A DNA stretch of 64,000 nt from Alphaproteobacteria bacterium (GTDB taxonomy: Bacteria > Pseudomonadota > Alphaproteobacteria > UBA2136 > JAPPOO01), in NCBI GenBank assembly GCA_028817875.1, contig JAPPOO010000076.1, positions 12,041 to 76,040 of the forward strand, in the 5' to 3' direction. The notes below the pieces were generated by a model. It was not told the DNA's origin and made no database searches. It saw only the letters and a program-made list of their open reading frames with translations. Positions 1 through 64,000 of this stretch are shown here, one piece after another. The position numbers were made by a program, and so were the translations under genes. Within the stretch, counting starts at the first letter, position 1; the number at the start of each line of letters is the position of its first letter.

Positions 1-36
1 TAAGTAGAAAAGAACCATCTTGAAGGAAAGACCATT

Positions 37-927
37 ATGGAAATAGCAGATTTAACCACAGTTCAACGTATAGGAGACGAGTACGGCTGGGAAAAGCCGC
101 AGTTAGAACAAGCCCTCTCTAACGCAATCCGCCTTTGCTACATAGAAAGAGAGCAGATGGTAGAGGCCGATGTAAACTTGGATTTTGGAACAATCAGCGC
201 CCGCCGTAGAACAGGATACGGTGATAGAGGGCATTGGATTGATATTGAGCGTCCGTTACTGCCTACAGTAAAGCAGTTTATTGAAGTCATGGAAATGATG
301 CAGTGGGGGGATGGTGCCCCTGGCCGCATGATGGAAGGGGATGTTGCAGGATATCGCGATGGCGGTATTATCTACCGCGTGCAAGAAAACCTTGTGTTCG
401 TGCCGGAAAACCTTGTATCAGTCATGGATTTTCACGAAAAACCAACACTAGGGAGCAAACAAGTCTTAGCGCTTTGCTCAAGCTTGGACCCTGCCTCTAA
501 GATGAGAACCGCCTCTCGCCGTGGAAAAGAGTTTGTATTGGGCGTAACGGAAGCCTACTACCCTGATTGTGTGACGGGGTTATGGATGGGTGCCTCTAAC
601 AGTTGGGCTGTAATCCGTATGCGGGCGGAGGATATGTCCACATGGTTGGAAAACGGTGGCGTAAACGTCAAACACTTGCAGCAGGTATGTGGGCTACGCA
701 GAATTACATTGCTACCTGAAGGAAAAGGGGAAACCGAGCAAGAGTGTAAGGATAATGAGCTTAAGCACTTTATCAACAACGCTTGGAAGGATTGCCAGAT
801 TGCCGTAATAGAGCCAGACCGTATCGTGATTCATACACCTATGGATAAGCAAGACCCGCGCAAACTACGCACGTTTTTAAGCATGTTGAAGAAAATATCC
901 CCCGAGCGGGAAGCTGTAATTATTTAG
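37..927 (+). CDS. hypothetical protein (296 aa), no recognisable motif
   Basis: Long ORF starting at an ATG and running almost from the window start; no family recognised by eye. Confidence 0.45.
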   Translation: MEIADLTTVQRIGDEYGWEKPQLEQALSNAIRLCYIEREQMVEADVNLDFGTISARRRTGYGDRGHWIDIERPLLPTVKQFIEVMEMMQWGDGAPGRMMEGDVAGYRDGGIIYRVQENLVFVPENLVSVMDFHEKPTLGSKQVLALCSSLDPASKMRTASRRGKEFVLGVTEAYYPDCVTGLWMGASNSWAVIRMRAEDMSTWLENGGVNVKHLQQVCGLRRITLLPEGKGETEQECKDNELKHFINNAWKDCQIAVIEPDRIVIHTPMDKQDPRKLRTFLSMLKKISPEREAVII

Positions 928-1146
928 CCTTACAGGAAAACCCGTACCCAACTCAACCTTCCTATGCTATCGTTACATCGCATCTGTGAGTTGCAGGTGT
1001 GGGGCATACAAACCTCTCATCAGAGGCCACCGCAACGCGGCCTTAAAGAGTGTTGCCAAACCAATCGTACGGTTGGGGAGGCAGCGAATACAATACGGTG
1101 AAAGCTGAAATAAGCTGCGCCGTTCTGATGACGGTTTGTAACTCCC

Positions 1147-1172
1147 CAGCCACTTCACGAAGTGGCTGTTTT
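1147..1172 (+). terminator. rho-independent terminator-like hairpin (10-bp stem cagccacttc/gaagtggctg followed by TTTT)
   Basis: Perfect inverted repeat followed by a T-run, 220 nt downstream of the stop of the 37..927 ORF. Confidence 0.5.
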
Positions 1173-1203
1173 GCTGAAAAATAACAAAACAGGAGTCAAA
1201 AAT

Positions 1204-1344
1204 ATGACCGACAAAAATAAAACACCTTCTCCAGTAACAGAACGTGATTTTCGCAGATTAGTACACATTACAAACTACTATTTGGGTATGAGTAGGCGGA
1301 AAAGAAAGTTATTACTTCAGCTAGTTCGTACATTAGCAACATAA
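1204..1344 (+). CDS. small hypothetical protein (46 aa) with strong RBS
   Basis: AGGAG located 8 nt upstream of an ATG internal to ORF 1162..1344; a terminator follows immediately. Confidence 0.3.
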   Translation: MTDKNKTPSPVTERDFRRLVHITNYYLGMSRRKRKLLLQLVRTLAT

Positions 1345-1348
1345 ACAC

Positions 1349-1372
1349 AAGCCCCCTAAAGGGGGCTTTTAC
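1349..1372. terminator. bidirectional terminator hairpin (agccccctaaagggggct + TTTT)
   Basis: GC stem with a T-tract, lying between convergent ORFs 1204..1344 (+) and 1378..1857 (-). Confidence 0.5.
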
Positions 1373-1377
1373 AAAGA

Positions 1378-1857
1378 CTAACGCCCTTCACGCATGGCTT
1401 TTAACAAACTAATAACACTTTGTTGGCCATCTTGTTGCTCTTTATTCTTTGTAGCAGCCACCACAGTTTTTTGAGGTGCCTTAAAAGAAACAGGTTGAGG
1501 CTGCGCAGCTGCAACCTTTTGACTTAACAAACTCCCTTTAGAGAAAATAGAGGTTGTTTGATTTGTAGGGATATACTCGCTCCGCTTAGGCTGAGCAATA
1601 GCAGTTGTAACAGGGCGTGAACGCGTTACAGAATCTTTCTGAGGTTTACTAGCAACCCCTGGCCAACGGCTAACGCCTTCTAACATGTTTTCTAGTTCAG
1701 ACATGGTATAAGCCGTATGTATTTGAAAGGCACTGGCAGGGTAGGTTGTTGAAATGTATTTGAGAACATCACCGTGAGAATTGGCCGGAGCATTATGAGG
1801 CACAGTAAACTCCTCACCAGTTTTTCTATTCTTCAAAAAAACAACGTAAGTCTGCAT
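1378..1857 (-). CDS. hypothetical protein (159 aa) with a structured N-terminal domain and a Pro/Gln/Ala-rich disordered tail
   Basis: ORF with the expected codon periodicity; no family recognised. Confidence 0.45.
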   Translation of the reverse strand: MQTYVVFLKNRKTGEEFTVPHNAPANSHGDVLKYISTTYPASAFQIHTAYTMSELENMLEGVSRWPGVASKPQKDSVTRSRPVTTAIAQPKRSEYIPTNQTTSIFSKGSLLSQKVAAAQPQPVSFKAPQKTVVAATKNKEQQDGQQSVISLLKAMREGR

Positions 1858-1937
1858 GGTTTTGGTACCTTTCTGTTGCCTATAATACTAGCGGCGCTAG
1901 CTTTAAGAATCAATCCTTTAGATTTTTTTGGAGATAT

Positions 1938-4900
1938 CTATTTTCTACGGCGGTAGCGTAAAGCAAGCATACAAGGGGTAACAATAAGGGTAAGGACTGT
2001 CGCAAAAGCGAGCCCAAACATAATACTATTGGCTAGTTGGTCCCACCACTGCGTTGAAGGTGCGTTGTACTGAATTTCTCGCCCTAACACGTTGATATTC
2101 AATTTAAGCCCCATGGGTGCTAACCCAATAATCGTTGTTACAGCTGTAAGCAATACAGGGCGTAAACGACGACGACCAGTTTCAAGGATAGCTTCTTTCC
2201 ACGGCATATCTTGAATAAGACGCTTAAATGTATCTAACAACACAATGTTGTTATTCACCACAATACCAGCAAGGGATATAACCCCAAGGCCACTCATGAT
2301 AATACCAAAGGGCTTGCCGGTAATCATATGGCCAAGCAAAACCCCTGTAGTAGACAAAATAACCGCTGTAAGAATGATAAAAGCTTGGTAAAAACTATTA
2401 AATTGAGTAACTAAAATAATAGCCATCATAAAAATAGCGACAATAAAGGCTTTCATAAGGAAATCACCTGCCTCTTTCTGGTCTTTGTCTTCCCCTTTAA
2501 ATTCAACACGTACACCGGGTGGAAAAGTTTGCTTAGCTAGTTCCGCCTTAATACCTTGGGCAATAGTATCTGCCAAAAAACCTTGCTTAACGTCAGATTC
2601 AACATAAGCAGCGATATCTTGGTCCAAACGGCGAATAACGGTTACTTTCGGTTGGGCTGTTCGCGTTGTGAAGTGATTAACAGGCACATGACCTTGCGGT
2701 GTCGCAATCAAAAGATTATCCAAAGCTGATAAAGTACGCTGCTCTTCTTTAAAACGCGCCACAATGTCAATTTCATCATTGCTGGAAGCTGGGCGGTATG
2801 TACCAACAACAGCCCCGTTAGTAGCAAGCTTAAGCGTTGTGCCAACTTCAGCAATGCTTGTTCCAGCACGGGTAGCCTCGGCTTTATCAATATCTAAAGA
2901 CCATTCAATACCCGGGTCGGGTAGGTTATCATCAACATTCAGTGTACCTTCCGTGGCCTCTAAGCGCGTGCGGATTTCGTTAACAACAGGAACAAGTACA
3001 TCAAAGTTAGGCGCGCTAATAACAAGTTTGATAGGCTTTTCACCTCCCGGGCCATCTTGCTGCTCTTGCTGTTCAATACGCAAGCCATATAAGCCGCTAA
3101 GGCGGTTAAAAGCGTCATCCAAAATATCTTTAGAGCTGGGTCTGATAGGGCTCCAAGGGGCGTACTCCAGCAACACAGTTCCAATAACATCGCTTGGCCC
3201 ATCTCTTTGGGCAGAGGCATTGCCAGACGTTACGTAAAAAACATCAACGCCTTCCAATTCTGTTAATTCAGCCTCTACTTGCTTCATAATGTCATCCTGC
3301 TCGTAAATAGAAAGGTCACCGCGGGCATGAACTTCAATTTGAGCACGTTCAGGCTCAATATAGGGGAAAAACTCAACACCGTTTCCAACCGCGCCATATG
3401 TAAAGCAAACACCGATAAACATGGCTACAACCGTAAGTACAACTTTTAAAGGACGGTCTAATGCCCAAGAAATTAACTTTTCGTAAGGCCTCACATAAAA
3501 TGGGATTTTTTGAGTACGGCTATCAACAGGCGGGCGCGGCATGGTCGCACCAATAGTGGGTAAAAAGATAAGAGCCATTGCCAAGCTAGCACTCAAAGTA
3601 AAAATGAGTGTCATCGGCATGAATTTCATAAACTCACCAACAATACCGGGCCAAAAAAGGAGAGGGAGGAAAGCAGCCAAAGTGGTAGCTGTACTGGCAA
3701 TAATTGGCCAAGCCATTTCTCGGGCAGCGTTGGTAAATGCGTCTACCCGTCGCTCACCTTGGGTCAACTTTGTATCCGCCAATTCCGTAACAACAATAGC
3801 CCCGTCCACCAATAACCCAACGGAGAGAATCAAGGCAAACAACACAACAACATTTGTTGTAAAACCTAAAGCAAATAGCAACATCAGTGCTGTCAAAAAA
3901 GAGCCCGGCACAGTAGAAGCAACCAGTAGGGCACTACGTGCCCCTAAGGCAGCCAAAACAACAATCATCACCAACAAAACAGAGATTAAAACATTGTTCT
4001 GTAAGTCAGAAAGCTGACTTCTAATTTTTTTAGATTCATCGCTAATAAAGCGGTAGTTAAGAGATTCCGGCCAATTCTTACTGTCTTCAATAACAATATT
4101 TTTTGCAGCATCAACCGTTTCAATAATATTTTGGCCAATGCGCTTGCTGACACGCAAGGTTACAGCAGGCTGTCCGTTTACACGGGTAATAGTGGTGGCA
4201 TCCTTAAAGGTTGGCTTCACAACGCCAATATCTCTCACACGGATGGTACGGTCACCATCAACAAGCAAAGGCAGATTTAAAATATCTTCAGCATTACGAA
4301 AAAGCCCCGGAACTTTAACAGCATATCGGCCTTGGTTGAGTTCCAAACTACCTGCCGCAACAAGGCGGTTATTTTTGGCAATCTGGTCAATCAAAACAGC
4401 AGGGTTTAGGTTGAAGGATTCCAATCGTGCACGGTCAATTTCAACCAACAGCTGTTCTTCTCTAAGGCCTCCCAGTTGAACTTCAAGAACTCCAGGAAGG
4501 GCTTCTATCCTATCCTGTAAATCTTCCGAAATATGCTTAAGCTGGCGCTCAGGAACATCTCCTGATAAAATGACATTCAAAACAGGGAAAAGAGAAATGT
4601 TGATTTCTTTAACAATTGGTTCGTCTGCATCGTCAGGTAATTCAGGTTTAGCGCGGTCCACTTTTTCCCGTACATCATCTAATGCTGCATCATTATCAAA
4701 ACCAGCCTCAAAATGAAGAACAAGGTTAGCCCCACCTTCAAAAGCAGTTCCTTCCATCTCATCCAAACCATCTAGCCCGCGCATTTCTTGCTCTAATGGT
4801 TTAAGAAGCAAATTTACGGCATCTTCTGGCGAAATACCATCATGTGTAACGCTTATGTAAATAATAGGAATTGGCACATCAGGAGAATCTTCCTTCGGGA

Positions 4901-4988
4901 TGGCAATATAACTATAAACACCTGCTATAATAAGCAGCATAAAAATCATAAAAACAGTGCGAAAGTGGGTAACAGCAGTGCGAATCAT
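1938..4988 (-). CDS. RND multidrug efflux transporter, AcrB/HAE1 family (1016 aa)
   Basis: About 1000 aa with 12 TM segments and two large periplasmic loops; typical AcrB N-terminus (MIRTAVTHFRTVFMIFMLLIIAG...) and conserved TM motifs; last gene of a three-gene operon. Confidence 0.88.
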   Translation of the reverse strand: MIRTAVTHFRTVFMIFMLLIIAGVYSYIAIPKEDSPDVPIPIIYISVTHDGISPEDAVNLLLKPLEQEMRGLDGLDEMEGTAFEGGANLVLHFEAGFDNDAALDDVREKVDRAKPELPDDADEPIVKEINISLFPVLNVILSGDVPERQLKHISEDLQDRIEALPGVLEVQLGGLREEQLLVEIDRARLESFNLNPAVLIDQIAKNNRLVAAGSLELNQGRYAVKVPGLFRNAEDILNLPLLVDGDRTIRVRDIGVVKPTFKDATTITRVNGQPAVTLRVSKRIGQNIIETVDAAKNIVIEDSKNWPESLNYRFISDESKKIRSQLSDLQNNVLISVLLVMIVVLAALGARSALLVASTVPGSFLTALMLLFALGFTTNVVVLFALILSVGLLVDGAIVVTELADTKLTQGERRVDAFTNAAREMAWPIIASTATTLAAFLPLLFWPGIVGEFMKFMPMTLIFTLSASLAMALIFLPTIGATMPRPPVDSRTQKIPFYVRPYEKLISWALDRPLKVVLTVVAMFIGVCFTYGAVGNGVEFFPYIEPERAQIEVHARGDLSIYEQDDIMKQVEAELTELEGVDVFYVTSGNASAQRDGPSDVIGTVLLEYAPWSPIRPSSKDILDDAFNRLSGLYGLRIEQQEQQDGPGGEKPIKLVISAPNFDVLVPVVNEIRTRLEATEGTLNVDDNLPDPGIEWSLDIDKAEATRAGTSIAEVGTTLKLATNGAVVGTYRPASSNDEIDIVARFKEEQRTLSALDNLLIATPQGHVPVNHFTTRTAQPKVTVIRRLDQDIAAYVESDVKQGFLADTIAQGIKAELAKQTFPPGVRVEFKGEDKDQKEAGDFLMKAFIVAIFMMAIILVTQFNSFYQAFIILTAVILSTTGVLLGHMITGKPFGIIMSGLGVISLAGIVVNNNIVLLDTFKRLIQDMPWKEAILETGRRRLRPVLLTAVTTIIGLAPMGLKLNINVLGREIQYNAPSTQWWDQLANSIMFGLAFATVLTLIVTPCMLALRYRRRK

Positions 4989-6037
4989 CAGCTTGAGTAA
5001 GTCTTACTTTTTTTCCAAAGTTGAACACAAAGAGGCAAAAGCTCTGCAACAACTGCTGCAACAGGAACCGCAACAAGCATACCAACAATTCCAGCAAGCT
5101 GCCCACCCGCCAACAAAGCAAAAATAATCCAAACAGGGGGCAGGCCGACACGGTCTCCCACCAATTTGGGAGTCAGCACAAAGCTTTCTAAAATATTGCC
5201 AACAGCAAAAACGGCTAAAATACCAGCGTACGGCATCCAACTATCTACTTGGAACTGAATAGCAGCAACAAGGAGTGTTAAAACAAGGCCAAATAACCCA
5301 CCAACAACCGGTATAAAGGAGAATAGCCCCGTGAGCATACCCAGTAAAAAGCCCATTTTAACACCAACAAGCCATAGGCCAATACCGTAAAACAGCCCTT
5401 GAGCAATACAAACGAGCAATTGCCCGCGAACAAACCCCGCAATTTTAGTATCAATGCGGCTAAATACAGCCAAAGTATCTTTTTTATATTTAGGAGGGAC
5501 AAGGCTTTGCGTAAAATTCACAATTTGCGGCCATTCCCGCAATAAATAAAAAGCAACAAGCGGGGTAATAATAAGAAGAGAAAGCGTGTCTCCCACTGCT
5601 GAGGCACGCGCGCCTAACTGACCAAGAAAGGTAAGGGTTCCTTGTAGTATTTCCTGCCCAAATTGACCAAGCCAACCTGCGAGTAGAGATAAACTGAGAG
5701 TAATACCAAACAGCGCCTCTAACTCAGGAACAAATTGAGCCAAAAGCTCTTGGTAGTTAGGGGTAGTTTCTAAAAAGCTCAAAGCTTCTTTCACAAGTAG
5801 AGGAATACCCACGCCAACAGCAAATAAGCAAGCAACGTAAAATAAAGCAACAGGCACAAGGCTAGAAAAAGTGCGGTTAATACCGTATTGCCCTGCTTTT
5901 TCAACAATTGGGTCTAATAAATAAGCTAAGACCATACCAACAATAAAAGAGGTTAAAACAGCCTGTACTTGCCATAAAAAAAGCAAAATAAGGAATAAAA
6001 CAGCGCCAATTAAAAGAAAAACTTTATCTTTAACCAT
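4988..6037 (-). CDS. AI-2E family transporter (PerM/YhhT-like permease, 349 aa)
   Basis: Multi-TM protein with AI-2E-like glycine-rich C-terminal TMs; start and stop abut the flanking RND genes. Confidence 0.7.
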   Translation of the reverse strand: MVKDKVFLLIGAVLFLILLFLWQVQAVLTSFIVGMVLAYLLDPIVEKAGQYGINRTFSSLVPVALFYVACLFAVGVGIPLLVKEALSFLETTPNYQELLAQFVPELEALFGITLSLSLLAGWLGQFGQEILQGTLTFLGQLGARASAVGDTLSLLIITPLVAFYLLREWPQIVNFTQSLVPPKYKKDTLAVFSRIDTKIAGFVRGQLLVCIAQGLFYGIGLWLVGVKMGFLLGMLTGLFSFIPVVGGLFGLVLTLLVAAIQFQVDSWMPYAGILAVFAVGNILESFVLTPKLVGDRVGLPPVWIIFALLAGGQLAGIVGMLVAVPVAAVVAELLPLCVQLWKKSKTYSS

Positions 6038-7132
6038 TTATTCAGCCTCTTTTTGTTCAGCAACAACAATTTCAGCGCCATCAGCCACGGCGGCCTGCCC
6101 ACGTGTAATAATTTGGAAGGAGCCTTCAGGTAAGCCAGCTATCCACAAACCTTTCGGCGTGTCCTCCAAGGGAGTAATAGCTGTAAATTTTGCAAAGGCT
6201 TTATCTTCTTTATCCTCAAGGCCCATAACGCCTACTGTGCCATCATCCGCCAAAACAAGTAGAGAATGCGGTAGCAAGTAAGCTTGCATTTTCTCAACAG
6301 GGAGTTGGATATCAGCGGTCATGCCCGTAGGAATCTGAAATTTTTTACCATCCACTAAAACATCTACACGGTATGTTTTGGTTTCAGGTTTTGCGTTAGT
6401 TGCAATAAAACGAACAGTTCCTTCTACTTTTTGACCATTAGCCAAGGTTGCAGTAGCAAATTGGCCAGATTGAATACTTTGCTGATCTTGCTGGGCAACG
6501 TAGCCAACAAGTAGAAAGGCATCCCGCCCCACAAGGTTAAAGAGGGGGGTACCAACATCTACGTAGTCACCAATATCAATAAACCGGTCTTCAATAACAC
6601 CGTTGATAGGAGCTGTAACTTTTGTGTAAGTAATATCTTTTTGAATACTAGCCAAATTCTGTTGAGCTGTAGCCAGTTCAGCTTCTTGTTCCGCTAGTTT
6701 TGTTTCAGCAGCAAAACCTTCTTTAAGTAATCGCCGAGTTGTTTCAACAAGGACTTGAGCTGCTTTAACTTGGGCTTGAGCAGCAGTTAAATCTGCCTGG
6801 CGTGTAGCAATATCAATTTGTAAAAGAGAATCACCTTTACGAACAGCCGTGCCGCGGTCAACGGCAAGCTTTTTAACGGTACCATTTGTCTGGGCAGCAA
6901 GGTTCACCATAGTTAGTGGTTCGCTACGTCCAACCAATTGAATAACACGAGTATACGTTTGTGGTTGTAAAGTTTGTGTAACAACAGTAGGGATGATACG
7001 GGTAGGAGCATCAGTTTTGCTGTCAGATGCAGTATCGCCTCCTGTCGTGCCTGAAAGCATCCAAACAGTAGCAATAGCCACAACAATAAGAGCCCAGCGG
7101 GCATTAACAGGAATAGACGAAAAAATAGCCAT
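6038..7132 (-). CDS. RND efflux membrane fusion protein (HlyD/AcrA family, 364 aa)
   Basis: N-terminal TM anchor, coiled-coil hairpin (…LTAAQAQVKAAQ…AEQEAELATAQQNL…), lipoyl and beta-barrel motifs; immediately upstream of the transporter genes. Confidence 0.8.
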   Translation of the reverse strand: MAIFSSIPVNARWALIVVAIATVWMLSGTTGGDTASDSKTDAPTRIIPTVVTQTLQPQTYTRVIQLVGRSEPLTMVNLAAQTNGTVKKLAVDRGTAVRKGDSLLQIDIATRQADLTAAQAQVKAAQVLVETTRRLLKEGFAAETKLAEQEAELATAQQNLASIQKDITYTKVTAPINGVIEDRFIDIGDYVDVGTPLFNLVGRDAFLLVGYVAQQDQQSIQSGQFATATLANGQKVEGTVRFIATNAKPETKTYRVDVLVDGKKFQIPTGMTADIQLPVEKMQAYLLPHSLLVLADDGTVGVMGLEDKEDKAFAKFTAITPLEDTPKGLWIAGLPEGSFQIITRGQAAVADGAEIVVAEQKEAE

Positions 7133-7210
7133 AAAAACTTATACCAACCACTCTGTTTACATTACCACCATGTTTAACCTAAATTAGCCTAATAAGAAAG
7201 AAAAGTTACT

Positions 7211-7912
7211 TTGCATACCACATTAAAACCCTCTTTTTGGCTGGCGGTTGTATTAATTTTATCCGCAGAAGGAGCCTTACTAAGCCTCGCCCATTGGCAG
7301 CATGGCCGTATGAAAGAAAAAGAAGAGCTACTAACATCATTACAACAAGGTTCAAAAACTGCTCTAGCTACTGAAATTTCAGAGGATACGATTTTCCAAA
7401 AAACCGAAGTAACAGGCAAGTTTGACTATACTCGCAGTGTGTTCCTAGCAAACCAAATGCAAGATGAAGCCCCCGTCTGGCGCGTGCTAACACCTATGGT
7501 GATGAGTGATAATCAAGAGATAGTTGTAGATAGAGGTTGGCTAACCTCGCCACAAAATCGCCTAAATCCAGACATATCAGCGTATAGAGAAGGCAGTAGC
7601 GAAAAAGAAACCACAATCAAAGGTGTCATTCGCAAGTTTCCTGAAAACAAAGGTCTTTTTAAGGGAGCAGACACAAACGTAGAACCTTATGTTCTGCTGC
7701 GTATGAGTGAAGAAGCTATACCAACCAGCACCGTTAACCGTAATAAAAACGTGTACATCCAAGCTACAACTGCTACCCACCCAAACTTAAAAGCTGAAAT
7801 CAGTCTCCCACTGCCACCATCACGCCATAAAATGTACCGCAATACATGGCTGGCTATGGCATTGCTGTTACCTTTGCTGAGCGTTGGTTTATTAAGAAGA
7901 AAATCAGCGTAA
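7211..7912 (+). CDS. SURF1 family (cytochrome oxidase assembly) protein, 233 aa
   Basis: N-terminal TM, central conserved region (…VVDRGWL…) and C-terminal TM (WLAMALLLPLL), the typical SURF1 topology. Confidence 0.65.
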   Translation: MHTTLKPSFWLAVVLILSAEGALLSLAHWQHGRMKEKEELLTSLQQGSKTALATEISEDTIFQKTEVTGKFDYTRSVFLANQMQDEAPVWRVLTPMVMSDNQEIVVDRGWLTSPQNRLNPDISAYREGSSEKETTIKGVIRKFPENKGLFKGADTNVEPYVLLRMSEEAIPTSTVNRNKNVYIQATTATHPNLKAEISLPLPPSRHKMYRNTWLAMALLLPLLSVGLLRRKSA

Positions 7913-9430
7913 CTTCAGCACTTTTTTGTCAACTAACCCTGTAAGCAGCCCACCTACAGCAAAGGAAGCAACACCTAAAGTAACGGCACCGCAAAGCCAA
8001 AGGAATCTCAGTAAAAAGCCACCTTCGTAAGGAATAACCACCTGATAGCCAACCAATAATGCCGCAATAACAAGGCTGATTGGCAAAGCTTTTGTCAGCA
8101 AAGGCTTCACTTGGCTGAAAGAAAAATTGAAAACCCCACGCTTTTGCAACAGAAAAGCCTGCATAGCTGCGTTGGAGTAGCCGGAAATAGCTGTGGCCAA
8201 AGCAATGCCCACATGTCCAAAAAACTGCATAAGCGTTAAATTCGCAATAATATTGATAACGAGGGAAAAAGCAGATGTTTTCAAAGGCGTTTTTGTGTCC
8301 CCCGCTGCAAAAAAAGCAGTACTCGTAATTTTAGTCAAAATATACCCTGGCAAACCAACAGTGTAAGCCATCATCGCCCATGCTGTCGCACGGCTGGCAT
8401 CCTCATCAAAAGCACCATGCTTAAGCAGTGTAGCCAACATCGGTTCCGCTAAAACAACAAGGCCAACAGTTGCCGCCAAAGCAAGGCTCATACCTCCTGT
8501 AAGAGAACGGGTAAAAGCTTTATTGGCTTGTACCGTATCCCCACGGCCAAGGGCTTTAGCAAAATGAGGCAGCAAAACAGTTGCCAAAGCCGTACCGATA
8601 AGAGCCAAAGGTAATTGGTAAAAACGGTTAGCATATTGAAGGTAGGAGACAGCTTCATCGTAAAGCTGAGAAGCTAAAATCGTATCAATCAAAAAACTAA
8701 TTTGTAAAACACCAACACCCAAAGCAGCAGGCGCAAACCGTGCTAGTAAAGTTTTCAAATTAGGGTGTACGGGTGGCCATGCTAGCTTTAACTTAATAGG
8801 GATATTGCGGAATGCAAAAGCCATAAACAGTAACTGAAAAATACCGCCAATAGGAACACCCAAAGCAGCAGCGATAACAGGGTCATACCCCCAACGAGGC
8901 AAGCCAAATAAGCAGGCAATAAGGGCAATATTCAAGAAAGAAGGCACAAAAGCATAGGCAGCAAAACGCCCCCAACTGTTACACAAAGCCCCCATGAGGC
9001 TTGTTAAAGTAATAAGTGCTAGGTACGGAAAAGTAATCCGCCCGAGCATCACAGTCATATCAAACTTTTCAGGATTATTTAAAAACCCGGGTGCCATACC
9101 GGCAATTAAAGCGGGCATGGCAAGCTCTGCAACAATTGTCACCAAAGTTAAAACAATAAGGAGCCAAGTAAAAACAGCATTAGTAAAAACTTGAGCAGCT
9201 TCGGGGTCGTTTTCTTTCGTTTGACTAAATACGGGGACAAAAGCAACGTTAAAAGCGCCTTCAGCAAACAGCCTGCGTAGCAAATTTGGTAGGGTTAAAG
9301 CAATAAAGAAAGCATCGGAATACGCACTGGCACCAAGCTTATTGGCAATAGCAACATCGCGCAAAAAACCAAGAACACGGCTCACCATTGTCCATGCACT
9401 CACAATAACGGAAGACTTCAAAATAGACAT
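7904..9430 (-). CDS. murJ: lipid II flippase MurJ (MviN), 508 aa
   Basis: 14-TM MOP-family protein with MurJ N-terminus (…SRVLGFLRDVAIANKLGAS…DAFFIAL…). Confidence 0.85.
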   Translation of the reverse strand: MSILKSSVIVSAWTMVSRVLGFLRDVAIANKLGASAYSDAFFIALTLPNLLRRLFAEGAFNVAFVPVFSQTKENDPEAAQVFTNAVFTWLLIVLTLVTIVAELAMPALIAGMAPGFLNNPEKFDMTVMLGRITFPYLALITLTSLMGALCNSWGRFAAYAFVPSFLNIALIACLFGLPRWGYDPVIAAALGVPIGGIFQLLFMAFAFRNIPIKLKLAWPPVHPNLKTLLARFAPAALGVGVLQISFLIDTILASQLYDEAVSYLQYANRFYQLPLALIGTALATVLLPHFAKALGRGDTVQANKAFTRSLTGGMSLALAATVGLVVLAEPMLATLLKHGAFDEDASRATAWAMMAYTVGLPGYILTKITSTAFFAAGDTKTPLKTSAFSLVINIIANLTLMQFFGHVGIALATAISGYSNAAMQAFLLQKRGVFNFSFSQVKPLLTKALPISLVIAALLVGYQVVIPYEGGFLLRFLWLCGAVTLGVASFAVGGLLTGLVDKKVLKLR

Positions 9431-9480
9431 GCCCGCATCTTTCCCGAACTTGACCTAACTTGCAAACAAGAAGTGCGCTG

Positions 9481-9993
9481 TTATAAGGAAAATTTCTTAA
9501 TATCAGAGAATTTTTTCAAATGGATTAAAGGTGTATCGGGGCTATCAGCCAAAAATTTTTGGTATTTAAGTTTGTTGCGTGGGTACTGCCGCACAGTATA
9601 AAGAATAAGTTTCCAACTAAATTCACCTTTAGCACCTTCTAACCGTCCAGCACGGTCTGGCGCTGCATTAAAAGAACGACGCGCATAACGCCATAAACAA
9701 CCAAGTAAAGATGGGTCGCACCAAATAACAACATCAGCCGCTGCAATGCGCTGAGGCATACAAACACTATAATTACCCTCTACAACCCAAGTAGGCTGTT
9801 CAATAAAAGTGTCGTGTTTTGCAACAAAGTCTTCAATAGGAGTTCTTTCCCAATGAGTATTGGGTTTATGGGCAATTTGGTCTAAATGCAAAACAGGCGC
9901 CTTCAACTGTTCCCCCAATTTAAGTGCTAAAGTTGACTTACCACTGCTGGAGGGGCCAATAATCATAACGCGTTGGTAAGAAGAATCACTCAT
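9481..9993 (-). CDS. P-loop kinase, topology-modulation/adenylate-kinase-like (170 aa)
   Basis: Walker A GPSSSGKST at the N-terminus; short single-domain protein. Confidence 0.5.
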   Translation of the reverse strand: MSDSSYQRVMIIGPSSSGKSTLALKLGEQLKAPVLHLDQIAHKPNTHWERTPIEDFVAKHDTFIEQPTWVVEGNYSVCMPQRIAAADVVIWCDPSLLGCLWRYARRSFNAAPDRAGRLEGAKGEFSWKLILYTVRQYPRNKLKYQKFLADSPDTPLIHLKKFSDIKKFSL

Positions 9994-10002
9994 GTGGGCA
10001 CC

Positions 10003-12594
10003 TTAACCAATAGCCGCTAAAATTCTTAAGTCGTATAGCAAATTCTGTGCTTCTCTGGGGCTAAGGGTGTCCAAATCAATTTCCAAAAGTTTATCTTTTA
10101 CCTGTTGGGCTTGCTCGTCAGTTTGCTCCAAATCAGAAGTAACAGAACTTTGCACAGGCGTTGTAAATAAAGGTAGGTCTTCCGCAGCGGCAACAGGCTT
10201 ACCTTGAGCAGATTTCTCCAACCCGCTCAAAATTTCTTCAGCACGCTTAAGGACAGGTTGGGGCAAACCTGCTAAACGACCAACATGAACTCCATAACTG
10301 CGTGGCGCAGCGCCTGCTTGCACAGCGTGGAGGAAGACAATATCTCCCTGCCACTCTTTAACGGTAACGTGGTGAATATGCACATTTTCTAGCTGGTCAG
10401 CCAACACGGTAAGCTCATGGTAGTGGGTAGCAAAAAGCCCACGGCAGCCAATAGTTGCCGCCAAATGCTCAACGCAAGCCCAAGCGATACTCATACCGTC
10501 ATATGTAGCAGTACCTCGGCCAATTTCATCAAGAACAACCAAACTACGGTTTGTGGAATTGTTAAGAATAGAAGCAGTCTCAACCATTTCCACCATAAAG
10601 GTAGATTGCCCACGGCTTAAGTCATCAGCAGCACCAATGCGGGTGAAAATGCGGTCAACAAGGCCAATATGCGCCTGAGTAGCAGGAACAAAGTATCCCA
10701 TTTGGGCAAGCAAGGTAATCAGCGCATTTTGCCGTAAAAAGGTGGATTTACCCGCCATATTCGGGCCAGTTAACAACCAAAGCTCACCGTCAGTTAGCGC
10801 ACAGTTATTAGCAACAAAATTCTCAACCGTATTTTCAACAACAGGGTGGCGTCCACCAACAATATCAAAGGCGTAGCTGTCATCCACAACGGGTTGAACA
10901 TAATCTCGTTGTTCAGCAAGCTCAGCACCAGCAGCTAAAACATCCAAAGTTGCCAAAGCTTCCGCCAGTTCCAGTAAATCTCCCGCTTTTTGCTGAACAG
11001 CAGCAATCAATCCTGCAAAAACTTGCTGTTCTCTAGCTAAAGAATTTGTTTCGGCAGCAGAAAACTCACGTTCCAAAGTCATAAGCTCTGCCGTAGAAAA
11101 CCGCTGTGCATTCGTGGTTGTTTGCCGATGAATATAATCTTCCGGCACTTTATCAACATTGCCTTTGCTAACTTCTAAGAAGTAGCCCCAAACTTTATTG
11201 TACTTAAGTTTAAGCGTAGGGATGCCCGTTCGAGCTTGTTCCGCTTGCTCAAGCTCTTTTAGCTTTTGTAAACCGTTAGACTGCAAATCACGGTAGCTAT
11301 CCAGCTCAGCATCATACCCAGTACGGATAAACCCACCGTCCCGTGCCAGCATGGGCAGGTCTTCTTCCTTCAAAGCCGCATCTAATAAGTGAGAAAGCTG
11401 GTCAAAGCCACTCAACTTTCCAGTTTGTTGTTGAATAAGAGGCACGGCAACATTCTCAACAGTTTTCTGCAAATCTGGCAATTGTTTAAGTGTTTGACGC
11501 AAACTATGAACATCCCGTGGGCTCCCGCGCTCTAAAACAATACGGCTGAGCGCACGCCCTACGTCCGTGCATTGTTTGAGAGTATCCCGTACATCTGCCC
11601 GAAGTTTGGCTGAATCCAAAAAAGTCGCAATACTTTCCAAACGCTGGTTAATGGCTTTAGTATCTGCCAAAGGCTGGCTAACCCAGTTTCTAAGGAGTCT
11701 AGCTCCTGCGGCCGTAGCTGTACGGTCAATAGCATGAAGAAGGCTGCCTTTCTTTTCTCCTTGAAGCGTTTCCGTTAACTCCAAATGTCTGCGCGTGGCC
11801 TCATCTAAAATGAGTTTTGTTTGCAGTACCTGAGTTTCAGGCATTTGCAAAGCAGGCAACTTACCAACTTGCGTGTGCTGTGCGTAGGCAACGGCTGCGC
11901 CTGCCGCGATACGCTGGACATTCTCACTAAATGACGGTCCCTCATCAAAAGCTTGCACCAAGGCAGAATCCGTTTGGCTGGAAGCAAAAAAGACGTCTTC
12001 CACTGTAACGGGCCAACCATAGAGGTCAGTTGCAAAGGTATCCGCAAGGCTACACGGAACAAGAATTTCCGCAGGGTTCAAAGCGGCCAACTCAGCCGCT
12101 AAAGTCTGCGGTGTCACAGAAGTTACGCCAAAGGAACCTGCCGCCATATCCAGCCAAGCTAAAGCGTATGTACCTTGATGCTCTGCAAGCGTTGCCAACC
12201 AGCGGGAAGCATCACTCGGCAACAAATTATCTTCCGTTAGCGTACCACCCGTATAAAGCCGAACAACATCCCGCGTAACCAAAGCCTTCGCCCCACCGCG
12301 CTTTTTAGCTTCTTCGGGGCTTTCCGTTTGCTCACACAATGCCACCTTAAAACCGCGGTTAATCAATTTAGCAATATACCCCTCTGCCGCGTGGTAAGGC
12401 ACACCACACATAGGAATCCCCTCAGCATCCTTGCTAGTTCTCCGTTGTGTAAGGGTAATTTGCAAAGTCTCTGCTGCCTGTAGGGCGTCATCCCCAAACA
12501 TTTCATAAAAATCCCCCATGCGGTAAAACAGCAAATAGCCGGGGTATTGGCCTTTTATGGTTTTGTATTGCTGCATCATAGGGGTGTCGTTCAT
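10003..12594 (-). CDS. mutS: DNA mismatch repair protein MutS (863 aa)
   Basis: Mismatch-binding N-terminus (…GDFYEMFGDDA…), Walker A GPNMAGKSTFLRQ, ABC signature and HTH dimerisation C-terminus. Confidence 0.95.
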   Translation of the reverse strand: MNDTPMMQQYKTIKGQYPGYLLFYRMGDFYEMFGDDALQAAETLQITLTQRRTSKDAEGIPMCGVPYHAAEGYIAKLINRGFKVALCEQTESPEEAKKRGGAKALVTRDVVRLYTGGTLTEDNLLPSDASRWLATLAEHQGTYALAWLDMAAGSFGVTSVTPQTLAAELAALNPAEILVPCSLADTFATDLYGWPVTVEDVFFASSQTDSALVQAFDEGPSFSENVQRIAAGAAVAYAQHTQVGKLPALQMPETQVLQTKLILDEATRRHLELTETLQGEKKGSLLHAIDRTATAAGARLLRNWVSQPLADTKAINQRLESIATFLDSAKLRADVRDTLKQCTDVGRALSRIVLERGSPRDVHSLRQTLKQLPDLQKTVENVAVPLIQQQTGKLSGFDQLSHLLDAALKEEDLPMLARDGGFIRTGYDAELDSYRDLQSNGLQKLKELEQAEQARTGIPTLKLKYNKVWGYFLEVSKGNVDKVPEDYIHRQTTTNAQRFSTAELMTLEREFSAAETNSLAREQQVFAGLIAAVQQKAGDLLELAEALATLDVLAAGAELAEQRDYVQPVVDDSYAFDIVGGRHPVVENTVENFVANNCALTDGELWLLTGPNMAGKSTFLRQNALITLLAQMGYFVPATQAHIGLVDRIFTRIGAADDLSRGQSTFMVEMVETASILNNSTNRSLVVLDEIGRGTATYDGMSIAWACVEHLAATIGCRGLFATHYHELTVLADQLENVHIHHVTVKEWQGDIVFLHAVQAGAAPRSYGVHVGRLAGLPQPVLKRAEEILSGLEKSAQGKPVAAAEDLPLFTTPVQSSVTSDLEQTDEQAQQVKDKLLEIDLDTLSPREAQNLLYDLRILAAIG

Positions 12595-12963
12595 AAAGTA
12601 AGTTCCATTGCTTATTAATTGGGGCTAACTATGCCTAAAAGTATGCAAAAACACAACACACCCAGCAGATATTGACACAAATTACCCATGCCTATAGTTT
12701 AAACAAACTGACAGCTACATCTTCTTAATAATTTTTTACCAAACAAAACTTTACCGTTAGGTAAAAAAGGCTGTCTTAGACTCAAAAGATGGAGGTGCCC
12801 TTGAGAGCGCTTTAGATTGATAAAAATTCGCGCTGCTAAGTAACCTTCTTATACTTAGCCGCAAGTGTAGGCATCCAAACAAGCCAGCAAAGGGCGGCTA
12901 TAACTTATAGAGTGAAAGGTCTTTGCCTACCTTGGGGCAGGTAGCTTTCATGAAGAAAAAACT

Positions 12964-13004
12964 GCTTCCTTTGGGCATAATAGTCCCAAAGGAAGCCTTT
13001 TTTG
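12964..13004 (+). terminator. strong rho-independent terminator (12-bp stem gcttcctttggg/cccaaaggaagc + CTTTTTTG); A-run upstream makes it bidirectional
   Basis: Perfect inverted repeat followed by a T-tract, in a 590-bp region with no convincing ORF. Confidence 0.6.
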
Positions 13005-13140
13005 TCCAAAATTCCCAAAGTTGACGACACACCATTTTCTCTCTACGCTTAAATTTCAAGAAGAACATGGCCGTTTAAGTTTAAAAATCTTTTTCAAAAA
13101 GCTTAAACAATTTTCCTATAAAACAACTATGTTCTTACCA

Positions 13141-13149
13141 CCCCCCCCC
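13141..13149. repeat. homopolymeric C9 tract about 35 bp upstream of the start codon of 13184..13591
   Basis: ccccccccc read directly from the sequence. Confidence 0.9.
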
Positions 13150-13183
13150 ACGGCGCAGCCGTACTTTCTTAGAAGGAATACCT

Positions 13184-13591
13184 ATGATTAGATTAACAAC
13201 TTGGGTCGTAGCTATAGGCCTATTATTCCTAAATTTAAATGCAGTTCTTGCAGGTAATAACAAAGAAAAACCTGAGGTATACTTAGGTGCTGTCACGTAT
13301 ACGATAGTCGTGCGCGGTGTAAAAATTTATTGCAAGCTTGGAAAGAAGGCGACAAGTGCTAAGTGCGTGGTAGAAAAAGGTAAACAGATAGCAAAAGAGT
13401 ACTCAAAAAAAGGTGCTTTTTGGTTCAACGTCCATAGGGGCCCCAATCAATCAGTAAGGTTAATATGCAAAGCTACAAGAGAACGTACAAAAGCACTCTG
13501 TTTAACAAACAGTAGATGGGGTCGAATGAGAAAGCTTTTTGATGGGCTTAGAAAAAAGAAAGTAGTACGTTACAAAACGCAAGAAACTTAA
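13184..13591 (+). CDS. small secreted basic cysteine-containing protein (135 aa)
   Basis: N-terminal signal peptide (MIRLTTWVVAIGLLFLNLNAVLA), Lys/Arg-rich mature part with 4 Cys; terminator downstream. Confidence 0.5.
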   Translation: MIRLTTWVVAIGLLFLNLNAVLAGNNKEKPEVYLGAVTYTIVVRGVKIYCKLGKKATSAKCVVEKGKQIAKEYSKKGAFWFNVHRGPNQSVRLICKATRERTKALCLTNSRWGRMRKLFDGLRKKKVVRYKTQET

Positions 13592-13613
13592 GTAATTTGA
13601 GTTACTTCACCAT

Positions 13614-13640
13614 GGGGCAATTTTGCCCCTCCTTCTTTTT
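13614..13640 (+). terminator. rho-independent terminator (ggggcaattttgcccc + T-rich tail)
   Basis: Hairpin plus T-tract directly after the stop of 13184..13591. Confidence 0.6.
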
Positions 13641-13692
13641 AGGAATCTAAATTTATTTCACAGCCTTCCATATTTTCCTGTACCTTTAAAAA

Positions 13693-14538
13693 ATGAAATT
13701 GGAAAAAGAGCTCTCTGTTGCCATCGCCGCCGCCCGCCAAGCAGGCGAAATAGCGTTGTCTTACGCAGGGCGTACCGTAAAGTCAGAGCTTAAAAACGGT
13801 TTGCGGGATAGCCCTGTGACAGAGGCAGACCGCGCGTTAGACCACTACCTGCATAAAACATTTACAGAGGCATTCCCTGAAGATGCGTGGTTAAGCGAAG
13901 AAATAAAAGACGATGGGAGCCGGTTCACAAAGCCTCGCTGCTGGGTGGTAGACCCTATTGACGGCACAGTTGGTTACGTCAAGTGGTTGGAAAGCAGTAT
14001 GCAACAAAACACAACCCAGCAAAACCGACGTCAATTTAGCATTTCTATTGCTTTAGTAGAGAACGGAAAGCCTATTTTGGGTGTTATATATGCGCCTCTA
14101 AGAAACCAAATGGCATCAGCTGTAAAAGGACAAGGGCTACTCTTTAACGGCCAGCGGGTGCAACCACAACATACGGTATCAGACCTTGCTGAGGTAACGT
14201 ATTTATCCAGCGTGTCAGAGGAGAGAGATGGGCTGCTAGATTTTTTGCAGGGCAAAACAACACTACAGGCGTACGGTTCAGTTGCTTATAAGCTAGCTTT
14301 AACAGCCTTAAGTGCGGATACCGTCACGGCTAGTGTTAAACCCAAAAACGCGTGGGACCTTGCCGCTGGGCAGTTATTATGTGAGGAAGTGGGGTTAACC
14401 GTAACAGACCTTGCAGGGAACCCTTTACGTTACAACACCGAGAGCGTTATTTACGAAGGGCTAATTGTTGCCCCCCCAAATATTTACCCGATACTCAAAG
14501 AATTACTACCCAATGCACCAACGGGTGGTTATCGGTAA
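13693..14538 (+). CDS. inositol monophosphatase family protein (SuhB/CysQ-like, 281 aa)
   Basis: IMPase motifs: …WLSEE… metal site, WVVDPIDGT, …WDLAAG…; contains a Gln-rich insertion. Confidence 0.8.
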   Translation: MKLEKELSVAIAAARQAGEIALSYAGRTVKSELKNGLRDSPVTEADRALDHYLHKTFTEAFPEDAWLSEEIKDDGSRFTKPRCWVVDPIDGTVGYVKWLESSMQQNTTQQNRRQFSISIALVENGKPILGVIYAPLRNQMASAVKGQGLLFNGQRVQPQHTVSDLAEVTYLSSVSEERDGLLDFLQGKTTLQAYGSVAYKLALTALSADTVTASVKPKNAWDLAAGQLLCEEVGLTVTDLAGNPLRYNTESVIYEGLIVAPPNIYPILKELLPNAPTGGYR

Positions 14539-14548
14539 AAAAAAGGAA

Positions 14549-15283
14549 CTATTCTAAAGTTTCTATTTGCTCAGGGTGGGTTACTGTCACTAAAGCACCA
14601 TTAATTGGCTTAATATAACCCCGAATACGCACCTTTTTACCCCTTTTTTGCTTTAAATCACTAAATTTTGACCAATTTTTGCGCTCAATTTCAACGGTAA
14701 AATCAGTGCGCCAATCAGTCCCAAAGTTAAGGTAGGTGCGGTTTTTAACGGTTACGACCTGTTTGATTGCCCCTTCAACAACCTGAAACTCGCCAATTTC
14801 TTCTTTTTTACAACACGTTACAGCATTTTTAATGCTCCAGCGGGGCAATGCCCAAATTCCTTTTTTCGCCTCGCGCGCAGCGTTCTCAGCAGCAAATAAC
14901 GCCTTGATATCATAGGAACTATCGGGAAAAGTATAAACATGCGCAACACCCTCTCGCAATAAGTGCTCATTCACCCAAGTACCATCAGATAAAAAAACAT
15001 TCGCCAACACCCTCCCATACCGATCTCGGTCTTTAGCTTGCGTGGTAATATTAATCTTCTGATTTTCCAATAATTTTTTCGTAAAATCACTGGCTTGCAA
15101 CCCCCAAGGTTCAGCAGGGCGACGGCTCGTGCCAGGTTCAGGCGTATTAATACCAAGTAAACGGACAGTATCCCCACGAGCTGTAACAAAAGTGTCTCCA
15201 TCTAATACGTATTCCACAAGAGCAGTAGTATCTTTAGCCCAAGCAAAAAAAGGTAAAAATAAACAAAAAAGTATAAACTTCAT
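14549..15283 (-). CDS. secreted thermonuclease (SNase-like) with a C-terminal extension, 244 aa
   Basis: Signal peptide MKFILFCLFLPFFAWA, then SNase motifs (DGDTF…VRLLGINTPE…, YGR…, …EAKKGIW). Start chosen at the internal ATG; the ORF track extends further upstream. Confidence 0.7.
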   Translation of the reverse strand: MKFILFCLFLPFFAWAKDTTALVEYVLDGDTFVTARGDTVRLLGINTPEPGTSRRPAEPWGLQASDFTKKLLENQKINITTQAKDRDRYGRVLANVFLSDGTWVNEHLLREGVAHVYTFPDSSYDIKALFAAENAAREAKKGIWALPRWSIKNAVTCCKKEEIGEFQVVEGAIKQVVTVKNRTYLNFGTDWRTDFTVEIERKNWSKFSDLKQKRGKKVRIRGYIKPINGALVTVTHPEQIETLE

Positions 15284-15379
15284 GTTCAAATCGTAACAAA
15301 AGTAACAAAGCTTGTCTTGCAAGAGAGAGAGAGATACACTAACTACCCAAAGAAGAGGAATAGAAGAGAGGCATTTTGC

Positions 15380-15895
15380 GTGACTAAACCGTACATAATC
15401 CGACCTGAAACGGAAACGGACAAGCCCCGTATAGCAACACTTTTGGCGCGTACCTATATGGACCAAGGCGTTCAAGCTATTGAATTAGTGGGAGAATTAC
15501 GTCAGCAAGAAAACTATAATACACAATTAAGTTTAGTTGCAGACAATAGTGGAGAGGCCGTAGCCTGCGCAATTTTTGCCCGCGTTAACATTGATAATCA
15601 AACCCAAAATGCTTTGGTATTAGCCTCTTTAGGCATAGATACGCGTGAGATAGATTTAGATGTACAAAATTTTCTAAGTGATGCAATGACAGAAACTAAA
15701 AAACAAGGCCATCGGTTTGTATTCATGCGCGGAGATTTACAAGAATTTAGTGATATAGGCTTTGTAAAAAGTCGCGACTTAGGGTTAGATTTCGGCAAAA
15801 GTGACACAGGGGATTGGCTGGTGAGAGACCTAAGCCCAGAGGCTGGAGATACCGATATTTCAGGTAAGGTAGACCTTCCGAGCTATCTTGTTTAA
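15380..15895 (+). CDS. hypothetical protein, possibly a GNAT-like fold (about 171 aa)
   Basis: An internal GTG start avoids the antisense overlap with the nuclease gene; N-terminal beta-strand pattern reminiscent of GNAT, but no clear acetyl-CoA motif. Confidence 0.3.
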   Translation: MTKPYIIRPETETDKPRIATLLARTYMDQGVQAIELVGELRQQENYNTQLSLVADNSGEAVACAIFARVNIDNQTQNALVLASLGIDTREIDLDVQNFLSDAMTETKKQGHRFVFMRGDLQEFSDIGFVKSRDLGLDFGKSDTGDWLVRDLSPEAGDTDISGKVDLPSYLV

Positions 15896-15904
15896 CTAAA
15901 TAGT

Positions 15905-16597
15905 ATGACAGAAGACATTTACTGGCGTGATGGGCTGATTAGCTCCCAAAAGTTTGATGACAGCTATTTCTCGCATATTGATGGATTTCAAGAAACTCAA
16001 CACGTATTCTTAGGCGGTAACCAACTTCCCAAACGTTGGATAGGCCAGCCTCATTTTGCCATTGCAGAACTAGGTTTTGGCACAGGGCTGAATTTTTTAA
16101 CTACATGGCGAGCTTTTAGGCAGACAAATGCAGTAGGGGTTTTATCTTTCACATCCTTCGAAAGATACCTCATTACACCCGACGAAATGCAGCAAGCACT
16201 TATAAAATGGCCGGAAATCCAACCATATCAAGAAAAATTGCTTGCTAAAGATTTGCCAAATCCTGAACAAGAAGGAATTCATACGATAAAGCTCCCTCAG
16301 GCGGAATTAACTCTGATTGTTGGTGATGCGCGAGAACAGCTTCCCAAGTGGGAAGGGCAGGTAAATGCTTGGTATTTAGACGGTTTTGCGCCAAACCGTA
16401 ACCCTGAATTATGGGAGGAATCTCTCTTGCAAGAAGTTTACAACCACACTGTGCCAAGCGGTACAGCAGCAACCTATAGTGCAGCAGGCCAAGTGCGCCG
16501 CACGTTACAAACAGTAGGGTTTGATGTTTACAAGGTTGATGGCTTTGCCAACAAGCGTGAAATGCTAGTAGCTCAAAAACTAGAAAAGCCCCAGTAG
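15905..16597 (+). CDS. tRNA mnm5s2U methyltransferase, MnmC N-terminal (MnmD/DUF752) domain only, 230 aa
   Basis: ELGFGTGLNFL SAM motif and WYLDGFAP…NPELW signature of the MnmC methyltransferase domain. Confidence 0.7.
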   Translation: MTEDIYWRDGLISSQKFDDSYFSHIDGFQETQHVFLGGNQLPKRWIGQPHFAIAELGFGTGLNFLTTWRAFRQTNAVGVLSFTSFERYLITPDEMQQALIKWPEIQPYQEKLLAKDLPNPEQEGIHTIKLPQAELTLIVGDAREQLPKWEGQVNAWYLDGFAPNRNPELWEESLLQEVYNHTVPSGTAATYSAAGQVRRTLQTVGFDVYKVDGFANKREMLVAQKLEKPQ

Positions 16598-16627
16598 AAG
16601 GGGCTTTTCAAACATATTACCAGCTCT

Positions 16628-17221
16628 TTAATTTTGAGGACTAACCCAGCGCACAGAGCCATCTGTATCGCGGTAAACTACGTTTAGAGTACCAGTTTGA
16701 GCATTCTGAAACAGGTAAGCTGGTTTGTGGAGTAAATCCATCTGCATAACAGCCTCATCAACGCTCATAGGGTCAATCTTCTTAACTTCTTTATGACGGA
16801 TTGTCGGTGCAAACTCAGCAAACCAAGCTTCATCAGCAGGGGCTTCTTCTAAACTATCCTCTTCAACAGTATGGTGAACAGCTGCAAGAGCCTGCATATC
16901 CTTCAGTTTACTGTTATCATGTTGGCGACGTTTGCGGTGCTTTTGCAAACGCCCTTTATAACGCTGAAGTTGGCGCTCAAGCTTAGTTTCAGCATCTGAA
17001 ATAGCTTGGTAAAAATCATCGCCCTCTCCGAGTGCCCGTAAGTAGATGCCACTGGCGTGAACGGTAACCTCAGCAAGGTGTTTGCCCCGTTCTTCATGGC
17101 ACGAAACATCAACTTCCAGAACCTGATCGAAGTATTTTTTCAACGTCAGCATTCTGTCTTCGCAGTGTTGTTTTAAGCTATCTCCGGTTTCCATGTGTAG
17201 GCCTGCGATGTTAAGTTTCAT
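16628..17221 (-). CDS. hpf: ribosome hibernation promoting factor, long form (about 197 aa)
   Basis: N-terminal MKLNIAG…TGDSL…YF…; C-terminal dimerisation domain …YRDTDGSVRWVSP…. Confidence 0.85.
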   Translation of the reverse strand: MKLNIAGLHMETGDSLKQHCEDRMLTLKKYFDQVLEVDVSCHEERGKHLAEVTVHASGIYLRALGEGDDFYQAISDAETKLERQLQRYKGRLQKHRKRRQHDNSKLKDMQALAAVHHTVEEDSLEEAPADEAWFAEFAPTIRHKEVKKIDPMSVDEAVMQMDLLHKPAYLFQNAQTGTLNVVYRDTDGSVRWVSPQN

Positions 17222-17807
17222 AAAAATATCCTTTATCATCATTGTCTTATATCAGATTCACCTCCACCGTTGGGGTCGGTTCCCCTCAGGCTTTGTCGTA
17301 GGAGGTCTATCAACACCTCCAATAATATCTTATGCCTCTCGGGATGAGTTCTCAACTGAAACCGATAAAAAATTAGCTGACAAAAAACGCCTAAAAACGA
17401 TGAAAAATGAGTGTGAATAAGGGATAAAACGGTATTAAAAAGTGATATTTGAAGTTAAAAAAGTGTAAATTTTGGTGCAAAAAAGTAAAAAAAAGCAAAA
17501 AAACTTCTAAGAAATGCCTTTGGGTGGCTTCTTCTTCTGTTTTTTGTATACAATCGAGCAGGCGCGCGGGGTGGAGGGCTAGGCGAAGGAAGGGGGGAAT
17601 TGTGGGATTATTGGTGTGTACACGGCGCAGCGCGCTCTGTTCAAATAAACAAAACAATTTATCCGATTTTTTGATAGCCAGTTCACTGGCAAAGTCAGCA
17701 AATGGCTACTTGCCCCAGCCCCTACAACAACCAAGTGCTTCTCGCATTTGGGATGTTGAGAACCGTTAAAACACCAAATAGGGGTAAATATTTGGTGGTG
17801 GCTTTCT

Positions 17808-18173
17808 TTACTTTTCGTTGGTGAGTTTGTTAATCAGATTAGTGAAGGCTTGTTGTTGGGCGGGGTTTAGTTGGCGAAACCTTTTGGTAAAATTGAGTTC
17901 TTTGGTGGTTACGTTGTTTGGTTTTTCAGTTGGTTGTGGTGATTTTTGGTAGTTCTCAAAAAAGAATTGAATGGGTGTTTGGAGAATTTGAGAGAGTTCA
18001 TACAACTTACTGGCGCTGATGCGGTTGGTGGCGTTTTCGTATTTTTGAATTTGCTGGAAGGTGACACCTAGCTGTTCGCCTAGTTTCTCTTGAGATATAT
18101 TCTTCAATTTACGCTGCTGTTTGAGGCGTTGGCCAACGTGAATATCAACAGGGTGGGGCGGCTTGGTACGCAC
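17808..18173 (-). CDS. XRE-family helix-turn-helix transcriptional regulator (121 aa)
   Basis: HTH_3 motif (…ISQEKLGEQLGVTFQQIQKYENATNRISASKLYELSQIL…); AGGAG RBS 11 nt upstream. Confidence 0.75.
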   Translation of the reverse strand: MRTKPPHPVDIHVGQRLKQQRKLKNISQEKLGEQLGVTFQQIQKYENATNRISASKLYELSQILQTPIQFFFENYQKSPQPTEKPNNVTTKELNFTKRFRQLNPAQQQAFTNLINKLTNEK

Positions 18174-18203
18174 GGTCTAAACTCCTTATTTACTCAATAA
18201 AAC

Positions 18204-18222
18204 AGCCACTTAAATAAGTGGC
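18204..18222. other. perfect 8-bp hairpin (gccactta/taagtggc) in the leader region upstream of the XRE gene
   Basis: Inverted repeat seen directly; the flanking 18223..18297 region holds a second long-range inverted repeat ccggagg…cctccgg. Confidence 0.4.
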
Positions 18223-18440
18223 CGGAGGTTTAGAACCGCTACAAACGAAACGGCCAGTGCTTTTGGGCATAGCCTTGGACATAACACCGCCTCCGGCTAT
18301 AACCGAAAGCAGCGTTTTGGTATCGGTGACGCAAACACCGCGTTCATAGAGGTTCTAAAGCCTCACACTTGTAACTCACAAATGCACAAGCATAATAACA
18401 CAGCCCATAACAAGAAGCACGCCTTTCCAAAACAGAAAAA

Positions 18441-18560
18441 AGACACAAAAAAGCAGCAGGAAAATACATTCCTACTGCCTTACAAATACCTTCAGTTACA
18501 AGTTGCCTTCCCTTTTAACCAACTCATCCCATTTGGGAGACTGATAGTTAAAAAGCCTCT
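18441..18560. repeat. about 120-nt direct repeat copy 1 (covers the 3' coding end and 3' UTR of paralog A)
   Basis: Near-identical to 19259..19378: aagacacaaaaa…cagcaggaaaatacattcctactgccttacaaataccttcagttacaagttgccttcccttttaaccaactcatcccatttgggagactgat. Confidence 0.85.
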
Positions 18561-19164
18561 TCTGGATATTTAGATCGTCAGGGTACTGCTCTTTAAGTTC
18601 TTTTAACCGTTTATCATATAATCGGTAACCATCTAATGGAGTAGGGACACTCCCTAGGTATTCTCTAATGTTGTTATAGATAATTCTAACGCCGTAAGCA
18701 CCATCATACTCATATATCCCCCGTAGCCCTTGAACTTTTTTATATGAATGAGCGCGAGGCAGTTCGCGGAGCTTTAAAAAAGCAGTTCTGTAATCAAGAG
18801 GATGTTTTGTTTGAGTAAGCACGCCATTTACACTGTTAGGAAAGCATTCTGTTAGAATGATATCTTCTAATCTTCTGGTGGGCTTATCAAGAGAATGAGT
18901 ATACTCTTCAATAACAATAGAAGAGCTTTCTTCTATGCGTGCTTTAAGAATGCTGTTCTCTATACGCTTGCGTAGTGCGTGATCAACAAGAACGTACCAC
19001 ATATATAACGGCGTATCAGATGGCTGAGACCTAAAAGCGTAAGCAAAAAAAGACCCGTACTCATCCGTTCCTGTAAAACTTCTGTACACATTATAAGCAG
19101 CCTGAGTTTGAGTGATAAGTGGTTGAATAGTTTTTGCATAGTTTGGGCAGTCTGAATTTGTCAT
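18496..19164 (-). CDS. hypothetical protein, paralog A (222 aa), unknown family
   Basis: ORF; its C-terminal 21 aa (…FNYQSPKWDELVKREGNL) are essentially identical to those of paralog B; the rest aligns weakly. Confidence 0.5.
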   Translation of the reverse strand: MTNSDCPNYAKTIQPLITQTQAAYNVYRSFTGTDEYGSFFAYAFRSQPSDTPLYMWYVLVDHALRKRIENSILKARIEESSSIVIEEYTHSLDKPTRRLEDIILTECFPNSVNGVLTQTKHPLDYRTAFLKLRELPRAHSYKKVQGLRGIYEYDGAYGVRIIYNNIREYLGSVPTPLDGYRLYDKRLKELKEQYPDDLNIQKRLFNYQSPKWDELVKREGNL

Positions 19165-19258
19165 GGAATTTATCCCTACTTGTTTTATAGCAGGGCAAGT
19201 TCACGAGGAAACAGTATATTTTATATATATACGCTAACAAGTAATATAAAGAGCAGCA

Positions 19259-19378
19259 AGACACAAAAAGACAGCAGGAAAATACATTCCTACTGCCTTA
19301 CAAATACCTTCAGTTACAAGTTGCCTTCCCTTTTAACCAACTCATCCCATTTGGGAGACTGATGGTTAAAAGGCATAT
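19259..19378. repeat. about 120-nt direct repeat copy 2 (covers the 3' coding end and 3' UTR of paralog B)
   Basis: Near-identical to 18441..18560. Confidence 0.85.
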
Positions 19379-19988
19379 CCTGAATAATAGGGTTGCTTTT
19401 ATGGCTCTGCTTAAGCCTTTCGAGAGCTTGATCATATAGTTGGTATGCTTCAAAACGCGAAGGAGCTGTACCAACAAGCTCACTGGAACGCTTTAGGGGG
19501 TTGTAAAGTTTAACTCTAAAACCGGCCGATGCGGTTCCTCGAACACCCCGTACCTGTAGCTTGAACATGCTAGCTTTAACTGGATGTTGAACGCGTAGAG
19601 CACACTTTCTAAAGTCTAGAGGTCCTCGTAGAAGCTCAATGTCTTGGTATTTGGCAGGTATTCTCGGATGTAGAATATCCCAAACTTGATGTAAAAGTAG
19701 GCGATTACTCTCTTGGACCATATGAATAATGCGCACTTCATCTCTAACCAAAGTTGCTTTCCATAGCCTCCTAGGTTTTTGACATGCAAGGGTAGGCTTA
19801 TCCTCTAGAATTTTCCTGATAGGTATTATGTCGTCTACCAAAAGGCAGTAAAAATTTCTACGAGCCCCCAAATTGTAAGCAAAACAAGTGCCTTGTAAAG
19901 CTCGGTATATACCGTGCGTACCATCAGGTCTTCGCACAAAGTGCGCACCATTTTCATCAAGTTGTATTAAATGAGATTTAACGTTCAT
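19314..19988 (-). CDS. hypothetical protein, paralog B (224 aa), unknown family
   Basis: ORF ending in …FNHQSPKWDELVKREGNL; central region aligns loosely with paralog A (YxLYDxxLxxLK pattern). Confidence 0.5.
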   Translation of the reverse strand: MNVKSHLIQLDENGAHFVRRPDGTHGIYRALQGTCFAYNLGARRNFYCLLVDDIIPIRKILEDKPTLACQKPRRLWKATLVRDEVRIIHMVQESNRLLLHQVWDILHPRIPAKYQDIELLRGPLDFRKCALRVQHPVKASMFKLQVRGVRGTASAGFRVKLYNPLKRSSELVGTAPSRFEAYQLYDQALERLKQSHKSNPIIQDMPFNHQSPKWDELVKREGNL

Positions 19989-20179
19989 AACGCAAACCTT
20001 TCTCGCCCAAATAGGCGGTTAAAACGGGCAAAAATGGATTGTTATGTATACTATATTGATAGGTATGTAAGCGTAAAGCAAAAAATAGGCATATAGCTTT
20101 ACAAGCACAGTATGACTGCCGTATAGGTATACAAAATTTTATCTTAATTCCGTTTATCAACTACATTGGAGTCAGAATT

Positions 20180-20710
20180 ATGCAACTTTTTTTCATAGCA
20201 GATGCAGATCCTAAAATAGTGGAGCAAATAAAAACGCTTTCAGTGCAAGTGTCTGCACAAGATATGAAGAGACTTAAGTTTAAACTTCCAAGTACGCTAG
20301 GTTGTTGTCTTGCTTCAATCAATAAATACAGTGCTCGAATTTCAGGAGATGTAAGTAGGAGCATAAGCGCAGTTGTTTTTGGCAACTTTACTCTGCTATC
20401 CGGTAGGTTTGACCTTAACCAATTTTGCAGTATGTTTGTTGCAATGTTTTTAGAGGCTAAGCCACAAGCAGTTAGAACTAAAATGGGCATGGGTGCTTCT
20501 GGTGCTAAGGGTAATACGTCTATTCCCCTTTGTTATTTAATAGCTATGTTGGTATACCCAGAGCAGTTAGAAACAGCTCAGGAAATTTTAGAGGTGTGGC
20601 TGACCAAGTTGGGCTTTACAGAAGTTGAAGGGCTTGAAATTGATTGGGCAACTCTAAATAAAGAAATTGCAGAAATGCGCCAAAACGCAGCAGCAATTAT
20701 AAGCGCATAA
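20180..20710 (+). CDS. hypothetical protein (176 aa)
   Basis: ORF in the accessory island; no motif recognised. Confidence 0.4.
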   Translation: MQLFFIADADPKIVEQIKTLSVQVSAQDMKRLKFKLPSTLGCCLASINKYSARISGDVSRSISAVVFGNFTLLSGRFDLNQFCSMFVAMFLEAKPQAVRTKMGMGASGAKGNTSIPLCYLIAMLVYPEQLETAQEILEVWLTKLGFTEVEGLEIDWATLNKEIAEMRQNAAAIISA

Positions 20711-20742
20711 TATTTTGCGCAAACAAACAACAAAAATGCCCG

Positions 20743-21234
20743 TTAACTACGGGCATTTTTGCATGACAGCAGGCCAAACCCTTCAAAAACCTGCTCGTAA
20801 ATGGGGCGGCGGAAGTCCGCACATTTTCCCAAAAGCTCTTGTGCAGGCATCCAACAGAAGCTGTGAAGTTCGTGGTGGGGGATTTTCTCAGATACAGGCA
20901 GCGCGCCATCGTAACTTAACAACACCCATTTTTGTTGTTGGCCGATGTGCCCACGTTCAGAAGGCAAACCGTTGGGGTAATCATACGCCAACCAACCACC
21001 CAGCATAGCTTGATAGCGAGTGGCCGCTTGCTCAATTCCTGTTTCTTCCCACAGTTCGCGGTAGGCGGCAGTGAGGACATCTTCATTTTCATCAATTCCA
21101 CCCTGTGGCATTTGAAACATTCCCGCAAATTTACCCGTACGCTTGGCAGAAAGGATTTGGCGCGCTTCATTCACCACGCACAAGCCCACGTTGGGGCGGT
21201 ATAAATCAGCCGAGTACGTTAAGTCTAAATTCAT
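20743..21234 (-). CDS. rppH: Nudix hydrolase, RNA pyrophosphohydrolase RppH-like (163 aa)
   Basis: Nudix box GGIDENEDVLTAAYRELWEETGI. Confidence 0.8.
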   Translation of the reverse strand: MNLDLTYSADLYRPNVGLCVVNEARQILSAKRTGKFAGMFQMPQGGIDENEDVLTAAYRELWEETGIEQAATRYQAMLGGWLAYDYPNGLPSERGHIGQQQKWVLLSYDGALPVSEKIPHHELHSFCWMPAQELLGKCADFRRPIYEQVFEGFGLLSCKNARS

Positions 21235-21237
21235 GTT

Positions 21238-22194
21238 TTACGGCAGTACATTAGTAATCGGCACAAGCCGAATACCTTTTGCTTGCAAAGTTGGAATCCA
21301 TTTGCGCAAAGCTTCACGCGTTACCACGTGCGGGTGGCCAATAGCAATGGCAAAGCCCTGTTTACGGGCTTTTTTCTCTGTCTCTGCAAGGTACTCATCC
21401 ACTTTGTCAGCATCAATATAATGGTCTAAAAAGATATCTCGCTTAATAATGGGGAATTTATACTGGTACTTTAGCTTTTGAGACGCTGGCGTTGTAGTTG
21501 TAACGCTATCCAAAAAGAAGAGGCGCTCCTTACGCAAAATATCAAAAAGCTGCGCCATGCCGTCTTTATAAGATGTAAACGCGCTGCCCATATGGTTATT
21601 TACCCCAACGGAAATATGCTTTAAGCGGGCAATATTTTTAGCGATTTTAACGCGTATATCAGTCAAATCATCTTCTACAAACAAAGCGTTAGGGCCGGGG
21701 TCAACATTTGGGTTTTGAGGCTGCATGGGCAGGTGAATCATAATTTCATGCCCTTTCATCCGTGCAAGTTGCGCCATTTCTAACGTTGTGCGCCCGTAGG
21801 GCAAAAAGGCCATGGTCACTTCTTTCGGCATGGCATCAAGCATGTTTTGGGAAAGCTCCGTCGCAACGCCCATGTCGTCAATCACAATAGCAATACGCGG
21901 CGTACCAGCAGGTACGCTAACAGGTGTAGCGTTGGTAACGTAGCGCGGTGTGCGGGCGTTCATATCCAAAGAGCGACGCGGTGAGGTTGAGAACCAGTAT
22001 TGCTCAGGGTAGTGCGCCAAAACAGGTAGACGGTAGTGAATAACATGCTGCGCCACAGGCTGTAGGTGCTTGCGCCACGTGGGGAGCTGCCAAACCGCCA
22101 GCACTAAAAACAGAATAAGCGTTGCACTAACTGTGCACACCAGTGCCGCTACATCAAGCCAAGGGAGTTTATGCCAGTTTTCGGGTAAACGCAT
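21238..22194 (-). CDS. divergent polysaccharide deacetylase family protein (YibQ-like, 318 aa)
   Basis: N-terminal TM, then RIAIVIDDMG and …HMGS… motifs typical of PF04748. Confidence 0.7.
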   Translation of the reverse strand: MRLPENWHKLPWLDVAALVCTVSATLILFLVLAVWQLPTWRKHLQPVAQHVIHYRLPVLAHYPEQYWFSTSPRRSLDMNARTPRYVTNATPVSVPAGTPRIAIVIDDMGVATELSQNMLDAMPKEVTMAFLPYGRTTLEMAQLARMKGHEIMIHLPMQPQNPNVDPGPNALFVEDDLTDIRVKIAKNIARLKHISVGVNNHMGSAFTSYKDGMAQLFDILRKERLFFLDSVTTTTPASQKLKYQYKFPIIKRDIFLDHYIDADKVDEYLAETEKKARKQGFAIAIGHPHVVTREALRKWIPTLQAKGIRLVPITNVLP

Positions 22195-22351
22195 GGCACC
22201 CAGTCTCGGTGATTTAGGGCGGAAAGTCCACCGCGAATCTTTAACCCTTTACAATCAACAAATAAAAATGTATACGAATTTGGACTTATAACACAATAGA
22301 CTTATCACAGGCGTTTCTAACTTTTAACATTCTAACTTTTGGAGATTACCA

Positions 22352-23287
22352 ATGGGTAAAAAATCCCCCCTTATCTATCTAAAGAAAAGTATTATCCCTG
22401 CCTTTGGCGTAACAGAACCAGCCATAATGTCTGAGCTAGTCAGAAGGTTATACTTATCAAACCCAATGATGAGTAAAGATCAAAGCAAAGCATTTGCTGA
22501 TCCATTCATACAATACCCATTGTTTAGTCTGGCTTGTGCAGACTACCATCCATTTATGGAAAAAGAATCTGAAAGATCGAGGCAGTCGCAAATAGTGTGC
22601 TCCTTCGGAAGAAGCCATTGTGTGGCAGGAAGCATCAAAACCAGTAACGAAGATCGCATAGGTAAAGATATACCTATAAAAGTGACAACATCAGATATAA
22701 GAGACTGGATCACCTTTTTAAGTAAAAGCTTGGGAGCTTACGAAACACTTGTGAATGATACTATTACAGAAGAAGATAGTGACTTGCTCAAGTATTCAGG
22801 AAAATCTCTCATCAGTTTTGGTTCTATTGGGCTTGTAACATCAGTGCCAAAGAAGGTAGAGACTAACTCCTTAATGGCGCAAAGGCGGCATAGTTTGTGG
22901 GCAATGCGTGTATGGGTTAGTGGGCTTAGCTCGACAGGAATGGAGAGACTGGCTAAGAAGGTACAAAACAAAATAAGGAATGCAGAAGAAGGAGTAGATG
23001 CTCTTTGCATTTCAGAACAAGGATGTTTTAGTAACTACCTAACCATATTCTTCAGTAAAAAAGATACTTCTGACCGGCCTAAAAAACCTGAAGCAGATTT
23101 TGACCCTATTGATAGTATGCTCGAATCGCTAGTTACCGAAGTGAAAAAGCCAATTCAGCAGTCCGAGGCAGATACTTACAATATGGCTAACGCCATCCGT
23201 AGGATATGTGAGGAAAGCTTCACAACTATTGGGGCTGTCGGTAACATTGAAATCCTTGCGGATTATGAAATAACACCTTCTTCCTAA
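22352..23287 (+). CDS. hypothetical soluble protein (311 aa)
   Basis: ORF with its own promoter region containing a 10-nt direct repeat; no family recognised. Confidence 0.45.
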   Translation: MGKKSPLIYLKKSIIPAFGVTEPAIMSELVRRLYLSNPMMSKDQSKAFADPFIQYPLFSLACADYHPFMEKESERSRQSQIVCSFGRSHCVAGSIKTSNEDRIGKDIPIKVTTSDIRDWITFLSKSLGAYETLVNDTITEEDSDLLKYSGKSLISFGSIGLVTSVPKKVETNSLMAQRRHSLWAMRVWVSGLSSTGMERLAKKVQNKIRNAEEGVDALCISEQGCFSNYLTIFFSKKDTSDRPKKPEADFDPIDSMLESLVTEVKKPIQQSEADTYNMANAIRRICEESFTTIGAVGNIEILADYEITPSS

Positions 23288-23432
23288 CCCAACCCAAAAA
23301 CTCAAAAGGCTCCTAGGTGAAAACCTCGGAGTCTTTTGTTGTGGGATATTTGCTAAACAAGGAGAGATAAAGTATACATAAAGTAATTCTGATAGAAACA
23401 ACTTATGTTTCCCTTTTTTATGGAGATTCACT

Positions 23433-24161
23433 ATGTACTTTTCTACTATACGCATTTGCGTTTGTATGATTGTGGTGAGCATAGTGTTCTCATCACAAGT
23501 TACAATCAGAAAAGCATATGCACAAAACAAGGACAAAGCCCAAAAGCTACAAGCACTGTATAAAATCTTGCCCCCAAAAGCGGCAAAAATAGCAAGACAG
23601 TTAATGACAAGCAGCCAAAACAAAAAGTCTGGCTTCATAAAGACCTACCACGAAATCCCTCCCATTAGACAGCATGCTGAATTTTGTCAAAGAAACCCGC
23701 AAGAGTGCCGACTTGCTAACGGTAATGGTAGGATGAAGCTTACAAAAATTCGTTGGCGGCAGTTGGTGAGCATCAATAAATGGGTGAACAAAAACATTAT
23801 CTATACACCCGAAAAAGGTGATGTTTGGGGTTACCCAAAAAGAGTCTACTACTATCACAGAGGAAAGTTCAGATTCAAGTATAAGGGTGACTGCGAGGAA
23901 TACGTAATCCTTAAACGTCACAAGCTTATTAAAAAAGGCTGGCCAGCAAGTAGTTTGCTTATAACAGTTGTCTGGGATGAAAACGGTGAAGGGCACGCTG
24001 TGCTAACAGCACGCACAGCCCAAGGCGATTATGTTTTAGACAATAAAAGCAGCAAAGTAAAAAAATGGAACAAAGTACCTTATAAGTTCCGTAAAATGCA
24101 GTCTCACAGAAACCCAAGACAGTGGGTGTCGTTACGCCCTAGGCTAAAGGTGGGTATGTAA
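23433..24161 (+). CDS. periplasmic transglutaminase-like cysteine peptidase (BTLCP, Peptidase_C93-like, 242 aa)
   Basis: Signal peptide plus candidate Cys/His/Asp triad in BTLCP-like context (…KGDCEEYVILK…, …GEGHAVL…, …YVLDNK…). Confidence 0.65.
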   Translation: MYFSTIRICVCMIVVSIVFSSQVTIRKAYAQNKDKAQKLQALYKILPPKAAKIARQLMTSSQNKKSGFIKTYHEIPPIRQHAEFCQRNPQECRLANGNGRMKLTKIRWRQLVSINKWVNKNIIYTPEKGDVWGYPKRVYYYHRGKFRFKYKGDCEEYVILKRHKLIKKGWPASSLLITVVWDENGEGHAVLTARTAQGDYVLDNKSSKVKKWNKVPYKFRKMQSHRNPRQWVSLRPRLKVGM

Positions 24162-24183
24162 CTCAGCAAACGAAATCAAAAAA

Positions 24184-24215
24184 CAGCCCCTTTGTGGGGC
24201 TGTTTTGCTGTTTTT
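24184..24215. terminator. bidirectional terminator (cagcccctttgtggggctg + T-tract; A-run on the other side)
   Basis: Lies between convergent genes 23433..24161 (+) and 24225..24968 (-). Confidence 0.6.
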
Positions 24216-24224
24216 AGGTAAAGC

Positions 24225-24968
24225 TTAGCTTTCCTCTTCGCGGATAACCAATGTGATGCTATCAATTTGAATGAGGCTGATAGTATCATGCGTAAAGGCA
24301 CCGTCTGTCTTCAAATTCCAACCAAGGTCCAAACGTGCAAGGGCTGTATCTGTTTTTAGTGTATCCTTAGCAGTAGAGTTTGTGGAAGCAATCGGCATTT
24401 GCTTACTTTTACCCACATTCTCAGTTTTAATTGTCGCGCCGGATTTGTTCAACAGCTCCGCTTGGTAGCTTACATTTGCAATTTCATCGCTATCCCAGTC
24501 AGTTGTTACTGTCCAGCCTTCTACAGTTGCCGTAACAGAAACATCTTTTGGCTGTTCACCGTTGGCACCAATTTCTTTTATTTCTACCTGAAAATGGACG
24601 TTGTCTTGGCTGAATTGCGCATTCATAATGCGAGTAAGGGTGTTAACCGTCGCACCAGCAATACCTTGCCCTGCTGTAAGGCCACCCGCCGTAAAACCAG
24701 TACCTAATGCCATAATACCACCGTGCGTAACAGAGTTAATAAGGGAGGTAATTTCGTCTAGTTCAGCCCCTTTGGAAACAGCCATGGCCGCTTCAAGCTT
24801 AAAAACAACGGTAATTTCTTTAGCAGGTGAGTTGTTAGGTGAAACCGTCACGCGGTCTCCTACACGGTCAGCAACAACATTAATGTCATCCCCCGTGCGG
24901 ATATCACTCACAAAACCGCGGATAAGAGATAAGTTTTGCGTAATGACATCGTTTTTTGAAATCTTCAT
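24225..24968 (-). CDS. hypothetical protein (247 aa), last gene of the cyclase operon
   Basis: ORF 89 bp downstream of the cyclase gene on the same strand, ending at a terminator; Gly/Thr-rich beta-type sequence, no signal peptide, no motif recognised. Confidence 0.45.
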   Translation of the reverse strand: MKISKNDVITQNLSLIRGFVSDIRTGDDINVVADRVGDRVTVSPNNSPAKEITVVFKLEAAMAVSKGAELDEITSLINSVTHGGIMALGTGFTAGGLTAGQGIAGATVNTLTRIMNAQFSQDNVHFQVEIKEIGANGEQPKDVSVTATVEGWTVTTDWDSDEIANVSYQAELLNKSGATIKTENVGKSKQMPIASTNSTAKDTLKTDTALARLDLGWNLKTDGAFTHDTISLIQIDSITLVIREEES

Positions 24969-25057
24969 GAAATATATTCTCCCATTGTTAATATTCTTGC
25001 GCGGGAGGGTAACACGTACCCGTTAAACGGGTACATATTTTTACAAGTATGGGGAAA

Positions 25058-27199
25058 TTATTTACTGCGTCGTTCCCACGCGCCGCGCCAGTTTTCAGGC
25101 GGTGGGTTTTTGCGGTAGTCAGCAATACGTTTACGGTAAAGTTCTGCAAGTAAATCATGGCTTTTTGTTTGATTAAAGGCCTCTTCAGCTTCATCCCACT
25201 GGCGGTTACGGTAGGCTTCCACCGCTTGGGTTATCAGTTCAACTTCCTGCCGCTCCTCAGGGGTTGGTTCGTCCATAGTGACCAACTCAAATACATCCAC
25301 TGGTTCGGTTTTACCTTTAACAATAACCTTGTCTAGCGGCAGAAAGGTTCCGTCTGGCACCAAGGCTTTAACATACTCTGACACAGCCACCTGCACACCA
25401 TATGGTTTACATAGCCCTTCCAAACGGGAGGACAAATTCACCGCATCGCCCATAACCGTATAATCAAACCGCTGTTCTGAGCCCATGTTCCCCACTGTTG
25501 CTAGCCCTGTGTGTAGGCCAATACCAATACGGATGGCAGGCATACTGCGCGCTGCCCACATAGTATTTAACTCTGCCAGACACTCCAACATAGCTAGAAC
25601 AGCAATACAGGCCTGACGCGGGTGATGAGGGACGTCTAAGGGCGCATTCCAGAACGCCATAATGGCATCGCCCATGTATTTATCGATTGTTCCGTTATGT
25701 TGAAGGATAATATCCGTCATTGGCGTAAGGTATTCATTAATAAAAGCCGTCAGCTCTTGCGGCGTAAAGCCTTCTGACAAAGTCGTAAAACTACGGATAT
25801 CACAAAATAAAATTGTCAATTCCCGTTGCTCTCCACCTAGCTGAAGTTGCTCGGGGTTTTTAGAAACAAGGCGCACCATATCAGGGGACAAATAATGGGA
25901 AAAAGCACCACGAACGGCCTTACGCTCTCGCTCCTCTTTGGCATATTTCAAAACAGTTTCCATCGCAAAAACAACCAGCAAAATACCAACGGGGATGAAG
26001 GCATCCGCTAAAAAGCCTTGTTGAAAAGCAAAAGCCCCAGCTGCTGGCATCGTTATAAAAATAATAGCCGCTAAAACAGACGTAAGGCTGGCACTTAAAA
26101 AGGCAACGGCAAGGAGCAAAATAGCCCCTAAAACAAGCGTAGCTCCATGTTCAGCCCACGGTAACCATTCAGGGCGTTGCAGAAAACGATTCTCCAAAAT
26201 ATTTTCAATAATCTGAACATGAATATCCACCCCAGGCACTTTGGCCTGCAAAGGCGTAGCCCGTAAATCCAACAGACCCTCTGCCGATGTACCCACAATC
26301 GCCATTTTGCCCTGCATTTTTTCAGGGGGAACTTTGCCCGTCAAAACATCAGCTGCTGAAACGTAGTTAAGTTTTGTATGCTTGCGGAAATGTACCCAAT
26401 AGCTTCCATCAGCCTCCGTAGGGACGGTGTATTCACCAAATGACAAACCAATCATGTTGCCAAAGTTATCTCTTACAGGTTTTAAAGTTGGGGTACGGCT
26501 ATGGGCACGAAGAAGCTTAATAGCCAACGGTGCAAAAACGGCATCTTGATAGCGAATAAGCAACGGCAAACGGCGGACAATATTATCCTGATCAGGGATA
26601 TATCCAAACCAGCCAAGGGCAGGGGCGTTATCTTCTAATTCTGGTAGGTTACGAACAAGAGCATTCACACGGGGGACACCCAAACTAAGTAAGTCAGCTC
26701 CCGTTACATCGCTAAACAGGTCAAAGTCATTCTCAGGCTGGAGGTGGGGAGCATTATCCAAAGCGTACCCAAGTACAACGGGTTTACCTGCAAGAGCCTC
26801 AGTAAACTGTTCATCGTGACGGGGCAAGTGCGCTAGTTTAGCCTTATCTTCATCAGGTAATGGCCAGTGTTCGGCAGCCAACTCGGGGGATGTTCGGTCA
26901 GGTTCAGCAAAAACCGCATCAAAAGCAAGAGCAGTAACGCCTTGGTTGAAAATTTGCTCCACCAACTCTGCCATAACGGTACGGGGCCAAGGCCATTGGC
27001 CAAGCGTGTGTAAGCTTTTTTCATCAATATTGATAACAGTCACAGGAACATCTTGCGGCACATCCCGCGGCCATAAGTTTTGGTAGGTATCAAACGTTTT
27101 GAGCTGAACAACCTGTAAAACGGTTGGCTGCATATGCCACACCACCACCAAGGCCAGTAATATGGCCCACGGTAGGAGTTTAGTAAAAAAGCGGAGCAT
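25058..27199 (-). CDS. CHASE2 sensor domain-containing class III adenylate/guanylate cyclase (713 aa)
   Basis: N-terminal TM plus periplasmic CHASE2-like region, 3 further TMs, then CYTH-unrelated class III cyclase catalytic motifs (…LTILFCDIRSFTTLSE…, …KYMGDAIMAFWNAP…, …IGIGLHTGLATVGNMGS…). Confidence 0.85.
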   Translation of the reverse strand: MLRFFTKLLPWAILLALVVVWHMQPTVLQVVQLKTFDTYQNLWPRDVPQDVPVTVINIDEKSLHTLGQWPWPRTVMAELVEQIFNQGVTALAFDAVFAEPDRTSPELAAEHWPLPDEDKAKLAHLPRHDEQFTEALAGKPVVLGYALDNAPHLQPENDFDLFSDVTGADLLSLGVPRVNALVRNLPELEDNAPALGWFGYIPDQDNIVRRLPLLIRYQDAVFAPLAIKLLRAHSRTPTLKPVRDNFGNMIGLSFGEYTVPTEADGSYWVHFRKHTKLNYVSAADVLTGKVPPEKMQGKMAIVGTSAEGLLDLRATPLQAKVPGVDIHVQIIENILENRFLQRPEWLPWAEHGATLVLGAILLLAVAFLSASLTSVLAAIIFITMPAAGAFAFQQGFLADAFIPVGILLVVFAMETVLKYAKEERERKAVRGAFSHYLSPDMVRLVSKNPEQLQLGGEQRELTILFCDIRSFTTLSEGFTPQELTAFINEYLTPMTDIILQHNGTIDKYMGDAIMAFWNAPLDVPHHPRQACIAVLAMLECLAELNTMWAARSMPAIRIGIGLHTGLATVGNMGSEQRFDYTVMGDAVNLSSRLEGLCKPYGVQVAVSEYVKALVPDGTFLPLDKVIVKGKTEPVDVFELVTMDEPTPEERQEVELITQAVEAYRNRQWDEAEEAFNQTKSHDLLAELYRKRIADYRKNPPPENWRGAWERRSK

Positions 27200-27232
27200 T
27201 CAGCCTCTTATTATTGTTTTTACGATAAAAAT

Positions 27233-30130
27233 TTATGGGGCAGAGTTGTTGTTTTGGTCTTCCCCAATGTAAATACCCGCACCAGAGGTGTTACCGACAT
27301 TGAAGTCAAATTGTCCACCAACCTCTTGCAAATCACTCCCAAAGTACGTGCCGGACATACTCCCTGCGTCATAATGCGTAACACCGTCATGCGTTACATC
27401 AAGCTCAGAGCCAAAATTAATAGCATTTCCAGGGCTAAAAGTCTCACTCATCTCGTAGTCGCCTAAGTCAGCATCAAAAGTAAGGCCAGAACCAAGGGTG
27501 CCATGTAGCCTAAATTCCCCTGTGTGGTGGCTAATATCTCCAGTTGTAGTATTAACTAAGGCGCCAAATGTACCACCCTCAAAATCAACATCACGACTGT
27601 CTCCAATTGCTGAATCAAGGGCTCCTTGTGTAGACTGCTCACCTGCGACATAAGGAATAAGGTGCGCCATGTCTCGTCCAGAAGGGGGCGCGCTAGGAAG
27701 GTCAAACCGTTCAAAAGAACCAGCCCAGCCACCCCAGTGGGAAAATTCACATTTGTCGCAGAGGTCGGGCAAGGCAACGTCGGAGACAATACCAGCATCA
27801 ACATTTTGGGCAGTGCTATCATTTTCAATATAAACAAAGCCAGAACCTGTGCCGTTAAAAGCAATTTTATTAACACCCATAGCGTAGCTACGGTTATCTA
27901 AAGCTGCAGCAGCATTATTGCCGTTATTATTAGACATATCTCCTCCGTAAACAAACATACTATTAGGTACTTTTTGGTTGTCATTGACTGAAACATCATC
28001 GGACTGGTAAGCAAGTTTCATACCTGTAATAAGGTTGCTTCCTGCATCTGCTTTAGTCTGAATACCTTCAGAAATAACATTTCCTGCATAGTGGCTTTGG
28101 TCTGTATCAGTACTCAATCTATAAAATGTTTTAGTGGTACCGCGTTCAACAAAGCCGGCACTAAAAGCTTTGGTTGGCAAGGGGGCATCAGTATCAGCAA
28201 TCGTACGGATACTTTCTTGATAAATTTGAGTATCTGGTAGGTTTACAACGTGGTCAAACTGACGAGTAGATTTATCAAGAATATGCCCTTCTACATCGCC
28301 AAACTCGTTACGGAATCCAACGACTATTTTATAGTCATGCCCGCCATTATCTAAATCAAGAACCCCACCAATAAAGGGACCGTTATTGGCTGCATCAGTT
28401 TGTTCATCAATATCATTAGCATCAGGAACATCTACATGCTCAATATGGGATAAATCGCTGTTAGTATCATCGCCAAGGTCGGTATTGAAAGAGAAGTCAT
28501 TACCGTTACCATCACCAAAGCTAGAGTCGTGTCCATCAAAATTGTGGTCACTTTCAAAATTAGTGTTTTGCCCGTCAAAATGGTTGTCATCGCCTCCAGG
28601 AGGAGGGAAGTGCTCATTACTACCATCTGCACCACCATAGTTTCCGCCGTCATAGGGCTGGTTGTAGCCATCATTGCCTGCATAATTATCACCACCGTGG
28701 TCTACGCCTGTAACAGTCGTTTGCCCCGTGCTAGGGTCAATAACAGCTCGCTCACCGTTAGGCCCACTAAGAACAACTTGCCCATCAGCCGTACGGGTCA
28801 TGGTAACAGGGGTTTCTTCACCATTAGGGCCAATCACAACGGCTTGGCCATCACCTGTTGGTTTAACGGTTACATTATCGCCATCACCACTTAAGTTAAT
28901 GCTTCCATCATCATTTTGTGTCGCTTGCATATGTTGTTCGCCAGCTTGGTCAGAGGTATTAGCATTACCATCTGGATTGCGTGGTTGGTTAGATTGTCGG
29001 CGTTCAGCACGTTGAGCACGACGTTCTTGACGGCGCTCTAAACGGTTGCCTTGTTGGTCATTACTTTTTGCATTAGGTTGACCACCTTCAGCATCTCCGT
29101 CTGTTCCTTCAGGAGGCTGGCCATCGTTTCCGTCTCCGTCGGGTGGGCCTTGTTCACCATCACCTTCTTGATGGTCTTGTCCATCCTGTCCATTATCGTC
29201 CTGTGGTCCAGCACGGCGGCGTTGGCGGTTATTGCCACCCTCTTCGCCTTCTTGCTTATCTCCGTCACGGCCTTCTTCGCCGTTTGCTTCATTCCCATCT
29301 CCACCATCGTCTTGAGGGTCGTTACCGCTTTCATCACCCCCATCATCCGTTTGTTCATCATTCTGACCACTGTCGTCATTCCCCTCATCGTCAGCACCTT
29401 GGTCATTATCGCCTTCGTCAGAGGCATCCTCATCAGAACCTTCTCCGCTATCGCCTTCGGTGCCGCTTTCATCACCTGCGCCTTCTTCAGCCTCACCATT
29501 AAGAGCAGACTGCAATTGCTGGCGTACTTGCGGTGTCATAGGGGCAGCAGGGGCAGGGGGTTGGTCAGGGTCAGTCACTTGGCTAAAGTCATTCACGTTA
29601 TCAAGTGGCACGGGCGGAGCATCTGACCCATTGGCGGAAACATCCAAACAACACTGTGTAAGCCCAACCAGTGTTTGGCCGTTATCCGCCACTTGAATAA
29701 TACCGCCAGAACCGCGCACACCAATAGTAGCAAACGGCGTGGTAACTTGAACATTTTTAGGGTTATTTTTCGCAATTTTACCTGTAACAAACTGAATAAC
29801 ACCCTTTTGTGCATTAACGCTGGATTGCCCAACCCGCTGCTCGGCATCATAAACAAAAGTTTCAATCTTAACTTTGGAATCCCGCCCAATAGTAAACACA
29901 CTGTCATCGTTTAGAATAATCTGAACCCGTGCGCGTTTACCTGTAACAATGGTATCGGACTCAAAAATTTTCTCCTGAGGCTCCAAAGGCTTTTGAGTAC
30001 CATCTGCCAACAAGCGGGAAACTTGGCCTTTAGCAACTGCTACCAAACCCACAGGTTCTTCAGCCTGTGCCGGTAAAGCCAAAACACAAGCAACTAAAAT
30101 CAAACCTAACAGCACGTAGCGGATGCCCAT
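27233..30130 (-). CDS. putative surface lipoprotein (965 aa): N-terminal FecR-like domain, about 180-aa poly-acidic/low-complexity linker, C-terminal TbpB/fHbp-like beta-barrel domain
   Basis: Signal peptide with possible lipobox LVAC; FecR-like segment (…VAVAKGQVSRLL…DSVFTIGRDSKVKIE…ATIGVRGSGGI); D/E/G/N-rich region with an ERRQERRAQRAERRQ stretch; C-terminus …GTYFGSDLQEVGGQFDFNVGNTSGAGIYIGE, resembling the F-G-x-x-A-x-E-V/L-G-G-x-F terminal strand motif of TbpB/fHbp barrels. Confidence 0.55.
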   Translation of the reverse strand: MGIRYVLLGLILVACVLALPAQAEEPVGLVAVAKGQVSRLLADGTQKPLEPQEKIFESDTIVTGKRARVQIILNDDSVFTIGRDSKVKIETFVYDAEQRVGQSSVNAQKGVIQFVTGKIAKNNPKNVQVTTPFATIGVRGSGGIIQVADNGQTLVGLTQCCLDVSANGSDAPPVPLDNVNDFSQVTDPDQPPAPAAPMTPQVRQQLQSALNGEAEEGAGDESGTEGDSGEGSDEDASDEGDNDQGADDEGNDDSGQNDEQTDDGGDESGNDPQDDGGDGNEANGEEGRDGDKQEGEEGGNNRQRRRAGPQDDNGQDGQDHQEGDGEQGPPDGDGNDGQPPEGTDGDAEGGQPNAKSNDQQGNRLERRQERRAQRAERRQSNQPRNPDGNANTSDQAGEQHMQATQNDDGSINLSGDGDNVTVKPTGDGQAVVIGPNGEETPVTMTRTADGQVVLSGPNGERAVIDPSTGQTTVTGVDHGGDNYAGNDGYNQPYDGGNYGGADGSNEHFPPPGGDDNHFDGQNTNFESDHNFDGHDSSFGDGNGNDFSFNTDLGDDTNSDLSHIEHVDVPDANDIDEQTDAANNGPFIGGVLDLDNGGHDYKIVVGFRNEFGDVEGHILDKSTRQFDHVVNLPDTQIYQESIRTIADTDAPLPTKAFSAGFVERGTTKTFYRLSTDTDQSHYAGNVISEGIQTKADAGSNLITGMKLAYQSDDVSVNDNQKVPNSMFVYGGDMSNNNGNNAAAALDNRSYAMGVNKIAFNGTGSGFVYIENDSTAQNVDAGIVSDVALPDLCDKCEFSHWGGWAGSFERFDLPSAPPSGRDMAHLIPYVAGEQSTQGALDSAIGDSRDVDFEGGTFGALVNTTTGDISHHTGEFRLHGTLGSGLTFDADLGDYEMSETFSPGNAINFGSELDVTHDGVTHYDAGSMSGTYFGSDLQEVGGQFDFNVGNTSGAGIYIGEDQNNNSAP

Positions 30131-30191
30131 GGCGGTACTCTTTCTTTTATTTATCCCTAATCTGCTGATTTCTTATAGATTCAGCCATGAA

Positions 30192-31541
30192 TTAAAACCT
30201 TTTTGTTAATGACATGGACCACCGCTCATTCTCATAAGCGTAGTTTTGAATGTTAGATGTCGTCTCTTTATAGGTGTATCCACCACTGATAGTAATAGTC
30301 GGCGTTAGCGGTTTGCTAAGGTTAAGAGACAAGCTGAGTGAATTATCATCACGTGTCTTTGTCGGGTTAACGGAAGCATCAGGTGCGCGGTACTTTGTAT
30401 GCGTCAACGTCAACCCACCAACAGCACTCAAATTATACCAAGGTAATTGATGCAAAGTTTTAAAGTCCAGCGCATCGGAAACATAACTGTAATACTGGGC
30501 AGTCGTTTGTTCGTGATGGTTCGTGTAACCAAGGGTAAATGTGGTTTTAGGGGAATAAGCAAAAGTCGCATTAGTCTTAAATTCCCAAGCTTCACCATTA
30601 CGGAGCGTATAAAGGCTGCTACTGGCACTATTGTGGTGGCGTTTTAAATCATGAGAACCTGTAAATTGCAACTGCAGTTTAGGGTGCATAGCGTACGTCC
30701 ATTGTGCTTGCTTACGCCATGTTTGTTGGTAATCTGCTCGCGCAAGGTTTGTATCCGTGTACTGGACGGAGACGCCGAGACGAGAGCGCCATGTGGGAAT
30801 CACCCACACAGAGCCTGTTTTAATAGATTTAAGCGTGACATCCAAATTGGAAAGAAGGGATTGTTTTGTACGGTAGTAAAGGCCTTCTGTTTGCCATGTG
30901 TGGCCGCGTGGGTCACTAAAACGGTAGCTATGCCGTAACGCCAAAGCTTCAAAAACATGCTGATCCTCAGTTTTACTGCCACTTGCGGTAATAGGAAAGC
31001 TTACACCGCCGGAATCTTGATTTCCTGATGCAGGGGAGGCATTTCCGTTACTATCCTCATTCCAACCAAAGGTAAGGCTGCCACTGAAAAAATGGCGCTG
31101 TTTACGCGTACCAATTTCAGCCAGCATTTTTTGGATGTTATCCTGCACGGCTTCTGGCGGGTTAATAGCCAAAACTTCTCGCAAAAGCTTTTCTGAATCA
31201 GTGAAATTATTGATTTTCATGTAGATGAGAGCCATGTCCAGCTTAACACGGTGGAGGTCTGGCCGAGAAATCAACATCCGCTCGTAAGAGGCTAAAGCCT
31301 CATCATACTTCCCTAATTGGCCAGCAAGTTGCGCGTAAGCAAAGTTAGCATCAAGGCTTTCAGGGTTTTCTTTGATTTTTTGAAACAAAACTTCCAGCTT
31401 GGCCAGTTGTTGCTCTCTATTATCAGTAGGTTTTTTAGGTGCCTCAACAGGTACTGGTACAGTTTTACTAACAGCCGCTTCCTGTGCCTGAGCAGCACAA
31501 GCCAAACTTACAGATAGGCAAAGGAAGGCGACTTGTTTCAA
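30192..31541 (-). CDS. outer-membrane protein with periplasmic TPR domain and C-terminal beta-barrel; Slam (DUF560)-like architecture, 449 aa
   Basis: Signal peptide (…CAAQAQ), TPR-like helices (…YAQLAGQLGKYDEALASYERMLISRPD…), C-terminal alternating-hydrophobic beta strands ending in a terminal aromatic (…SLTKRF). Confidence 0.5.
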   Translation of the reverse strand: MKQVAFLCLSVSLACAAQAQEAAVSKTVPVPVEAPKKPTDNREQQLAKLEVLFQKIKENPESLDANFAYAQLAGQLGKYDEALASYERMLISRPDLHRVKLDMALIYMKINNFTDSEKLLREVLAINPPEAVQDNIQKMLAEIGTRKQRHFFSGSLTFGWNEDSNGNASPASGNQDSGGVSFPITASGSKTEDQHVFEALALRHSYRFSDPRGHTWQTEGLYYRTKQSLLSNLDVTLKSIKTGSVWVIPTWRSRLGVSVQYTDTNLARADYQQTWRKQAQWTYAMHPKLQLQFTGSHDLKRHHNSASSSLYTLRNGEAWEFKTNATFAYSPKTTFTLGYTNHHEQTTAQYYSYVSDALDFKTLHQLPWYNLSAVGGLTLTHTKYRAPDASVNPTKTRDDNSLSLSLNLSKPLTPTITISGGYTYKETTSNIQNYAYENERWSMSLTKRF

Positions 31542-31550
31542 TAAGCCCTC

Positions 31551-32156
31551 CTAAGCATTTTGTTGTGCCACTTGGCGACGTAAACTTTGAATCTCAGTCA
31601 CAAGGTCGTACCGTTCTACCAAAGCACCCAGCATAGTCATAAGGCCCTTCACACGGTCAACTTCACTCAACGGGAAAGGCGTATACGTTGTATTACCATT
31701 CTCATCAGTACCACCAATATGGTTAATCAACTGAACAACACCGATGACCTGCCCTTGCACGTTTTTAAGAGGGAACGCCAGCATGGAAAGAGATTTGTAG
31801 CCATGCTTTTGGTCAAAGGATTCATTGAAATTGTAAGAAACCTCCGCGGGGATATTATACAAATCATCAATTTCAACAATTTCTCCAGTAGAAGCCACAT
31901 ATCCACCAATACTGCTTAAATCAATCGGTACATGAAAACGTTCAGAGGGCACATCCACCACATCATTTTGGGTTGCAACGGCTTCTAGATGGTTAAATGT
32001 GCGGTCTGCCACAGGGCGTGCCACAAAAACCGTACCAGCTTCAGCAGCTGTAGCACGGCGCAAACGTGCTAAAATCAGGTTCAGAACTTTATCAAGGTCA
32101 AAGTCTTGCTGTTCTTCCAGCAGTTCAACCAAGTCTTCCAATAAACTCATACGCAA
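31551..32156 (-). CDS. stand-alone GAF domain protein (201 aa)
   Basis: GAF-like fold pattern (…AEAGTVFVA…, …GGYVASTGEIVEIDD…, …SMLAFPLKNVQGQVIGVVQLIN…); 9 bp upstream of the TPR/OM gene. Confidence 0.65.
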   Translation of the reverse strand: MRMSLLEDLVELLEEQQDFDLDKVLNLILARLRRATAAEAGTVFVARPVADRTFNHLEAVATQNDVVDVPSERFHVPIDLSSIGGYVASTGEIVEIDDLYNIPAEVSYNFNESFDQKHGYKSLSMLAFPLKNVQGQVIGVVQLINHIGGTDENGNTTYTPFPLSEVDRVKGLMTMLGALVERYDLVTEIQSLRRQVAQQNA

Positions 32157-32302
32157 AAAATTCCTTTTACTTTTTGCGAAAAGCTTAGCGGGTTGCCCGC
32201 GCTTGCGGCACTAATATGTGGTTTTAACAACACGGAGTGTGACTTAACGTCAACATTCGTATGATGGAGGCGCTTCAGCTGTGCAAAACAACCTTCCCCT
32301 TG

Positions 32303-33385
32303 TTAGCCGTAAAAGTTTACCAGCCAAGCAACCAACATAACCTGCGGGACGCTAATAAGCGGCAAAAACAAAGCAATTTTCCAGCTTTTTGTGGTGTCTT
32401 TCAGTACCATAATTTCTGTGTAGTCCGTTGCCACGCCTGCCATCAAAAAAGCAAAACCATTCCCTGGGGCTTGGGCACGGGTGAGGATATCCGCCGCAAT
32501 GGGGGTAGAACCTTCCGAACAAACCTCCAGCACCGTTGCAAACACAACAGTCACTAGTAAGCCGATAAACGTAGGGCCAAACAAGCCTTCAAATTGGGTA
32601 GGGTCAAGCAAAGCACGTAAAGCAGCGGCCAATAAAATACCAAACAGCAACCATCGCAATACAATGCGGGAGTCCTTCACACCATTTACAAAAATATCTT
32701 TAAAAAACGCAAAATCAAAACGGGTGGCCTGAATACCTGTACGCGCATCTTTCCAAAAGTGAAAATCTTCCGGCATGTCCACAGTATTATGGTTTTCAGG
32801 TAGCCAACCGCGCGCTACAAAGCGGTCAAAAACCCAGCCCGTAATCAATGCAATAACAATAGACAGCCCGATAAATACAAAGGTCCATTGCCATCCGATA
32901 AGAGTTACTAAAATAAGCGTTAAAGAAAAAGAGTTCCAAGGGCTTGCCAGTAAAAAAGCTACAATCTGGCCGATACTGGCACCGCGCTGGTACAATTTAA
33001 CGGCCACCATCAGTAGCCCATGGCTACATAAATCAAACAAAACACCCGCACCAACGGCCCGTAACAGGCCATTAAAAGTACCGCCTTTACCTAAAACAGA
33101 CATAATAAAAACCTGCGGTATTTTAGAAAGGAGCCCCACAAAAACAGCCCCTATAACAACCCCCCACCAAACAGTATGAACCATATAATGAACAGTGTGC
33201 GCCATAGTTGCTAGCCAAGAGTGGCCAGCAGTAAAACCAGCAAAAAAAGTACCTAAAACATACAAAGCAGCAATACCAACTAAAGACCCCCAAAAAATGA
33301 AGTCAAACTTCCGCTTATTACCGCTGCAACAAGCTGGCTGAGGGGAAGGGGAATGGCAATGCGTCATATAAGTGTTATGCCTCAA
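32303..33385 (-). CDS. multi-TM permease, DUF318-like (360 aa), with Cys/His-rich N-terminus
   Basis: 8-10 TM segments; N-terminal HCHSPSPQPACCSG suggests metal or redox binding; family assignment tentative. Confidence 0.4.
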   Translation of the reverse strand: MRHNTYMTHCHSPSPQPACCSGNKRKFDFIFWGSLVGIAALYVLGTFFAGFTAGHSWLATMAHTVHYMVHTVWWGVVIGAVFVGLLSKIPQVFIMSVLGKGGTFNGLLRAVGAGVLFDLCSHGLLMVAVKLYQRGASIGQIVAFLLASPWNSFSLTLILVTLIGWQWTFVFIGLSIVIALITGWVFDRFVARGWLPENHNTVDMPEDFHFWKDARTGIQATRFDFAFFKDIFVNGVKDSRIVLRWLLFGILLAAALRALLDPTQFEGLFGPTFIGLLVTVVFATVLEVCSEGSTPIAADILTRAQAPGNGFAFLMAGVATDYTEIMVLKDTTKSWKIALFLPLISVPQVMLVAWLVNFYG

Positions 33386-33473
33386 AATATTAAAAATGGG
33401 TACCTAAACTTGCTTAAAGAAGATTTGGGTGATCAACCATTGAAGAAAACAAAAGGGTGCGTTACAAAAAAGC

Positions 33474-34769
33474 ATGACATCAGCCAGAAAAACCATGCGC
33501 GTAACCATCACGCCGGAATTCCAAACAGCCTATAAAGCTATAGAAGAGGGCGATAACCTGTTGGTGTTAGGAAGCGCAGGAACAGGAAAAAGTACATTCC
33601 TCAAGTGGTTGCGCAAGAAAATAGGCGAATCCAAAAACTACGTGGTACTTGCCGCAACGGGCATGGCTGCTTTGCAAGTAGGTGGGCAAACGGTTCATAG
33701 CTTTTTCGGGTTTAAACCACAGTTAATGAATGGTGCTGATTCTTGGCGAAAACCCCGTAACCGCAAAATTTACAAAAATTTAGATCTCATCATTATCGAT
33801 GAAATATCTATGGTGCGGGCAGATGTTTTTGAAGCGATAGACCAGTTTTTAAGAATCTACGGGCCTGAAGCAAATAAACCCTTTGGAGGTGTACAAATTC
33901 TAGCAATGGGAGATTTGTTCCAACTGTCTCCCATCGTACGCCGAGAAGAGCAACACTATTTTCAAGAAACATTTGGCAGCGCGTTCTTTTTCAGTACGGA
34001 AGCTTGGAAGGCAGGTGCATTCCAACTGGTAGAATTTACCAATATCTTTCGGCAGTCAGATGAACCGTTTATCAATTTACTAAACCGCGTACGCCAAGGG
34101 GAAAAAAGTAGCGGTTTGTTGGGGGAAATCAACCGACAGGTATCCGCAGAGGTATCACAAAATTCAGTGGTACTGGCTGCCCGTAACCGCACGGTAGATA
34201 ACATTAACGAGCGGGAATTAGACGCGCTCACAACCAAAGCGCATACTTACATTGCCAAAACAAGCGGCAAAGTTGAAACGAATATATTCAACAGTCCTGA
34301 AAAACTGATTTTAAAAGTTGGGGCAAGGGTGATGTTTACACGGAATGATGCAAACGGCCGTTGGGTAAATGGAACGTTGGGCGAAATTATAGAGTGCTAT
34401 GAAAAAAGTGTAGTCGTAAAAACAGACCAAGGTGAAGAATTTATTGTAGAGCCCATCAAGTGGGAATTAACAAAATACGAGTTTGATGATGAAAAGAATG
34501 CCCCAACGGCAACAATAACAGGTACATTTTCTCAATTGCCACTCACATTGGCATGGGCGTTAACAATTCATAAAGCCCAAGGGCAAACACTAGAACATTG
34601 TACGATTGATCTTTCAGATGGAGGCGCATTTGCCGAAGGGCAACTTTACGTGGCACTCAGCCGCGCACGTACGTTGGAATCAATCAGATTAGTACAGCCA
34701 ATTACAGCATCAGATGTCCGCACATCCAAGGTGGTCAAGGGTTTTTACCAAGCGTTACCCAAGCAATAA
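33474..34769 (+). CDS. PIF1/RecD-like superfamily 1 DNA helicase (431 aa)
   Basis: Walker A GSAGTGKST, Walker B IIIDEISMV, PIF1-type motifs (…FGGVQILAMGDLFQLSPI…, …LTIHKAQGQT…, …YVALSRAR…). Confidence 0.7.
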   Translation: MTSARKTMRVTITPEFQTAYKAIEEGDNLLVLGSAGTGKSTFLKWLRKKIGESKNYVVLAATGMAALQVGGQTVHSFFGFKPQLMNGADSWRKPRNRKIYKNLDLIIIDEISMVRADVFEAIDQFLRIYGPEANKPFGGVQILAMGDLFQLSPIVRREEQHYFQETFGSAFFFSTEAWKAGAFQLVEFTNIFRQSDEPFINLLNRVRQGEKSSGLLGEINRQVSAEVSQNSVVLAARNRTVDNINERELDALTTKAHTYIAKTSGKVETNIFNSPEKLILKVGARVMFTRNDANGRWVNGTLGEIIECYEKSVVVKTDQGEEFIVEPIKWELTKYEFDDEKNAPTATITGTFSQLPLTLAWALTIHKAQGQTLEHCTIDLSDGGAFAEGQLYVALSRARTLESIRLVQPITASDVRTSKVVKGFYQALPKQ

Positions 34770-34947
34770 AAAGTTTTATTGTTCTGAAAAGAGGGCCTGT
34801 GGTACCCTTTCCCACATTGGGGAAGTGTTGAAGTTTTGTAACACTCTGTATTGATGAATATTTGGTCATGTTCCTGCAAGGTTCTCAATCCGTAAAGGAT
34901 ATGTAAGAATCTGCCATGATTTTGATAAAAATAGAAAAAATAACCCT

Positions 34948-35658
34948 ATGAAACGTCATTTACTTATTGCTTGTTTAGTAACCGTTAGCGCCGGTTTTTC
35001 GTTTAACGCCTTTGCTGATGGCTCAAGTGAAGCCTACGACCCGTGGGAAGGCTACAACCGTGCGGTATTCTCATTTAATGAAGGGGTTGATAACGTAATC
35101 CTCAAACCTTTATCCAAAGGTTACCGTGCCATTGCGCCAGAACCCGTAGAAACGGGCGTAAGCAACTTTTTTGATAACTTGTTTTACCCAACAACAATCA
35201 TAAACCAGTTATTACAAGGTAAGCCAAAACTGGCCGTGCAGGACACAATGCGCTTTATCCTAAACTCAACAGTCGGAATTTTAGGGTTTATGGATGTAGC
35301 AAAAAAAATCGGTTTTGAAGAGCACAGCGAAGACTTTGGCCAAACACTTGCTGTTTGGGGCGTAGGCGATGGCCCGTACATGGTATTGCCAATTTTAGGG
35401 CCTTCCAGCGTACGCGGCTCTGTTGGTTGGGTAGGTGATTACTTCACCAACCCAGTAAGCTACATAGAAGACAACGAAACACGTTATGCCTTACTGGGAA
35501 CATCCATTATTGATACACGGGCAGAGCTGCTAAAAGCTGAGTCCATCATCACGGGTGACAAATATACCTTCATGAGGGATGCCTACCTACAGCGGAGAAA
35601 ATACCTCATTAACGACCAAATGGTAGAAGAAAACGATCCGTTTTTAGACCAAGAATAA
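34948..35658 (+). CDS. mlaA: MlaA/VacJ family outer-membrane lipoprotein (236 aa)
   Basis: Signal peptide; DPWEGYNRAVFSFNEGVDNVILKPLSKGYRAI and …ILGPSSVRGSVGW… are typical VacJ motifs. Confidence 0.8.
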   Translation: MKRHLLIACLVTVSAGFSFNAFADGSSEAYDPWEGYNRAVFSFNEGVDNVILKPLSKGYRAIAPEPVETGVSNFFDNLFYPTTIINQLLQGKPKLAVQDTMRFILNSTVGILGFMDVAKKIGFEEHSEDFGQTLAVWGVGDGPYMVLPILGPSSVRGSVGWVGDYFTNPVSYIEDNETRYALLGTSIIDTRAELLKAESIITGDKYTFMRDAYLQRRKYLINDQMVEENDPFLDQE

Positions 35659-35685
35659 CAAGAATATTAGGGTAAACAAACCGGC

Positions 35686-38169
35686 GTGATGTACTTGCTG
35701 AAGCCTATTGCGGCAGCCTATAAATACTACCTAGCAAAACCAGTTTTGGTTTTGCTGGCGTTTTTAGGCATCTTTGCATTATCAATACATCACGCCCAAA
35801 ATTTTTATTATGATGCCTCGGCCGATACGCTAGTTGCAGAAAACGACCCTGACCTCAAATACTATCGGGAAGTCATAGAACATTTTGGTGAAGGCGCCTT
35901 TCTATTTTTAACGTACACACCAAAAGAGGAAGAGCTGCTTTCCACACCTGTGTTGGAAAGGCTTAATAAACTAGTTGCTGAACTTAAAGAAATAGAAGGC
36001 GTATCAGCTGTATCTTCTTTACTAGATGCCCCACTGCTCAAAAGTCCACCCATCCCTTTAGCCGAACTAGCCAATAACTACCGTACACTAAAATCCCCTG
36101 ATGTTGACTTTGGGGCTGCCTTAAAAGAGTTAACAACAAGCCCGCTGTTTAAAAACCTCCTTATTTCAGAAGATGGCCGCACAACAGCTTTAAGGATAGA
36201 CCTAAAGCCCGACCACGAATTAAACGAACTTTTGAAAAAGAGAAATGCTTTGAAGATGCTGGAAAACCCGACATCAGAAGAGCGCTCAAAGCTTGAAGCG
36301 GCAAAAACAGAGTACCGCAAAGCCTACGCAGAAAATGTGCAAGAAGTAGAGCGTGTCCTAACGGATATCCGAAAAGTTCAAAAATCCATCCAGTCCGAAG
36401 CAACCGTCTACTTAGGCGGTGTGCCGATGATTGCATCAGACATGATGCACTACGTCCAATCAGACATTATAACATTTGGCTCTGGTAGCCTTATCTTAAT
36501 GATGCTCATGCTCTTCCAATTCTTTAGAAAGCTACGCTGGGTGGTATTACCGGTGTTGACAACAGCATCTATTTTGCTTGTAACAACAGGGCTACTAGGG
36601 GCACTGCACAAGCCTGTAACGGTGGTTTCCTCTAACTTTATTTCGCTGTTAGCTATTTTATCCATTTCAATCGCTGTGCACCTCATCACGCGTTACCGCC
36701 TCTGTGTGGAAGAAAACCCTGATATGCCTCAAAGCGACATCGTGTACCGCACAATGTCAGCCAAAATAGCGCCGTGCCTCTACACAACACTTACAACAAT
36801 GGCAGGTTTTGCATCATTGTACGCCAGTAGTATTATTCCAGTGATGGATTTCGGCTGGCTTATGTGCGTAGGTATCGCCATTTCACTCGTTATTTTTTAC
36901 TTCTTCTTTCCCGTATTATTGGTCTTTTTACCAAAAGAAGAACTAGCCACGCCAGCGCGAGACAACAACACCCCACTTATCCGTTTCTCATACCACTTGG
37001 CGGCGGGTCACACATATAAAGTGTTGGTCTTTTCTGCAATATTACTTGTATTAACGTTTGTTGGTGTATCACGCCTAAGCTTAGATAATCGCTTTATCGA
37101 CTATTTCAAAAAAGATACTGAAATCCACCAAGGCCTTGCCTTTATTGATAAAAATCTAGGTGGAACCGTCCCAATGGATATCATTGTAGAATTTCCACCA
37201 TTTGTTGAAGAACCAGCCTTTGAAGAGGAAGACTTTTTTGATGATTTTGGGAGCGCGGAAGAAGATACATTCCCAGAGCGCTATTGGTTCACACCGGATA
37301 AAATTGAAGTTTTGCGTAAGTTAGAAGCTTACTTAGAAAGCCGCCCTGAAATTGGGAAAATCATTTCCCTCGCAACGCTGGAACTAATCGCACAAGAATT
37401 TAACAACGGAAAACCACTATCAGCCGTAGAAATTGTGGCGATTCTAAGTGCCTTGCCAGAAGGGGTACGTAAAGAATTCTTAATGCCATACGCCTCACCA
37501 AGGGCAGGGTTTATGAGAATCTCAACCCGTATTCATGAAACAGGCCCGCTCTTTTCAAGAGACCAGCTCATAAAAGACATTGAAGATTTCGCTAAAACAC
37601 TACCAAACTTAAATGGTGTGAATGTCAAAGTAACGGGTATGAACGTCCTTTTCAACGGCATGTTGCGGGAACTTTTAGCATCGCAAACATCAACACTATT
37701 CTTTGTTATATTGGCAACATTTACCATGTTCCTCATACTATTACGCTGCCCATTGTTGGCACTTATCGGCGTATTGCCTAACGTATTTTCAGCCTTTTTA
37801 ATCCTTGCGTTTATGGGCTTTGTTGGTATGCCGTTGGATATGATGACCATCACCATTGCTGCAATCGTTATTGGTATCGGGGTGGATGATGCAATCCACT
37901 ACCTCCATTTCTTTAGAGCAAGGTATGATGTTAACCAAGATGCTGATTTGGCCGTGCGAGAAAGCCACCGAGAGATTGGCCGCGCCCTGTATATAACATC
38001 CCTCACGGTGATGATTGGGTTCTCCATATTATGCGCGTCTAACTTTGTACCAACTGTTTACTTTGGTTTACTTTCTGCTATGGCCATGTTATTGGCGTTG
38101 CTAGCAAACTTAATTTTGCTACCGGCACTATTGCTGAAGTTATACGGTTCTAAAAAGGAAATATGCTAA
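35686..38169 (+). CDS. MMPL-family RND transporter, HpnN-like (827 aa)
   Basis: Two TM bundles (TM1 + loop + 5 TM, repeated) with sterol-sensing-domain-like bundles and large periplasmic loops; start abuts mlaA and stop abuts the mlaC-like gene. Confidence 0.75.
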   Translation: MMYLLKPIAAAYKYYLAKPVLVLLAFLGIFALSIHHAQNFYYDASADTLVAENDPDLKYYREVIEHFGEGAFLFLTYTPKEEELLSTPVLERLNKLVAELKEIEGVSAVSSLLDAPLLKSPPIPLAELANNYRTLKSPDVDFGAALKELTTSPLFKNLLISEDGRTTALRIDLKPDHELNELLKKRNALKMLENPTSEERSKLEAAKTEYRKAYAENVQEVERVLTDIRKVQKSIQSEATVYLGGVPMIASDMMHYVQSDIITFGSGSLILMMLMLFQFFRKLRWVVLPVLTTASILLVTTGLLGALHKPVTVVSSNFISLLAILSISIAVHLITRYRLCVEENPDMPQSDIVYRTMSAKIAPCLYTTLTTMAGFASLYASSIIPVMDFGWLMCVGIAISLVIFYFFFPVLLVFLPKEELATPARDNNTPLIRFSYHLAAGHTYKVLVFSAILLVLTFVGVSRLSLDNRFIDYFKKDTEIHQGLAFIDKNLGGTVPMDIIVEFPPFVEEPAFEEEDFFDDFGSAEEDTFPERYWFTPDKIEVLRKLEAYLESRPEIGKIISLATLELIAQEFNNGKPLSAVEIVAILSALPEGVRKEFLMPYASPRAGFMRISTRIHETGPLFSRDQLIKDIEDFAKTLPNLNGVNVKVTGMNVLFNGMLRELLASQTSTLFFVILATFTMFLILLRCPLLALIGVLPNVFSAFLILAFMGFVGMPLDMMTITIAAIVIGIGVDDAIHYLHFFRARYDVNQDADLAVRESHREIGRALYITSLTVMIGFSILCASNFVPTVYFGLLSAMAMLLALLANLILLPALLLKLYGSKKEIC

Positions 38170-38170
38170 A

Positions 38171-38797
38171 ATGACGCGGTTTTTAATAGGTTTGCTAACA
38201 CTCGTATGCTGGTTTAGCAGCGCAAATACACATGCAGAAGAAATGGCTGAGGCAGAGCTATACAACTTAGTCCGTGGGTCCTCTAACAAAATTTTGAACG
38301 CAATGACCGTTGAAGGGGATGCTGCATCCAAAAAAGAAAAAATCCGCGGCGTATTAGAAGAGGTGCTGGAACCGCTTGTTGATTTTGAATCCATCTCAAA
38401 AGCAGTTATGGGTAAACACTACAGTATGGCTACAGAAGAGCAACGCAAAGAGTTTACCAACGTATTGCAAGAAACAATGGTGGGGCTTTACACCAAGGTA
38501 TTGGTGAATTTTGAAATAGATGAACTGAAGGTTGAACGTCCTAACCTAAACAGCCCGTTTAAAGGGTCTGTAAGTATGAAAGTAACGGCAGGCAATGGCG
38601 CCGTTTACAACATAGTTTACAGTGTACGCCAAAGCCCAGAAGGGGAGTGGAAAGTGCGTAATGTTATTTTGGACGGCATTAACCTTGGCTTAACATACCG
38701 TAATCAATTCTATAGCGCGGCAAATAGCTTTAATAGTGATTTAGATAAAGTCATTTCCACATGGGGAAATGACGAAAAAACAGCTTCAGCAAACTAA
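38171..38797 (+). CDS. MlaC/Ttg2D-family periplasmic lipid-binding protein (208 aa)
   Basis: Signal peptide; …DFESISKAVMGKHYSMATEEQRKEFTNVLQETMVGLYTKVL… and …EWKVRNVILDGINLGLTYRNQF… match the Tgt2/MlaC pattern. Confidence 0.7.
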   Translation: MTRFLIGLLTLVCWFSSANTHAEEMAEAELYNLVRGSSNKILNAMTVEGDAASKKEKIRGVLEEVLEPLVDFESISKAVMGKHYSMATEEQRKEFTNVLQETMVGLYTKVLVNFEIDELKVERPNLNSPFKGSVSMKVTAGNGAVYNIVYSVRQSPEGEWKVRNVILDGINLGLTYRNQFYSAANSFNSDLDKVISTWGNDEKTASAN

Positions 38798-38812
38798 ATA
38801 CCAAACAGCGGT

Positions 38813-40234
38813 TTAACCAACATCAACAACACGTAGAATATTTGTTGTACCAGATTGTCCAAAAGGTACCCCAGCCGTAACAACCAACTGCCCATCATCA
38901 GCCGTTAAACCGTTTTTTTGAGCTGTTTCTTGCGTCAATTGAACCATATGGTCTTCGCTGGTTGCATGCGGGCTGTAACAGGCTTTAACGCCCCATACAA
39001 TACCCAGCTGTTGAGCAATATGTGGATAAGGCGTTAAACAATAAACAGGGTGGCTAGGCCGCCAGCGGGAAACCCGTAAAGCTGTACCGCCTGTTTCCGT
39101 AAAAGTTACAATCGCCGCCGCTTGAATTGTCTCCGCCGTATGGCAAGCTGCTGCCGTAATAGCATCCCGTACTTCGGGTTGTGGGGAAGGCATACGCGCA
39201 TCCACCAAAGGCCCCCATGCGCTAGATTTTTCAACACGCGCAATGGTCTTCGCCATCACTTCTACAGCCTCAGCGGGGTATTTTCCAGCGGCACTTTCAG
39301 CTGAAAGCATCAAACAATCCGCCCCTTCATAAGTGGCATTGGCAATATCCGTCACTTCTGCGCGGGTCGGGGTAGGGTTTTGAATCATAGATTCCAACAT
39401 CTGCGTTGCCACAACTACGGGCTTCCCAGCTTTGCGGCACAACCTAATAATTTTTTTCTGAATCGGTGGAATTTCCTCCGGCGGCAATTCAACGCCCAAA
39501 TCTCCACGGGCAATCATAATACCGTCAGTTGCCTCAATAATAGATTCAATATTATCAATCGCTGCCGCTGTTTCAATTTTCGCCATAAGCTTAACATGCG
39601 CGTCAGGCCTGTATTGCTTAATCAAATCCCGTGCTTCTGCAATATCTGTCGCGCGTTGTACAAAAGAAAGAGCAATCCAGTCAGGCTCAATATCCAACAA
39701 GCCAAATTGAAGGTCTTTTTTATCTTTATCCATTAAAGCTGTGCAGGGCAAATCACGTCCGGGAATATTAATCCCCTTGCGGCTGCTTAAAACCGCATTG
39801 TTTAAAACAGTGCAGGTTGCTTGTGTTGAAGAACAAGCCGTTACTTCCAAACGAAGCAAGCCATCATTCACAAAAAGAACATCACCCACCTGCAACATGG
39901 CTAAAATATCAGGGTGAGGCAAACACACACGCTCAGCCGTACCAGGGGTGGGGTCATCATCCAGTACCAAAGTATCCCCTTTATTTAAAGAAACAGGCTC
40001 CAACATATCCCCTACACGGATTTTAGGCCCCTGTAAGTCCTGTAGTAGAGCAATAGCAATGCTTTCTTCTTTAGCAACTTGCCGTACAAGCTGAGCCGTT
40101 TGCAGGTGGCGAGCGTGTTCACCGTGGGAGAAATTAAGACGAAAGCCATTCACACCAGCGCGGATAAGGGTACGGATACCATCTTCATGCCAACTGGAAG
40201 GGCCAAGAGTTGCAAGTATTTTAGCGTGTCGCAT
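38813..40234 (-). CDS. pyk: pyruvate kinase (473 aa)
   Basis: MRHAKILATLGPSS…, …MIARGDLGVE…, …ATQMLESM… motifs. Confidence 0.9.
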   Translation of the reverse strand: MRHAKILATLGPSSWHEDGIRTLIRAGVNGFRLNFSHGEHARHLQTAQLVRQVAKEESIAIALLQDLQGPKIRVGDMLEPVSLNKGDTLVLDDDPTPGTAERVCLPHPDILAMLQVGDVLFVNDGLLRLEVTACSSTQATCTVLNNAVLSSRKGINIPGRDLPCTALMDKDKKDLQFGLLDIEPDWIALSFVQRATDIAEARDLIKQYRPDAHVKLMAKIETAAAIDNIESIIEATDGIMIARGDLGVELPPEEIPPIQKKIIRLCRKAGKPVVVATQMLESMIQNPTPTRAEVTDIANATYEGADCLMLSAESAAGKYPAEAVEVMAKTIARVEKSSAWGPLVDARMPSPQPEVRDAITAAACHTAETIQAAAIVTFTETGGTALRVSRWRPSHPVYCLTPYPHIAQQLGIVWGVKACYSPHATSEDHMVQLTQETAQKNGLTADDGQLVVTAGVPFGQSGTTNILRVVDVG

Positions 40235-40367
40235 GGGGGCAATCTTTCATATAAAAACAATGATGTACTGGTTAGCACACTAATAACGTAAAGAAAAGAG
40301 GCCAGCTACGCACCTGCACAAAACAAAAGCAGCCTTAAAAAAGGCTGCTTTGTAGAGAGTTATTAAG

Positions 40368-41699
40368 TTATTTCCAAAGAGACAAGGCTCTCACCACATC
40401 TAAAGCACGGGTAAGTTGGAAGTCATTCTCACGCTTCTTGGCATCGCCAGCGGTACGCTTCTTCTCTTCATCTTCCTCCTCATCACCATCCTTCTTGCTG
40501 CCCTTTTTACCTTTCTTTTTCTCATCGTCAGAAAGCGTAATGTGGCCACGTAAAGATGCTTCGCTTGGGTAGCCTTCAACTTCAACCTCTTCAACCTTCT
40601 TAATCGGCTTCACTTCAATATCAGGCTCAATCCCTTTGGCTTGAATACTGCGTCCTGAAGGCGTGTAGTACAGCGCAGTTGTTAAGCGCATACCAGCACC
40701 ACCAGGCAAGTGCATAATGGTTTGTACAGAACCCTTACCGAAGGACTTCGTGCCCAAAACAATCGCTCGTTTGTGGTCTTGCAAAGCACCGGCTACAATC
40801 TCAGAAGCACTGGCAGAACCACCGTTCACCAACACAACAATGGGCTTACCATCCAAGATATCACCATGGCGCGCCGTGTAACGGCTATTTTGGTTTGTTA
40901 GGCGTCCACGGGTGGAAACAATCTCACCGTTATTCAAAAAGGCATCAGCCACAGCCACAGCTTGTGTTAACAAACCACCAGGGTTATTCCGTAAGTCCAA
41001 TACAATCCCTGTCAACGGTGCATCGTTTTCGTCTTCCATACGCGCCAAATGTTCCTTCATGCTACGGTCAGTATTATCATTGAAGGACGTAATACGTAGG
41101 TAGCCAATACCATCTTTCTCCAAACGAGACTTCACAGGCTTAATCTTAATAATTGCGCGCGTAATGGTAATATCTAAAGTCTTTTGCTCACTTTCACGGA
41201 ACACTTTAATGTAGATATCTGTCCCTGGTTTACCGCGCATACGGTCAACCGAGTCAGAAAGCGTCATACCCTGCACGTCTTCATCGTCAATTTTAATAAT
41301 TAAGTCACCAGCCTCAATACCAGCCTCGTAAGCAGGGGTGTCTTCAATGGGGGCAACAACGCGCACCAAGCCTTTTTCCATAGTAACTTCAATACCCAAG
41401 CCGCCAAACTCGCCCTTGGTCTGCTCTCTCAAACCTTGGAAATCTTCTTCATTTAAATAGGCAGAATGCGGGTCAAGCGCTGTGAGCATACCGTTAATGG
41501 CATTCTCAATAACTACGGTTTCTGTCACTTCTTCCACATAAGCAACGCGGATTTTTTCCAAAACATCGGCAAAAACATTCAGTTTTTCGTAAACTTCTTT
41601 ATCTACGCCAGCTTTGGCAGCAAAGGAAGTAACGGGAAGAACAAGAGCGGCAGAGAGTAAAAGCGCGCGCACAGGCGTAAAAATCATTGGAGGCACCAT
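40368..41699 (-). CDS. ctpA: C-terminal processing peptidase, S41 family (about 443 aa)
   Basis: Signal peptide (start moved to the internal ATG MVPPMIF…), PDZ domain, S41 catalytic region (…GVVLDLRNNPGG…, …LVNGGSASASEI…); acidic and Lys-rich C-terminal tail. Confidence 0.85.
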   Translation of the reverse strand: MVPPMIFTPVRALLLSAALVLPVTSFAAKAGVDKEVYEKLNVFADVLEKIRVAYVEEVTETVVIENAINGMLTALDPHSAYLNEEDFQGLREQTKGEFGGLGIEVTMEKGLVRVVAPIEDTPAYEAGIEAGDLIIKIDDEDVQGMTLSDSVDRMRGKPGTDIYIKVFRESEQKTLDITITRAIIKIKPVKSRLEKDGIGYLRITSFNDNTDRSMKEHLARMEDENDAPLTGIVLDLRNNPGGLLTQAVAVADAFLNNGEIVSTRGRLTNQNSRYTARHGDILDGKPIVVLVNGGSASASEIVAGALQDHKRAIVLGTKSFGKGSVQTIMHLPGGAGMRLTTALYYTPSGRSIQAKGIEPDIEVKPIKKVEEVEVEGYPSEASLRGHITLSDDEKKKGKKGSKKDGDEEEDEEKKRTAGDAKKRENDFQLTRALDVVRALSLWK

Positions 41700-41913
41700 T
41701 GTTATTATAGATTCAAGTCTAATTTTACGTAATTTATACAACCCATTCTGGCGGAAGTCAAAAGGCTTGTCTAGTAAGAAGGCGCCACGGCACACCTCAC
41801 AAAAAAGTTGCACATAAATCATATGTAGTATACATGAAGGCTACTGAATTCAGGGATATTAAAAACCCTGAGTTGAAACAACTTCAAAATCATTTATCCG
41901 TTAGGAGCTAACT

Positions 41914-42567
41914 ATGCTTAAGAAACTAAGCCTATTTTCTATTGTCTCCACTCTTTGTGTAACAATGCTTGCTCTGCAAACATCACCTACACAAGCCGAA
42001 ACAGGCAAAGACGCTATCTTTGTAGATTGGCTTTGGCACGCAAGTAAAAAGTGGTGCGAGAGAAACTCCAAAACAACCAAAATCGCAAAAGGTATGAGCG
42101 ATTACGACAAAGCAAAAAGATGCATTCCTGCGTTTGCAGCAATGACGCAAGGCAAACAAGGTAAAACCCCGTACAAGCTTAAAATTGACGGAGCAGTCAT
42201 AGGGTTTGATAACATTGACGAGCGCTACTCGCTCTTTATTGTTGAAATAAAAACACCCAAGAAAAAAGGTAGTAAAAAATACGACGTCTACCGTGTTAAG
42301 CAAACTGTTTTTTACGGCCCAAGGGGTGATTACAACGGGCGTTATATAGTTGGAGCGTTTTGGAACGGCAAGGGTATTATGAGGCTTGTGAGTAACAACG
42401 GTATTTCACAAACAGAATTCCCCAGAACAATCCAAAACGGGGAGTGTCGCACAAACGAAACCCATTTGGGGCTGGAAGCATCCAACCTTGAAGACAGTCG
42501 TCAAATTCTTCGAGAAATAGCAGGTGCTTGGGCTGCTCTAGAAGGAGTCAAAGTGAAAACAAACTAG
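41914..42567 (+). CDS. hypothetical secreted protein (217 aa)
   Basis: Signal peptide MLKKLSLFSIVSTLCVTMLALQTSPTQA; no family recognised. Confidence 0.4.
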   Translation: MLKKLSLFSIVSTLCVTMLALQTSPTQAETGKDAIFVDWLWHASKKWCERNSKTTKIAKGMSDYDKAKRCIPAFAAMTQGKQGKTPYKLKIDGAVIGFDNIDERYSLFIVEIKTPKKKGSKKYDVYRVKQTVFYGPRGDYNGRYIVGAFWNGKGIMRLVSNNGISQTEFPRTIQNGECRTNETHLGLEASNLEDSRQILREIAGAWAALEGVKVKTN

Positions 42568-42645
42568 TTCTCCCATTTTCTTAAAACTTTAAAAAATCGA
42601 TTAAGACCTCTAGCCTATGCGCTGGGGGTCTTAATCTTTTACGGC

Positions 42646-43257
42646 TTAGCTATTTTGCTGCTTGGCCATACATTTTTTGTAATAACTTCTGTCAAGGGTA
42701 GCTCTCAGCGCATACAGCAAAGTCCATAAAGCGGATATTCCCAGCAGCACGCTAAAAAAGCCTGCAAGGTAAACAGTAAACATTTCGTCCTCACCTTTAA
42801 TACGTTGTGCGGGTTCTTTCGTATTAATCCCAAAAAAGCTGGTAATAGGTAGCAAATAGTCTGGGTAGTTTGGCACAATACTACGCTCTAAACGGAAGGA
42901 TGACGGATCGTTCTTGAGTGATTTCCAAAGGTCTTGGTAAACAGTTCTGCTATCTTGAGTAACACCGTCTAAAGTATCCGAATATTCAAAGTTTACAATG
43001 TAGTAATACGTACAGTTTCTATTGTGGTTACTGTCATAGCGGCATTCGTCTTGACGGTCAAATCCCGTGATTTTCCCGGGTATTTCAGCTTCAGGGGTAG
43101 AGAAGGATTGTTCGTATGTATATACCGTATAAGCAATAGAGCCTGCAAGCAGAGAGCCGGCGCCAAAAGGAACGATAAGAAAAGTCGTCATAACCAATAA
43201 AAATAAAAGCCTTTTTCCAAAGTTAGCGCTGGTGTCGCGTTGGTATTTTATGGCCAT
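42646..43257 (-). CDS. hypothetical two-TM membrane protein (about 203 aa)
   Basis: Internal ATG (MAIKYQRD…) chosen because of a GGAGG RBS, which avoids overlap with the upstream M23 gene. Confidence 0.4.
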   Translation of the reverse strand: MAIKYQRDTSANFGKRLLFLLVMTTFLIVPFGAGSLLAGSIAYTVYTYEQSFSTPEAEIPGKITGFDRQDECRYDSNHNRNCTYYYIVNFEYSDTLDGVTQDSRTVYQDLWKSLKNDPSSFRLERSIVPNYPDYLLPITSFFGINTKEPAQRIKGEDEMFTVYLAGFFSVLLGISALWTLLYALRATLDRSYYKKCMAKQQNS

Positions 43258-43285
43258 GGTATTTCCTCCATTAATGTTAATGCTA

Positions 43286-44266
43286 CTAAAACTGGGGCGC
43301 AACAGGTTGGTCGTTACGACGTGCTTCGTAATATAAATAAGGCTTTTCAGTATTAGGAAGGGCACCTAAAGCATCTCCCGCTGCAATACGTTGACCCACG
43401 CGAACACTTGGGTAGTCCAGCCCACCGTAAATATCATGCTCGTGCTCACTGCTGCCAACAATCACCAACCAGCCGTAATCTCTAAAAGGGCCACTAAAAA
43501 GAATAGCCCCACCGTTAAGGGCTGTAACCGTTGTACCGGGGGTTGCTAAAATAGTCGTACCATCTTGCTCCCCAAACGGTTGGGTAATAAAACCTTCAAC
43601 AGGCTTGCCGTGCGGTAAAGCAACTAAGTTTTGCTTTTCAGAGGGCGTGACATCAACCTTCTGCGCCTTGGGTAGTGCAGTTTTTAACTTTTTAGCAAGG
43701 GAAGTATCTTGCTTGCTAAGGCGCTCTAGCTGTTTTTGGTAAAGGGCGCGGATGCGGTCGCGTTTTGTCTGAACATGCAAAGCCGTTTCCGATTGCTGCG
43801 CGACAAGGTTGTTCATTTGCTGCTCCATTTTCAGAAGCTCACTTAGTCGTTTTTGCTGGTTCTCTAAAGAGGTAGAAAGCGCGCGCTGCCCCTGCTTTAA
43901 AAGACCTGCGCGAGGCACTTGTGGCGTGCCTAGGTCAGCTAACATCTGAGCCTGCCATGGAAAGCGGGCAATGCGGAGCATTTCACGCGTGGTCACATCC
44001 AGTTGGCTAACGTCATTCATCATTTTTTGCCGTGCGTGTGCTAATTTAGTGCGTGTTTCATCCAAATTGGCGTTTAATTGTACTAAATTTGCCTTTTTTT
44101 GCTCTAAATTACCCTCTAAATCATCCAAGGTGTTTGCGTAATTTTCTAACTGTTTCAATAACTTGGGGGATACGTCCTCCGCCAAGGCATAGCCACTCAA
44201 AACCAAAAAAAACAACCCAAAAAATCGCATAACCGTCAGAATAATAAAGGATAAAAATAAACGCAA
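43286..44266 (-). CDS. M23-family peptidoglycan metalloendopeptidase with N-terminal coiled coil (EnvC-like, 326 aa)
   Basis: Signal/TM, long coiled coil (…LENYANTLDDLEGNLEQKKANLVQL…), C-terminal M23 domain (…GVDYP…HEHDIYGG…). Confidence 0.75.
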   Translation of the reverse strand: MRLFLSFIILTVMRFFGLFFLVLSGYALAEDVSPKLLKQLENYANTLDDLEGNLEQKKANLVQLNANLDETRTKLAHARQKMMNDVSQLDVTTREMLRIARFPWQAQMLADLGTPQVPRAGLLKQGQRALSTSLENQQKRLSELLKMEQQMNNLVAQQSETALHVQTKRDRIRALYQKQLERLSKQDTSLAKKLKTALPKAQKVDVTPSEKQNLVALPHGKPVEGFITQPFGEQDGTTILATPGTTVTALNGGAILFSGPFRDYGWLVIVGSSEHEHDIYGGLDYPSVRVGQRIAAGDALGALPNTEKPYLYYEARRNDQPVAPQF

Positions 44267-44271
44267 AGCAA

Positions 44272-44736
44272 TTATTCTCGGTGATATGGGTGCCCTGCTA
44301 AAATTGTTGCTGAACGGTAAATTTGTTCCAGCATCACCACCCGCGCCATTTGGTGCGGCAACGTTAAGGCTGAAAGTGATAAAATAAAATCTGCCCGCTG
44401 CCGTACGTCATCTGAAAGGCCCTCAGCGCCGCCAATAATAAAGCATAATTGAGCGCTTCCAGTGTCCCGCCAAGTTTGAATTTTCTCTGCTAATTTCTGT
44501 GTTGTTGGTTGTTTGCCTCGTTCATCTAAGGCAATGACAACGCTATTGTTTGGTATTTTAGCAAGTTGTACAATGGATTCTTGCTGTTTAATTTGCACAG
44601 CAGAGTTAGATTTGCTCTGAGGAAGTTCAATGATAGATGTTGGAAAATAAGCGTTTAAACGCTTTTGATATAAATCAGAAAGCTCCAACAAAGGGCCTTT
44701 TTTAGGTTTCCCGGTGGCAATAACAGTTATTTTCAT
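44272..44736 (-). CDS. rlmH: 23S rRNA (pseudouridine1915-N3)-methyltransferase RlmH (about 154 aa)
   Basis: SPOUT fold motifs (MKITVIATGK…, …VIALDERGK…, …FIIGGAEGLS…). Confidence 0.85.
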   Translation of the reverse strand: MKITVIATGKPKKGPLLELSDLYQKRLNAYFPTSIIELPQSKSNSAVQIKQQESIVQLAKIPNNSVVIALDERGKQPTTQKLAEKIQTWRDTGSAQLCFIIGGAEGLSDDVRQRADFILSLSALTLPHQMARVVMLEQIYRSATILAGHPYHRE

Positions 44737-44814
44737 AACTAGGCTATAGCGCATACGTAGCTTAAAATAAAGTTAAGGATACAAATTGCTGTAGTGCAAA
44801 AGCTATGCTAAATT

Positions 44815-44906
44815 CCGCCCGCCGGTATGGACGTCCCCAGCTGTGAACCCCGTCAGGCCCGGAAGGGAGCAGCGGCAACGGTATGGAGCGGGTCGTGCCG
44901 GCTCAT
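44815..44906 (+). ncRNA. ffs: signal recognition particle RNA (small 4.5S-type SRP RNA, ffs)
   Basis: Conserved domain IV motif …GUGAACCCCGUCAGGCCCGGAAGGGAGCAGC… with closing gccgg/ccggc terminal helix; -35/-10-like elements (ttgctg…tatgct) just upstream. Confidence 0.65.
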
Positions 44907-45020
44907 CGTTTCATAAAACCCACACACCCCTGTTGAAGCATATTAAGGCGGTTGTATTTGCTGACAGGTAAGGTATTATCGGGTTGCGAAACAATAAAAG
45001 TTCCGAAATAATACTCGACA

Positions 45021-48000
45021 ATGAAAAAAATAATAAGTTTCTTAGCGTTGTTCCTATCAGTAGGTGCCTTAAAAGCGCATGCGGTGGAATTCGGTGATAT
45101 CGCAACAACCAGCGTAACGGTAGATAACCGTGTGTGTGTTTACAATATAGATGGCGATACGGATGAAAGCATAGATTGTGGTACCGCCGCCCCTTACGTT
45201 GATAGCAGCGGTAACGTAGGTATTGGTACCGCAAGCCCACAAACAGTGTTAGAAGTAGCGGGTACAATCTCCGCTACAGGCGCGGAAATATCTGGAACCG
45301 TTTCTGCAACAGCGTTTTCAGGTGATGGTAGCCTTTTAACCAACTTACCCGTCAGTAGTATTGACCAAATTGTAAGCGGTACAACCAGCGTTGTAGCAAG
45401 CGAAAATACAAGTTTAACTTTCACGACTGCTGGTACAGAGCACATGGTTGTGAGTAGCGGTGGTGATGTTGGTATTGGTACGTCATTACCAGCGCAAAAA
45501 TTACATATTGTTGATAGCAGTGCAAATGGTACAGCCGGTTATTTTCAACAAACTAACACAACAAATAGTAACGGTATTGTTATCACAACGGCTACTAGTA
45601 ATACGGCTGATATAGTTTTTGGAGCCTACTCCGATAGTAATGCGAGGTTAGTTGTTAGGGGCGATGGAAATGTTGGTATGGGGACAAGCACGCCTGCTAA
45701 CAGTTTGACAGTCGTAGGAGACATAAGTGCGACGGCATATTATGGAGATGGTTCTGCCCTAACCAATGTAGCCATAGTTAGCTTAACAAACATCACAGAT
45801 GTAAGCGCAACAGCACCAACAAATGGGCAAGTATTAGTTTGGGATGACACCACCAAACTTTGGGAGCCAAGCACAACATCATCCGGCAGTAGCGGCGGTA
45901 TAGATGACCTAACGGATGCCGCACACAACACAACAGATTTTAATATGTTTTTAGGCCATGAAGGTAGCGGAGCAATCACTTCTAGCAGTGATTACAACCT
46001 AGGTATTGGTTTAACAGCATTAGATGCGTTGACATCTTCAGCAATTGGTAACATCGGTATAGGGTACGATGCTCTAACGGCAGTTACGAGTGGTGATGAT
46101 AATATCGCCATGGGCTATAATGCGTTAACTGCCATTACAACTAATAGCTATAACATAGCATTAGGGACATCAGCTTTGGAATCATCTACAGCGAGCAATA
46201 ATATAGCTGTAGGCCATAGTGCACTTATCTCAAATACAAGCGGCCAATACAATGTGGCTATGGGGAACGATGTACTCTACAATAATACTACCTCTAGCTA
46301 TAATGTAGCTATGGGTGATGATGCACTCTACAACAATGCAGGCAATTACAATACAGCTATCGGGCATAGCTCTTTAGAAAATAATACAACCGGTGCAAAC
46401 AATGTTGCTATCGGGGCAAATTCTTTATTTGGTGATGCTGCTGGTTCAACAGGTGCTGGTAATGCTGTTGTTGGGTATGGTGCCTTATACTCCAACACAA
46501 CCGGTAATTACAATACAGCCATAGGGTTCAGTAACTTATACAGAAATACAACTGGTGATTATAACATCAGCGCAGGGTATAACGCACTTTATGGAAGTGC
46601 CACGTCGGTTATATCGGGAAATGATAACATAGCGATAGGTAAGTTTGCTATGCGCTATGCTGCAAGTAGTTTTGATAATATTGCAATAGGTGATAGCGCT
46701 TTATATGACAGTTTAGACAACGATAATAACATTGCTATTGGAGCAGCCTCAATGCGTTACAATGCCCATGGTGTGCATAATGTTGCCGTAGGTGCAAACA
46801 CAATGGATGCTAACGGTATGAATGGTGATTTCAATACCGCTTTAGGGAACTCTGCAATGAGTGGAGCCGTAACAGGTGATTATAATATAGCTTTAGGACC
46901 AAACACTCTAACCGGAGCTGTATCGGGGGGATACAATATTGCACTAGGTATGCAAGCCTTAACAGGGAACTTGACTGGAAGTAATAATACGGGCATGGGG
47001 TACAGAGCACTTTATAACAACCAGAATGGAAGCAATAATATTGCTATAGGTTATTTTGCTGCATATGGAAATACATCAAATAAAGATATTACGGCAACAA
47101 TTGCTATAGGTTACCGTGCAGGGTACGCACTTCGGTCAGGTGCTGATTATAATACACTTATTGGTTATGACGCTGGAGATACCATTACAACAGGGGCTAA
47201 TAACATTATAATGGGTTATCGTGCGGGTGATAACCTAACTACAGGCTCCAGCAACATAATTATAGGTGATGATGTCAATGCGGTCTCTACAACAGCTGAT
47301 AACCAAATCAATATCGGAAATACAATTTACGGAAGCGCAGCGTCTGACTTTATCGGTATAGGTATAACAAGCCCTACAGTTGCGTTAGAAGTAAATGGTA
47401 CAGTTTCCGGAACAGCATTTATAGGGGATGGTTCTGGTTTGTACAATATCACTGTAGCTGTATCTAGTATCACAAATATTACCGATGTTAGCGCAACAAA
47501 CCCGACAGATGGACAGATTCTTGTTTGGAGTGACTCAACAAATTATTGGGAAGCAAGCAATATAGGCTCTATCACAATCAATTTAGATGAAGTATCAGAC
47601 GTTAGCGCAACAACACCGACAAGTAAGCAGGTTCTTGTCTGGAACAGTGTAGGAAGTTATTGGGAAGCGAGTGCTACATCATTAAGTGATTTAACTGATG
47701 CTCAGATAGGAACTATTAATGGTAGTAACAACAATTTTCTGTTAGGGCATGATGGTTCCTCAGCAGCTTTTGGCATATTTAATAGCTACAATATGGGGGT
47801 GGGAACTGATGCCTTAAACTCGCCTAATTTGCACAATGCAGGAGGGGCAAGTTATAACACGGCAGTTGGTTACGCAACAATGATAAGCGCAAGCAGAGCA
47901 GAGCGTGGCGTAGCTCTTGGTCACCAATCTTTACATCACTTAGAAGAAGGTGATGATAATACAGCTATAGGTTATAGAGCTTTGTACGAAAATACAGATG

Positions 48001-49775
48001 GAGAAGACAACACAGCAGTTGGTGCTTCAGCACTTCTTGACAATATAACTGGTATAGCTAACACAGCCGTTGGTTATATAGCACTTTCAAATAATACAAC
48101 CGGTGCTAATAATACGGCAATTGGTTCCACTGTATTGGATGCAAATACGGTTGGTGATTATAATACAGCACTGGGTATGCATGCTCTTGGTGCAAGTACT
48201 GTAGGTGATTATAATACAGCCTCTGGTTATCAAGCTCTTTACTATAATAATTCAGGAAGCTACAACACAGCTTACGGTGCCCTTGCAGCTTACGGGACAA
48301 ACACCCACAGCGTAACGGGTACCGTTGCAGTAGGGTACCGCGCAGGGTATGCACTGCGGTCAGGCGGAGATTATAACACACTGTTAGGTTATGAAGCTGG
48401 AGATACAATTACCACAGGAGCCAATAATATTGCCATCGGTTATGGATCAGGAGATACAATCACCACAGGAAGTACCAACGTAACGATAGGTTATCAAGCT
48501 GGTGATAACATCACGACAGGTTCCAGCAACATAATTATAGGTGATGATGTCAACGCGGTCTCTACAACAGCTGATAACCAAATCAACATCGGAAACACGA
48601 TTTACGGAAGTACAGCGTCTGACTTTATCGGTATAGGTATAACAAGCCCTACGGTTGCGTTAGAGATAAATGGTACGGTCTCCGCAACAGCATTTATAGG
48701 GGATGGTTCTGGCCTATATAATATTACTGGTATCAGCGTCGCTAGCTTAACAAATATCTCAGATGTCAGCGCGACAGAACCAGCGGATGCACAAGCGTTA
48801 GCATGGAACAATACAACAAATTACTGGGAACCTATGGGGGCAGCCTCACTCTCAATTGCTCTTGATGACCTGACCGATGCAGCAGTTATATCCAGCAATA
48901 TAATGATAGGGCACGAAGGGGCAACGCTAAATGCATCAACAACCGCAAATTTAGGAATTGGTGCAATTGCTCTAGACGCTTTAACAACAGGGGAGTGGAA
49001 TGTAGCTGTTGGTCGTGTAGCACTAACTGATAACACAACAGGTAGCGGTAACGTGGCAGTTGGGCAAGCATTATCAAACAATACGACAGGGCAGAACAAT
49101 GTTGGTATTGGCGGTCTACTCAACCTTCACCAAAACACAACAGGGACTAGTAATGTCTCCATAGGTGACCGCACAATGTATGAAAATATATCTGGAAATG
49201 AAAATGTTGCAATTGGTGGTTATGCATTATACGACATAGTAGCTGGAGAGGAAAATGTTGCTATAGGGCATAGTGCTATGAATGGTGCAACTGGCTTTAG
49301 TGTAACAGGTACAGTCGCTATCGGTGCTTGGGCTGGAGTTAATTTAGATACAGGGGCAGACTATAACACAATAGTAGGGAATTGGGCTGGAAGTGGACTA
49401 ACAACAGGGTCAAATAATGTACTATTAGGCCGCTCTGCTGGAAATAACGTAACAACAGGTACAGGTAACGTACTATTAGGCCGCTCCGCTGGAAGTACGC
49501 TCACTACAGGATCAGACAATATTATTATTGGTAATCTTGTGGCAGCAGTTTCCGCCACAGCTGATGATCAACTGAACATTGGAAATACAATTTACGGTGA
49601 CCTAAGTACAGGTGAGGTTGGTATTGGCACCAGCGTAACGAGTGCAACCTTAGATGTGAGCGGAACCATTAAAGTCGCTGGCACAGGCTCAGAAACCTGC
49701 TCCGCATCATCCGATGCTGGAAAAATCAGGTTAGATCCTGCCACAGGTAAAGTTCAAATCTGTTTCACACCTTAA
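45021..49775 (+). CDS. giant secreted repeat protein (1584 aa) with Hep_Hag-like 14-residue repeats and tail-fibre-like GIGT motifs
   Basis: Signal peptide MKKIISFLALFLSVGALKAHA; dozens of NTAIGxxALxxNTTGxxN units; recurring …(N/D)VGIGTxxPxxxLxVxG…F.GDGS.LTN modules; no YadA-type membrane anchor; protein ends …KVQICFTP. Confidence 0.7.
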   Translation: MKKIISFLALFLSVGALKAHAVEFGDIATTSVTVDNRVCVYNIDGDTDESIDCGTAAPYVDSSGNVGIGTASPQTVLEVAGTISATGAEISGTVSATAFSGDGSLLTNLPVSSIDQIVSGTTSVVASENTSLTFTTAGTEHMVVSSGGDVGIGTSLPAQKLHIVDSSANGTAGYFQQTNTTNSNGIVITTATSNTADIVFGAYSDSNARLVVRGDGNVGMGTSTPANSLTVVGDISATAYYGDGSALTNVAIVSLTNITDVSATAPTNGQVLVWDDTTKLWEPSTTSSGSSGGIDDLTDAAHNTTDFNMFLGHEGSGAITSSSDYNLGIGLTALDALTSSAIGNIGIGYDALTAVTSGDDNIAMGYNALTAITTNSYNIALGTSALESSTASNNIAVGHSALISNTSGQYNVAMGNDVLYNNTTSSYNVAMGDDALYNNAGNYNTAIGHSSLENNTTGANNVAIGANSLFGDAAGSTGAGNAVVGYGALYSNTTGNYNTAIGFSNLYRNTTGDYNISAGYNALYGSATSVISGNDNIAIGKFAMRYAASSFDNIAIGDSALYDSLDNDNNIAIGAASMRYNAHGVHNVAVGANTMDANGMNGDFNTALGNSAMSGAVTGDYNIALGPNTLTGAVSGGYNIALGMQALTGNLTGSNNTGMGYRALYNNQNGSNNIAIGYFAAYGNTSNKDITATIAIGYRAGYALRSGADYNTLIGYDAGDTITTGANNIIMGYRAGDNLTTGSSNIIIGDDVNAVSTTADNQINIGNTIYGSAASDFIGIGITSPTVALEVNGTVSGTAFIGDGSGLYNITVAVSSITNITDVSATNPTDGQILVWSDSTNYWEASNIGSITINLDEVSDVSATTPTSKQVLVWNSVGSYWEASATSLSDLTDAQIGTINGSNNNFLLGHDGSSAAFGIFNSYNMGVGTDALNSPNLHNAGGASYNTAVGYATMISASRAERGVALGHQSLHHLEEGDDNTAIGYRALYENTDGEDNTAVGASALLDNITGIANTAVGYIALSNNTTGANNTAIGSTVLDANTVGDYNTALGMHALGASTVGDYNTASGYQALYYNNSGSYNTAYGALAAYGTNTHSVTGTVAVGYRAGYALRSGGDYNTLLGYEAGDTITTGANNIAIGYGSGDTITTGSTNVTIGYQAGDNITTGSSNIIIGDDVNAVSTTADNQINIGNTIYGSTASDFIGIGITSPTVALEINGTVSATAFIGDGSGLYNITGISVASLTNISDVSATEPADAQALAWNNTTNYWEPMGAASLSIALDDLTDAAVISSNIMIGHEGATLNASTTANLGIGAIALDALTTGEWNVAVGRVALTDNTTGSGNVAVGQALSNNTTGQNNVGIGGLLNLHQNTTGTSNVSIGDRTMYENISGNENVAIGGYALYDIVAGEENVAIGHSAMNGATGFSVTGTVAIGAWAGVNLDTGADYNTIVGNWAGSGLTTGSNNVLLGRSAGNNVTTGTGNVLLGRSAGSTLTTGSDNIIIGNLVAAVSATADDQLNIGNTIYGDLSTGEVGIGTSVTSATLDVSGTIKVAGTGSETCSASSDAGKIRLDPATGKVQICFTP
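47240..47455. repeat. intragenic long direct repeat copy 1 (about 215 nt, nearly identical to 48515..48745; lower similarity extends to about 47101)
   Basis: ggctccagcaacataattataggtgatgatgtcaatgcggtctctacaacagctgataaccaaatcaatatcggaaatacaatttacggaag… is repeated with a handful of mismatches. Confidence 0.85.
48515..48745. repeat. intragenic long direct repeat copy 2
   Basis: See copy 1; the encoded peptides are nearly identical (…SSNIIIGDDVNAVSTTADNQINIGNTIYGS…DFIGIGITSPTVALE(V/I)NGTVS…). Confidence 0.85.
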
Positions 49776-49793
49776 TGTAAATAAAAACGTGAA

Positions 49794-49818
49794 AGCCCCT
49801 GCTACAGGGGCTTTTTTA
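49794..49818 (+). terminator. rho-independent terminator (agcccctgctacaggggct + TTTTTT)
   Basis: Hairpin plus T-tract 18 nt after the stop of the giant gene. Confidence 0.7.
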
Positions 49819-49911
49819 TATATCCACCCCTTAAGCAATGCTTATATTGTATACATTTGGCATGGTCTATGCACAAATTATTGGCAGAGAGACCAATAGA
49901 GGGAATTGAAA

Positions 49912-50592
49912 ATGAATACACAACGAACTATACTCACAAACGAACCGATCTTAAGTGGGCAGCTAAAGTACAGAACAGATGTACCAGGTGCAAAGCAGAG
50001 AAAGGCCTTAGAGAAAAGAGGAATTGGCGTGATGGGATTAGCATTAGACGAAATGATTTTAACAGGAGCTATGGTAGGCAGCGCAGGGTTATTTGCTGCT
50101 GTGTCTGTGCCATGGGATAGTGTTCTAATGCCGGAAAAAGCACGCATTATGGATGAACTAACAGCGATAGAGGAAGCAAATAGCAACTTCCACTTACGTT
50201 ATAAAAAATGGCCGCATGAAATGACAGACGGCTCTGGCGCACACAATGCTGCTGCCCTTGTAACTACAAGAGCTATGCGCTTTCCGTACAGTAATATGAG
50301 TCAATTTAAAGCCCCATTGAAAGATGTGCCATTTGATATGAAAGGTAAACGTATTAGCCTACGTCACGGTTATGGTAGTGGTGGCCGCATTTTACAACAA
50401 CCGTCTGATAACCCAGCCTATAGAATGAAAGTAACATTTGAAAATATGCCGCTTTCCAAAGTACGGGAAATGGATATTGTGATTGACCAAGAAAGCAACT
50501 TAGATAGAGGTCGCTTGCAAGTGGATGTCCGTAACGGACGTGTAGATATGGTTTTCTACGCAAATTCAACACTCACAGCAAGCCGTTACTAA
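49912..50592 (+). CDS. hypothetical protein (226 aa) with possible prepilin-like N-terminus
   Basis: ATG with a purine-rich RBS (the track ORF begins at a TTG 6 nt upstream); …KRGIGVMG|LALDEMILTGAMVGSAGLFAAVSV resembles G/xxxxE plus a hydrophobic helix of type IV pilin-like proteins; its own promoter-like region follows the upstream terminator. Confidence 0.4.
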   Translation: MNTQRTILTNEPILSGQLKYRTDVPGAKQRKALEKRGIGVMGLALDEMILTGAMVGSAGLFAAVSVPWDSVLMPEKARIMDELTAIEEANSNFHLRYKKWPHEMTDGSGAHNAAALVTTRAMRFPYSNMSQFKAPLKDVPFDMKGKRISLRHGYGSGGRILQQPSDNPAYRMKVTFENMPLSKVREMDIVIDQESNLDRGRLQVDVRNGRVDMVFYANSTLTASRY

Positions 50593-51305
50593 ACAGCTGC
50601 TAAACCATCCTTAAGTGAAACCCCTTCGTACAGAATTTTATGGCGAAGGGGTTTTTTATATGTAGGAACATGCAGGTTGTCCCCACGCTGCCCTATATGA
50701 AAAATAACACGCTTGGCCAGTCGCTCAGGGTGCGAAACCAAGTAAACACAGTGAAAAGGCACACCAATATCTCTTGCCCATCTTTTAACAATATCAGCCT
50801 CAGCAGTATGTAACAAAATATGTAAAGAGGATGCACTATGTCGCCACAAGGCATCCAACCAAGATGTCAAAACACCTGTAGGCATACAATAAGCCTCATT
50901 TTTACGTGCATCTATGCTGGTAAAGCCTCGTCTACGAGCATGGAAAGGCAGGTTAGCAACAACACAATCAAATGGTTTGATAAAAGGAGAGGCCGTAAAT
51001 TCGGCCTGTTGTGTTATATAAGTAAAATCATTTAACGCAGCGTTCTTTTGAGCTTGCTGTAAAACTTGAGCATTACAATCCATACCTGTAAGCATGAGGT
51101 GAGGAGAGCGGGTAAGTAAGCTAAAACCAATGATGCCACAGCCGCAGCCAGCATCTAAAACAGTTTTATAAGATTGAGTGCAAACACTTGCCGCAAGCCA
51201 TAAAGACTCTTCACTAGGGTTTAAATGACCTCTCAAAAGGGATATTTGTCCGCCCAGTACCGTGAAAGTAGGTGATAGACTAGTTTTCGGGGCTACTATC
51301 ATCAA
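50589..51305 (-). CDS. class I SAM-dependent methyltransferase, RsmC/RlmG-like small-domain type (238 aa)
   Basis: SAM motif I LDAGCGCGIIG and substrate motif VANLPFH (NPPF-like), as in rRNA m2G/N6 methyltransferases. Confidence 0.65.
   Translation of the reverse strand: MMIVAPKTSLSPTFTVLGGQISLLRGHLNPSEESLWLAASVCTQSYKTVLDAGCGCGIIGFSLLTRSPHLMLTGMDCNAQVLQQAQKNAALNDFTYITQQAEFTASPFIKPFDCVVANLPFHARRRGFTSIDARKNEAYCMPTGVLTSWLDALWRHSASSLHILLHTAEADIVKRWARDIGVPFHCVYLVSHPERLAKRVIFHIGQRGDNLHVPTYKKPLRHKILYEGVSLKDGLAAV
50618..50658. terminator. bidirectional terminator hairpin (aaccccttcg…cgaaggggtt + T-tract)
   Basis: Lies between convergent genes 49912..50592 (+) and 50589..51305 (-). Confidence 0.55.
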
Positions 51306-54300
51306 GTGGTGGCTCTAATATAGAGTCTTCTTGTTCTGCCTCACTTGGGTTGTCAGATACCTGACCATCTGTAGACAAAGTTGCAGCAGGGGGTTCTTTT
51401 TTCTCAACTTTAGTTGGTGGCGTAGCTGCTTCACGTTCTTGCTGTTTACGGGCATTTTCCTCTAAAAGGTTAATAAGAACATTAAGCTTACTGCCGCTAT
51501 TAACACGAGATTCTTTCGTTTGAGTACCAGCGACTAAATGGGCATATTTAGCACGCATATTATGTTGATTGTGGGTACCACATAAAAGCTTATGAGAAAG
51601 AATATGGCAGCGTGCTAAAGCCGTAATATAGCCAGAGTCCCCAGGGAGCGGATACTTAAGAACTAAGTTGGTTGTATGAAGGTCAGGGTTGTAAAAACCT
51701 TCAATAGGTTGTGGCTTATCTGGCTGAGCAGGGTGGTGTAAAAAACCGGAAACAGGGTAAACAACACTCAAATTACGGTTATTCTTTTTAGGCTGTAAAG
51801 GACTTTGTATAGCTGTTTCCAGTTCCAAAATACTACCAATAGGTAAAATATACTCACTACCAGTGGAAGGTGTTGTTAACTCTTTTTGAATAGAAAAGCG
51901 TCCATCGGGAATTTGTGGGTAATTCGGTTTAACGGCAACACGACGAAATAAAGCAGTTTTACCGCTTTCAAATGTTACATTTAGTTTAGGCGCTTCACCA
52001 TCCTCAGAAATAAGCTGAAGATCCTCAATATTACCGTATATATCAGAGAAAGGTAGAGGTAAAGCTGCCTCAATAGCGTAGTCGTAAGATGGTGCAATAG
52101 CTAGCGTATTAAAGTTAAGAGTACCATAAATATTCGTACGGAACGTTTTACCATAATGCGTGGAAAGCTGATCTGATCGGGTAATAGGTGTACTGCCAAC
52201 ACGGTTAATAAATGTAAGCTCTGTACGCGTTAGTGTGCTGCCCATACCACTGCCAGACATATTGTAAGGATTAACAAGAATAGCTGCGAGTGTTGAGTGC
52301 TCATTCAACAAATCCTCCGGCACATAAACACCTCTAAACTGTTGAAGTGTTTTAACGTAGTGGCTGATGTAAGGCTTAGCTTGGTTAAGGTAGTAGACTG
52401 AGCTGATTTGAGCAAAGCTTTCAGCTGCTAAGGAAAATTGATCCGCATCAAAAGCATCGATACCTGTCATAAGAGCCTTAAATTCAGGGCGGACAGCCTG
52501 AAACGCCGCCTTCAGGTCTTCTGGTGCATCCAACCAAACAGCGCGACTATCTTCCAAATTATCTAAACGATTTAAAATTTCACTCACAATAAAATCAAGT
52601 CGTAAATCAGAGTGGCGTCGATGAAGATCATACCCATACAACGTCATATCCAAGGCAGTTAGCTTTTCATCACGGCTAAGACTATTTCTCAATGTGCTGA
52701 GTAGGTACACATCCTTTTCATCTTTAGGGAAAGCCTTTTCATCAAACAAATGATATAAACGGTACAAAGCGTTAGGCGTGCCGTACTGGCCGGGGGCATT
52801 TAGCACCAAACTTTTTAGAATATTGTCGATAGTATCGGCAGAGTCAGAAAAAAACGTACGCAGAAAAGAAAATTTAGGTCCTAAGTCTAAAGCAACTTCT
52901 TGCTGTTCTTGAATCAAAGACTCTGGTGTTTCAGCGCGTAATGTTTCAAGAATCTGCTGCTTTTTAAGATAAGCATCAAAATCTTTAAGCAAAATGGCGC
53001 CAAGGTTAAAGTCAATTTCCATTTCATCGTTTAAAAAGCTGCCAAGGTGCGTTACTTCATCAAAGTCATCAGTATTAAAGGCTTGGCTTAAACTACGAAT
53101 AATAACAGGAACAATGGCCTGCCGTTTTTCACGAGCTACTTCAGGGCTAAAGCGAGAGTATGCAAGAACGTTAACCAAGTTTTTATTTTCTAGTGCGTGC
53201 ATAAGGCTGTTTTGCACCATTTTTTCCAATTTTACACGGGTTGGCTTGTCATCATCATGGATAACAACTTGTTCTAATAACGGTAAAATATTTGCACCTG
53301 TTGTGCTTAATGTTTCTAAAGTACTAAGCAAACGTGCATTATAAAATTTAATAAGGGAAGGTGGAATCTGGTCTGTCTTAAGAGGAGGGCCAAGTAGGTC
53401 AACGTCGCCTGTTGCCGTCATATAAGCTTCTGCTGCCTTTAGAAAACGTCGCCACACATCTTCTTGGTTAGGGTCAAGAATAAGCTGTAACCGCTGTAAA
53501 TAAAGGTTTAAACTTTGGCGAGGGGTTATTAATGTAGCTTCATCAGTATCAGAAACATTTGGGGTATTAAGTGGTTGAACAACTTGTGTTGTACTTGTCT
53601 TCTTTGAAGTATGTGGCTTTTCTAAACCAGTATTACGCTCCTGTAGAGAAGCTGTTCGAGCAAAAGCATCATTTCTAAAAGCAGGTTGTTCCAATAAGTA
53701 AGCAAGTGTTTTGGCAATATGCTTTCGAGCAGAAGAAGTAAGAACAGTATCCCATTGAAGGTCATCTAAAAATTGAGGAAATTCCGTAACAAATAAAGTC
53801 GTTGCATCATCAGGGCTTTGCTTTGTGTAATAAAGATAGGCCGCAGGTACCAAAGCCCCAAAAACACCAGGCGAAAGTACCTGAGTATCTTGTTTGCTGC
53901 GGATTGCAATCGTATGGTTTTTCAAAAGCGGTTTATTGTCAGTAGAAAGGCCAAGCAATACACTCAAATAGTGTTGTGCTGGTTTTGGTAATGTTTGTTG
54001 AGCCGCTAAGTTTTGCAAACTGCTAACAGTTGCTTCTGTATCGCCCAATACCAAAGCACGGCCAAAATAGTCAAACAAGGCCTGAGTATAGGCTTGTTGA
54101 ATAAAGCTTCCTTCAAATAAAGAAATCATTTTCAGCAACGGAGCAGGTTGTTCCGGCAAGTTAGCGACAACACGAGCTTGGTTTCTAAGGTAAGCATCAA
54201 TATCTAGTTTTTGATCTCCCTGAATACTTACGGCTTCTTGCGGTAAATACGGCAAACTAGCGCGAATGGCATCCAATACACCCGTATTTTGAGTAAAACA

Positions 54301-54522
54301 GTTTTCTTCAATACATTGGGCAAGGCGTGCTTGTGTAGCCAAAGCATGTAAAGTTGCATCTTCAGGAGCCTTCAAAAGCTGACTATCTAAGTTTTTTAAA
54401 GCGGAGTCATAATCCTTCGCTGCAATGCTGGTAGCAATGTCATTAACGGTTTCTTCGCCGCATCCGGCTAAAATAAAAGGGGCACACAGCAGGAACAGGC
54501 GGGTCGGGTACGTTATCTTCAT
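51280..54522 (-). CDS. large lipoprotein of unknown function (about 1080 aa) with Glu/Pro-rich C-terminus
   Basis: Start moved to the internal ATG giving lipoprotein signal MKITYPTRLFLLCAPFILAGC; overlaps the downstream methyltransferase gene by 26 nt; no family recognised. Confidence 0.5.
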   Translation of the reverse strand: MKITYPTRLFLLCAPFILAGCGEETVNDIATSIAAKDYDSALKNLDSQLLKAPEDATLHALATQARLAQCIEENCFTQNTGVLDAIRASLPYLPQEAVSIQGDQKLDIDAYLRNQARVVANLPEQPAPLLKMISLFEGSFIQQAYTQALFDYFGRALVLGDTEATVSSLQNLAAQQTLPKPAQHYLSVLLGLSTDNKPLLKNHTIAIRSKQDTQVLSPGVFGALVPAAYLYYTKQSPDDATTLFVTEFPQFLDDLQWDTVLTSSARKHIAKTLAYLLEQPAFRNDAFARTASLQERNTGLEKPHTSKKTSTTQVVQPLNTPNVSDTDEATLITPRQSLNLYLQRLQLILDPNQEDVWRRFLKAAEAYMTATGDVDLLGPPLKTDQIPPSLIKFYNARLLSTLETLSTTGANILPLLEQVVIHDDDKPTRVKLEKMVQNSLMHALENKNLVNVLAYSRFSPEVAREKRQAIVPVIIRSLSQAFNTDDFDEVTHLGSFLNDEMEIDFNLGAILLKDFDAYLKKQQILETLRAETPESLIQEQQEVALDLGPKFSFLRTFFSDSADTIDNILKSLVLNAPGQYGTPNALYRLYHLFDEKAFPKDEKDVYLLSTLRNSLSRDEKLTALDMTLYGYDLHRRHSDLRLDFIVSEILNRLDNLEDSRAVWLDAPEDLKAAFQAVRPEFKALMTGIDAFDADQFSLAAESFAQISSVYYLNQAKPYISHYVKTLQQFRGVYVPEDLLNEHSTLAAILVNPYNMSGSGMGSTLTRTELTFINRVGSTPITRSDQLSTHYGKTFRTNIYGTLNFNTLAIAPSYDYAIEAALPLPFSDIYGNIEDLQLISEDGEAPKLNVTFESGKTALFRRVAVKPNYPQIPDGRFSIQKELTTPSTGSEYILPIGSILELETAIQSPLQPKKNNRNLSVVYPVSGFLHHPAQPDKPQPIEGFYNPDLHTTNLVLKYPLPGDSGYITALARCHILSHKLLCGTHNQHNMRAKYAHLVAGTQTKESRVNSGSKLNVLINLLEENARKQQEREAATPPTKVEKKEPPAATLSTDGQVSDNPSEAEQEDSILEPPLDDSSPEN

Positions 54523-54580
54523 AGCACTCAATTTAACATAGTATTGAAGGATAACAGGAACTGAGGCAGGATAGACCCCA

Positions 54581-55399
54581 ATGAAACGAATGATTTTAGG
54601 ACTAGCTGTTGCACTTGTGCTGTACGCACCAGGTGCTGCATGGGCATACAATTGGCAAACAGATGGAGAACGCCTGCACTACAAAGTAAGTTACGGTTTT
54701 TTAAACATAGGGGAGGCAGAGCTTCTCTACGAACCAAAAAATTTGGTGACTGCCCAAGAGGCAGGAGAGGGCTACCACGTTGTGGCACGCGCATGGACAG
54801 AAACTGCTTTGTTCAAACTGTTAGAACGCCTAAGCGTAACAGGTGGCCATACACCTGAAGGTAAGTTTCTACCTGCGGTGTATCAACAAATGCAGATAGA
54901 AAACGACTTCAAGGCAAATAAAGAAGTAACGTTTAACCACGTAACCAACACGGCAAGCTATAAAAACCACCAAAACGCCATACCAGCAGAAGAGTTTAAC
55001 GTACTGCCTCAAGCGCGAGATATGATTTCCGCTCTGTACTACCTGCGTTATCATGTTGAAGACGTTGACGGACAAATCCAAGACCTGCCTGTTGTCAGTC
55101 TACATCGCAAATACACAATGAAAATCAAAATTGGCGAAACAAAAAGTATTAAAAATAGAGACGGCAAAAAAATCTTTCTCAGGGAGATAAAGCCGCTACT
55201 CATAACACAAGATGAAGAAGCAAAAATAAAAGATAGCTGGCGTATTTGGATTACAGCAGACGAACGCCGCTTACCTGTAAAAATAGAACTAAAATCAAAG
55301 TTTGGAACATTCCGCGCGAACTTACAGCAAGCGGCAGCAGCAAATAGCCCATCTCATGCGCCGGATAAACTGCCTGTAACAGGAAATTTCATTCAATAG
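54581..55399 (+). CDS. secreted protein, DUF3108-like (272 aa)
   Basis: Signal peptide MKRMILGLAVALVLYAPGAAWA, then an …YKVSYGFLNIGEAEL… pattern reminiscent of DUF3108; tentative. Confidence 0.4.
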   Translation: MKRMILGLAVALVLYAPGAAWAYNWQTDGERLHYKVSYGFLNIGEAELLYEPKNLVTAQEAGEGYHVVARAWTETALFKLLERLSVTGGHTPEGKFLPAVYQQMQIENDFKANKEVTFNHVTNTASYKNHQNAIPAEEFNVLPQARDMISALYYLRYHVEDVDGQIQDLPVVSLHRKYTMKIKIGETKSIKNRDGKKIFLREIKPLLITQDEEAKIKDSWRIWITADERRLPVKIELKSKFGTFRANLQQAAAANSPSHAPDKLPVTGNFIQ

Positions 55400-55403
55400 C
55401 CCC

Positions 55404-56096
55404 ATGATTATAAAACGTATTGTTGACCACTGGACAGAGCAGTGTCCGAAGGATTCTTTAGCTCAGGCACAGCCCAACTACCTAGAAATAGCTACGGCTA
55501 TTAAGGCTATGCCGACAAGTAATGCACCCACATTTATTCATATGATGGGAGTACCTGGCAGCGGCAAAACAACAATAGCGGAAGCCCTATACGCTGAACT
55601 AACCTCAACTGAAAGTTGGATGTGGCACGGCTTTGATGGTGTTATGCAAAAGCTCCGGCCATATCAGGAAGACCTGACAACGAATACAGAAGAAGCTTTC
55701 AACAAATGGGAGCTTCCAGCGCGTATTTGTGGATATAAATTATTGGAAGAAGCCGTCGCAAAAAACGTGAACATTCTATTTGACCACGGTGGTGCTGACT
55801 CAAATCACCCAGAGCTACTGTCGTGGGTGAAAAAGCAAGGGTACACAGTCTTTATGGTGAAGGCAGATATTCCCCAAAAGCTTGCGGAAGAACGTGTTCA
55901 AGCGCGTTCAGCCCAACCAAACACACGGTTTACACCCATCAAATACGTTGGTGAACGTTGTCGCGTGCTAAAAGACTTGGAACCAAAATACGCTGAAATT
56001 GTTGATAAACTATATAAAGTCGACAACTCAGGCTCTCCTGAAAACCTAAGTGAAGTACAAAAAATACTCGCAGAAATAGAAAAATCCAAATGTTAA
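55404..56096 (+). CDS. P-loop kinase, zeta-toxin/AAA_33-like (230 aa)
   Basis: Walker A MMGVPGSGKTTIAEAL; starts 4 nt after the upstream gene and overlaps the downstream start (ATGTTAA). Confidence 0.5.
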   Translation: MIIKRIVDHWTEQCPKDSLAQAQPNYLEIATAIKAMPTSNAPTFIHMMGVPGSGKTTIAEALYAELTSTESWMWHGFDGVMQKLRPYQEDLTTNTEEAFNKWELPARICGYKLLEEAVAKNVNILFDHGGADSNHPELLSWVKKQGYTVFMVKADIPQKLAEERVQARSAQPNTRFTPIKYVGERCRVLKDLEPKYAEIVDKLYKVDNSGSPENLSEVQKILAEIEKSKC

Positions 56097-56701
56097 AAAA
56101 GCCAGATTATTGGGAAGAAGCCAAAACCTACTTGCAAAAACAAGATGCTGTTTTGGACACACTCATCAAAAATTACACAGGTGAAGAAGGCTTGGTAAGC
56201 CGCGGCGATGCCTTTGAAACGCTTGTCAGGTCAATCGTCGGCCAGCAAATATCCGTTAAAGCAGCCGCCTCTGTTTGGAATAAACTAGCAGATGCCTACA
56301 CAATTTCTCCAGAGGCTTTAGCAAAGGTAGAAGCAGAGCAGCTCCGTAGCTGCGGGTTGTCTCGCCAAAAAGTAAAGTACATTACAGGAACAGCTCAAGC
56401 ATTCCATAACGGTCAAATTCATCCAAACAAATGGGGCGACTGGCAAGATGAAGACATTATCCAAGAACTCACCACGTTACCCGGCATAGGGCGGTGGACA
56501 GCTGAAATGTTCCTCATGTTTTACCTGTTAAGGGCAGATGTTCTCCCTCTGAAAGACCTTGGTATTCTTAACGCATTTGAACGCCAATACGGCAAAGCCC
56601 CAACCGAACTAAAAAACCACGCCACCGCATGGCAACCTTACCGCACCGTTGCCTGTTGGTACCTGTGGCGGTCTCTAGAAAACCAACCTACTAACTACTA
56701 A
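56090..56701 (+). CDS. HhH-GPD DNA glycosylase, AlkA/3-methyladenine glycosylase II-like (203 aa)
   Basis: HhH-GPD motif …LTTLPGIGRWTAEMFLMFYL…D…. Confidence 0.75.
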   Translation: MLKKPDYWEEAKTYLQKQDAVLDTLIKNYTGEEGLVSRGDAFETLVRSIVGQQISVKAAASVWNKLADAYTISPEALAKVEAEQLRSCGLSRQKVKYITGTAQAFHNGQIHPNKWGDWQDEDIIQELTTLPGIGRWTAEMFLMFYLLRADVLPLKDLGILNAFERQYGKAPTELKNHATAWQPYRTVACWYLWRSLENQPTNY

Positions 56702-57234
56702 CGCTTCAGCCGCTCCAGCTCTGCATTAAGTTCTTGTATTTTCTGGCTAAGCTCTGCTATTTGTTGGTCTTTATCTTCAGGTTTTAAAAATGGGTTAAAT
56801 AAACCAACCATGCTCTGAAATTTCTCAATCTGCTGCCGCTGCAAAGCCTGCATATTCTCCATTGCTTCAAAAGGTGAAAAACTACCCAACACGCTATCCG
56901 TTTGCTCGCGTATCCGCTGTTGGTTTTGGATGAACACATCCATCGTCGTTTCCAAGTAATGCGGCAAAACCGTTTGCATGGAATTATCGTAAAAACTAAT
57001 AAGCTGCCGTAAAAAACGTACGGGCAGCATGGCAGCGCCTTTGGTTTCCTCTTCAAGTAAAATCTGCGCCAAAACTTGGCGGGTTAAATCCTGCCCGCTT
57101 TTGGCGTCAACAACTTCAAAATCTCGCCCGTCTCGCACCATCTGGCTAAGTTCATCCAACGTAATGTACGTACTGGTTTCGGTATTATATAACCGACGGT
57201 TCGCATACTTTTTAATGATAACAGGCTCAGCCAT
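56698..57234 (-). CDS. phaR: polyhydroxyalkanoate synthesis repressor PhaR (178 aa)
   Basis: Canonical PhaR N-terminus IKKYANRRLYNTETSTYITLDEL…. Confidence 0.85.
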   Translation of the reverse strand: MAEPVIIKKYANRRLYNTETSTYITLDELSQMVRDGRDFEVVDAKSGQDLTRQVLAQILLEEETKGAAMLPVRFLRQLISFYDNSMQTVLPHYLETTMDVFIQNQQRIREQTDSVLGSFSPFEAMENMQALQRQQIEKFQSMVGLFNPFLKPEDKDQQIAELSQKIQELNAELERLKR

Positions 57235-57320
57235 AGGTCATTCTTTTATTTTTATTTGATACAGAATGCACCTAATATATCAGGCAGGACAATTCACAGC
57301 AAGTCATGTAAAGTGCGAGC

Positions 57321-58454
57321 ATGACAAAATCTGCCAAACGCACAGGGCCGCGCCCATTAGGGCTATACTACGCCATGCTGCAAAATACTGTAGGGTGGCA
57401 ACAAGTATTGCAAGGCAATCCGTTATTCGGGCAGGTTTTTACGCAATTGGCCGATTTTTTCCAGTTCCCGCCAGATGGCAAAACGTTCCTCAAAGGCGTA
57501 GAACGGTACCGCAACTACTCATGGCACCGCCCAAAGATAGAGGGCAACTACACCGAAGTCGCCCAGTATGGCCGTGCACGCTTATACCAGTGCCGCAAAA
57601 ATAACGGCGGAAAACCCGTCTTACTTATTCCGTCTTTTGTTAATAAATCCTACATTTTAGACCTATTACCGGGCAACAGTCTCGTCCAACATTTACACAA
57701 TGCAGGCTTTACACCATACCTGTTAGACTGGGGAGACCCCGCAGGTCAACCTCATGGCTTTACGGTAGAAACCGCCATAACAGAAGCCATTGTTCCCGCG
57801 TTGGAAACATTTGAAGAACCTCCCACGGTCATTGGTTATTGCATGGGTGGAATACTTGGGCTGGGTGCCGCTGCTATAGCATCAGAAAAAATAAAATCCC
57901 TCGCCGTACTGGCAACACCGTGGGATTTCAGCGTCACGCAAACCCACCAAGGGCTGATGCTCAGTAACATCGCGCTAGAGCCAATTTTTGCCGCAAGTCC
58001 ACTAATTCCCGTAGATGTCGTTCAAACCCTTTTTGTAGAGCTAGACCCGCAAGGGGCATTTAACCGTATGGAAGCTTTTGCAAATTTGGAAGACGAGCCC
58101 ACCTTGCAACGGATGGCAGCGTTGGAAGACTGGTTGGCAGATGGTTGGCCGTTGGAACCCAATATCGCTAAAACATTGATAATAGACTGGCACAAAAATA
58201 ACCAAACGCACTTGGGTACATGGCAAATTGCGGGTACATACGTAAAACCCGAAAACATAAAAATTCCGACCCTTGTTGCAATTACGGAAAAAGATCGCCT
58301 CGTGCCGCCGGAAAGCAGTGCGCCATTGGTTGAAAAACTACCCAACTGTACCCGCTTAAATGTACCCATGGGGCATGTGGGGCTTATGGGTGGACGCAAG
58401 GCAGAAGAAAACTTCTACCAACCCCTCACAAAATGGTTACAAAGCTTGACCTAA
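57321..58454 (+). CDS. alpha/beta-hydrolase fold protein, short PHA synthase (class III/IV PhaC-like, 377 aa)
   Basis: Lipase-box-like GYCMGG (G-x-C-x-G) with Cys nucleophile, about 355-aa catalytic size; sits between phaR and the thiolase. Confidence 0.55.
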   Translation: MTKSAKRTGPRPLGLYYAMLQNTVGWQQVLQGNPLFGQVFTQLADFFQFPPDGKTFLKGVERYRNYSWHRPKIEGNYTEVAQYGRARLYQCRKNNGGKPVLLIPSFVNKSYILDLLPGNSLVQHLHNAGFTPYLLDWGDPAGQPHGFTVETAITEAIVPALETFEEPPTVIGYCMGGILGLGAAAIASEKIKSLAVLATPWDFSVTQTHQGLMLSNIALEPIFAASPLIPVDVVQTLFVELDPQGAFNRMEAFANLEDEPTLQRMAALEDWLADGWPLEPNIAKTLIIDWHKNNQTHLGTWQIAGTYVKPENIKIPTLVAITEKDRLVPPESSAPLVEKLPNCTRLNVPMGHVGLMGGRKAEENFYQPLTKWLQSLT

Positions 58455-58504
58455 CAACTCAAATACGTACCATTCTGCCATATCAATAAGAAAGAATTGA
58501 AAAA

Positions 58505-59680
58505 ATGACAGAAGTTGTAATTGTCGCGGCGCTACGCACGGCTATTGGAAATTTTAACGGAGCAATCAAAGACATCCCCGCTTACAAGCTCGGTGCAGCT
58601 CTTATAAAAGAAGCGCTTAACCAAACAAAAGTCGCTCCGCAAGATGTCGATGACGTCATCATGGGGCAAATCCTCACAGCAGGGCAGGGGCAAAATCCTG
58701 TACGGCAAGCCGCGGTAGAAGCAGGAATTCCTTACGAAACACCAGCTATGACAATCAACCAAGTGTGCGGCTCAGGCCTGCGCTCGGTTATGTTGGCAGC
58801 ACAAGCAATTCGGGCTGGTGAGGCGACAATTGCTATCGCTGGAGGGCAAGAAAACATGAGTCAGTCTCCTCATGTTGCTCACCTGCGGGACGGTATTCGT
58901 ATGGGGAATGGCGAGTTCAAAGATACGATGATTGTCGATGGCCTCTGGGATGCTTTCAATGATGTTCACATGGGTATCACCGCAGAAAACATTGCTGAAA
59001 AATTCAACATCACGCGGGATGCGCAGGATGAATTTGCATTTAATTCTCAATCCAAAGCCGCAAAAGCACAGGAAGAAAATCGCTTTGCAGATGAAATTGT
59101 GCCAATCGAAATTCCTCAACGCAAGGGCGACCCAATTGTGTTCGATAAAGACGAGTTTCCACGTTTGGCACCTGTTGAAAAACTCGCTAATTTGCGCCCC
59201 GCTTTCAAAAAAGATGGGACTGTCACAGCTGGTAACGCTTCCGGTATTAACGACGGCGCGGCAATTGTTCTTCTTATGTCTGCTGAGGAAGCGGATAAAC
59301 GCGGGCTTAAACCACTAGCAACCATCGCAAGTGGTACCAGCGCAGGGGTAGACCCCGCCATTATGGGAACAGGCCCTGTTCCTGCCAGCCAAAAAGCACT
59401 CAAAATGGCAGGGTGGGAAGCATCCGAACTAGACCTAATTGAAGCAAACGAGGCCTTTGCCGCGCAAGCCATCAGCGTAAACCAAGAAATGGGGTGGGAC
59501 GCAGCTAAAGTAAACGTCAACGGCGGCGCCATTGCTTTGGGGCATCCTATCGGCGCAAGCGGTTGTCGCTGTTTGGTAAGCCTTATCCACGAAATGCAAA
59601 AGCAAAACGCCAGCAAAGGCTTGGTAACATTGTGCATTGGTGGTGGTATGGGCGTTGCCATGTGCTTAGAACGCAAATAA
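58505..59680 (+). CDS. phaA: acetyl-CoA C-acetyltransferase (thiolase II, PhaA-like, 391 aa)
   Basis: Thiolase signatures …[11 protein letters not shown]… (Cys88), …[19 protein letters not shown]… and C-terminal …[11 protein letters not shown]…. Confidence 0.9.
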
Positions 59681-59806
59681 CCCAACATATACGTGAGAGG
59701 TGTTTGTAATCATTGAATAAATTATTGCAGATACCTCTCTCCCTTTTTGAGTCAAATTGTGTTACGCTCAGCTCACTAAAAAGCTAAAGAAGACATTTAA
59801 AACAGA

Positions 59807-60538
59807 ATGCGACCGACAGACATCAAGCTGACAGAAGCTCATGCCATTATATTGGCTGATTTGCAGCGTGCTGGTGTCACCGATATTGTCGGCGAAATGC
59901 CGTATGAATGGTTTACGGAAGAACCTGCCGCCACACCTCACCCAGTAGCAGAGAAACTCCAAGAAAAACAGCCGATTCAAGTAAAACGGCAAGAAGCCAA
60001 ACCAAAGCCAAAAGCGCAACCTGCTGCGGTAGAGGTGAAACTACCCAAAGCGGATACTTGCTTACACTTGTCAGGCGAGCCAAACCAAATACTGATTGTT
60101 ACAGGAGCATTTTACAATAAGCTCGCGCAGCCGTTCACAGCTGATGAACACACGCTCCTCACCAATATGCTGCTGGCAATTGACGTGGATATGAAACAAA
60201 CGGGCATCCTATCCTGCGGTGTGGCCGATGAACACGGCAGCCCATACCCTGATGATTTTAAGCAAAAACTCCAACCGTTGGTGCAAACCAAAGTACAGCA
60301 AATAGCACCCCCCGCAGTGTTGGTGCTAGGGCAGGTAACAGCCTTTTTGATGACAGGTGAAACCCAGCCGCTTTCCCCTGCGCGGGAAGCCGCACAAACA
60401 GGAAAATGGGACACCCATGCCCCGTGCGCCATTACCTACCACCCACGCCATTTGCTTAAACAACCGCTTCTTAAACGTTCTGCATGGCAGGATTTATGCG
60501 CATTCCAAAGCCGCCGTTTGAAAAAGGAGGCCGCTTAA
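59807..60538 (+). CDS. uracil-DNA glycosylase superfamily-like protein (243 aa)
   Basis: UDG-fold-like pattern (…ILIVTGAFYN…, …VLVLGQVTAF…) after an N-terminal extension; tentative. Confidence 0.4.
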   Translation: MRPTDIKLTEAHAIILADLQRAGVTDIVGEMPYEWFTEEPAATPHPVAEKLQEKQPIQVKRQEAKPKPKAQPAAVEVKLPKADTCLHLSGEPNQILIVTGAFYNKLAQPFTADEHTLLTNMLLAIDVDMKQTGILSCGVADEHGSPYPDDFKQKLQPLVQTKVQQIAPPAVLVLGQVTAFLMTGETQPLSPAREAAQTGKWDTHAPCAITYHPRHLLKQPLLKRSAWQDLCAFQSRRLKKEAA

Positions 60539-62248
60539 ATGTTGCGCTTCTTACTTGTTTTAGCGGCGTTCATGCCTGTACTAGCGCATACGGCTGAGTT
60601 AGAACCCGTGCTATCCCAAAAGGATGTCACAACCTATCGCAAAATGTTTCAGCTTCAAAAAAGTCTAAAGCGGAAAGAAGCTGCCAAACTAGCCGATGAA
60701 ATTGAGAACCCGATTTTAATGGGGCATGTGATTGTTACGCGGTTGATGCACCCGCGGACACGCACACCCTACAAAGACCTTCAAATGTGGCTCAGTATCT
60801 ATAACGACCACCCACAAGCGCAGGAAGTGTATGAACTTGCCAATAAACGGCGCCCAAAGGGAGAAACCCACAAAAGCCCCGCTTACGGTACAGCAACAGC
60901 TGCCCGCTATACGGATTTAGACACAATTCCATCCAAAGCCGCCCCCGCGCCTCAGGCAAGCCATGTACGGCCTAAGCTCATTAAACGGCTTAAACAAAAC
61001 CTCCGTCAGCAAAAGTATGAGGAATCCATCCGCCTCCTCACACAACCTTCTGCTCGCGTGATTTTAGGGGGCGAAATCTGGGCAAAATCTGCCATGAAGG
61101 TATCAAAACCACTGCTAAATTTAGGCCGTTTTACAGAGGTTCACCACCTCATGGGCATGGTCAGCAAATACCAAACAACAGTACGGCCGGAAGCTTTGTG
61201 GCTTTCAGGTTTTGCCGCTTATCGAGCAGAATATACCGAGGCAGCCGCCAGTGCCTTCCGCGCACTAACCTACGCAACACCTAAAGGTAGCCGCGCCCAC
61301 AGCCGCGCTGCATGGTGGAGCGGCCGCGCCTACGAAAAACAAGGCAATACAAAACTAGCCGATGCCTTTTTCCTCATGGCGGCAGAAAACCCAACAACAT
61401 TTTATGGTCAACTCGGGTTAGAAAGCGCATCTAAAAAGCACGAAAATGTTTGGAAAATGCCGGCCATGCATAAGGAAGACTTGGCTTATTTGCTAGAAAA
61501 AACAGCTGTTCAACGAGTGATTGCACTGGCGCAAGTGGGTGAATTTTCCCTTGCCCAAAACGAGCTAAAAAATATCTACCAATCTTTGCCACGCGGTATG
61601 GATGAAACGCTGCTTGCACTAAGCCTCAAGCTTCATCTGCCGCATATGTCCTTCACACTGGCACATAACCTTCAAGGGCAGGGCAAAACATTCTTACCGG
61701 GGCTATACCCCGTCCCGTCTCGCTGGCGGCCGTTAGAAGGGTACCGAGTAGACCCTGCATTGCTCGTCGCCATCATGCGGCAAGAAAGCGCGTTCGACCC
61801 TGAAATCGTTTCTCGCGCAGGTGCACGGGGGCTTATGCAAATTATGCCATCCACAGCGGATGACATCCGCAAGCGCAACAAAAAATTTACGCTGCCAACG
61901 TACTTCCTGCAAAAACCATCCGTTAGCTTATCTCTCGCGCAGGATTATTTACAGCACCTGCACCCACGCTTTAACGGCAACCTTGTGCACTTGCTAGCGG
62001 CCTATAATGCAGGGCCGGGCAACCTCAATAAGTGGATTTCAGACCCCACCATGGCCGCAACAGACCCCGTGGTATTTATTGAAAGCATTCCCTACGGTGA
62101 AACCCGTAACTATGTTAAGCGCGTACTCGCCAACCTATGGCATTACCGCGAGCGGTTTGACCAACCCAGCCCCAGCCGTTTAGCACTGTCGCTCCACGCA
62201 TGGCCACGCGCCATCGCCCTCGTACCAAGCAAAAAGAAAGAAAGTTAG
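60539..62248 (+). CDS. soluble lytic murein transglycosylase (Slt family, 569 aa)
   Basis: Signal peptide, superhelical N-terminal region, C-terminal SLT domain (…AIMRQESAFDP…SRAGARGLMQIMPSTA…, …AAYNAGPG…). Confidence 0.8.
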   Translation: MLRFLLVLAAFMPVLAHTAELEPVLSQKDVTTYRKMFQLQKSLKRKEAAKLADEIENPILMGHVIVTRLMHPRTRTPYKDLQMWLSIYNDHPQAQEVYELANKRRPKGETHKSPAYGTATAARYTDLDTIPSKAAPAPQASHVRPKLIKRLKQNLRQQKYEESIRLLTQPSARVILGGEIWAKSAMKVSKPLLNLGRFTEVHHLMGMVSKYQTTVRPEALWLSGFAAYRAEYTEAAASAFRALTYATPKGSRAHSRAAWWSGRAYEKQGNTKLADAFFLMAAENPTTFYGQLGLESASKKHENVWKMPAMHKEDLAYLLEKTAVQRVIALAQVGEFSLAQNELKNIYQSLPRGMDETLLALSLKLHLPHMSFTLAHNLQGQGKTFLPGLYPVPSRWRPLEGYRVDPALLVAIMRQESAFDPEIVSRAGARGLMQIMPSTADDIRKRNKKFTLPTYFLQKPSVSLSLAQDYLQHLHPRFNGNLVHLLAAYNAGPGNLNKWISDPTMAATDPVVFIESIPYGETRNYVKRVLANLWHYRERFDQPSPSRLALSLHAWPRAIALVPSKKKES

Positions 62249-62859
62249 TGCCCAACTTCTCCCTAGAACAAACCTTGTTAGCGCAAGGCTACCAAAACAT
62301 TGCAGGGGTAGATGAAGTAGGCCGCGGGCCGTGGGCAGGGCCGGTTGTGGCGTGTGCGGTGGTGCTAAACCCGTTACAACTTCCCGAAGGCATAGACGAT
62401 TCTAAAAAACTATCCGCCGCCAAGCGAGAAAGCCTATACGAAACCCTCACCCAAACCACCACATGGGCGTTGGGAGAAGCCAGCGTAGCGGAAATTGATA
62501 CATATAACATTCGCAACGCAACGTTTTTAGCGATGCAACGGGCGTTGGCAAACTTACCCCAACAGACAGATTACGCACTGGTCGATGGCAATGCCCTGCC
62601 ACAAGACATACCGTGCCCCGCCCAGACAGTTATAAAAGGGGACGGCAAATCTCTTTCCATCGCTGCGGCCAGTATTATTGCAAAAGTCACGCGTGACAGA
62701 CTGATGGGCAAACTACATGAAGAATACCCGCACTTCGGGTGGCACACCAACGCAGGCTACGGCACCAAAACCCACCAAGAAGGCCTCGCCCAACACGGTA
62801 TTACGCCACACCACCGCACCAGCTTTAAACCCATAAAAGAACACCTCCCAAACGCGTAA
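62200..62859 (+). CDS. rnhB: ribonuclease HII
   Basis: …IAGVDEVGRGPWAGPVVACAVVL… and …DSKKLS… motifs; the true start is probably the GTG at 62248, which overlaps the slt stop by 1 nt. Confidence 0.88.
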   Translation: MATRHRPRTKQKERKLVPNFSLEQTLLAQGYQNIAGVDEVGRGPWAGPVVACAVVLNPLQLPEGIDDSKKLSAAKRESLYETLTQTTTWALGEASVAEIDTYNIRNATFLAMQRALANLPQQTDYALVDGNALPQDIPCPAQTVIKGDGKSLSIAAASIIAKVTRDRLMGKLHEEYPHFGWHTNAGYGTKTHQEGLAQHGITPHHRTSFKPIKEHLPNA

Positions 62860-62882
62860 GGAGGGCATAAAACCCTCCTTAC
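62856..62882. repeat. palindromic element gtaaggaggg-N7-ccctccttac (10-bp stem) overlapping the rnhB stop
   Basis: Perfect inverted repeat; a second related copy lies at 63542..63565. Confidence 0.7.
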
Positions 62883-62899
62883 CATTGTCCATAAACCGA

Positions 62900-63454
62900 T
62901 CAAGCCTTACAAAGCTCAATTTTATCAGGATGAACATAAACGGAAATTTCGTTACCATACGCTAACCCTTCAATTCGAGGAGCAATGACCTCAAAAGTGG
63001 TTTTTTCATGCCCAAAATCACGGCCAGCTTCCTTTGTTTTAGGGTCAGGTAGGTAGATAAACCCATTTTTTTCAATGCCATCAAATATAATATGGCATTT
63101 TATAAGATGGAATGTCTCAACAGCAGTCCAACGCTGTAGCTCACCATTATTCAGCCGATACCCATCAAACCAAGGGACATTTTCAAACGTATAGTCAGGC
63201 TTTTTAGGAAGCCAACTTTGGCCAACATTCACATTAATCGTGCCATTAAAGCACGTGTTAAGGAAGACTGCATCAGCAATGCCCCGTCGGCCAGCCAAAA
63301 GCATTTTTTGAATAAAATGTAATTTTTGAAGGGCAATTGCACCTCGGATTTGTTGTTCTACAGGTCCGTCACGGTTTATGACATAGCGGTCGTTGTAGCC
63401 AGATCCAGTTTGCTTAGAACTAATAACAGGCCCGTAAAAAGGTTTTATTTTCAT
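62900..63454 (-). CDS. hypothetical protein (184 aa)
   Basis: ORF; no motif recognised. Confidence 0.4.
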   Translation of the reverse strand: MKIKPFYGPVISSKQTGSGYNDRYVINRDGPVEQQIRGAIALQKLHFIQKMLLAGRRGIADAVFLNTCFNGTINVNVGQSWLPKKPDYTFENVPWFDGYRLNNGELQRWTAVETFHLIKCHIIFDGIEKNGFIYLPDPKTKEAGRDFGHEKTTFEVIAPRIEGLAYGNEISVYVHPDKIELCKA

Positions 63455-63541
63455 GTAAGATATTCCCTATAAAAAAATTTTAGGAATGTATTGAATACAA
63501 TTGCTGCACCCACATGTCAAGCAAACAGACGTAACAAATAC

Positions 63542-63565
63542 GTAAGGAGGGCTCTCACCCTCCTT
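63542..63565. repeat. second copy of the aaggaggg…ccctcctt palindromic element
   Basis: gtaaggagggctctcaccctccttcg. Confidence 0.7.
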
Positions 63566-63588
63566 CGCAACTATAAAATTTCTCAAGT

Positions 63589-63996
63589 TTACGCCCAAGC
63601 TGGCTTTTCAGCTGTATGAGCATTCAAAAAATACTGGTATGTACCAATTTTTAGCACAATGATTGTGACTTGATCATTTGGGTTGAGCTGTGTGCAATAA
63701 ACAGCCTCAGCAACAACCTCTAACAGCGGTCGTCCAATAGCTTCTGGCGTAGTTTTAGAAAGCTTATACGGTTTATGTTTTCTACTATTTATAACGCTTG
63801 TATAAACCTCGGAAACAAGCTGTTTCTCATCAAGGTAAATAACATCCTGAAAAATAGTATTTCCCAAGCGGTCCCAATATTCCACTGTAACCCCGAGAAT
63901 ACCGTTCAGAAGATTATTACTTTTCAGTAAGTGTGATATAGCAGTAAAAGTAGAGGGAGAGTCTATTGATAGGCGATATAAAGCTATGCGTTGCAT
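63589..63996 (-). CDS. hypothetical protein (135 aa)
   Basis: ORF with ATG start near the window end. Confidence 0.4.
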   Translation of the reverse strand: MQRIALYRLSIDSPSTFTAISHLLKSNNLLNGILGVTVEYWDRLGNTIFQDVIYLDEKQLVSEVYTSVINSRKHKPYKLSKTTPEAIGRPLLEVVAEAVYCTQLNPNDQVTIIVLKIGTYQYFLNAHTAEKPAWA

Positions 63997-64000
63997 AACA

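Follow-up and report, generated by a model that had tools for sequence, protein, structure and literature searches.

What does an outer-membrane protein of the Slam type do in an operon that also encodes a CHASE2 cyclase and a stand-alone GAF protein? The locus lies in a window of 64,000 nt (the whole stretch of DNA that was analyzed) from a marine alphaproteobacterial MAG.

Gene layout and the conserved unit

An ORF check of the window gave five minus-strand ORFs, separated in transcription order by 9, 61, 33, and 89 bp, and a terminator beyond the last of them:

31551-32156, minus strand: GAF protein (201 aa from TTG)
30192-31541, minus strand: Slam-family outer-membrane protein, OMP (449 aa)
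27233-30130, minus strand: FecR/barrel protein (965 aa)
25058-27199, minus strand: predicted CHASE2 cyclase (713 aa)
24225-24968, minus strand: orphan ORF (247 aa)
24180-24206, both strands: bidirectional hairpin terminator (11-bp stem, 6 GC pairs, T-runs on both strands)

For the GAF gene, ATG 32150 (199 aa) is a more probable start than the TTG. A scan within the operon found no terminator-like sites between the five genes, and the hairpin at 24180-24206 closes both the operon and a convergent BTLCP gene.

The preliminary description of this DNA had proposed a five-gene operon. The five ORFs, with their coordinates, strand and gaps, are as claimed, but the fifth member is not conserved. The 247-aa ORF has no Pfam or NCBIfam match, and its homologue in tblastn searches was found solely on a contig of the same genome (L005), with none in the subset of related loci searched. 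It has a plausible RBS, with a hairpin upstream that carries no U-tract, and it may be co-transcribed with the operon. Because it has no homologue in the related loci, comparison of these loci places it outside the conserved module and indicates that the conserved unit is one of four genes, not five.

The core of OMP, FecR/barrel protein and CHASE2 cyclase recurs in 10 of 11 related loci, so that the gene order is indeed kept in relatives. The three genes are adjacent and in the same order in L001-L004, L013, L010, Shinella p1 and Paracoccus pAMI5, and in L011 as a split gene. The exception is L012, where the GAF, OMP and cyclase genes are present and the FecR/barrel gene is absent from the locus; the link between OMP and cyclase may thus not be strictly cargo-dependent, or the cargo gene may lie elsewhere in the L012 genome.

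The four conserved proteins

The domain assignments of the preliminary description were all borne out. The 449-aa protein, which had been taken for a DUF560/Slam OMP, scores 36.7 bits against SlipAM/DUF560 (cutoff 22), 41.4 bits against TPR_19, and 31.8 bits against TPR_Slam, slightly below the cutoff of 35.2. Its AlphaFold model (mean pLDDT 86) has six helices and 14 long strands:

31101-31427, minus strand: TPR region, about residues 39-147, after the signal peptide
30198-31094, minus strand: 14-strand beta-barrel in the AlphaFold model, about residues 150-448

The top TM-scores for this model are with the 14-strand OmpG, no solved Slam structure having been found in the PDB for comparison, and homologues in the same cluster carry the NCBI names “surface lipoprotein assembly modifier” or “DUF560.” The HMM score above cutoff, the modeled barrel and these names support assignment of the protein to the T11SS (type 11 secretion)/Slam/DUF560 family.

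The neighboring 965-aa protein is identical to NCBI MDD9912809.1, and homologues with the same architecture exist:

30062-30130, minus strand: signal peptide, residues 1-23, read from sequence (MGIRYVLLGLILVACVLALPAQA then EE)
29531-30061, minus strand: FecR-like N-terminal domain with QCCLD motif and Pro-rich tail, residues 24-200 (Pfam FecR, 41.7 bits)
28391-29530, minus strand: acidic low-complexity linker rich in D, E, G, N, and Q, residues 201-580
27764-28390, minus strand: middle beta-rich region, residues 581-789, aligning solely with the closest homologue (P0002)
27236-27760, minus strand: C-terminal module, residues 791-965 (CxxCxFxHWGxW motif, short pedestal, predicted 8-strand barrel)
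27257-27592, minus strand: strands of the TbpB/fHbp/NHBA-type barrel in the AlphaFold model, residues 847-958

The three strings that had been quoted from this protein (LVAC, TYFGSDLQEVGGQFDF, and GAGIYIGE) are each found in its translation. LVAC had been read as a possible lipobox and the protein as a surface lipoprotein; the letters are there, but the lipobox is not conserved, a lipobox-like Cys being present in only two of 18 homologous signal peptides compared. Most of these homologues, like the window protein itself, have an Ala-X-Ala-type site a few residues ahead of the conserved FecR start. The lipoprotein reading is not supported on these two grounds, and the protein looks like a non-lipidated substrate of signal peptidase I.

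The FecR-like domain, correctly recognized from the outset, is followed by the conserved QCCLD motif and is the most conserved part of the protein (41-65% identity among L001-L004 and L013, vs. 22-34% for the C-terminus). The N-terminus also gives a weak match to NF033682, the LapA retention module (2e-5; 24.8 bits against a cutoff of 50), and its FecR region a weak one to DUF7354. The linker of about 380 aa has no family matches, differs in length and sequence between homologues, carries a net charge of -46 over residues 200-420 and of -29 over residues 420-580, and is probably disordered. The barrel profile finds weak internal matches in the middle regions of the homologues, and this region could represent either a handle or a second lobe that has degenerated.

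At the C-terminus, a profile of 23 homologues matches NHBA (3e-10) and TbpB (4e-9), as well as LbpB, fHbp and HphA, and PF01298 matches 21 of the 23 family members. The window protein’s own C-terminus scores 11.8 bits against PF01298, below the cutoff of 26, and as a single-sequence query it had no match in the PDB. Its AlphaFold model has eight strands with a pLDDT of about 95 over the barrel; among the Foldseek PDB matches listed, 50 of 50 are T11SS cargo (NHBA, TbpB, fHbp, LbpB, HphA), with NHBA the best structural match. C41, C44, W49, G50 and W52 of the CxxCxFxHWGxW motif are invariant in alignment A1, and the A1 barrel profile matches every FecR protein of the triad loci (E-values 2e-63 to 4e-15). 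Together, the 23-sequence profile and the model support the earlier proposal of a TbpB/fHbp-type 8-strand barrel, the hallmark of T11SS cargo.

The 713-aa protein had been called a CHASE2 class III cyclase, which holds and can be narrowed with respect to nucleotide:

26108-27157, minus strand: CHASE2 periplasmic domain, residues 15-364 (Pfam CHASE2, 196.9 bits)
25304-25825, minus strand: cyclase catalytic domain, residues 459-632 (Pfam Guanylate_cyc, 71.1 bits)

Its nearest solved relatives are the adenylate cyclases CyaB (2e-32) and CyaC (3e-32), with which the catalytic residues align: the metal-binding Asp residues (FCDIRSF, GDAIMAF), the substrate Lys (IDKYMGD), the Thr (DYTVMG), and the Asn and Arg (VNLSSRLE). 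By these residues it is a class IIIb CHASE2 adenylate cyclase, the Lys/Thr pair being predictive of ATP as substrate.

The GAF protein (Pfam GAF, 45.4 bits) had been proposed as a cNMP-binding receptor, and its best PDB matches are indeed cNMP-binding GAF domains (Anabaena CyaB2, 5e-14; PDE2A GAF-B, 2e-11; also PDE5, PDE6 and PDE10), which makes it a putative cAMP/cGMP receptor. It is kept at the first position of the operon in seven loci (L001-L005, L012 and L013) with 46-67% identity. A cNMP receptor role for the first-gene slot is supported by L010, in which a non-homologous, CAP-type protein (PF00027, cNMP_binding) takes the place of the GAF protein.

Relation to known systems

The pairing of OMP and cargo is that of the known T11SS systems. 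Neisseria Slam1 and Slam2 (cargo TbpB, LbpB, fHbp, and HpuA) and the pairs HrpB-HrpC and HsmA-HphA, whose cargo is soluble, likewise have a DUF560/SlipAM OMP with an N-terminal TPR and a predicted 14-strand barrel, and the gene adjoining the OMP encodes a C-terminal 8-strand TbpB-type barrel; HphA and HrpC, like the window cargo, carry a signal-peptidase-I signal peptide and no lipobox. The differences lie in the N-terminal “effector,” which here is a FecR domain followed by an acidic linker of roughly 380 aa (a FecR domain is not among the ten T11SS cargo architectures in PMC12282271), in the host, here a free-living marine alphaproteobacterium, and in the neighbors: T11SS pairs adjoin TonB-dependent receptors and metal/heme uptake genes, whereas this one adjoins a CHASE2 adenylate cyclase and a cNMP receptor. 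The part of the published T11SS co-occurrence tables considered here lists neither PF05226 nor PF00211, and lists FecR together with ECF sigma-factor domains.

On the signaling side, the closest studied analogue is NsrA-CyaK of S. meliloti (also CyaD1/CyaD2), in which the gene of a FecR envelope protein that also has TPR repeats and an outer-membrane barrel immediately precedes that of a CHASE2 adenylate cyclase. NsrA and CyaK are both required to convert an external protein signal (uL2) to cAMP (PMC7529298, PMC13001267). NsrA is one chain of 1197 aa (FecR followed by TPR and, at residues 600-1200, a large integral barrel), whereas the window splits the FecR protein, with its soluble-type TbpB barrel, from the TPR-barrel OMP. 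The profile of the Slam-like OMP has no sequence similarity to the TPR/barrel part of NsrA, nor does the A1 barrel profile match NsrA, and because of the former the analogy with NsrA extends only to the types of domain. The downstream receptor also differs: the transcription factor Clr in S. meliloti, a stand-alone GAF protein here.

A cluster in Campylobacterota, which we liken to ours by its published description, has similar kinds of genes around a CHASE2 adenylate cyclase, namely a FecR-domain “outer membrane protein,” a TPR protein and, in place of the GAF protein, a cAMP phosphodiesterase; its authors regard it as a single pathway that has spread horizontally (PMC9239204). That paper describes the gene cluster only, and does not call the TPR protein Slam/DUF560 or the FecR protein a T11SS cargo. 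We found no published link between this type of cAMP gene cluster and T11SS in the literature. Thus, the claim that Slam had not been linked before to cyclic-nucleotide signaling is largely right for the T11SS literature, but the gene cluster had already been described in Campylobacterota.

Two further systems share part of the logic. The Burkholderia “BiofilmReg” operon and a P. aeruginosa pair combine a LysM-FecR protein with a CHASE2 histidine kinase; here too the gene of a secreted FecR protein adjoins that of a CHASE2 sensor, and joint periplasmic action is presumed, but the anchor is a peptidoglycan-binding LysM, there is no outer-membrane component, and the output is two-component rather than a cyclase (PMC5192318). 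FecA-FecR-FecI resembles the proposed module in that a FecR-type domain in the periplasm passes an outer-membrane event on to an inner-membrane/cytoplasmic output. In the classical system FecR sits in the inner membrane as an anti-sigma factor, has its N-domain in the cytoplasm and partners an ECF sigma factor, whereas the window FecR follows a cleavable signal peptide and its operon has neither a sigma factor nor a TonB-dependent transducer.

A possible envelope-spanning input to cAMP synthesis

We consider it probable that the operon is a conserved four-gene cAMP-signaling unit, in which the envelope proteins form an envelope-spanning input module for the inner-membrane CHASE2 adenylate cyclase. 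In this model the 965-aa cargo would reach the periplasm by Sec export and, as its sequence suggests, be cleaved by signal peptidase I; the Slam-type OMP, judging by its family membership and the conserved adjacency, would recognize the C-terminal TbpB-like barrel and pass it to the cell surface; and the FecR domain would touch the periplasmic CHASE2 domain, as the recurrent FecR-CHASE2 pairing and NsrA-CyaK suggest. cAMP synthesis would then change with what happens at the outer membrane or beyond it, and the GAF protein would read, buffer or feed back on the cAMP. The module suggests an unreported route by which outside signals reach a cAMP-making membrane enzyme.

The topology is the least certain step. 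In the reading that we prefer, tentatively and short of calling it probable, the FecR domain remains periplasmic and the protein is threaded or tethered through the OMP by its linker; that FecR is the best-conserved part of the protein speaks for it. The conceptual precedent is LapA-LapE-LapG-LapD, in which the rest of the chain crosses the outer membrane by way of a channel, leaving an N-terminal globular retention domain in the periplasm. Export of LapA is by a T1SS with a TolC-like pore, under c-di-GMP control, and we know of no precedent for a retained N-terminal domain in T11SS. The BTLCP gene convergent to the operon encodes a LapG-family protease; none of the related loci carries this gene, nor is the PAAP site conserved.

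Alternatively, the whole FecR/barrel protein might be T11SS cargo of the classical kind, translocated in full and then displayed or released, its FecR domain working outside the cell (e.g., in binding or adhesion) and the cyclase being informed indirectly. A cargo barrel and a dedicated OMP are both encoded, and NHBA, the best structural match, likewise has a long disordered N-terminal part and a C-terminal barrel. All characterized T11SS cargo, lipidated and soluble, crosses the outer membrane completely (PMC8406197; PMC12282271). We nevertheless think this unlikely: with a lipoprotein anchor unsupported, the exported protein would have to be released or otherwise tethered, and the high conservation of the N-terminal domain, the most conserved part, is more easily explained by an internal partner that is itself conserved than by an external ligand that varies. 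Elsewhere, FecR domains pair with periplasmic CHASE2 (PMC5192318), and that of NsrA precedes the outer-membrane barrel and so should be periplasmic (PMC7529298). These last two points make surface display of the FecR domain questionable in the original picture of a FecR sensor displayed by Slam and signaling to the cyclase.

Nor do we see much likelihood in the opposite extreme, in which nothing is translocated, the TbpB-like barrel docks from the periplasm on the TPR region or barrel of the OMP, and a stable bridge of OMP, FecR protein and CHASE2 uses the OMP loops or lumen as surface sensor, in effect a functionally split NsrA. The length of the linker suffices to bridge the periplasm, and L012 retains OMP and cyclase without the cargo gene. 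To our knowledge, however, in all Slam systems studied the exported element is the 8-strand barrel; moreover, the conservation of the barrel and the invariant CxxC and HWGxW motifs point to a domain that folds and has a function, more than to a simple tag for docking. In NsrA, which has FecR, TPR, and outer-membrane barrel in one chain, exposure is thought to be limited to the barrel loops (PMC7529298), but no homology is detectable between its barrel and the OMP.

That the adjacency is merely regulatory or coincidental, with a Slam pair secreting an adhesin-like or nutrient-binding protein beside an independent CHASE2 cyclase-GAF unit, is very improbable: operons can mix unrelated functions, and the cargo gene is absent from one locus, but the triad keeps its order over very divergent loci (OMP identity 25-51%) on chromosomes and plasmids, and the FecR-CHASE2 pairing recurs independently of Slam (PMC5192318; PMC9239204; NsrA-CyaK).

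Layout of the operon and its surroundings

The five minus-strand ORFs under study lie exactly where the preliminary description had placed them, with gaps of 9, 61, 33 and 89 bp, and every domain it had assigned was confirmed by Pfam. We refer below to the 449-aa TPR and DUF560 protein as the OMP, to the 965-aa FecR/barrel protein as the cargo and to the 713-aa CHASE2 protein as the cyclase; the remaining ORFs encode a 201-aa GAF protein and a 247-aa protein. The operon and its neighbors are:

10003-12594: mutS
23433-24161, plus strand: BTLCP/Peptidase_C93 (LapG-family) periplasmic cysteine protease gene, 171.8 bits
24180-24206: bidirectional hairpin, end of the operon
24225-32156, minus strand: the operon
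31551-32156, minus strand: GAF ORF as listed, from TTG 32156; an ATG follows two codons downstream, at 32150
32303-33385, minus strand: ArsP/SO_0444-like permease gene, preceding the GAF gene

No terminator-like site was found between the genes of the operon; a hairpin between the cyclase gene and the 247-aa ORF has no U-tract, and the terminator at the operon end is shared with the convergent protease gene. The 247-aa ORF had been counted as a fifth member of the operon, which we reject: it has no Pfam or other family match and no homologue in the related loci. For the GAF gene, ATG 32150 is more likely the true start, as it is preceded by a Shine-Dalgarno-like AAAGGAA sequence and agrees with the 199-aa gene call on a Logan contig. 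The cargo has an identical NCBI record, MDD9912809.1 ([quoted passage not shown]), and contigs assembled from run SRR10996916 carry the same operon. Since MutS is located in this region in several relatives as well, we regard the operon as a chromosomal locus with conserved synteny. The syntenic relatives (L001-L004, L012 and L013) all have a CitMHS/TrkA_C transporter gene ahead of the GAF gene, where the window has the permease.

The outer-membrane protein and its adjacent cargo

The OMP matches the SlipAM/DUF560 HMM (PF04575) with 36.7 bits against a curated cutoff of 22, over profile positions 100-288 of 288. Its orthologue in L001 scores 35.1 bits, precomputed PF04575 and PF24575 matches are present on most of 19 homologues, and a cluster of homologues bears the NCBI name “surface lipoprotein assembly modifier” or “DUF560 domain-containing protein.” The N-terminal TPR region is recognized by TPR_19 (41.4 bits, cutoff 25), while the Slam-specific TPR_Slam profile reaches 31.8 bits, just below its cutoff of 35.2. 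In the AlphaFold model (mean pLDDT 86), six TPR-type helices (residues 39-147) are followed by 14 long strands (residues 150-448), mostly with pLDDT >90; this predicted architecture is the one expected of a Slam. A PDB fold search with the model gave the best TM-scores to the 14-strand OmpG; the other matches were generic outer-membrane barrels and the TPR-barrel polysaccharide exporters BcsC, PelBC and PgaA, and no solved Slam structure was among them. An exopolysaccharide porin of the BcsC/PgaA type was considered and set aside, given the SlipAM match, the 14 strands rather than 16 and the neighboring cargo-barrel gene. The assignment of the 449-aa protein to the DUF560/Slam family thus holds, on the PF04575 score, the modelled strands and the cluster name. 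The cargo gene begins 61 bp downstream of the OMP gene, an adjacency kept in 10 of the 11 related loci.

Taken as a single sequence, the cargo C-terminus alone had no match in Pfam or the PDB, and its 384 aa found nothing in a word-indexed database of 5.8 billion proteins; the whole 965-aa protein gave only low-complexity noise against the PDB and neither a PF01298 nor an FHBP_C match in a whole-protein scan. Against PF01298 (TbpB_B_D) itself the C-terminus scored 11.8 bits (E = 0.36), short of the gathering cutoff of 26, and the barrel is therefore recognized only at the level of profiles and structure models. An exhaustive HMMER search yielded only 25 representatives related to the cargo among 1.84 billion, and a profile built from 23 homologous C-termini retrieved just two short fragments from the word-indexed database. 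The aligned C-termini have their invariant residues in a CxxCxFxHWGxW motif, which is followed by a ...nGAFFGpxAxEvGGnFxF...GaGvf.G tail. The profile matches solved cargo of the type 11 secretion system (T11SS): NHBA/GNA2132 (3e-10), TbpB (4e-9), LbpB, fHbp and the haemophore HphA; PF01298 is touched by 21 of its 23 members. The AlphaFold model made from the same alignment is an 8-strand barrel (pLDDT about 95) and, in a Foldseek search of the PDB, NHBA, TbpB, fHbp, LbpB or HphA accounted for 50 of 50 among the matches listed, each with a probability of 1.00. Profile, model and fold search all point to the TbpB/fHbp-type barrel that had been proposed from the last strands of the protein.

Weak, partial matches to the barrel profile were also seen in the middle regions of several FecR/barrel homologues:

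L002 protein: residues 397-427 and 532-575
L003 protein: residues 429-469 and 736-772
L004 protein: residues 525-560 and 622-663

They hint that a degenerate second TbpB-like lobe, or a handle, may precede the terminal barrel.

In the cargo N-terminus, as read by eye from the sequence, an n-region with positive charge is followed by a hydrophobic core and an AQA/EE site, a Sec signal-peptide layout that recurs in homologues. The LVAC motif, from which a surface lipoprotein had been proposed, is real but lies within the hydrophobic core, and ...LALPAQA/EE comes after it. Among 18 homologous signal peptides compared, the +1 Cys is not conserved: a lipobox-like [LVI][ASTVI][GAS]C motif occurs in 2 and 10 have no Cys at all, and most have an Ala-X-Ala-type site within a few residues upstream of the point where the conserved FecR region begins. 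For these reasons the cargo is best read as a signal-peptidase-I substrate and not as a Slam-dependent surface lipoprotein (SLP sensu Hooda), since the conserved SPII lipobox with an invariant +1 Cys is absent. HphA and HrpC are soluble T11SS cargo of the same signal-peptidase-I type (PMC8406197). The FecR domain (Pfam, 41.7 bits) would directly follow the predicted cleavable signal peptide; this N-terminal region is the best-conserved part of the protein, with 41-65% identity in the syntenic loci vs 22-34% for the barrel. The middle is a variable acidic linker with a net charge of about -75 over residues 200-580.

The cyclase, its candidate receptor and the conservation of the module

The cyclase carries CHASE2 (196.9 bits) and Guanylate_cyc (71.1 bits) domains, and its cyclase domain aligned best with the adenylate cyclases CyaB of P. 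aeruginosa (3R5G) and CyaC of Spirulina (1WC0/1WC1) and with photoactivated adenylate cyclases. The alignment shows the metal Asp pair, the substrate Lys (IDKYMGD), the class IIIb Thr (DYTVMG) and both the Asn and the Arg of VNLSSRLE; the Lys/Thr pair points to ATP as the probable substrate and, because no catalytic residue is missing, the protein is most likely an active adenylate cyclase. The GAF protein (Pfam GAF, 45.4 bits) has as its top PDB sequence matches exclusively cNMP-binding GAF domains (CyaB2, PDE2A GAF-B, PDE5, PDE6 and PDE10, at 5e-14 to 6e-7). In L010 its slot is taken by a stand-alone CAP-type cNMP_binding protein (PF00027; 6484-6981), and because this protein is not homologous to GAF, the replacement supports the GAF-slot protein as a putative cyclic-nucleotide receptor. 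On the Paracoccus plasmid pAMI5, a gene combining cyclic-nucleotide-binding and patatin phospholipase domains (L008 4551-6377) lies divergent to the OMP-cargo-cyclase triad. Non-homologous candidate cNMP receptors have thus been recruited to the same module (L010, pAMI5), and the small GAF or CAP-domain proteins are likely to be the first readers of the cAMP produced.

The conservation of gene order in relatives, which the preliminary description had proposed to check, was borne out. The order GAF, OMP, FecR/barrel protein, CHASE2 cyclase is kept in four metagenomic or MAG loci with MutS-region synteny to the window (L001-L004; OMP identity 31-51%) and again in L013. The triad is retained in L010, where the OMP is 27% identical and the middle gene encodes a FecR/TbpB_B_D protein, and in L011, where two ORFs make up the FecR protein; it is also carried by the Shinella plasmid p1 and by Paracoccus aminophilus pAMI5. 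The barrel profile matches the C-terminus of all FecR proteins of the related loci (2e-63 to 4e-15). A single-sequence scan of genome contigs with the OMP returned one locus; the context comes mostly from homologue-encoding contigs and a plasmid collection. The module is rare but recurrent, not a one-off: most occurrences are in marine metagenomic or MAG loci, and two alphaproteobacterial plasmids also carry it.

Two of the related loci have peculiarities of their own. In L012 (5417-9578, a Logan ERR15087792 contig), the GAF, OMP and CHASE2 cyclase genes are consecutive, the stop codon of the OMP gene directly adjoins the start of the cyclase gene, and no cargo homologue was found by tblastn within the 13-kb locus; the cargo gene has either been lost or is elsewhere in that genome. 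On Shinella p1, NHLP-type bacteriocin export genes (L007 4670-6670 and 13043-14492) lie to either side of the triad; their products are a C39 peptidase ABC transporter and an NHLP secretion protein.

Our data establish the identity of the parts, the presence of a cargo-type barrel next to a Slam-type OMP, and the conserved linkage of both to a CHASE2 adenylate cyclase and a putative cNMP receptor. Of the original interpretation, the parts, the OMP, the barrel and the order stand; the lipoprotein and the fifth member do not. What the locus holds, as predicted from sequence and models, is a T11SS pair in which a FecR-domain protein serves as the cargo and is wired to an adenylate cyclase of the CHASE2 type.

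Known systems, topology and further features of the window

With the T11SS, the window OMP shares the PF04575 match, the TPR region, the modelled 14-strand barrel and the adjacent TbpB-barrel gene. The T11SS papers describe lipidated and soluble cargo, about 10 cargo architectures and co-occurrence with TonB, haem and metal genes (with DUF1194 in marine cluster 3); FecR, CHASE2 and cyclases are nowhere mentioned in their main texts and, in the part of the co-occurrence supplements available to us, PF05226 and PF00211 are absent and FecR appears with ECF sigma-factor domains. FecR-CHASE2 pairing is already known from Burkholderia (PMC5192318), and it is the link of this module to the T11SS that appears to be unreported.

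The closest functional parallel comes from S. meliloti, in which sensing of an external protein signal requires both NsrA, an outer-membrane protein, and the CHASE2 cyclase CyaK (PMC7529298, PMC13001267). The gene immediately upstream of cyaK (L009 1772-5365, pSymB, CP140955.1), which is evidently nsrA, is annotated only as “FecR domain-containing protein.” Its 1197-aa product has a FecR domain (57.8 bits), TPRs at residues 417-531 and a C-terminal barrel region; we found no mention of the FecR and TPR content in the accounts of NsrA that we consulted. Domain types that the window distributes over two proteins are thus combined in the single chain of NsrA. We considered whether it is a fusion homologous to the Slam-like OMP, but this is not supported: neither the barrel profile nor the OMP profile matches NsrA, and the two FecR domains align only weakly (1e-4). 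Because the OMP profile finds nothing there, we take the likeness as an analogy of domain types, and the window system, which lacks FecR, TPR and barrel in one polypeptide, as an analogue and not a member of the NsrA type.

The anti-sigma layout of FecIRA signalling is absent: the cargo FecR domain follows a signal peptide, and the operon has neither a sigma factor nor a TonB-dependent-receptor gene. A weak match of the cargo N-terminus to the LapA retention module (NF033682; 24.8 bits, below the cutoff of 50) is suggestive but not evidence, and the cargo ends in a TbpB-type barrel, not in the RTX/T1SS signal of LapA-type proteins. The LapG-like protease, which this resemblance made an attractive candidate, was rejected as a component of the module: none of the 11 related loci has the gene, and the only di-alanine site, PAAP at residue 194 of the cargo, is present in the window protein alone.

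How the parts would work together can be stated more tentatively. The OMP would export, or at least engage, the cargo barrel, the FecR domain would contact CHASE2 in the periplasm, and the module would relay an extracellular or outer-membrane event into cAMP. Full export, in which the whole cargo crosses the outer membrane, is a live alternative for the topology, as known T11SS cargo does cross completely; the FecR-CHASE2 logic and the NsrA precedent argue instead for a periplasmic FecR domain. Also live is docking without translocation, in which the cargo barrel would merely dock at the OMP. We favor, with less than even confidence, a threaded topology with FecR inside, the linker across and the barrel outside. 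In this tethered arrangement, the Slam-type OMP would keep the cargo threaded through the outer membrane and not release it: the TbpB-like C-terminal module would sit on the cell surface as a ligand-binding head, the acidic disordered linker would pass through or alongside the 14-strand barrel, and the N-terminal FecR domain would stay periplasmic, clamped on the CHASE2 domain.

The roles so far known for Slam concern nutrient-capture proteins, adhesins and immune-evasion factors, which it places on the surface of host-associated bacteria or releases from them. CHASE2, for its part, is widespread as a sensor domain, and we know of no identified input for it; its recurring FecR partner has been noticed and, to our knowledge, the connection of that partner to the outside has gone unexplained. 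Here a Slam-type OMP and a cargo-barrel protein seem to be hard-wired into a second-messenger operon, in free-living marine bacteria and on rhizobial or Paracoccus plasmids, which would bring signal transduction within the scope of the T11SS and make FecR plus TbpB barrel a new cargo architecture. Together with NsrA-CyaK, the locus gives a testable model in which CHASE2 cyclases sense events beyond the outer membrane. If the threaded model is true, this would be cell-surface signalling built from type 11 secretion, leading directly from extracellular binding to cAMP, and CHASE2, an orphan sensor domain, would have its first mechanistic input route.

RNA matches were seen elsewhere in the window:

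40368-41822, minus strand: S41 C-terminal processing peptidase ORF
40682-40994, plus strand: full-length Rfam match to Rickettsia sRNA47 (Rp_sR47), 71.6 bits vs a gathering score of 60
44818-44908, plus strand: bacterial small SRP RNA, 51.1 bits
45021-49775: 1584-aa ORF

The Rp_sR47 match lies antisense within the peptidase ORF and may reflect conserved protein-coding sequence, not a real sRNA; the SRP RNA is located just upstream of the 1584-aa ORF.

What the first reader, a model, noticed from the sequence alone, without database searches (positions are those of the whole stretch)
45021..49775. 1584-aa secreted protein built from Hep_Hag-like 14-mer repeats and tail-fibre-like GIGT modules without a YadA anchor
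After a signal peptide the protein consists of recurring …VGIGTxxPxxxLxVxG…(F/Y)xGDGSxLTN… modules, a pattern common in tail-fibre-domain proteins. These are interleaved with about 60 copies of a 14-residue NTA(I/V)GxxALxxNTTG unit resembling trimeric-autotransporter head (Hep_Hag) repeats. It nevertheless lacks a C-terminal beta-barrel anchor and ends with a Cys-containing …ETCSASSDAGKIRLDPATGKVQICFTP module. The gene sits alone: no phage genes and no autotransporter or TpsB partner are nearby. A distinct secretion route is therefore possible, perhaps involving the downstream pilin-like protein, or use as a fibre-like adhesin.
Basis: seen in the sequence. Interest (0 to 1): 0.6.

Follow-up and report, generated by a model that had tools for sequence, protein, structure and literature searches.

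The report
Phage-fibre-like secreted surface fibre protein
This gene encodes a long secreted fibre protein, built from parts also seen in phage tail fibres and bacterial adhesin heads, and it resembles the surface fibres recently described in the predator Bdellovibrio; it is probably an ordinary member of that large group, apart from two conserved, undescribed end-pieces.

Summary
One thing is wrong: the repeat period is 17 residues, not 14 (lag-17 identity z = 22; lag-14 z = -2.3).

There is no YadA anchor, S74 chaperone or TPS domain. No phage or secretion-partner gene lies in the window, and a terminator follows the stop codon. The downstream "pilin-like" ORF has no family support and is not conserved next to homologs.

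The cap occurs in 428 protein-cluster representatives, usually together with the same N-head. All those looked up in public sources are unnamed.

Best reading: a MAT-like surface fibre or adhesin without S74, in an uncultured alphaproteobacterium. How it crosses the outer membrane is unknown. I class it as a new member of a known kind, of modest interest.

The parts
45021..49775 (+). Fibre gene, 1584 aa, apparently monocistronic
   Evidence: ORF listing. The identical gene is present in NCBI MAG GCA_028817995.1 and in ENA metagenome scaffolds.
45021..45083 (+). Sec-type signal peptide (aa 1-21, MKKIISFLALFLSVGALKAHA)
   Evidence: By inspection, plus hydropathy 2.11. Equivalent signal peptides precede the N-head in more than 50 relatives.
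45084..45206 (+). N-head (aa 22-62): FGDIATTSVTV..RVC...SIDC..APYV, a conserved Cys-loop module directly after the signal-peptide cleavage site
   Evidence: The regex/alignment of relatives has two invariant Cys. AF2 places the two Cys at the base of a beta-hairpin, with block-mean pLDDT of 74-93 for model residues 11-60. No Pfam model covers it.
45207..45785 (+). Three capping-loop modules (aa 63-255; VGIGT/VGMGT motifs at 66, 150 and 218; GDGS motifs at 99 and 240). They are MAT-type beta-helix segments.
   Evidence: phmmer gives PDB 8OND (Bd2133) at E = 5e-6, aligned to aa 135-255. The motif equals the MAT capping-loop consensus.
45786..45896 (+). 'DVSAT..P..GQvLvW......WEPS' knob 1 and a Ser/Gly linker (aa 256-292)
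   Evidence: The motif recurs at aa 258, 820, ~858 and ~1246 (D5/D6).
45897..47345 (+). Hinge 'IDDLTDA' plus 17-residue repeat block 1 (aa 293-775, about 26 units). Consensus (D/S)(Y/N)N(I/T/V)A(I/L)GxxALxxNTTG.
   Evidence: Periodicity. tblastn to tail-fibre genes in 81 phage records at 31-39% identity.
47346..47684 (+). Capping loop 4 (IGIGITSPTVAL), FIGDGSGLYN and two knobs (aa 776-888)
47685..48620 (+). Hinge 'LSDLTDA' plus 17-residue repeat block 2 (aa 889-1200, about 16 units)
   Evidence: The 300-nt stretch 48424-48723 is 85% identical to 47149-47448, which indicates an internal duplication.
48621..48845 (+). Capping loop 5, FIGDGSGLYN and a knob (aa 1201-1275)
48846..49610 (+). Hinge 'LDDLTDA' plus 17-residue repeat block 3 (aa 1276-1530, about 13 units)
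49611..49772 (+). Capping loop 6 (VGIGTSVTSATL) plus the C-terminal Cys cap LDVSGTIKVAGTGSETC...GKIRLDPATGKVQIC-FTP (aa 1531-1584)
   Evidence: A profile of the cap finds 428 cluster representatives at E <= 1e-3 among 1.84 billion. Of the 145 listed hits examined, 95 carry it at the extreme C-terminus. C, G and C are invariant.
49791..49822 (+). Intrinsic-terminator-like hairpin (11 bp, 6 GC) followed by a T-run, 16 nt after the stop codon

Best explanation
The gene encodes a Sec-exported, probably homotrimeric, modular surface fibre (putative adhesin). It belongs to the same kind as the 'mosaic adhesive trimer' (MAT) fibres of Bdellovibrio and the many bacterial 'tail fiber domain-containing proteins'.

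Proposed mechanism, with each step marked as shown or inferred:
1. The signal peptide directs Sec export to the periplasm (inferred from sequence).
2. Two disulfides form there, C39-C53 in the N-head and C1560-C1581 in the C-terminal cap, each stapling a beta-hairpin (inferred from the invariant Cys pairs and the AF2 strand pattern).
3. Three chains assemble into a fibre. Segments delimited by capping loops form MAT/phage-type beta-helix. They alternate with three long YadA-head-like left-handed beta-roll blocks with one 17-residue turn per repeat. Fold similarity rests on a moderate-confidence model. Trimerisation is inferred from solved relatives.
4. There is no S74 chaperone, so the small conserved C-terminal cap may act as the C-terminal folding or registration element and as the distal end (speculative).
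5. The conserved N-head probably sits next to the cell surface as the retention element, as proposed for the MAT N-terminal domain (inferred by analogy).
6. The fibre would be roughly 50 nm long. It is displayed outside the outer membrane by a route not encoded next to the gene, and still unknown for MATs too.

In this uncultured, possibly sponge-associated alphaproteobacterium the likely role is attachment to host matrix, particles or other cells.
For: - The ORF, the motifs and the 17-residue periodicity are far beyond chance.
- The only PDB sequence relatives are the Bdellovibrio MAT fibres 8OND (Bd2133; E = 5e-6 for the single sequence, 5e-4 for the profile) and 8OJN/8ONB/8ONC.
- The GIGT motif equals the structurally defined MAT/S74 capping-loop consensus V-G-G/N-pi-x-x-P-x-x-x-L. 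MAT proteins were shown experimentally to be signal-peptide-bearing, trimeric and surface-displayed, and they come in S74 and non-S74 forms (PMC10769870).
- There are 3058 homologs at E <= 1e-5. Many are 2000-2700 aa, end in PF13884, and are named 'tail fiber domain-containing protein' or 'trimeric autotransporter adhesin'.
- A relative, P0141, passes the Pfam thresholds for both YadA_head and Peptidase_S74.
- The C-cap occurs in 428 cluster representatives. It co-occurs with the signal peptide and N-head in 48 full-length proteins of 300-4400 aa.
- The context is chromosomal housekeeping genes, a terminator follows the gene, and no neighbour is conserved across 8 loci.
Against: - There is no experimental data for this protein or its subfamily.
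- Trimerisation, the disulfides and surface display are all inferred.
- The AF2 models are monomeric and only moderately confident: mean pLDDT 67 and 66, with pTM 0.65 and 0.39.
- Foldseek against the PDB gave nothing significant (best E about 0.7).
- Pfam and NCBIfam do not recognise any domain in the query.
- Homology of the N-head to the conserved ~130-aa MAT N-terminal domain could not be tested. Bdellovibrio MAT sequences were not retrievable and afdb50 was unavailable.
- No export or anchoring machinery was identified.
- The host is not known to be a predator, so the function may differ from that of MATs.
Confidence: 0.6

Rival explanations
1. It is a tail fibre or tailspike of a phage, gene transfer agent or tailocin, encoded away from the structural cluster. 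It would be assembled in the cytoplasm onto a particle.
For: - PHROG hits are strong: tail spike phrog_4636 at 8e-103, and virion structural protein families.
- 81 phage records carry the same repeat block in genes annotated as tail fibres, at 31-39% identity.
- There are 66 viral structure matches.
- Most homologs end in the phage-type S74 chaperone.
- Alphaproteobacterial GTAs are known to encode fibres at remote loci (established knowledge, not tested here).
Against: - A canonical Sec signal peptide is conserved across the subfamily. This is incompatible with cytoplasmic virion assembly.
- Paired Cys suggest folding in the periplasm or outside the cell.
- No phage or GTA gene occurs in 64 kb.
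- The gene has its own terminator.
- GC content is like the surrounding DNA.
- Homolog contexts are varied and show no structural modules.
Confidence: 0.07
2. It is a trimeric autotransporter adhesin (type Vc) whose beta-barrel anchor is missing, split off or encoded elsewhere.
For: - The predicted fold of the repeat blocks is closest to TAA heads.
- JGI names several homologs 'trimeric autotransporter adhesin'.
- Some relatives hit PF05658.
Against: - There is no YadA_anchor or any other Pfam hit.
- The protein ends 54 aa after the last repeat, in a cap that is the conserved true C-terminus of hundreds of proteins.
- Neither model contains coiled-coil stalk helices.
- No anchor-like gene lies nearby, and a terminator follows the stop codon.
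Confidence: 0.03
3. It is a released, non-anchored secreted fibre or matrix protein, exported by a general system such as T2SS. It would act in the extracellular matrix or biofilm rather than as a cell-attached adhesin.
For: - It has a signal peptide and disulfide-type Cys pairs, as is typical of periplasm-folded T2SS substrates (inference).
- No anchor motif is present: no lipobox, sortase signal, PEP-CTERM or beta-barrel.
- No dedicated partner gene was found.
Against: - The N-head lies directly after the cleavage site and is strongly conserved across proteins with very different shafts. That pattern suggests a common docking or retention function.
- MAT relatives are retained on the cell surface.
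- No T2SS genes lie in the window, though 64 kb is only part of the genome.
Confidence: 0.15
4. The fibre is exported or displayed through a pilus-like system that involves the downstream 'pilin-like' ORF (49912-50592).
For: - The downstream ORF contains 'KRGIGVMG|LALDEMILTGAMVGSAGLFAAV', which by eye resembles a prepilin leader with Glu at +5.
- Some distant cap-module proteins have pilin-like N-terminal hydrophobic segments.
Against: - Neither library gives any hit for the ORF, with Pfam run at E <= 5 and NCBIfam at E <= 1.
- A terminator and about 135 nt separate the two genes.
- The ORF downstream of homolog P0049 is unrelated (BLASTP E = 25).
- No neighbour of the window gene is shared with 7 other loci.
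- No pilus assembly genes lie in the window.
Confidence: 0.03

Closest known systems
Bdellovibrio bacteriovorus MAT (mosaic adhesive trimer) fibres, non-S74 subgroup, e.g. Bd2133 (PDB 8OND); Caulton et al. 2024, PMC10769870
   Same: - N-terminal signal peptide.
- Long modular fibre with repeated capping-loop motifs (V-G-I/G/N-x-x-x-P-x-x-x-L) on beta-helix segments. Direct sequence match to aa 135-255, E = 5e-6.
- No beta-barrel anchor.
- No S74 in this subgroup.
- Chromosomal, stand-alone genes.
- Chimeric character: part phage fibre, part adhesin.
- Export and anchoring route unknown.
   Different: - The host is an uncultured alphaproteobacterium, not a known predator.
- Most of the length is 17-residue YadA-head-like beta-roll, which is not prominent in the solved MAT tips.
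- It ends in a ~45-aa Cys-stapled cap rather than a globular tip (beta-sandwich, TNF-like or C-type lectin).
- The N-terminal module is a short Cys-loop head whose relation to the ~130-aa MAT N-domain could not be tested.
Trimeric autotransporter adhesin heads (YadA 1P9H, EibD 2XQH, BpaC 7O23, BoaA 3S6L, UspA1 3NTN); Pfam YadA_head/Hep_Hag PF05658
   Same: - The N-x-A-I/V-G core motif.
- Predicted left-handed parallel beta-roll with one turn per repeat.
   Different: - The repeat is 17 residues, not 14.
- No PF05658 hit for the query.
- No coiled-coil stalk and no YadA anchor, so it is not type Vc secretion.
Phage tail fibres and tailspikes with YadA-like repeats plus the S74 intramolecular chaperone (e.g. 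Pelagibacter phage HTVC111P tail fibre, Roseobacter phage CRP-1, cyanophage P-SSM2 proximal tail fibre; PHROG 4636 and 6002; PF13884)
   Same: - The same 17-residue repeat blocks (31-39% identity over ~450 aa).
- The same hinge, capping-loop and GDGS motifs.
- Modular shuffling of these parts.
   Different: - The query has a Sec signal peptide, the N-head and the Cys cap.
- It lacks the S74 chaperone.
- It sits among housekeeping genes with no phage genes nearby.
Bacterial 'tail fiber domain-containing proteins' (e.g. Limnobacter spp., 2263-2613 aa, PF13884 at the C-terminus)
   Same: - Overall repeat architecture, with 28-32% identity over up to 74% of the query.
- Chromosomal genes.
   Different: - They end in S74 rather than the Cys cap.
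- Only a few S74-ended proteins (P0001, P0017, P0099) share the N-head.

Membership tests
MAT (mosaic adhesive trimer) fibre superfamily (PMC10769870) | N-terminal signal peptide | tested here: met
   MKKIISFLALFLSVGALKAHA|VEF has a basic n-region, a hydrophobic core (KD 2.11) and an AxA-type site. Equivalent signal peptides occur in more than 50 relatives. This rests on inspection only; no predictor was available.
MAT (mosaic adhesive trimer) fibre superfamily (PMC10769870) | Conserved ~130-aa beta-rich N-terminal domain immediately after the signal peptide | not testable with these tools
   No full-length Bdellovibrio MAT sequence could be retrieved, afdb50 was unavailable, and the PDB holds no N-domain. 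The query does have a different-looking conserved N-head (aa 22-62), shared with at least 55 proteins.
MAT (mosaic adhesive trimer) fibre superfamily (PMC10769870) | Capping-loop motif V-G-G/N-pi-x-x-P-x-x-x-L on beta-helix segments | tested here: met
   Six copies, against 0.011 expected. The motif aligns to the Bd2133 and 8OJN chains and matches the alignment in Supplementary Fig. 18.
MAT (mosaic adhesive trimer) fibre superfamily (PMC10769870) | Intertwined homotrimer; surface display | not testable with these tools
   Only monomer AF2 was available, and there is no experimental data.
MAT (mosaic adhesive trimer) fibre superfamily (PMC10769870) | C-terminus is either the S74 chaperone/protease (SDxxxK) or an alternative non-S74 tip | tested here: met
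   There is no PF13884 hit, so the query is of the non-S74 type. Its C-terminus is a conserved Cys cap, which is not among the tips described in the paper.
Trimeric autotransporter adhesin (type Vc) | C-terminal YadA-type beta-barrel anchor | tested here: not met
   No Pfam hit at E <= 1. The protein ends in a 54-aa capping-loop plus Cys cap.
Trimeric autotransporter adhesin (type Vc) | YadA_head / Hep_Hag repeats (PF05658, 14-residue period) | tested here: inconclusive
Trimeric autotransporter adhesin (type Vc) | Coiled-coil stalk | tested here: not met
   DSSP on both AF2 models shows no helix of 4 or more residues. The models cover aa 22-235 and 1276-1584 only.
Phage tail fibre / tailspike with S74 intramolecular chaperone | Peptidase_S74 (PF13884) C-terminal domain | tested here: not met
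   By contrast, most homologs have it.
Phage tail fibre / tailspike with S74 intramolecular chaperone | Encoded in a phage or prophage structural module; no signal peptide | tested here: not met
   The whole window is cellular housekeeping genes, and a signal peptide is present.
Phage tail fibre / tailspike with S74 intramolecular chaperone | Shared shaft repeats | tested here: met
   PHROG 4636, 6002 and 23837 at E of 1e-86 to 1e-103. 81 phage records. 66 BFVD matches.
Two-partner secretion exoprotein (TpsA) | N-terminal TPS domain and an adjacent TpsB transporter | tested here: not met
   No Pfam hit in the query, and no POTRA/ShlB-type gene among the neighbours.
Type IV pilin / pseudopilin (for the downstream ORF 49912-50592) | Prepilin N-terminal methylation motif recognised by profile models | tested here: not met
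   No hit for this ORF in either library, with Pfam run at E <= 5 and NCBIfam at E <= 1.

The most novel reading that the evidence does not exclude
The pairing of a signal peptide and Cys-loop N-head with a Cys-stapled C-terminal cap occurs in hundreds of unnamed proteobacterial proteins of 300-4400 aa. It may mark a distinct, undescribed class of surface fibres. In this reading the conserved ends are the recognition elements of a dedicated, not yet identified outer-membrane export and anchoring pathway: the N-head as docking module, and the cap as an S74-independent trimerisation nucleus. That pathway would be separate from type V secretion and from phage assembly.
Probability: 0.15. Interest if true: 0.65.

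Novelty: new member of a known kind. Interest (0 to 1): 0.3.

Why it matters
These chimeric fibres combine phage-fibre parts with adhesin-head parts. They are very common in environmental and symbiotic bacteria, yet they have been characterised only in Bdellovibrio.

This example shows that the architecture exists in an uncultured alphaproteobacterium, possibly from a sponge metagenome. There it could mediate attachment to host matrix or to other cells.

The practical outcome is a sequence signature: signal peptide, then [WF]G[DE]xAx[IV]SxT...RxC...DIxC, then a shaft, then ...AGTGSExC...GxxRxNPxTGxxQxC at the C-terminus. It defines a large subfamily with no curated annotation and gives a handle on the open question of how anchorless trimeric fibres cross and stay on the outer membrane. 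The gene itself is not exceptional.

Tried and rejected
- Pfam and NCBIfam on the query gave nothing useful. The only hits were spurious sub-threshold GroES matches.
- afdb50 was not available. The planned fold comparison of the N-head with the Bdellovibrio MAT N-domains could not be run.
- A homolog search with the Bd2133 fragment recovered returned only small proteins carrying capping loops. It returned no full-length MATs.
- The N-head profile search through the word-indexed database returned only 3 fragments and was uninformative.
A narrow 4-sequence alignment worked but returned only 7 loci, so the taxonomic picture (Alphaproteobacteria, Magnetococcales) is biased towards close relatives.
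- I looked for a conserved neighbour, as a possible export partner, across the window and 7 loci. None was found.
- The ORF downstream of the window gene and the ORF downstream of P0049 are unrelated.
- I tested whether the Cys cap is a variant of the internal 'DVSAT..GQxLxW..WE' knob. hhalign gave no support (probability 0.4%), but my regex caught only 3 knob sequences, so I dropped the idea.
- The cluster look-up did not find the fibre protein itself. The organism name came from neighbouring genes instead.
- The sample could not be confirmed as part of Robbins et al. 2021. The SAMN identifier is not in the main text.
Full report
OBSERVATION

The ORF is exactly as stated: 45021..49775 on the + strand, 1584 aa. 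An identical gene is on record in NCBI MAG GCA_028817995.1 (contig JAPPOK010000122.1) and in ENA metagenome scaffolds labelled ROBB21-1_SAMN1394322x. NCBI names the neighbouring pyruvate kinase and MutS as coming from an 'Alphaproteobacteria bacterium' MAG. The 'ROBB21' label suggests the sponge metagenomes of Robbins et al. 2021, but I could not verify this.

The composition is Gly/Ala/Thr/Asn/Ser-rich, and there are only four Cys, at positions 39, 53, 1560 and 1581. GC content is like that of the surrounding DNA.

ARCHITECTURE

- **Signal peptide.** Residues 1-21 (MKKIISFLALFLSVGALKAHA) look like a Sec signal peptide by inspection. Core hydropathy is 2.11.
- **GIGT motifs.** Six [VI]G[IM]G[TI]xx[PT]xxxL motifs occur at aa 66, 150, 218, 778, 1203 and 1533. 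Shuffles give a mean of 0.011.
- **GDGS motifs.** Four [FY]xGDGSxL motifs occur, against 0 in shuffles.
- **Repeats.**
  - Identity at lag 17 is 0.265 against 0.091 in shuffles (z = 22). Lag 34 gives z = 12.3 and lag 14 gives z = -2.3.
  - An HMM built from the repeats finds 48 near-full units and 61 hits in total. The modal spacing is exactly 17.
  - The consensus is (D/S)(Y/N)N(I/T/V)A(I/L)GxxALxxNTTG.
- **Super-modules.** After an N-terminal region of about 290 aa, the protein has three tandem super-modules.
  - Each one runs: an 'xDDLTDA' hinge, a 17-mer block, 'NIGNTIYG', a GIGT motif, a GDGS motif, and one or two 'DVSAT..GQxLxW..WE' knobs.
  - The last super-module replaces the GDGS motif and knobs with a Cys-containing tail.
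  - A 300-nt stretch is duplicated inside the gene at 85% identity, which shows recent module duplication.

WHAT THE PARTS ARE

Pfam finds nothing in the query at E <= 1: no YadA_head, YadA anchor, Peptidase_S74 or TPS domain. NCBIfam gives only spurious matches. PHROGs gives strong, repeat-driven hits to tail-spike and virion-structural families, with E from 1e-86 to 1e-103.

A homolog search finds 3058 proteins at E <= 1e-5. The best are only 30-42% identical. Most are 2000-2700 aa, end in PF13884 (the S74 intramolecular chaperone), and are named 'tail fiber domain-containing protein' (Limnobacter) or, by JGI, 'trimeric autotransporter adhesin'.

The only PDB sequence relatives are Bdellovibrio fibres:
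- 8OND 'bd2133', at E = 5e-6, aligned to aa 135-255.
- With a profile, 8OND again plus 8OJN/8ONB/8ONC.

Caulton et al. 2024 (PMC10769870) describe these as the MAT (mosaic adhesive trimer) superfamily. According to that paper, MATs:
- carry a signal peptide and a conserved N-terminal domain;
- form intertwined trimeric beta-helix fibres;
- end either in S74 or in diverse non-S74 tips;
- are displayed on the cell surface;
- have an unidentified retention element on the cell surface, and the paper names no export route.

Their 'capping loop' consensus, V-G-G/N-pi-x-x-P-x-x-x-L, is listed in Supplementary Fig. 18 with examples such as NVGIGATAPTAKLE.

THE 17-MER BLOCKS

The first block and its flanks (aa 294-827) match genes in 81 phage records at 31-39% identity, with up to 95% query coverage. 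The best matches are annotated as tail fibre, tail spike, tail structural protein or endo-N-acetylneuraminidase; a few are unannotated. They include Pelagibacter phages HTVC111P and HTVC112P, Roseobacter phages CRP-1/7/831, Methylophilales phage Venkman and cyanophage P-SSM2.

An AF2 model of aa 1276-1584 has mean pLDDT 67 and pTM 0.65. Block-mean pLDDT is 86-93 over model residues 171-240. It shows one short strand every ~17 residues.
- Foldseek against the PDB was not significant.
- Foldseek against viral predicted structures gives 66 hits at E <= 1e-3. The hits are labelled YadA-like head, LbR_YadA-like, S74 or tail fibre.
- A relative, P0141, passes the Pfam thresholds for both YadA_head and Peptidase_S74 in one chain.

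The same repeat type is common in phage fibres.

THE ENDS

The tail ...LDVSGTIKVAGTGSETCSASSDAGKIRLDPATGKVQICFTP recurs at the exact C-terminus of six homologs that lack S74.

A profile of this tail, searched exhaustively against 1.84 billion cluster representatives, finds 428 proteins at E <= 1e-3 and 89 at E <= 1e-10. Of the 145 listed hits I examined, 95 carry it at the extreme C-terminus. Those proteins range from about 280 to 4400 aa. C, G and C are invariant. Some giant proteins carry internal copies.

Many of the cap proteins also share an N-terminus. It consists of a signal peptide followed directly by [WF]G[DE]xAx[IV]SxT...RxC...DIxC(P)xxAPY. The query fits this pattern: FGDIATTSVTVDNRVCVYNIDGDTDESIDCGTAAPYV.
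- Head and cap co-occur in 48 full-length proteins.
- A few proteins with the head end in S74 instead.

AF2 puts the two N-head Cys at the base of a beta-hairpin, with block-mean pLDDT of 74-93 over model residues 11-60. The cap also contains a hairpin between its two Cys. Pfam covers neither end, and the ten members looked up in public sources are unnamed or 'hypothetical protein'.

A narrow pattern scan of reference genomes found 7 further loci. All are in Alphaproteobacteria or Magnetococcales MAGs: Phyllobacteriaceae, Filomicrobium, Rhodospirillales and others.

CONTEXT

The window is ordinary chromosome. It carries MutS, MurJ, an RND efflux pump, Mla, pyruvate kinase, CtpA, an M23 peptidase, RlmH, methyltransferases, DUF3108 and PHB genes. 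There are no phage, T1SS, T5SS or TpsB genes.

An 11-bp GC-rich hairpin with a T-run sits 16 nt after the stop codon.

The downstream ORF (49912-50592) looks prepilin-like by eye, but:
- it has no Pfam or NCBIfam support;
- it is unrelated to the ORF downstream of homolog P0049;
- no neighbour of the window gene is shared with the 7 other loci.

Homolog contexts vary:
- flagellar genes;
- plasmid-type RepA/ParA;
- an integrase;
- a second, S74-ended fibre gene in tandem.

None of these contexts shows a phage structural module.

INTERPRETATION

The best-supported reading is a Sec-exported, probably trimeric, MAT-like surface fibre or adhesin without S74. Export to the periplasm, disulfide formation, trimerisation, a cell-proximal N-head, a distal or folding-nucleus role for the cap, and surface display are all inferred by analogy. 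They are not shown.

I estimate the fibre at about 50 nm. The estimate assumes about 55 beta-roll turns at ~4.8 Å each, plus about 630 aa of beta-helix-type modules at the ~0.4 Å per residue seen in the Bd2133 tip.

The main rivals:
- **Phage, GTA or tailocin fibre.** The conserved signal peptide and the gene context argue against it.
- **Trimeric autotransporter.** There is no anchor and no stalk, and the C-terminus is a conserved true end.
- **Pilus-linked export through the downstream ORF.** There is no support for this.
- **Released rather than cell-attached fibre.** This cannot be excluded.

The outer-membrane route is unknown here, as it is for MATs.

NOVELTY

The building blocks and the overall kind are known and extremely common. 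What is not described, as far as I could find, is the conserved pair of N-head and C-cap that defines a large unnamed subfamily. I could not test whether the N-head corresponds to the MAT N-terminal domain.

I class the finding as a new member of a known kind, of modest interest. There is a minority chance, about 0.15, that the conserved ends mark a dedicated export and anchoring pathway.

Noticed in passing
window 25058-31541 (- strand): Three consecutive genes: a Slam-like protein (TPR_Slam + SlipAM, 449 aa, 30192-31541), a 965-aa FecR-domain protein (27233-30130) and a CHASE2 + guanylate/adenylate cyclase (713 aa, 25058-27199). This may be a surface-protein export and signalling cluster.
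   Followed up: no
window 51280-54651 (- strand): A 1080-1123-aa protein with no Pfam hit and a lipobox-like 'FILAGC' near the N-terminus. In one metagenome assembly (L002) the same region is called as two genes of 646 and 421 aa, which suggests a frameshift or strain variation.
   Followed up: no
window 49912-50592 (+ strand): A 226-aa ORF downstream of the fibre gene contains 'KRGIGVMG|LALDEMILTGAMVGSAGLFAAV', which looks prepilin-like by eye. No Pfam or NCBIfam model matches it, and it is not conserved next to homologs.
   Followed up: yes
proteins P0121, P0122, P0130, P0141, P0143, P0159, P0174, P0223: Giant proteins (up to 5767 aa) carry several internal copies of the Cys module. Their N-terminus is pilin-like or transmembrane ('SGNVFFTLFGAVALVGV') and, in most, the C-terminus is a hydrophobic segment plus a basic tail. 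P0141 has YadA_head and Peptidase_S74 before that tail. This is a differently anchored class of related fibres.
   Followed up: partly
L015:1580-15963 (Rhodospirillales MAG): Two fibre genes lie in tandem. The first is 2845 aa, with the Cys cap and a hydrophobic N-terminal segment instead of the N-head. The second is 1951 aa, with Peptidase_S74 and DUF2793.
   Followed up: partly
L010:5142-10126 and L014:7502-10108: In a Phyllobacteriaceae MAG the cap-bearing fibre gene sits beside RepA_C/ParA genes, which looks plasmid-like. In a Filomicrobium MAG it sits beside a phage-type integrase. Some family members may therefore be carried on mobile elements.
   Followed up: partly
L006 / L009 / L011 (Magnetococcales-like MAGs): In this lineage the fibre gene lies directly downstream of a flagellar block (fliF, fliG, fliH, fliN, motA and a sigma-54 activator). 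The arrangement is syntenic across three genomes.
   Followed up: no
window 47149-47448 and 48424-48723: A 300-nt direct repeat inside the fibre gene, 85% identical and spaced 1275 nt apart, indicates recent duplication of a whole super-module.
   Followed up: yes
window 55404-56096 (+ strand): A 230-aa Zeta_toxin/AAA_33 kinase-like protein lies between a DUF3108 protein and an HhH-GPD glycosylase. No adjacent antitoxin is evident.
   Followed up: no
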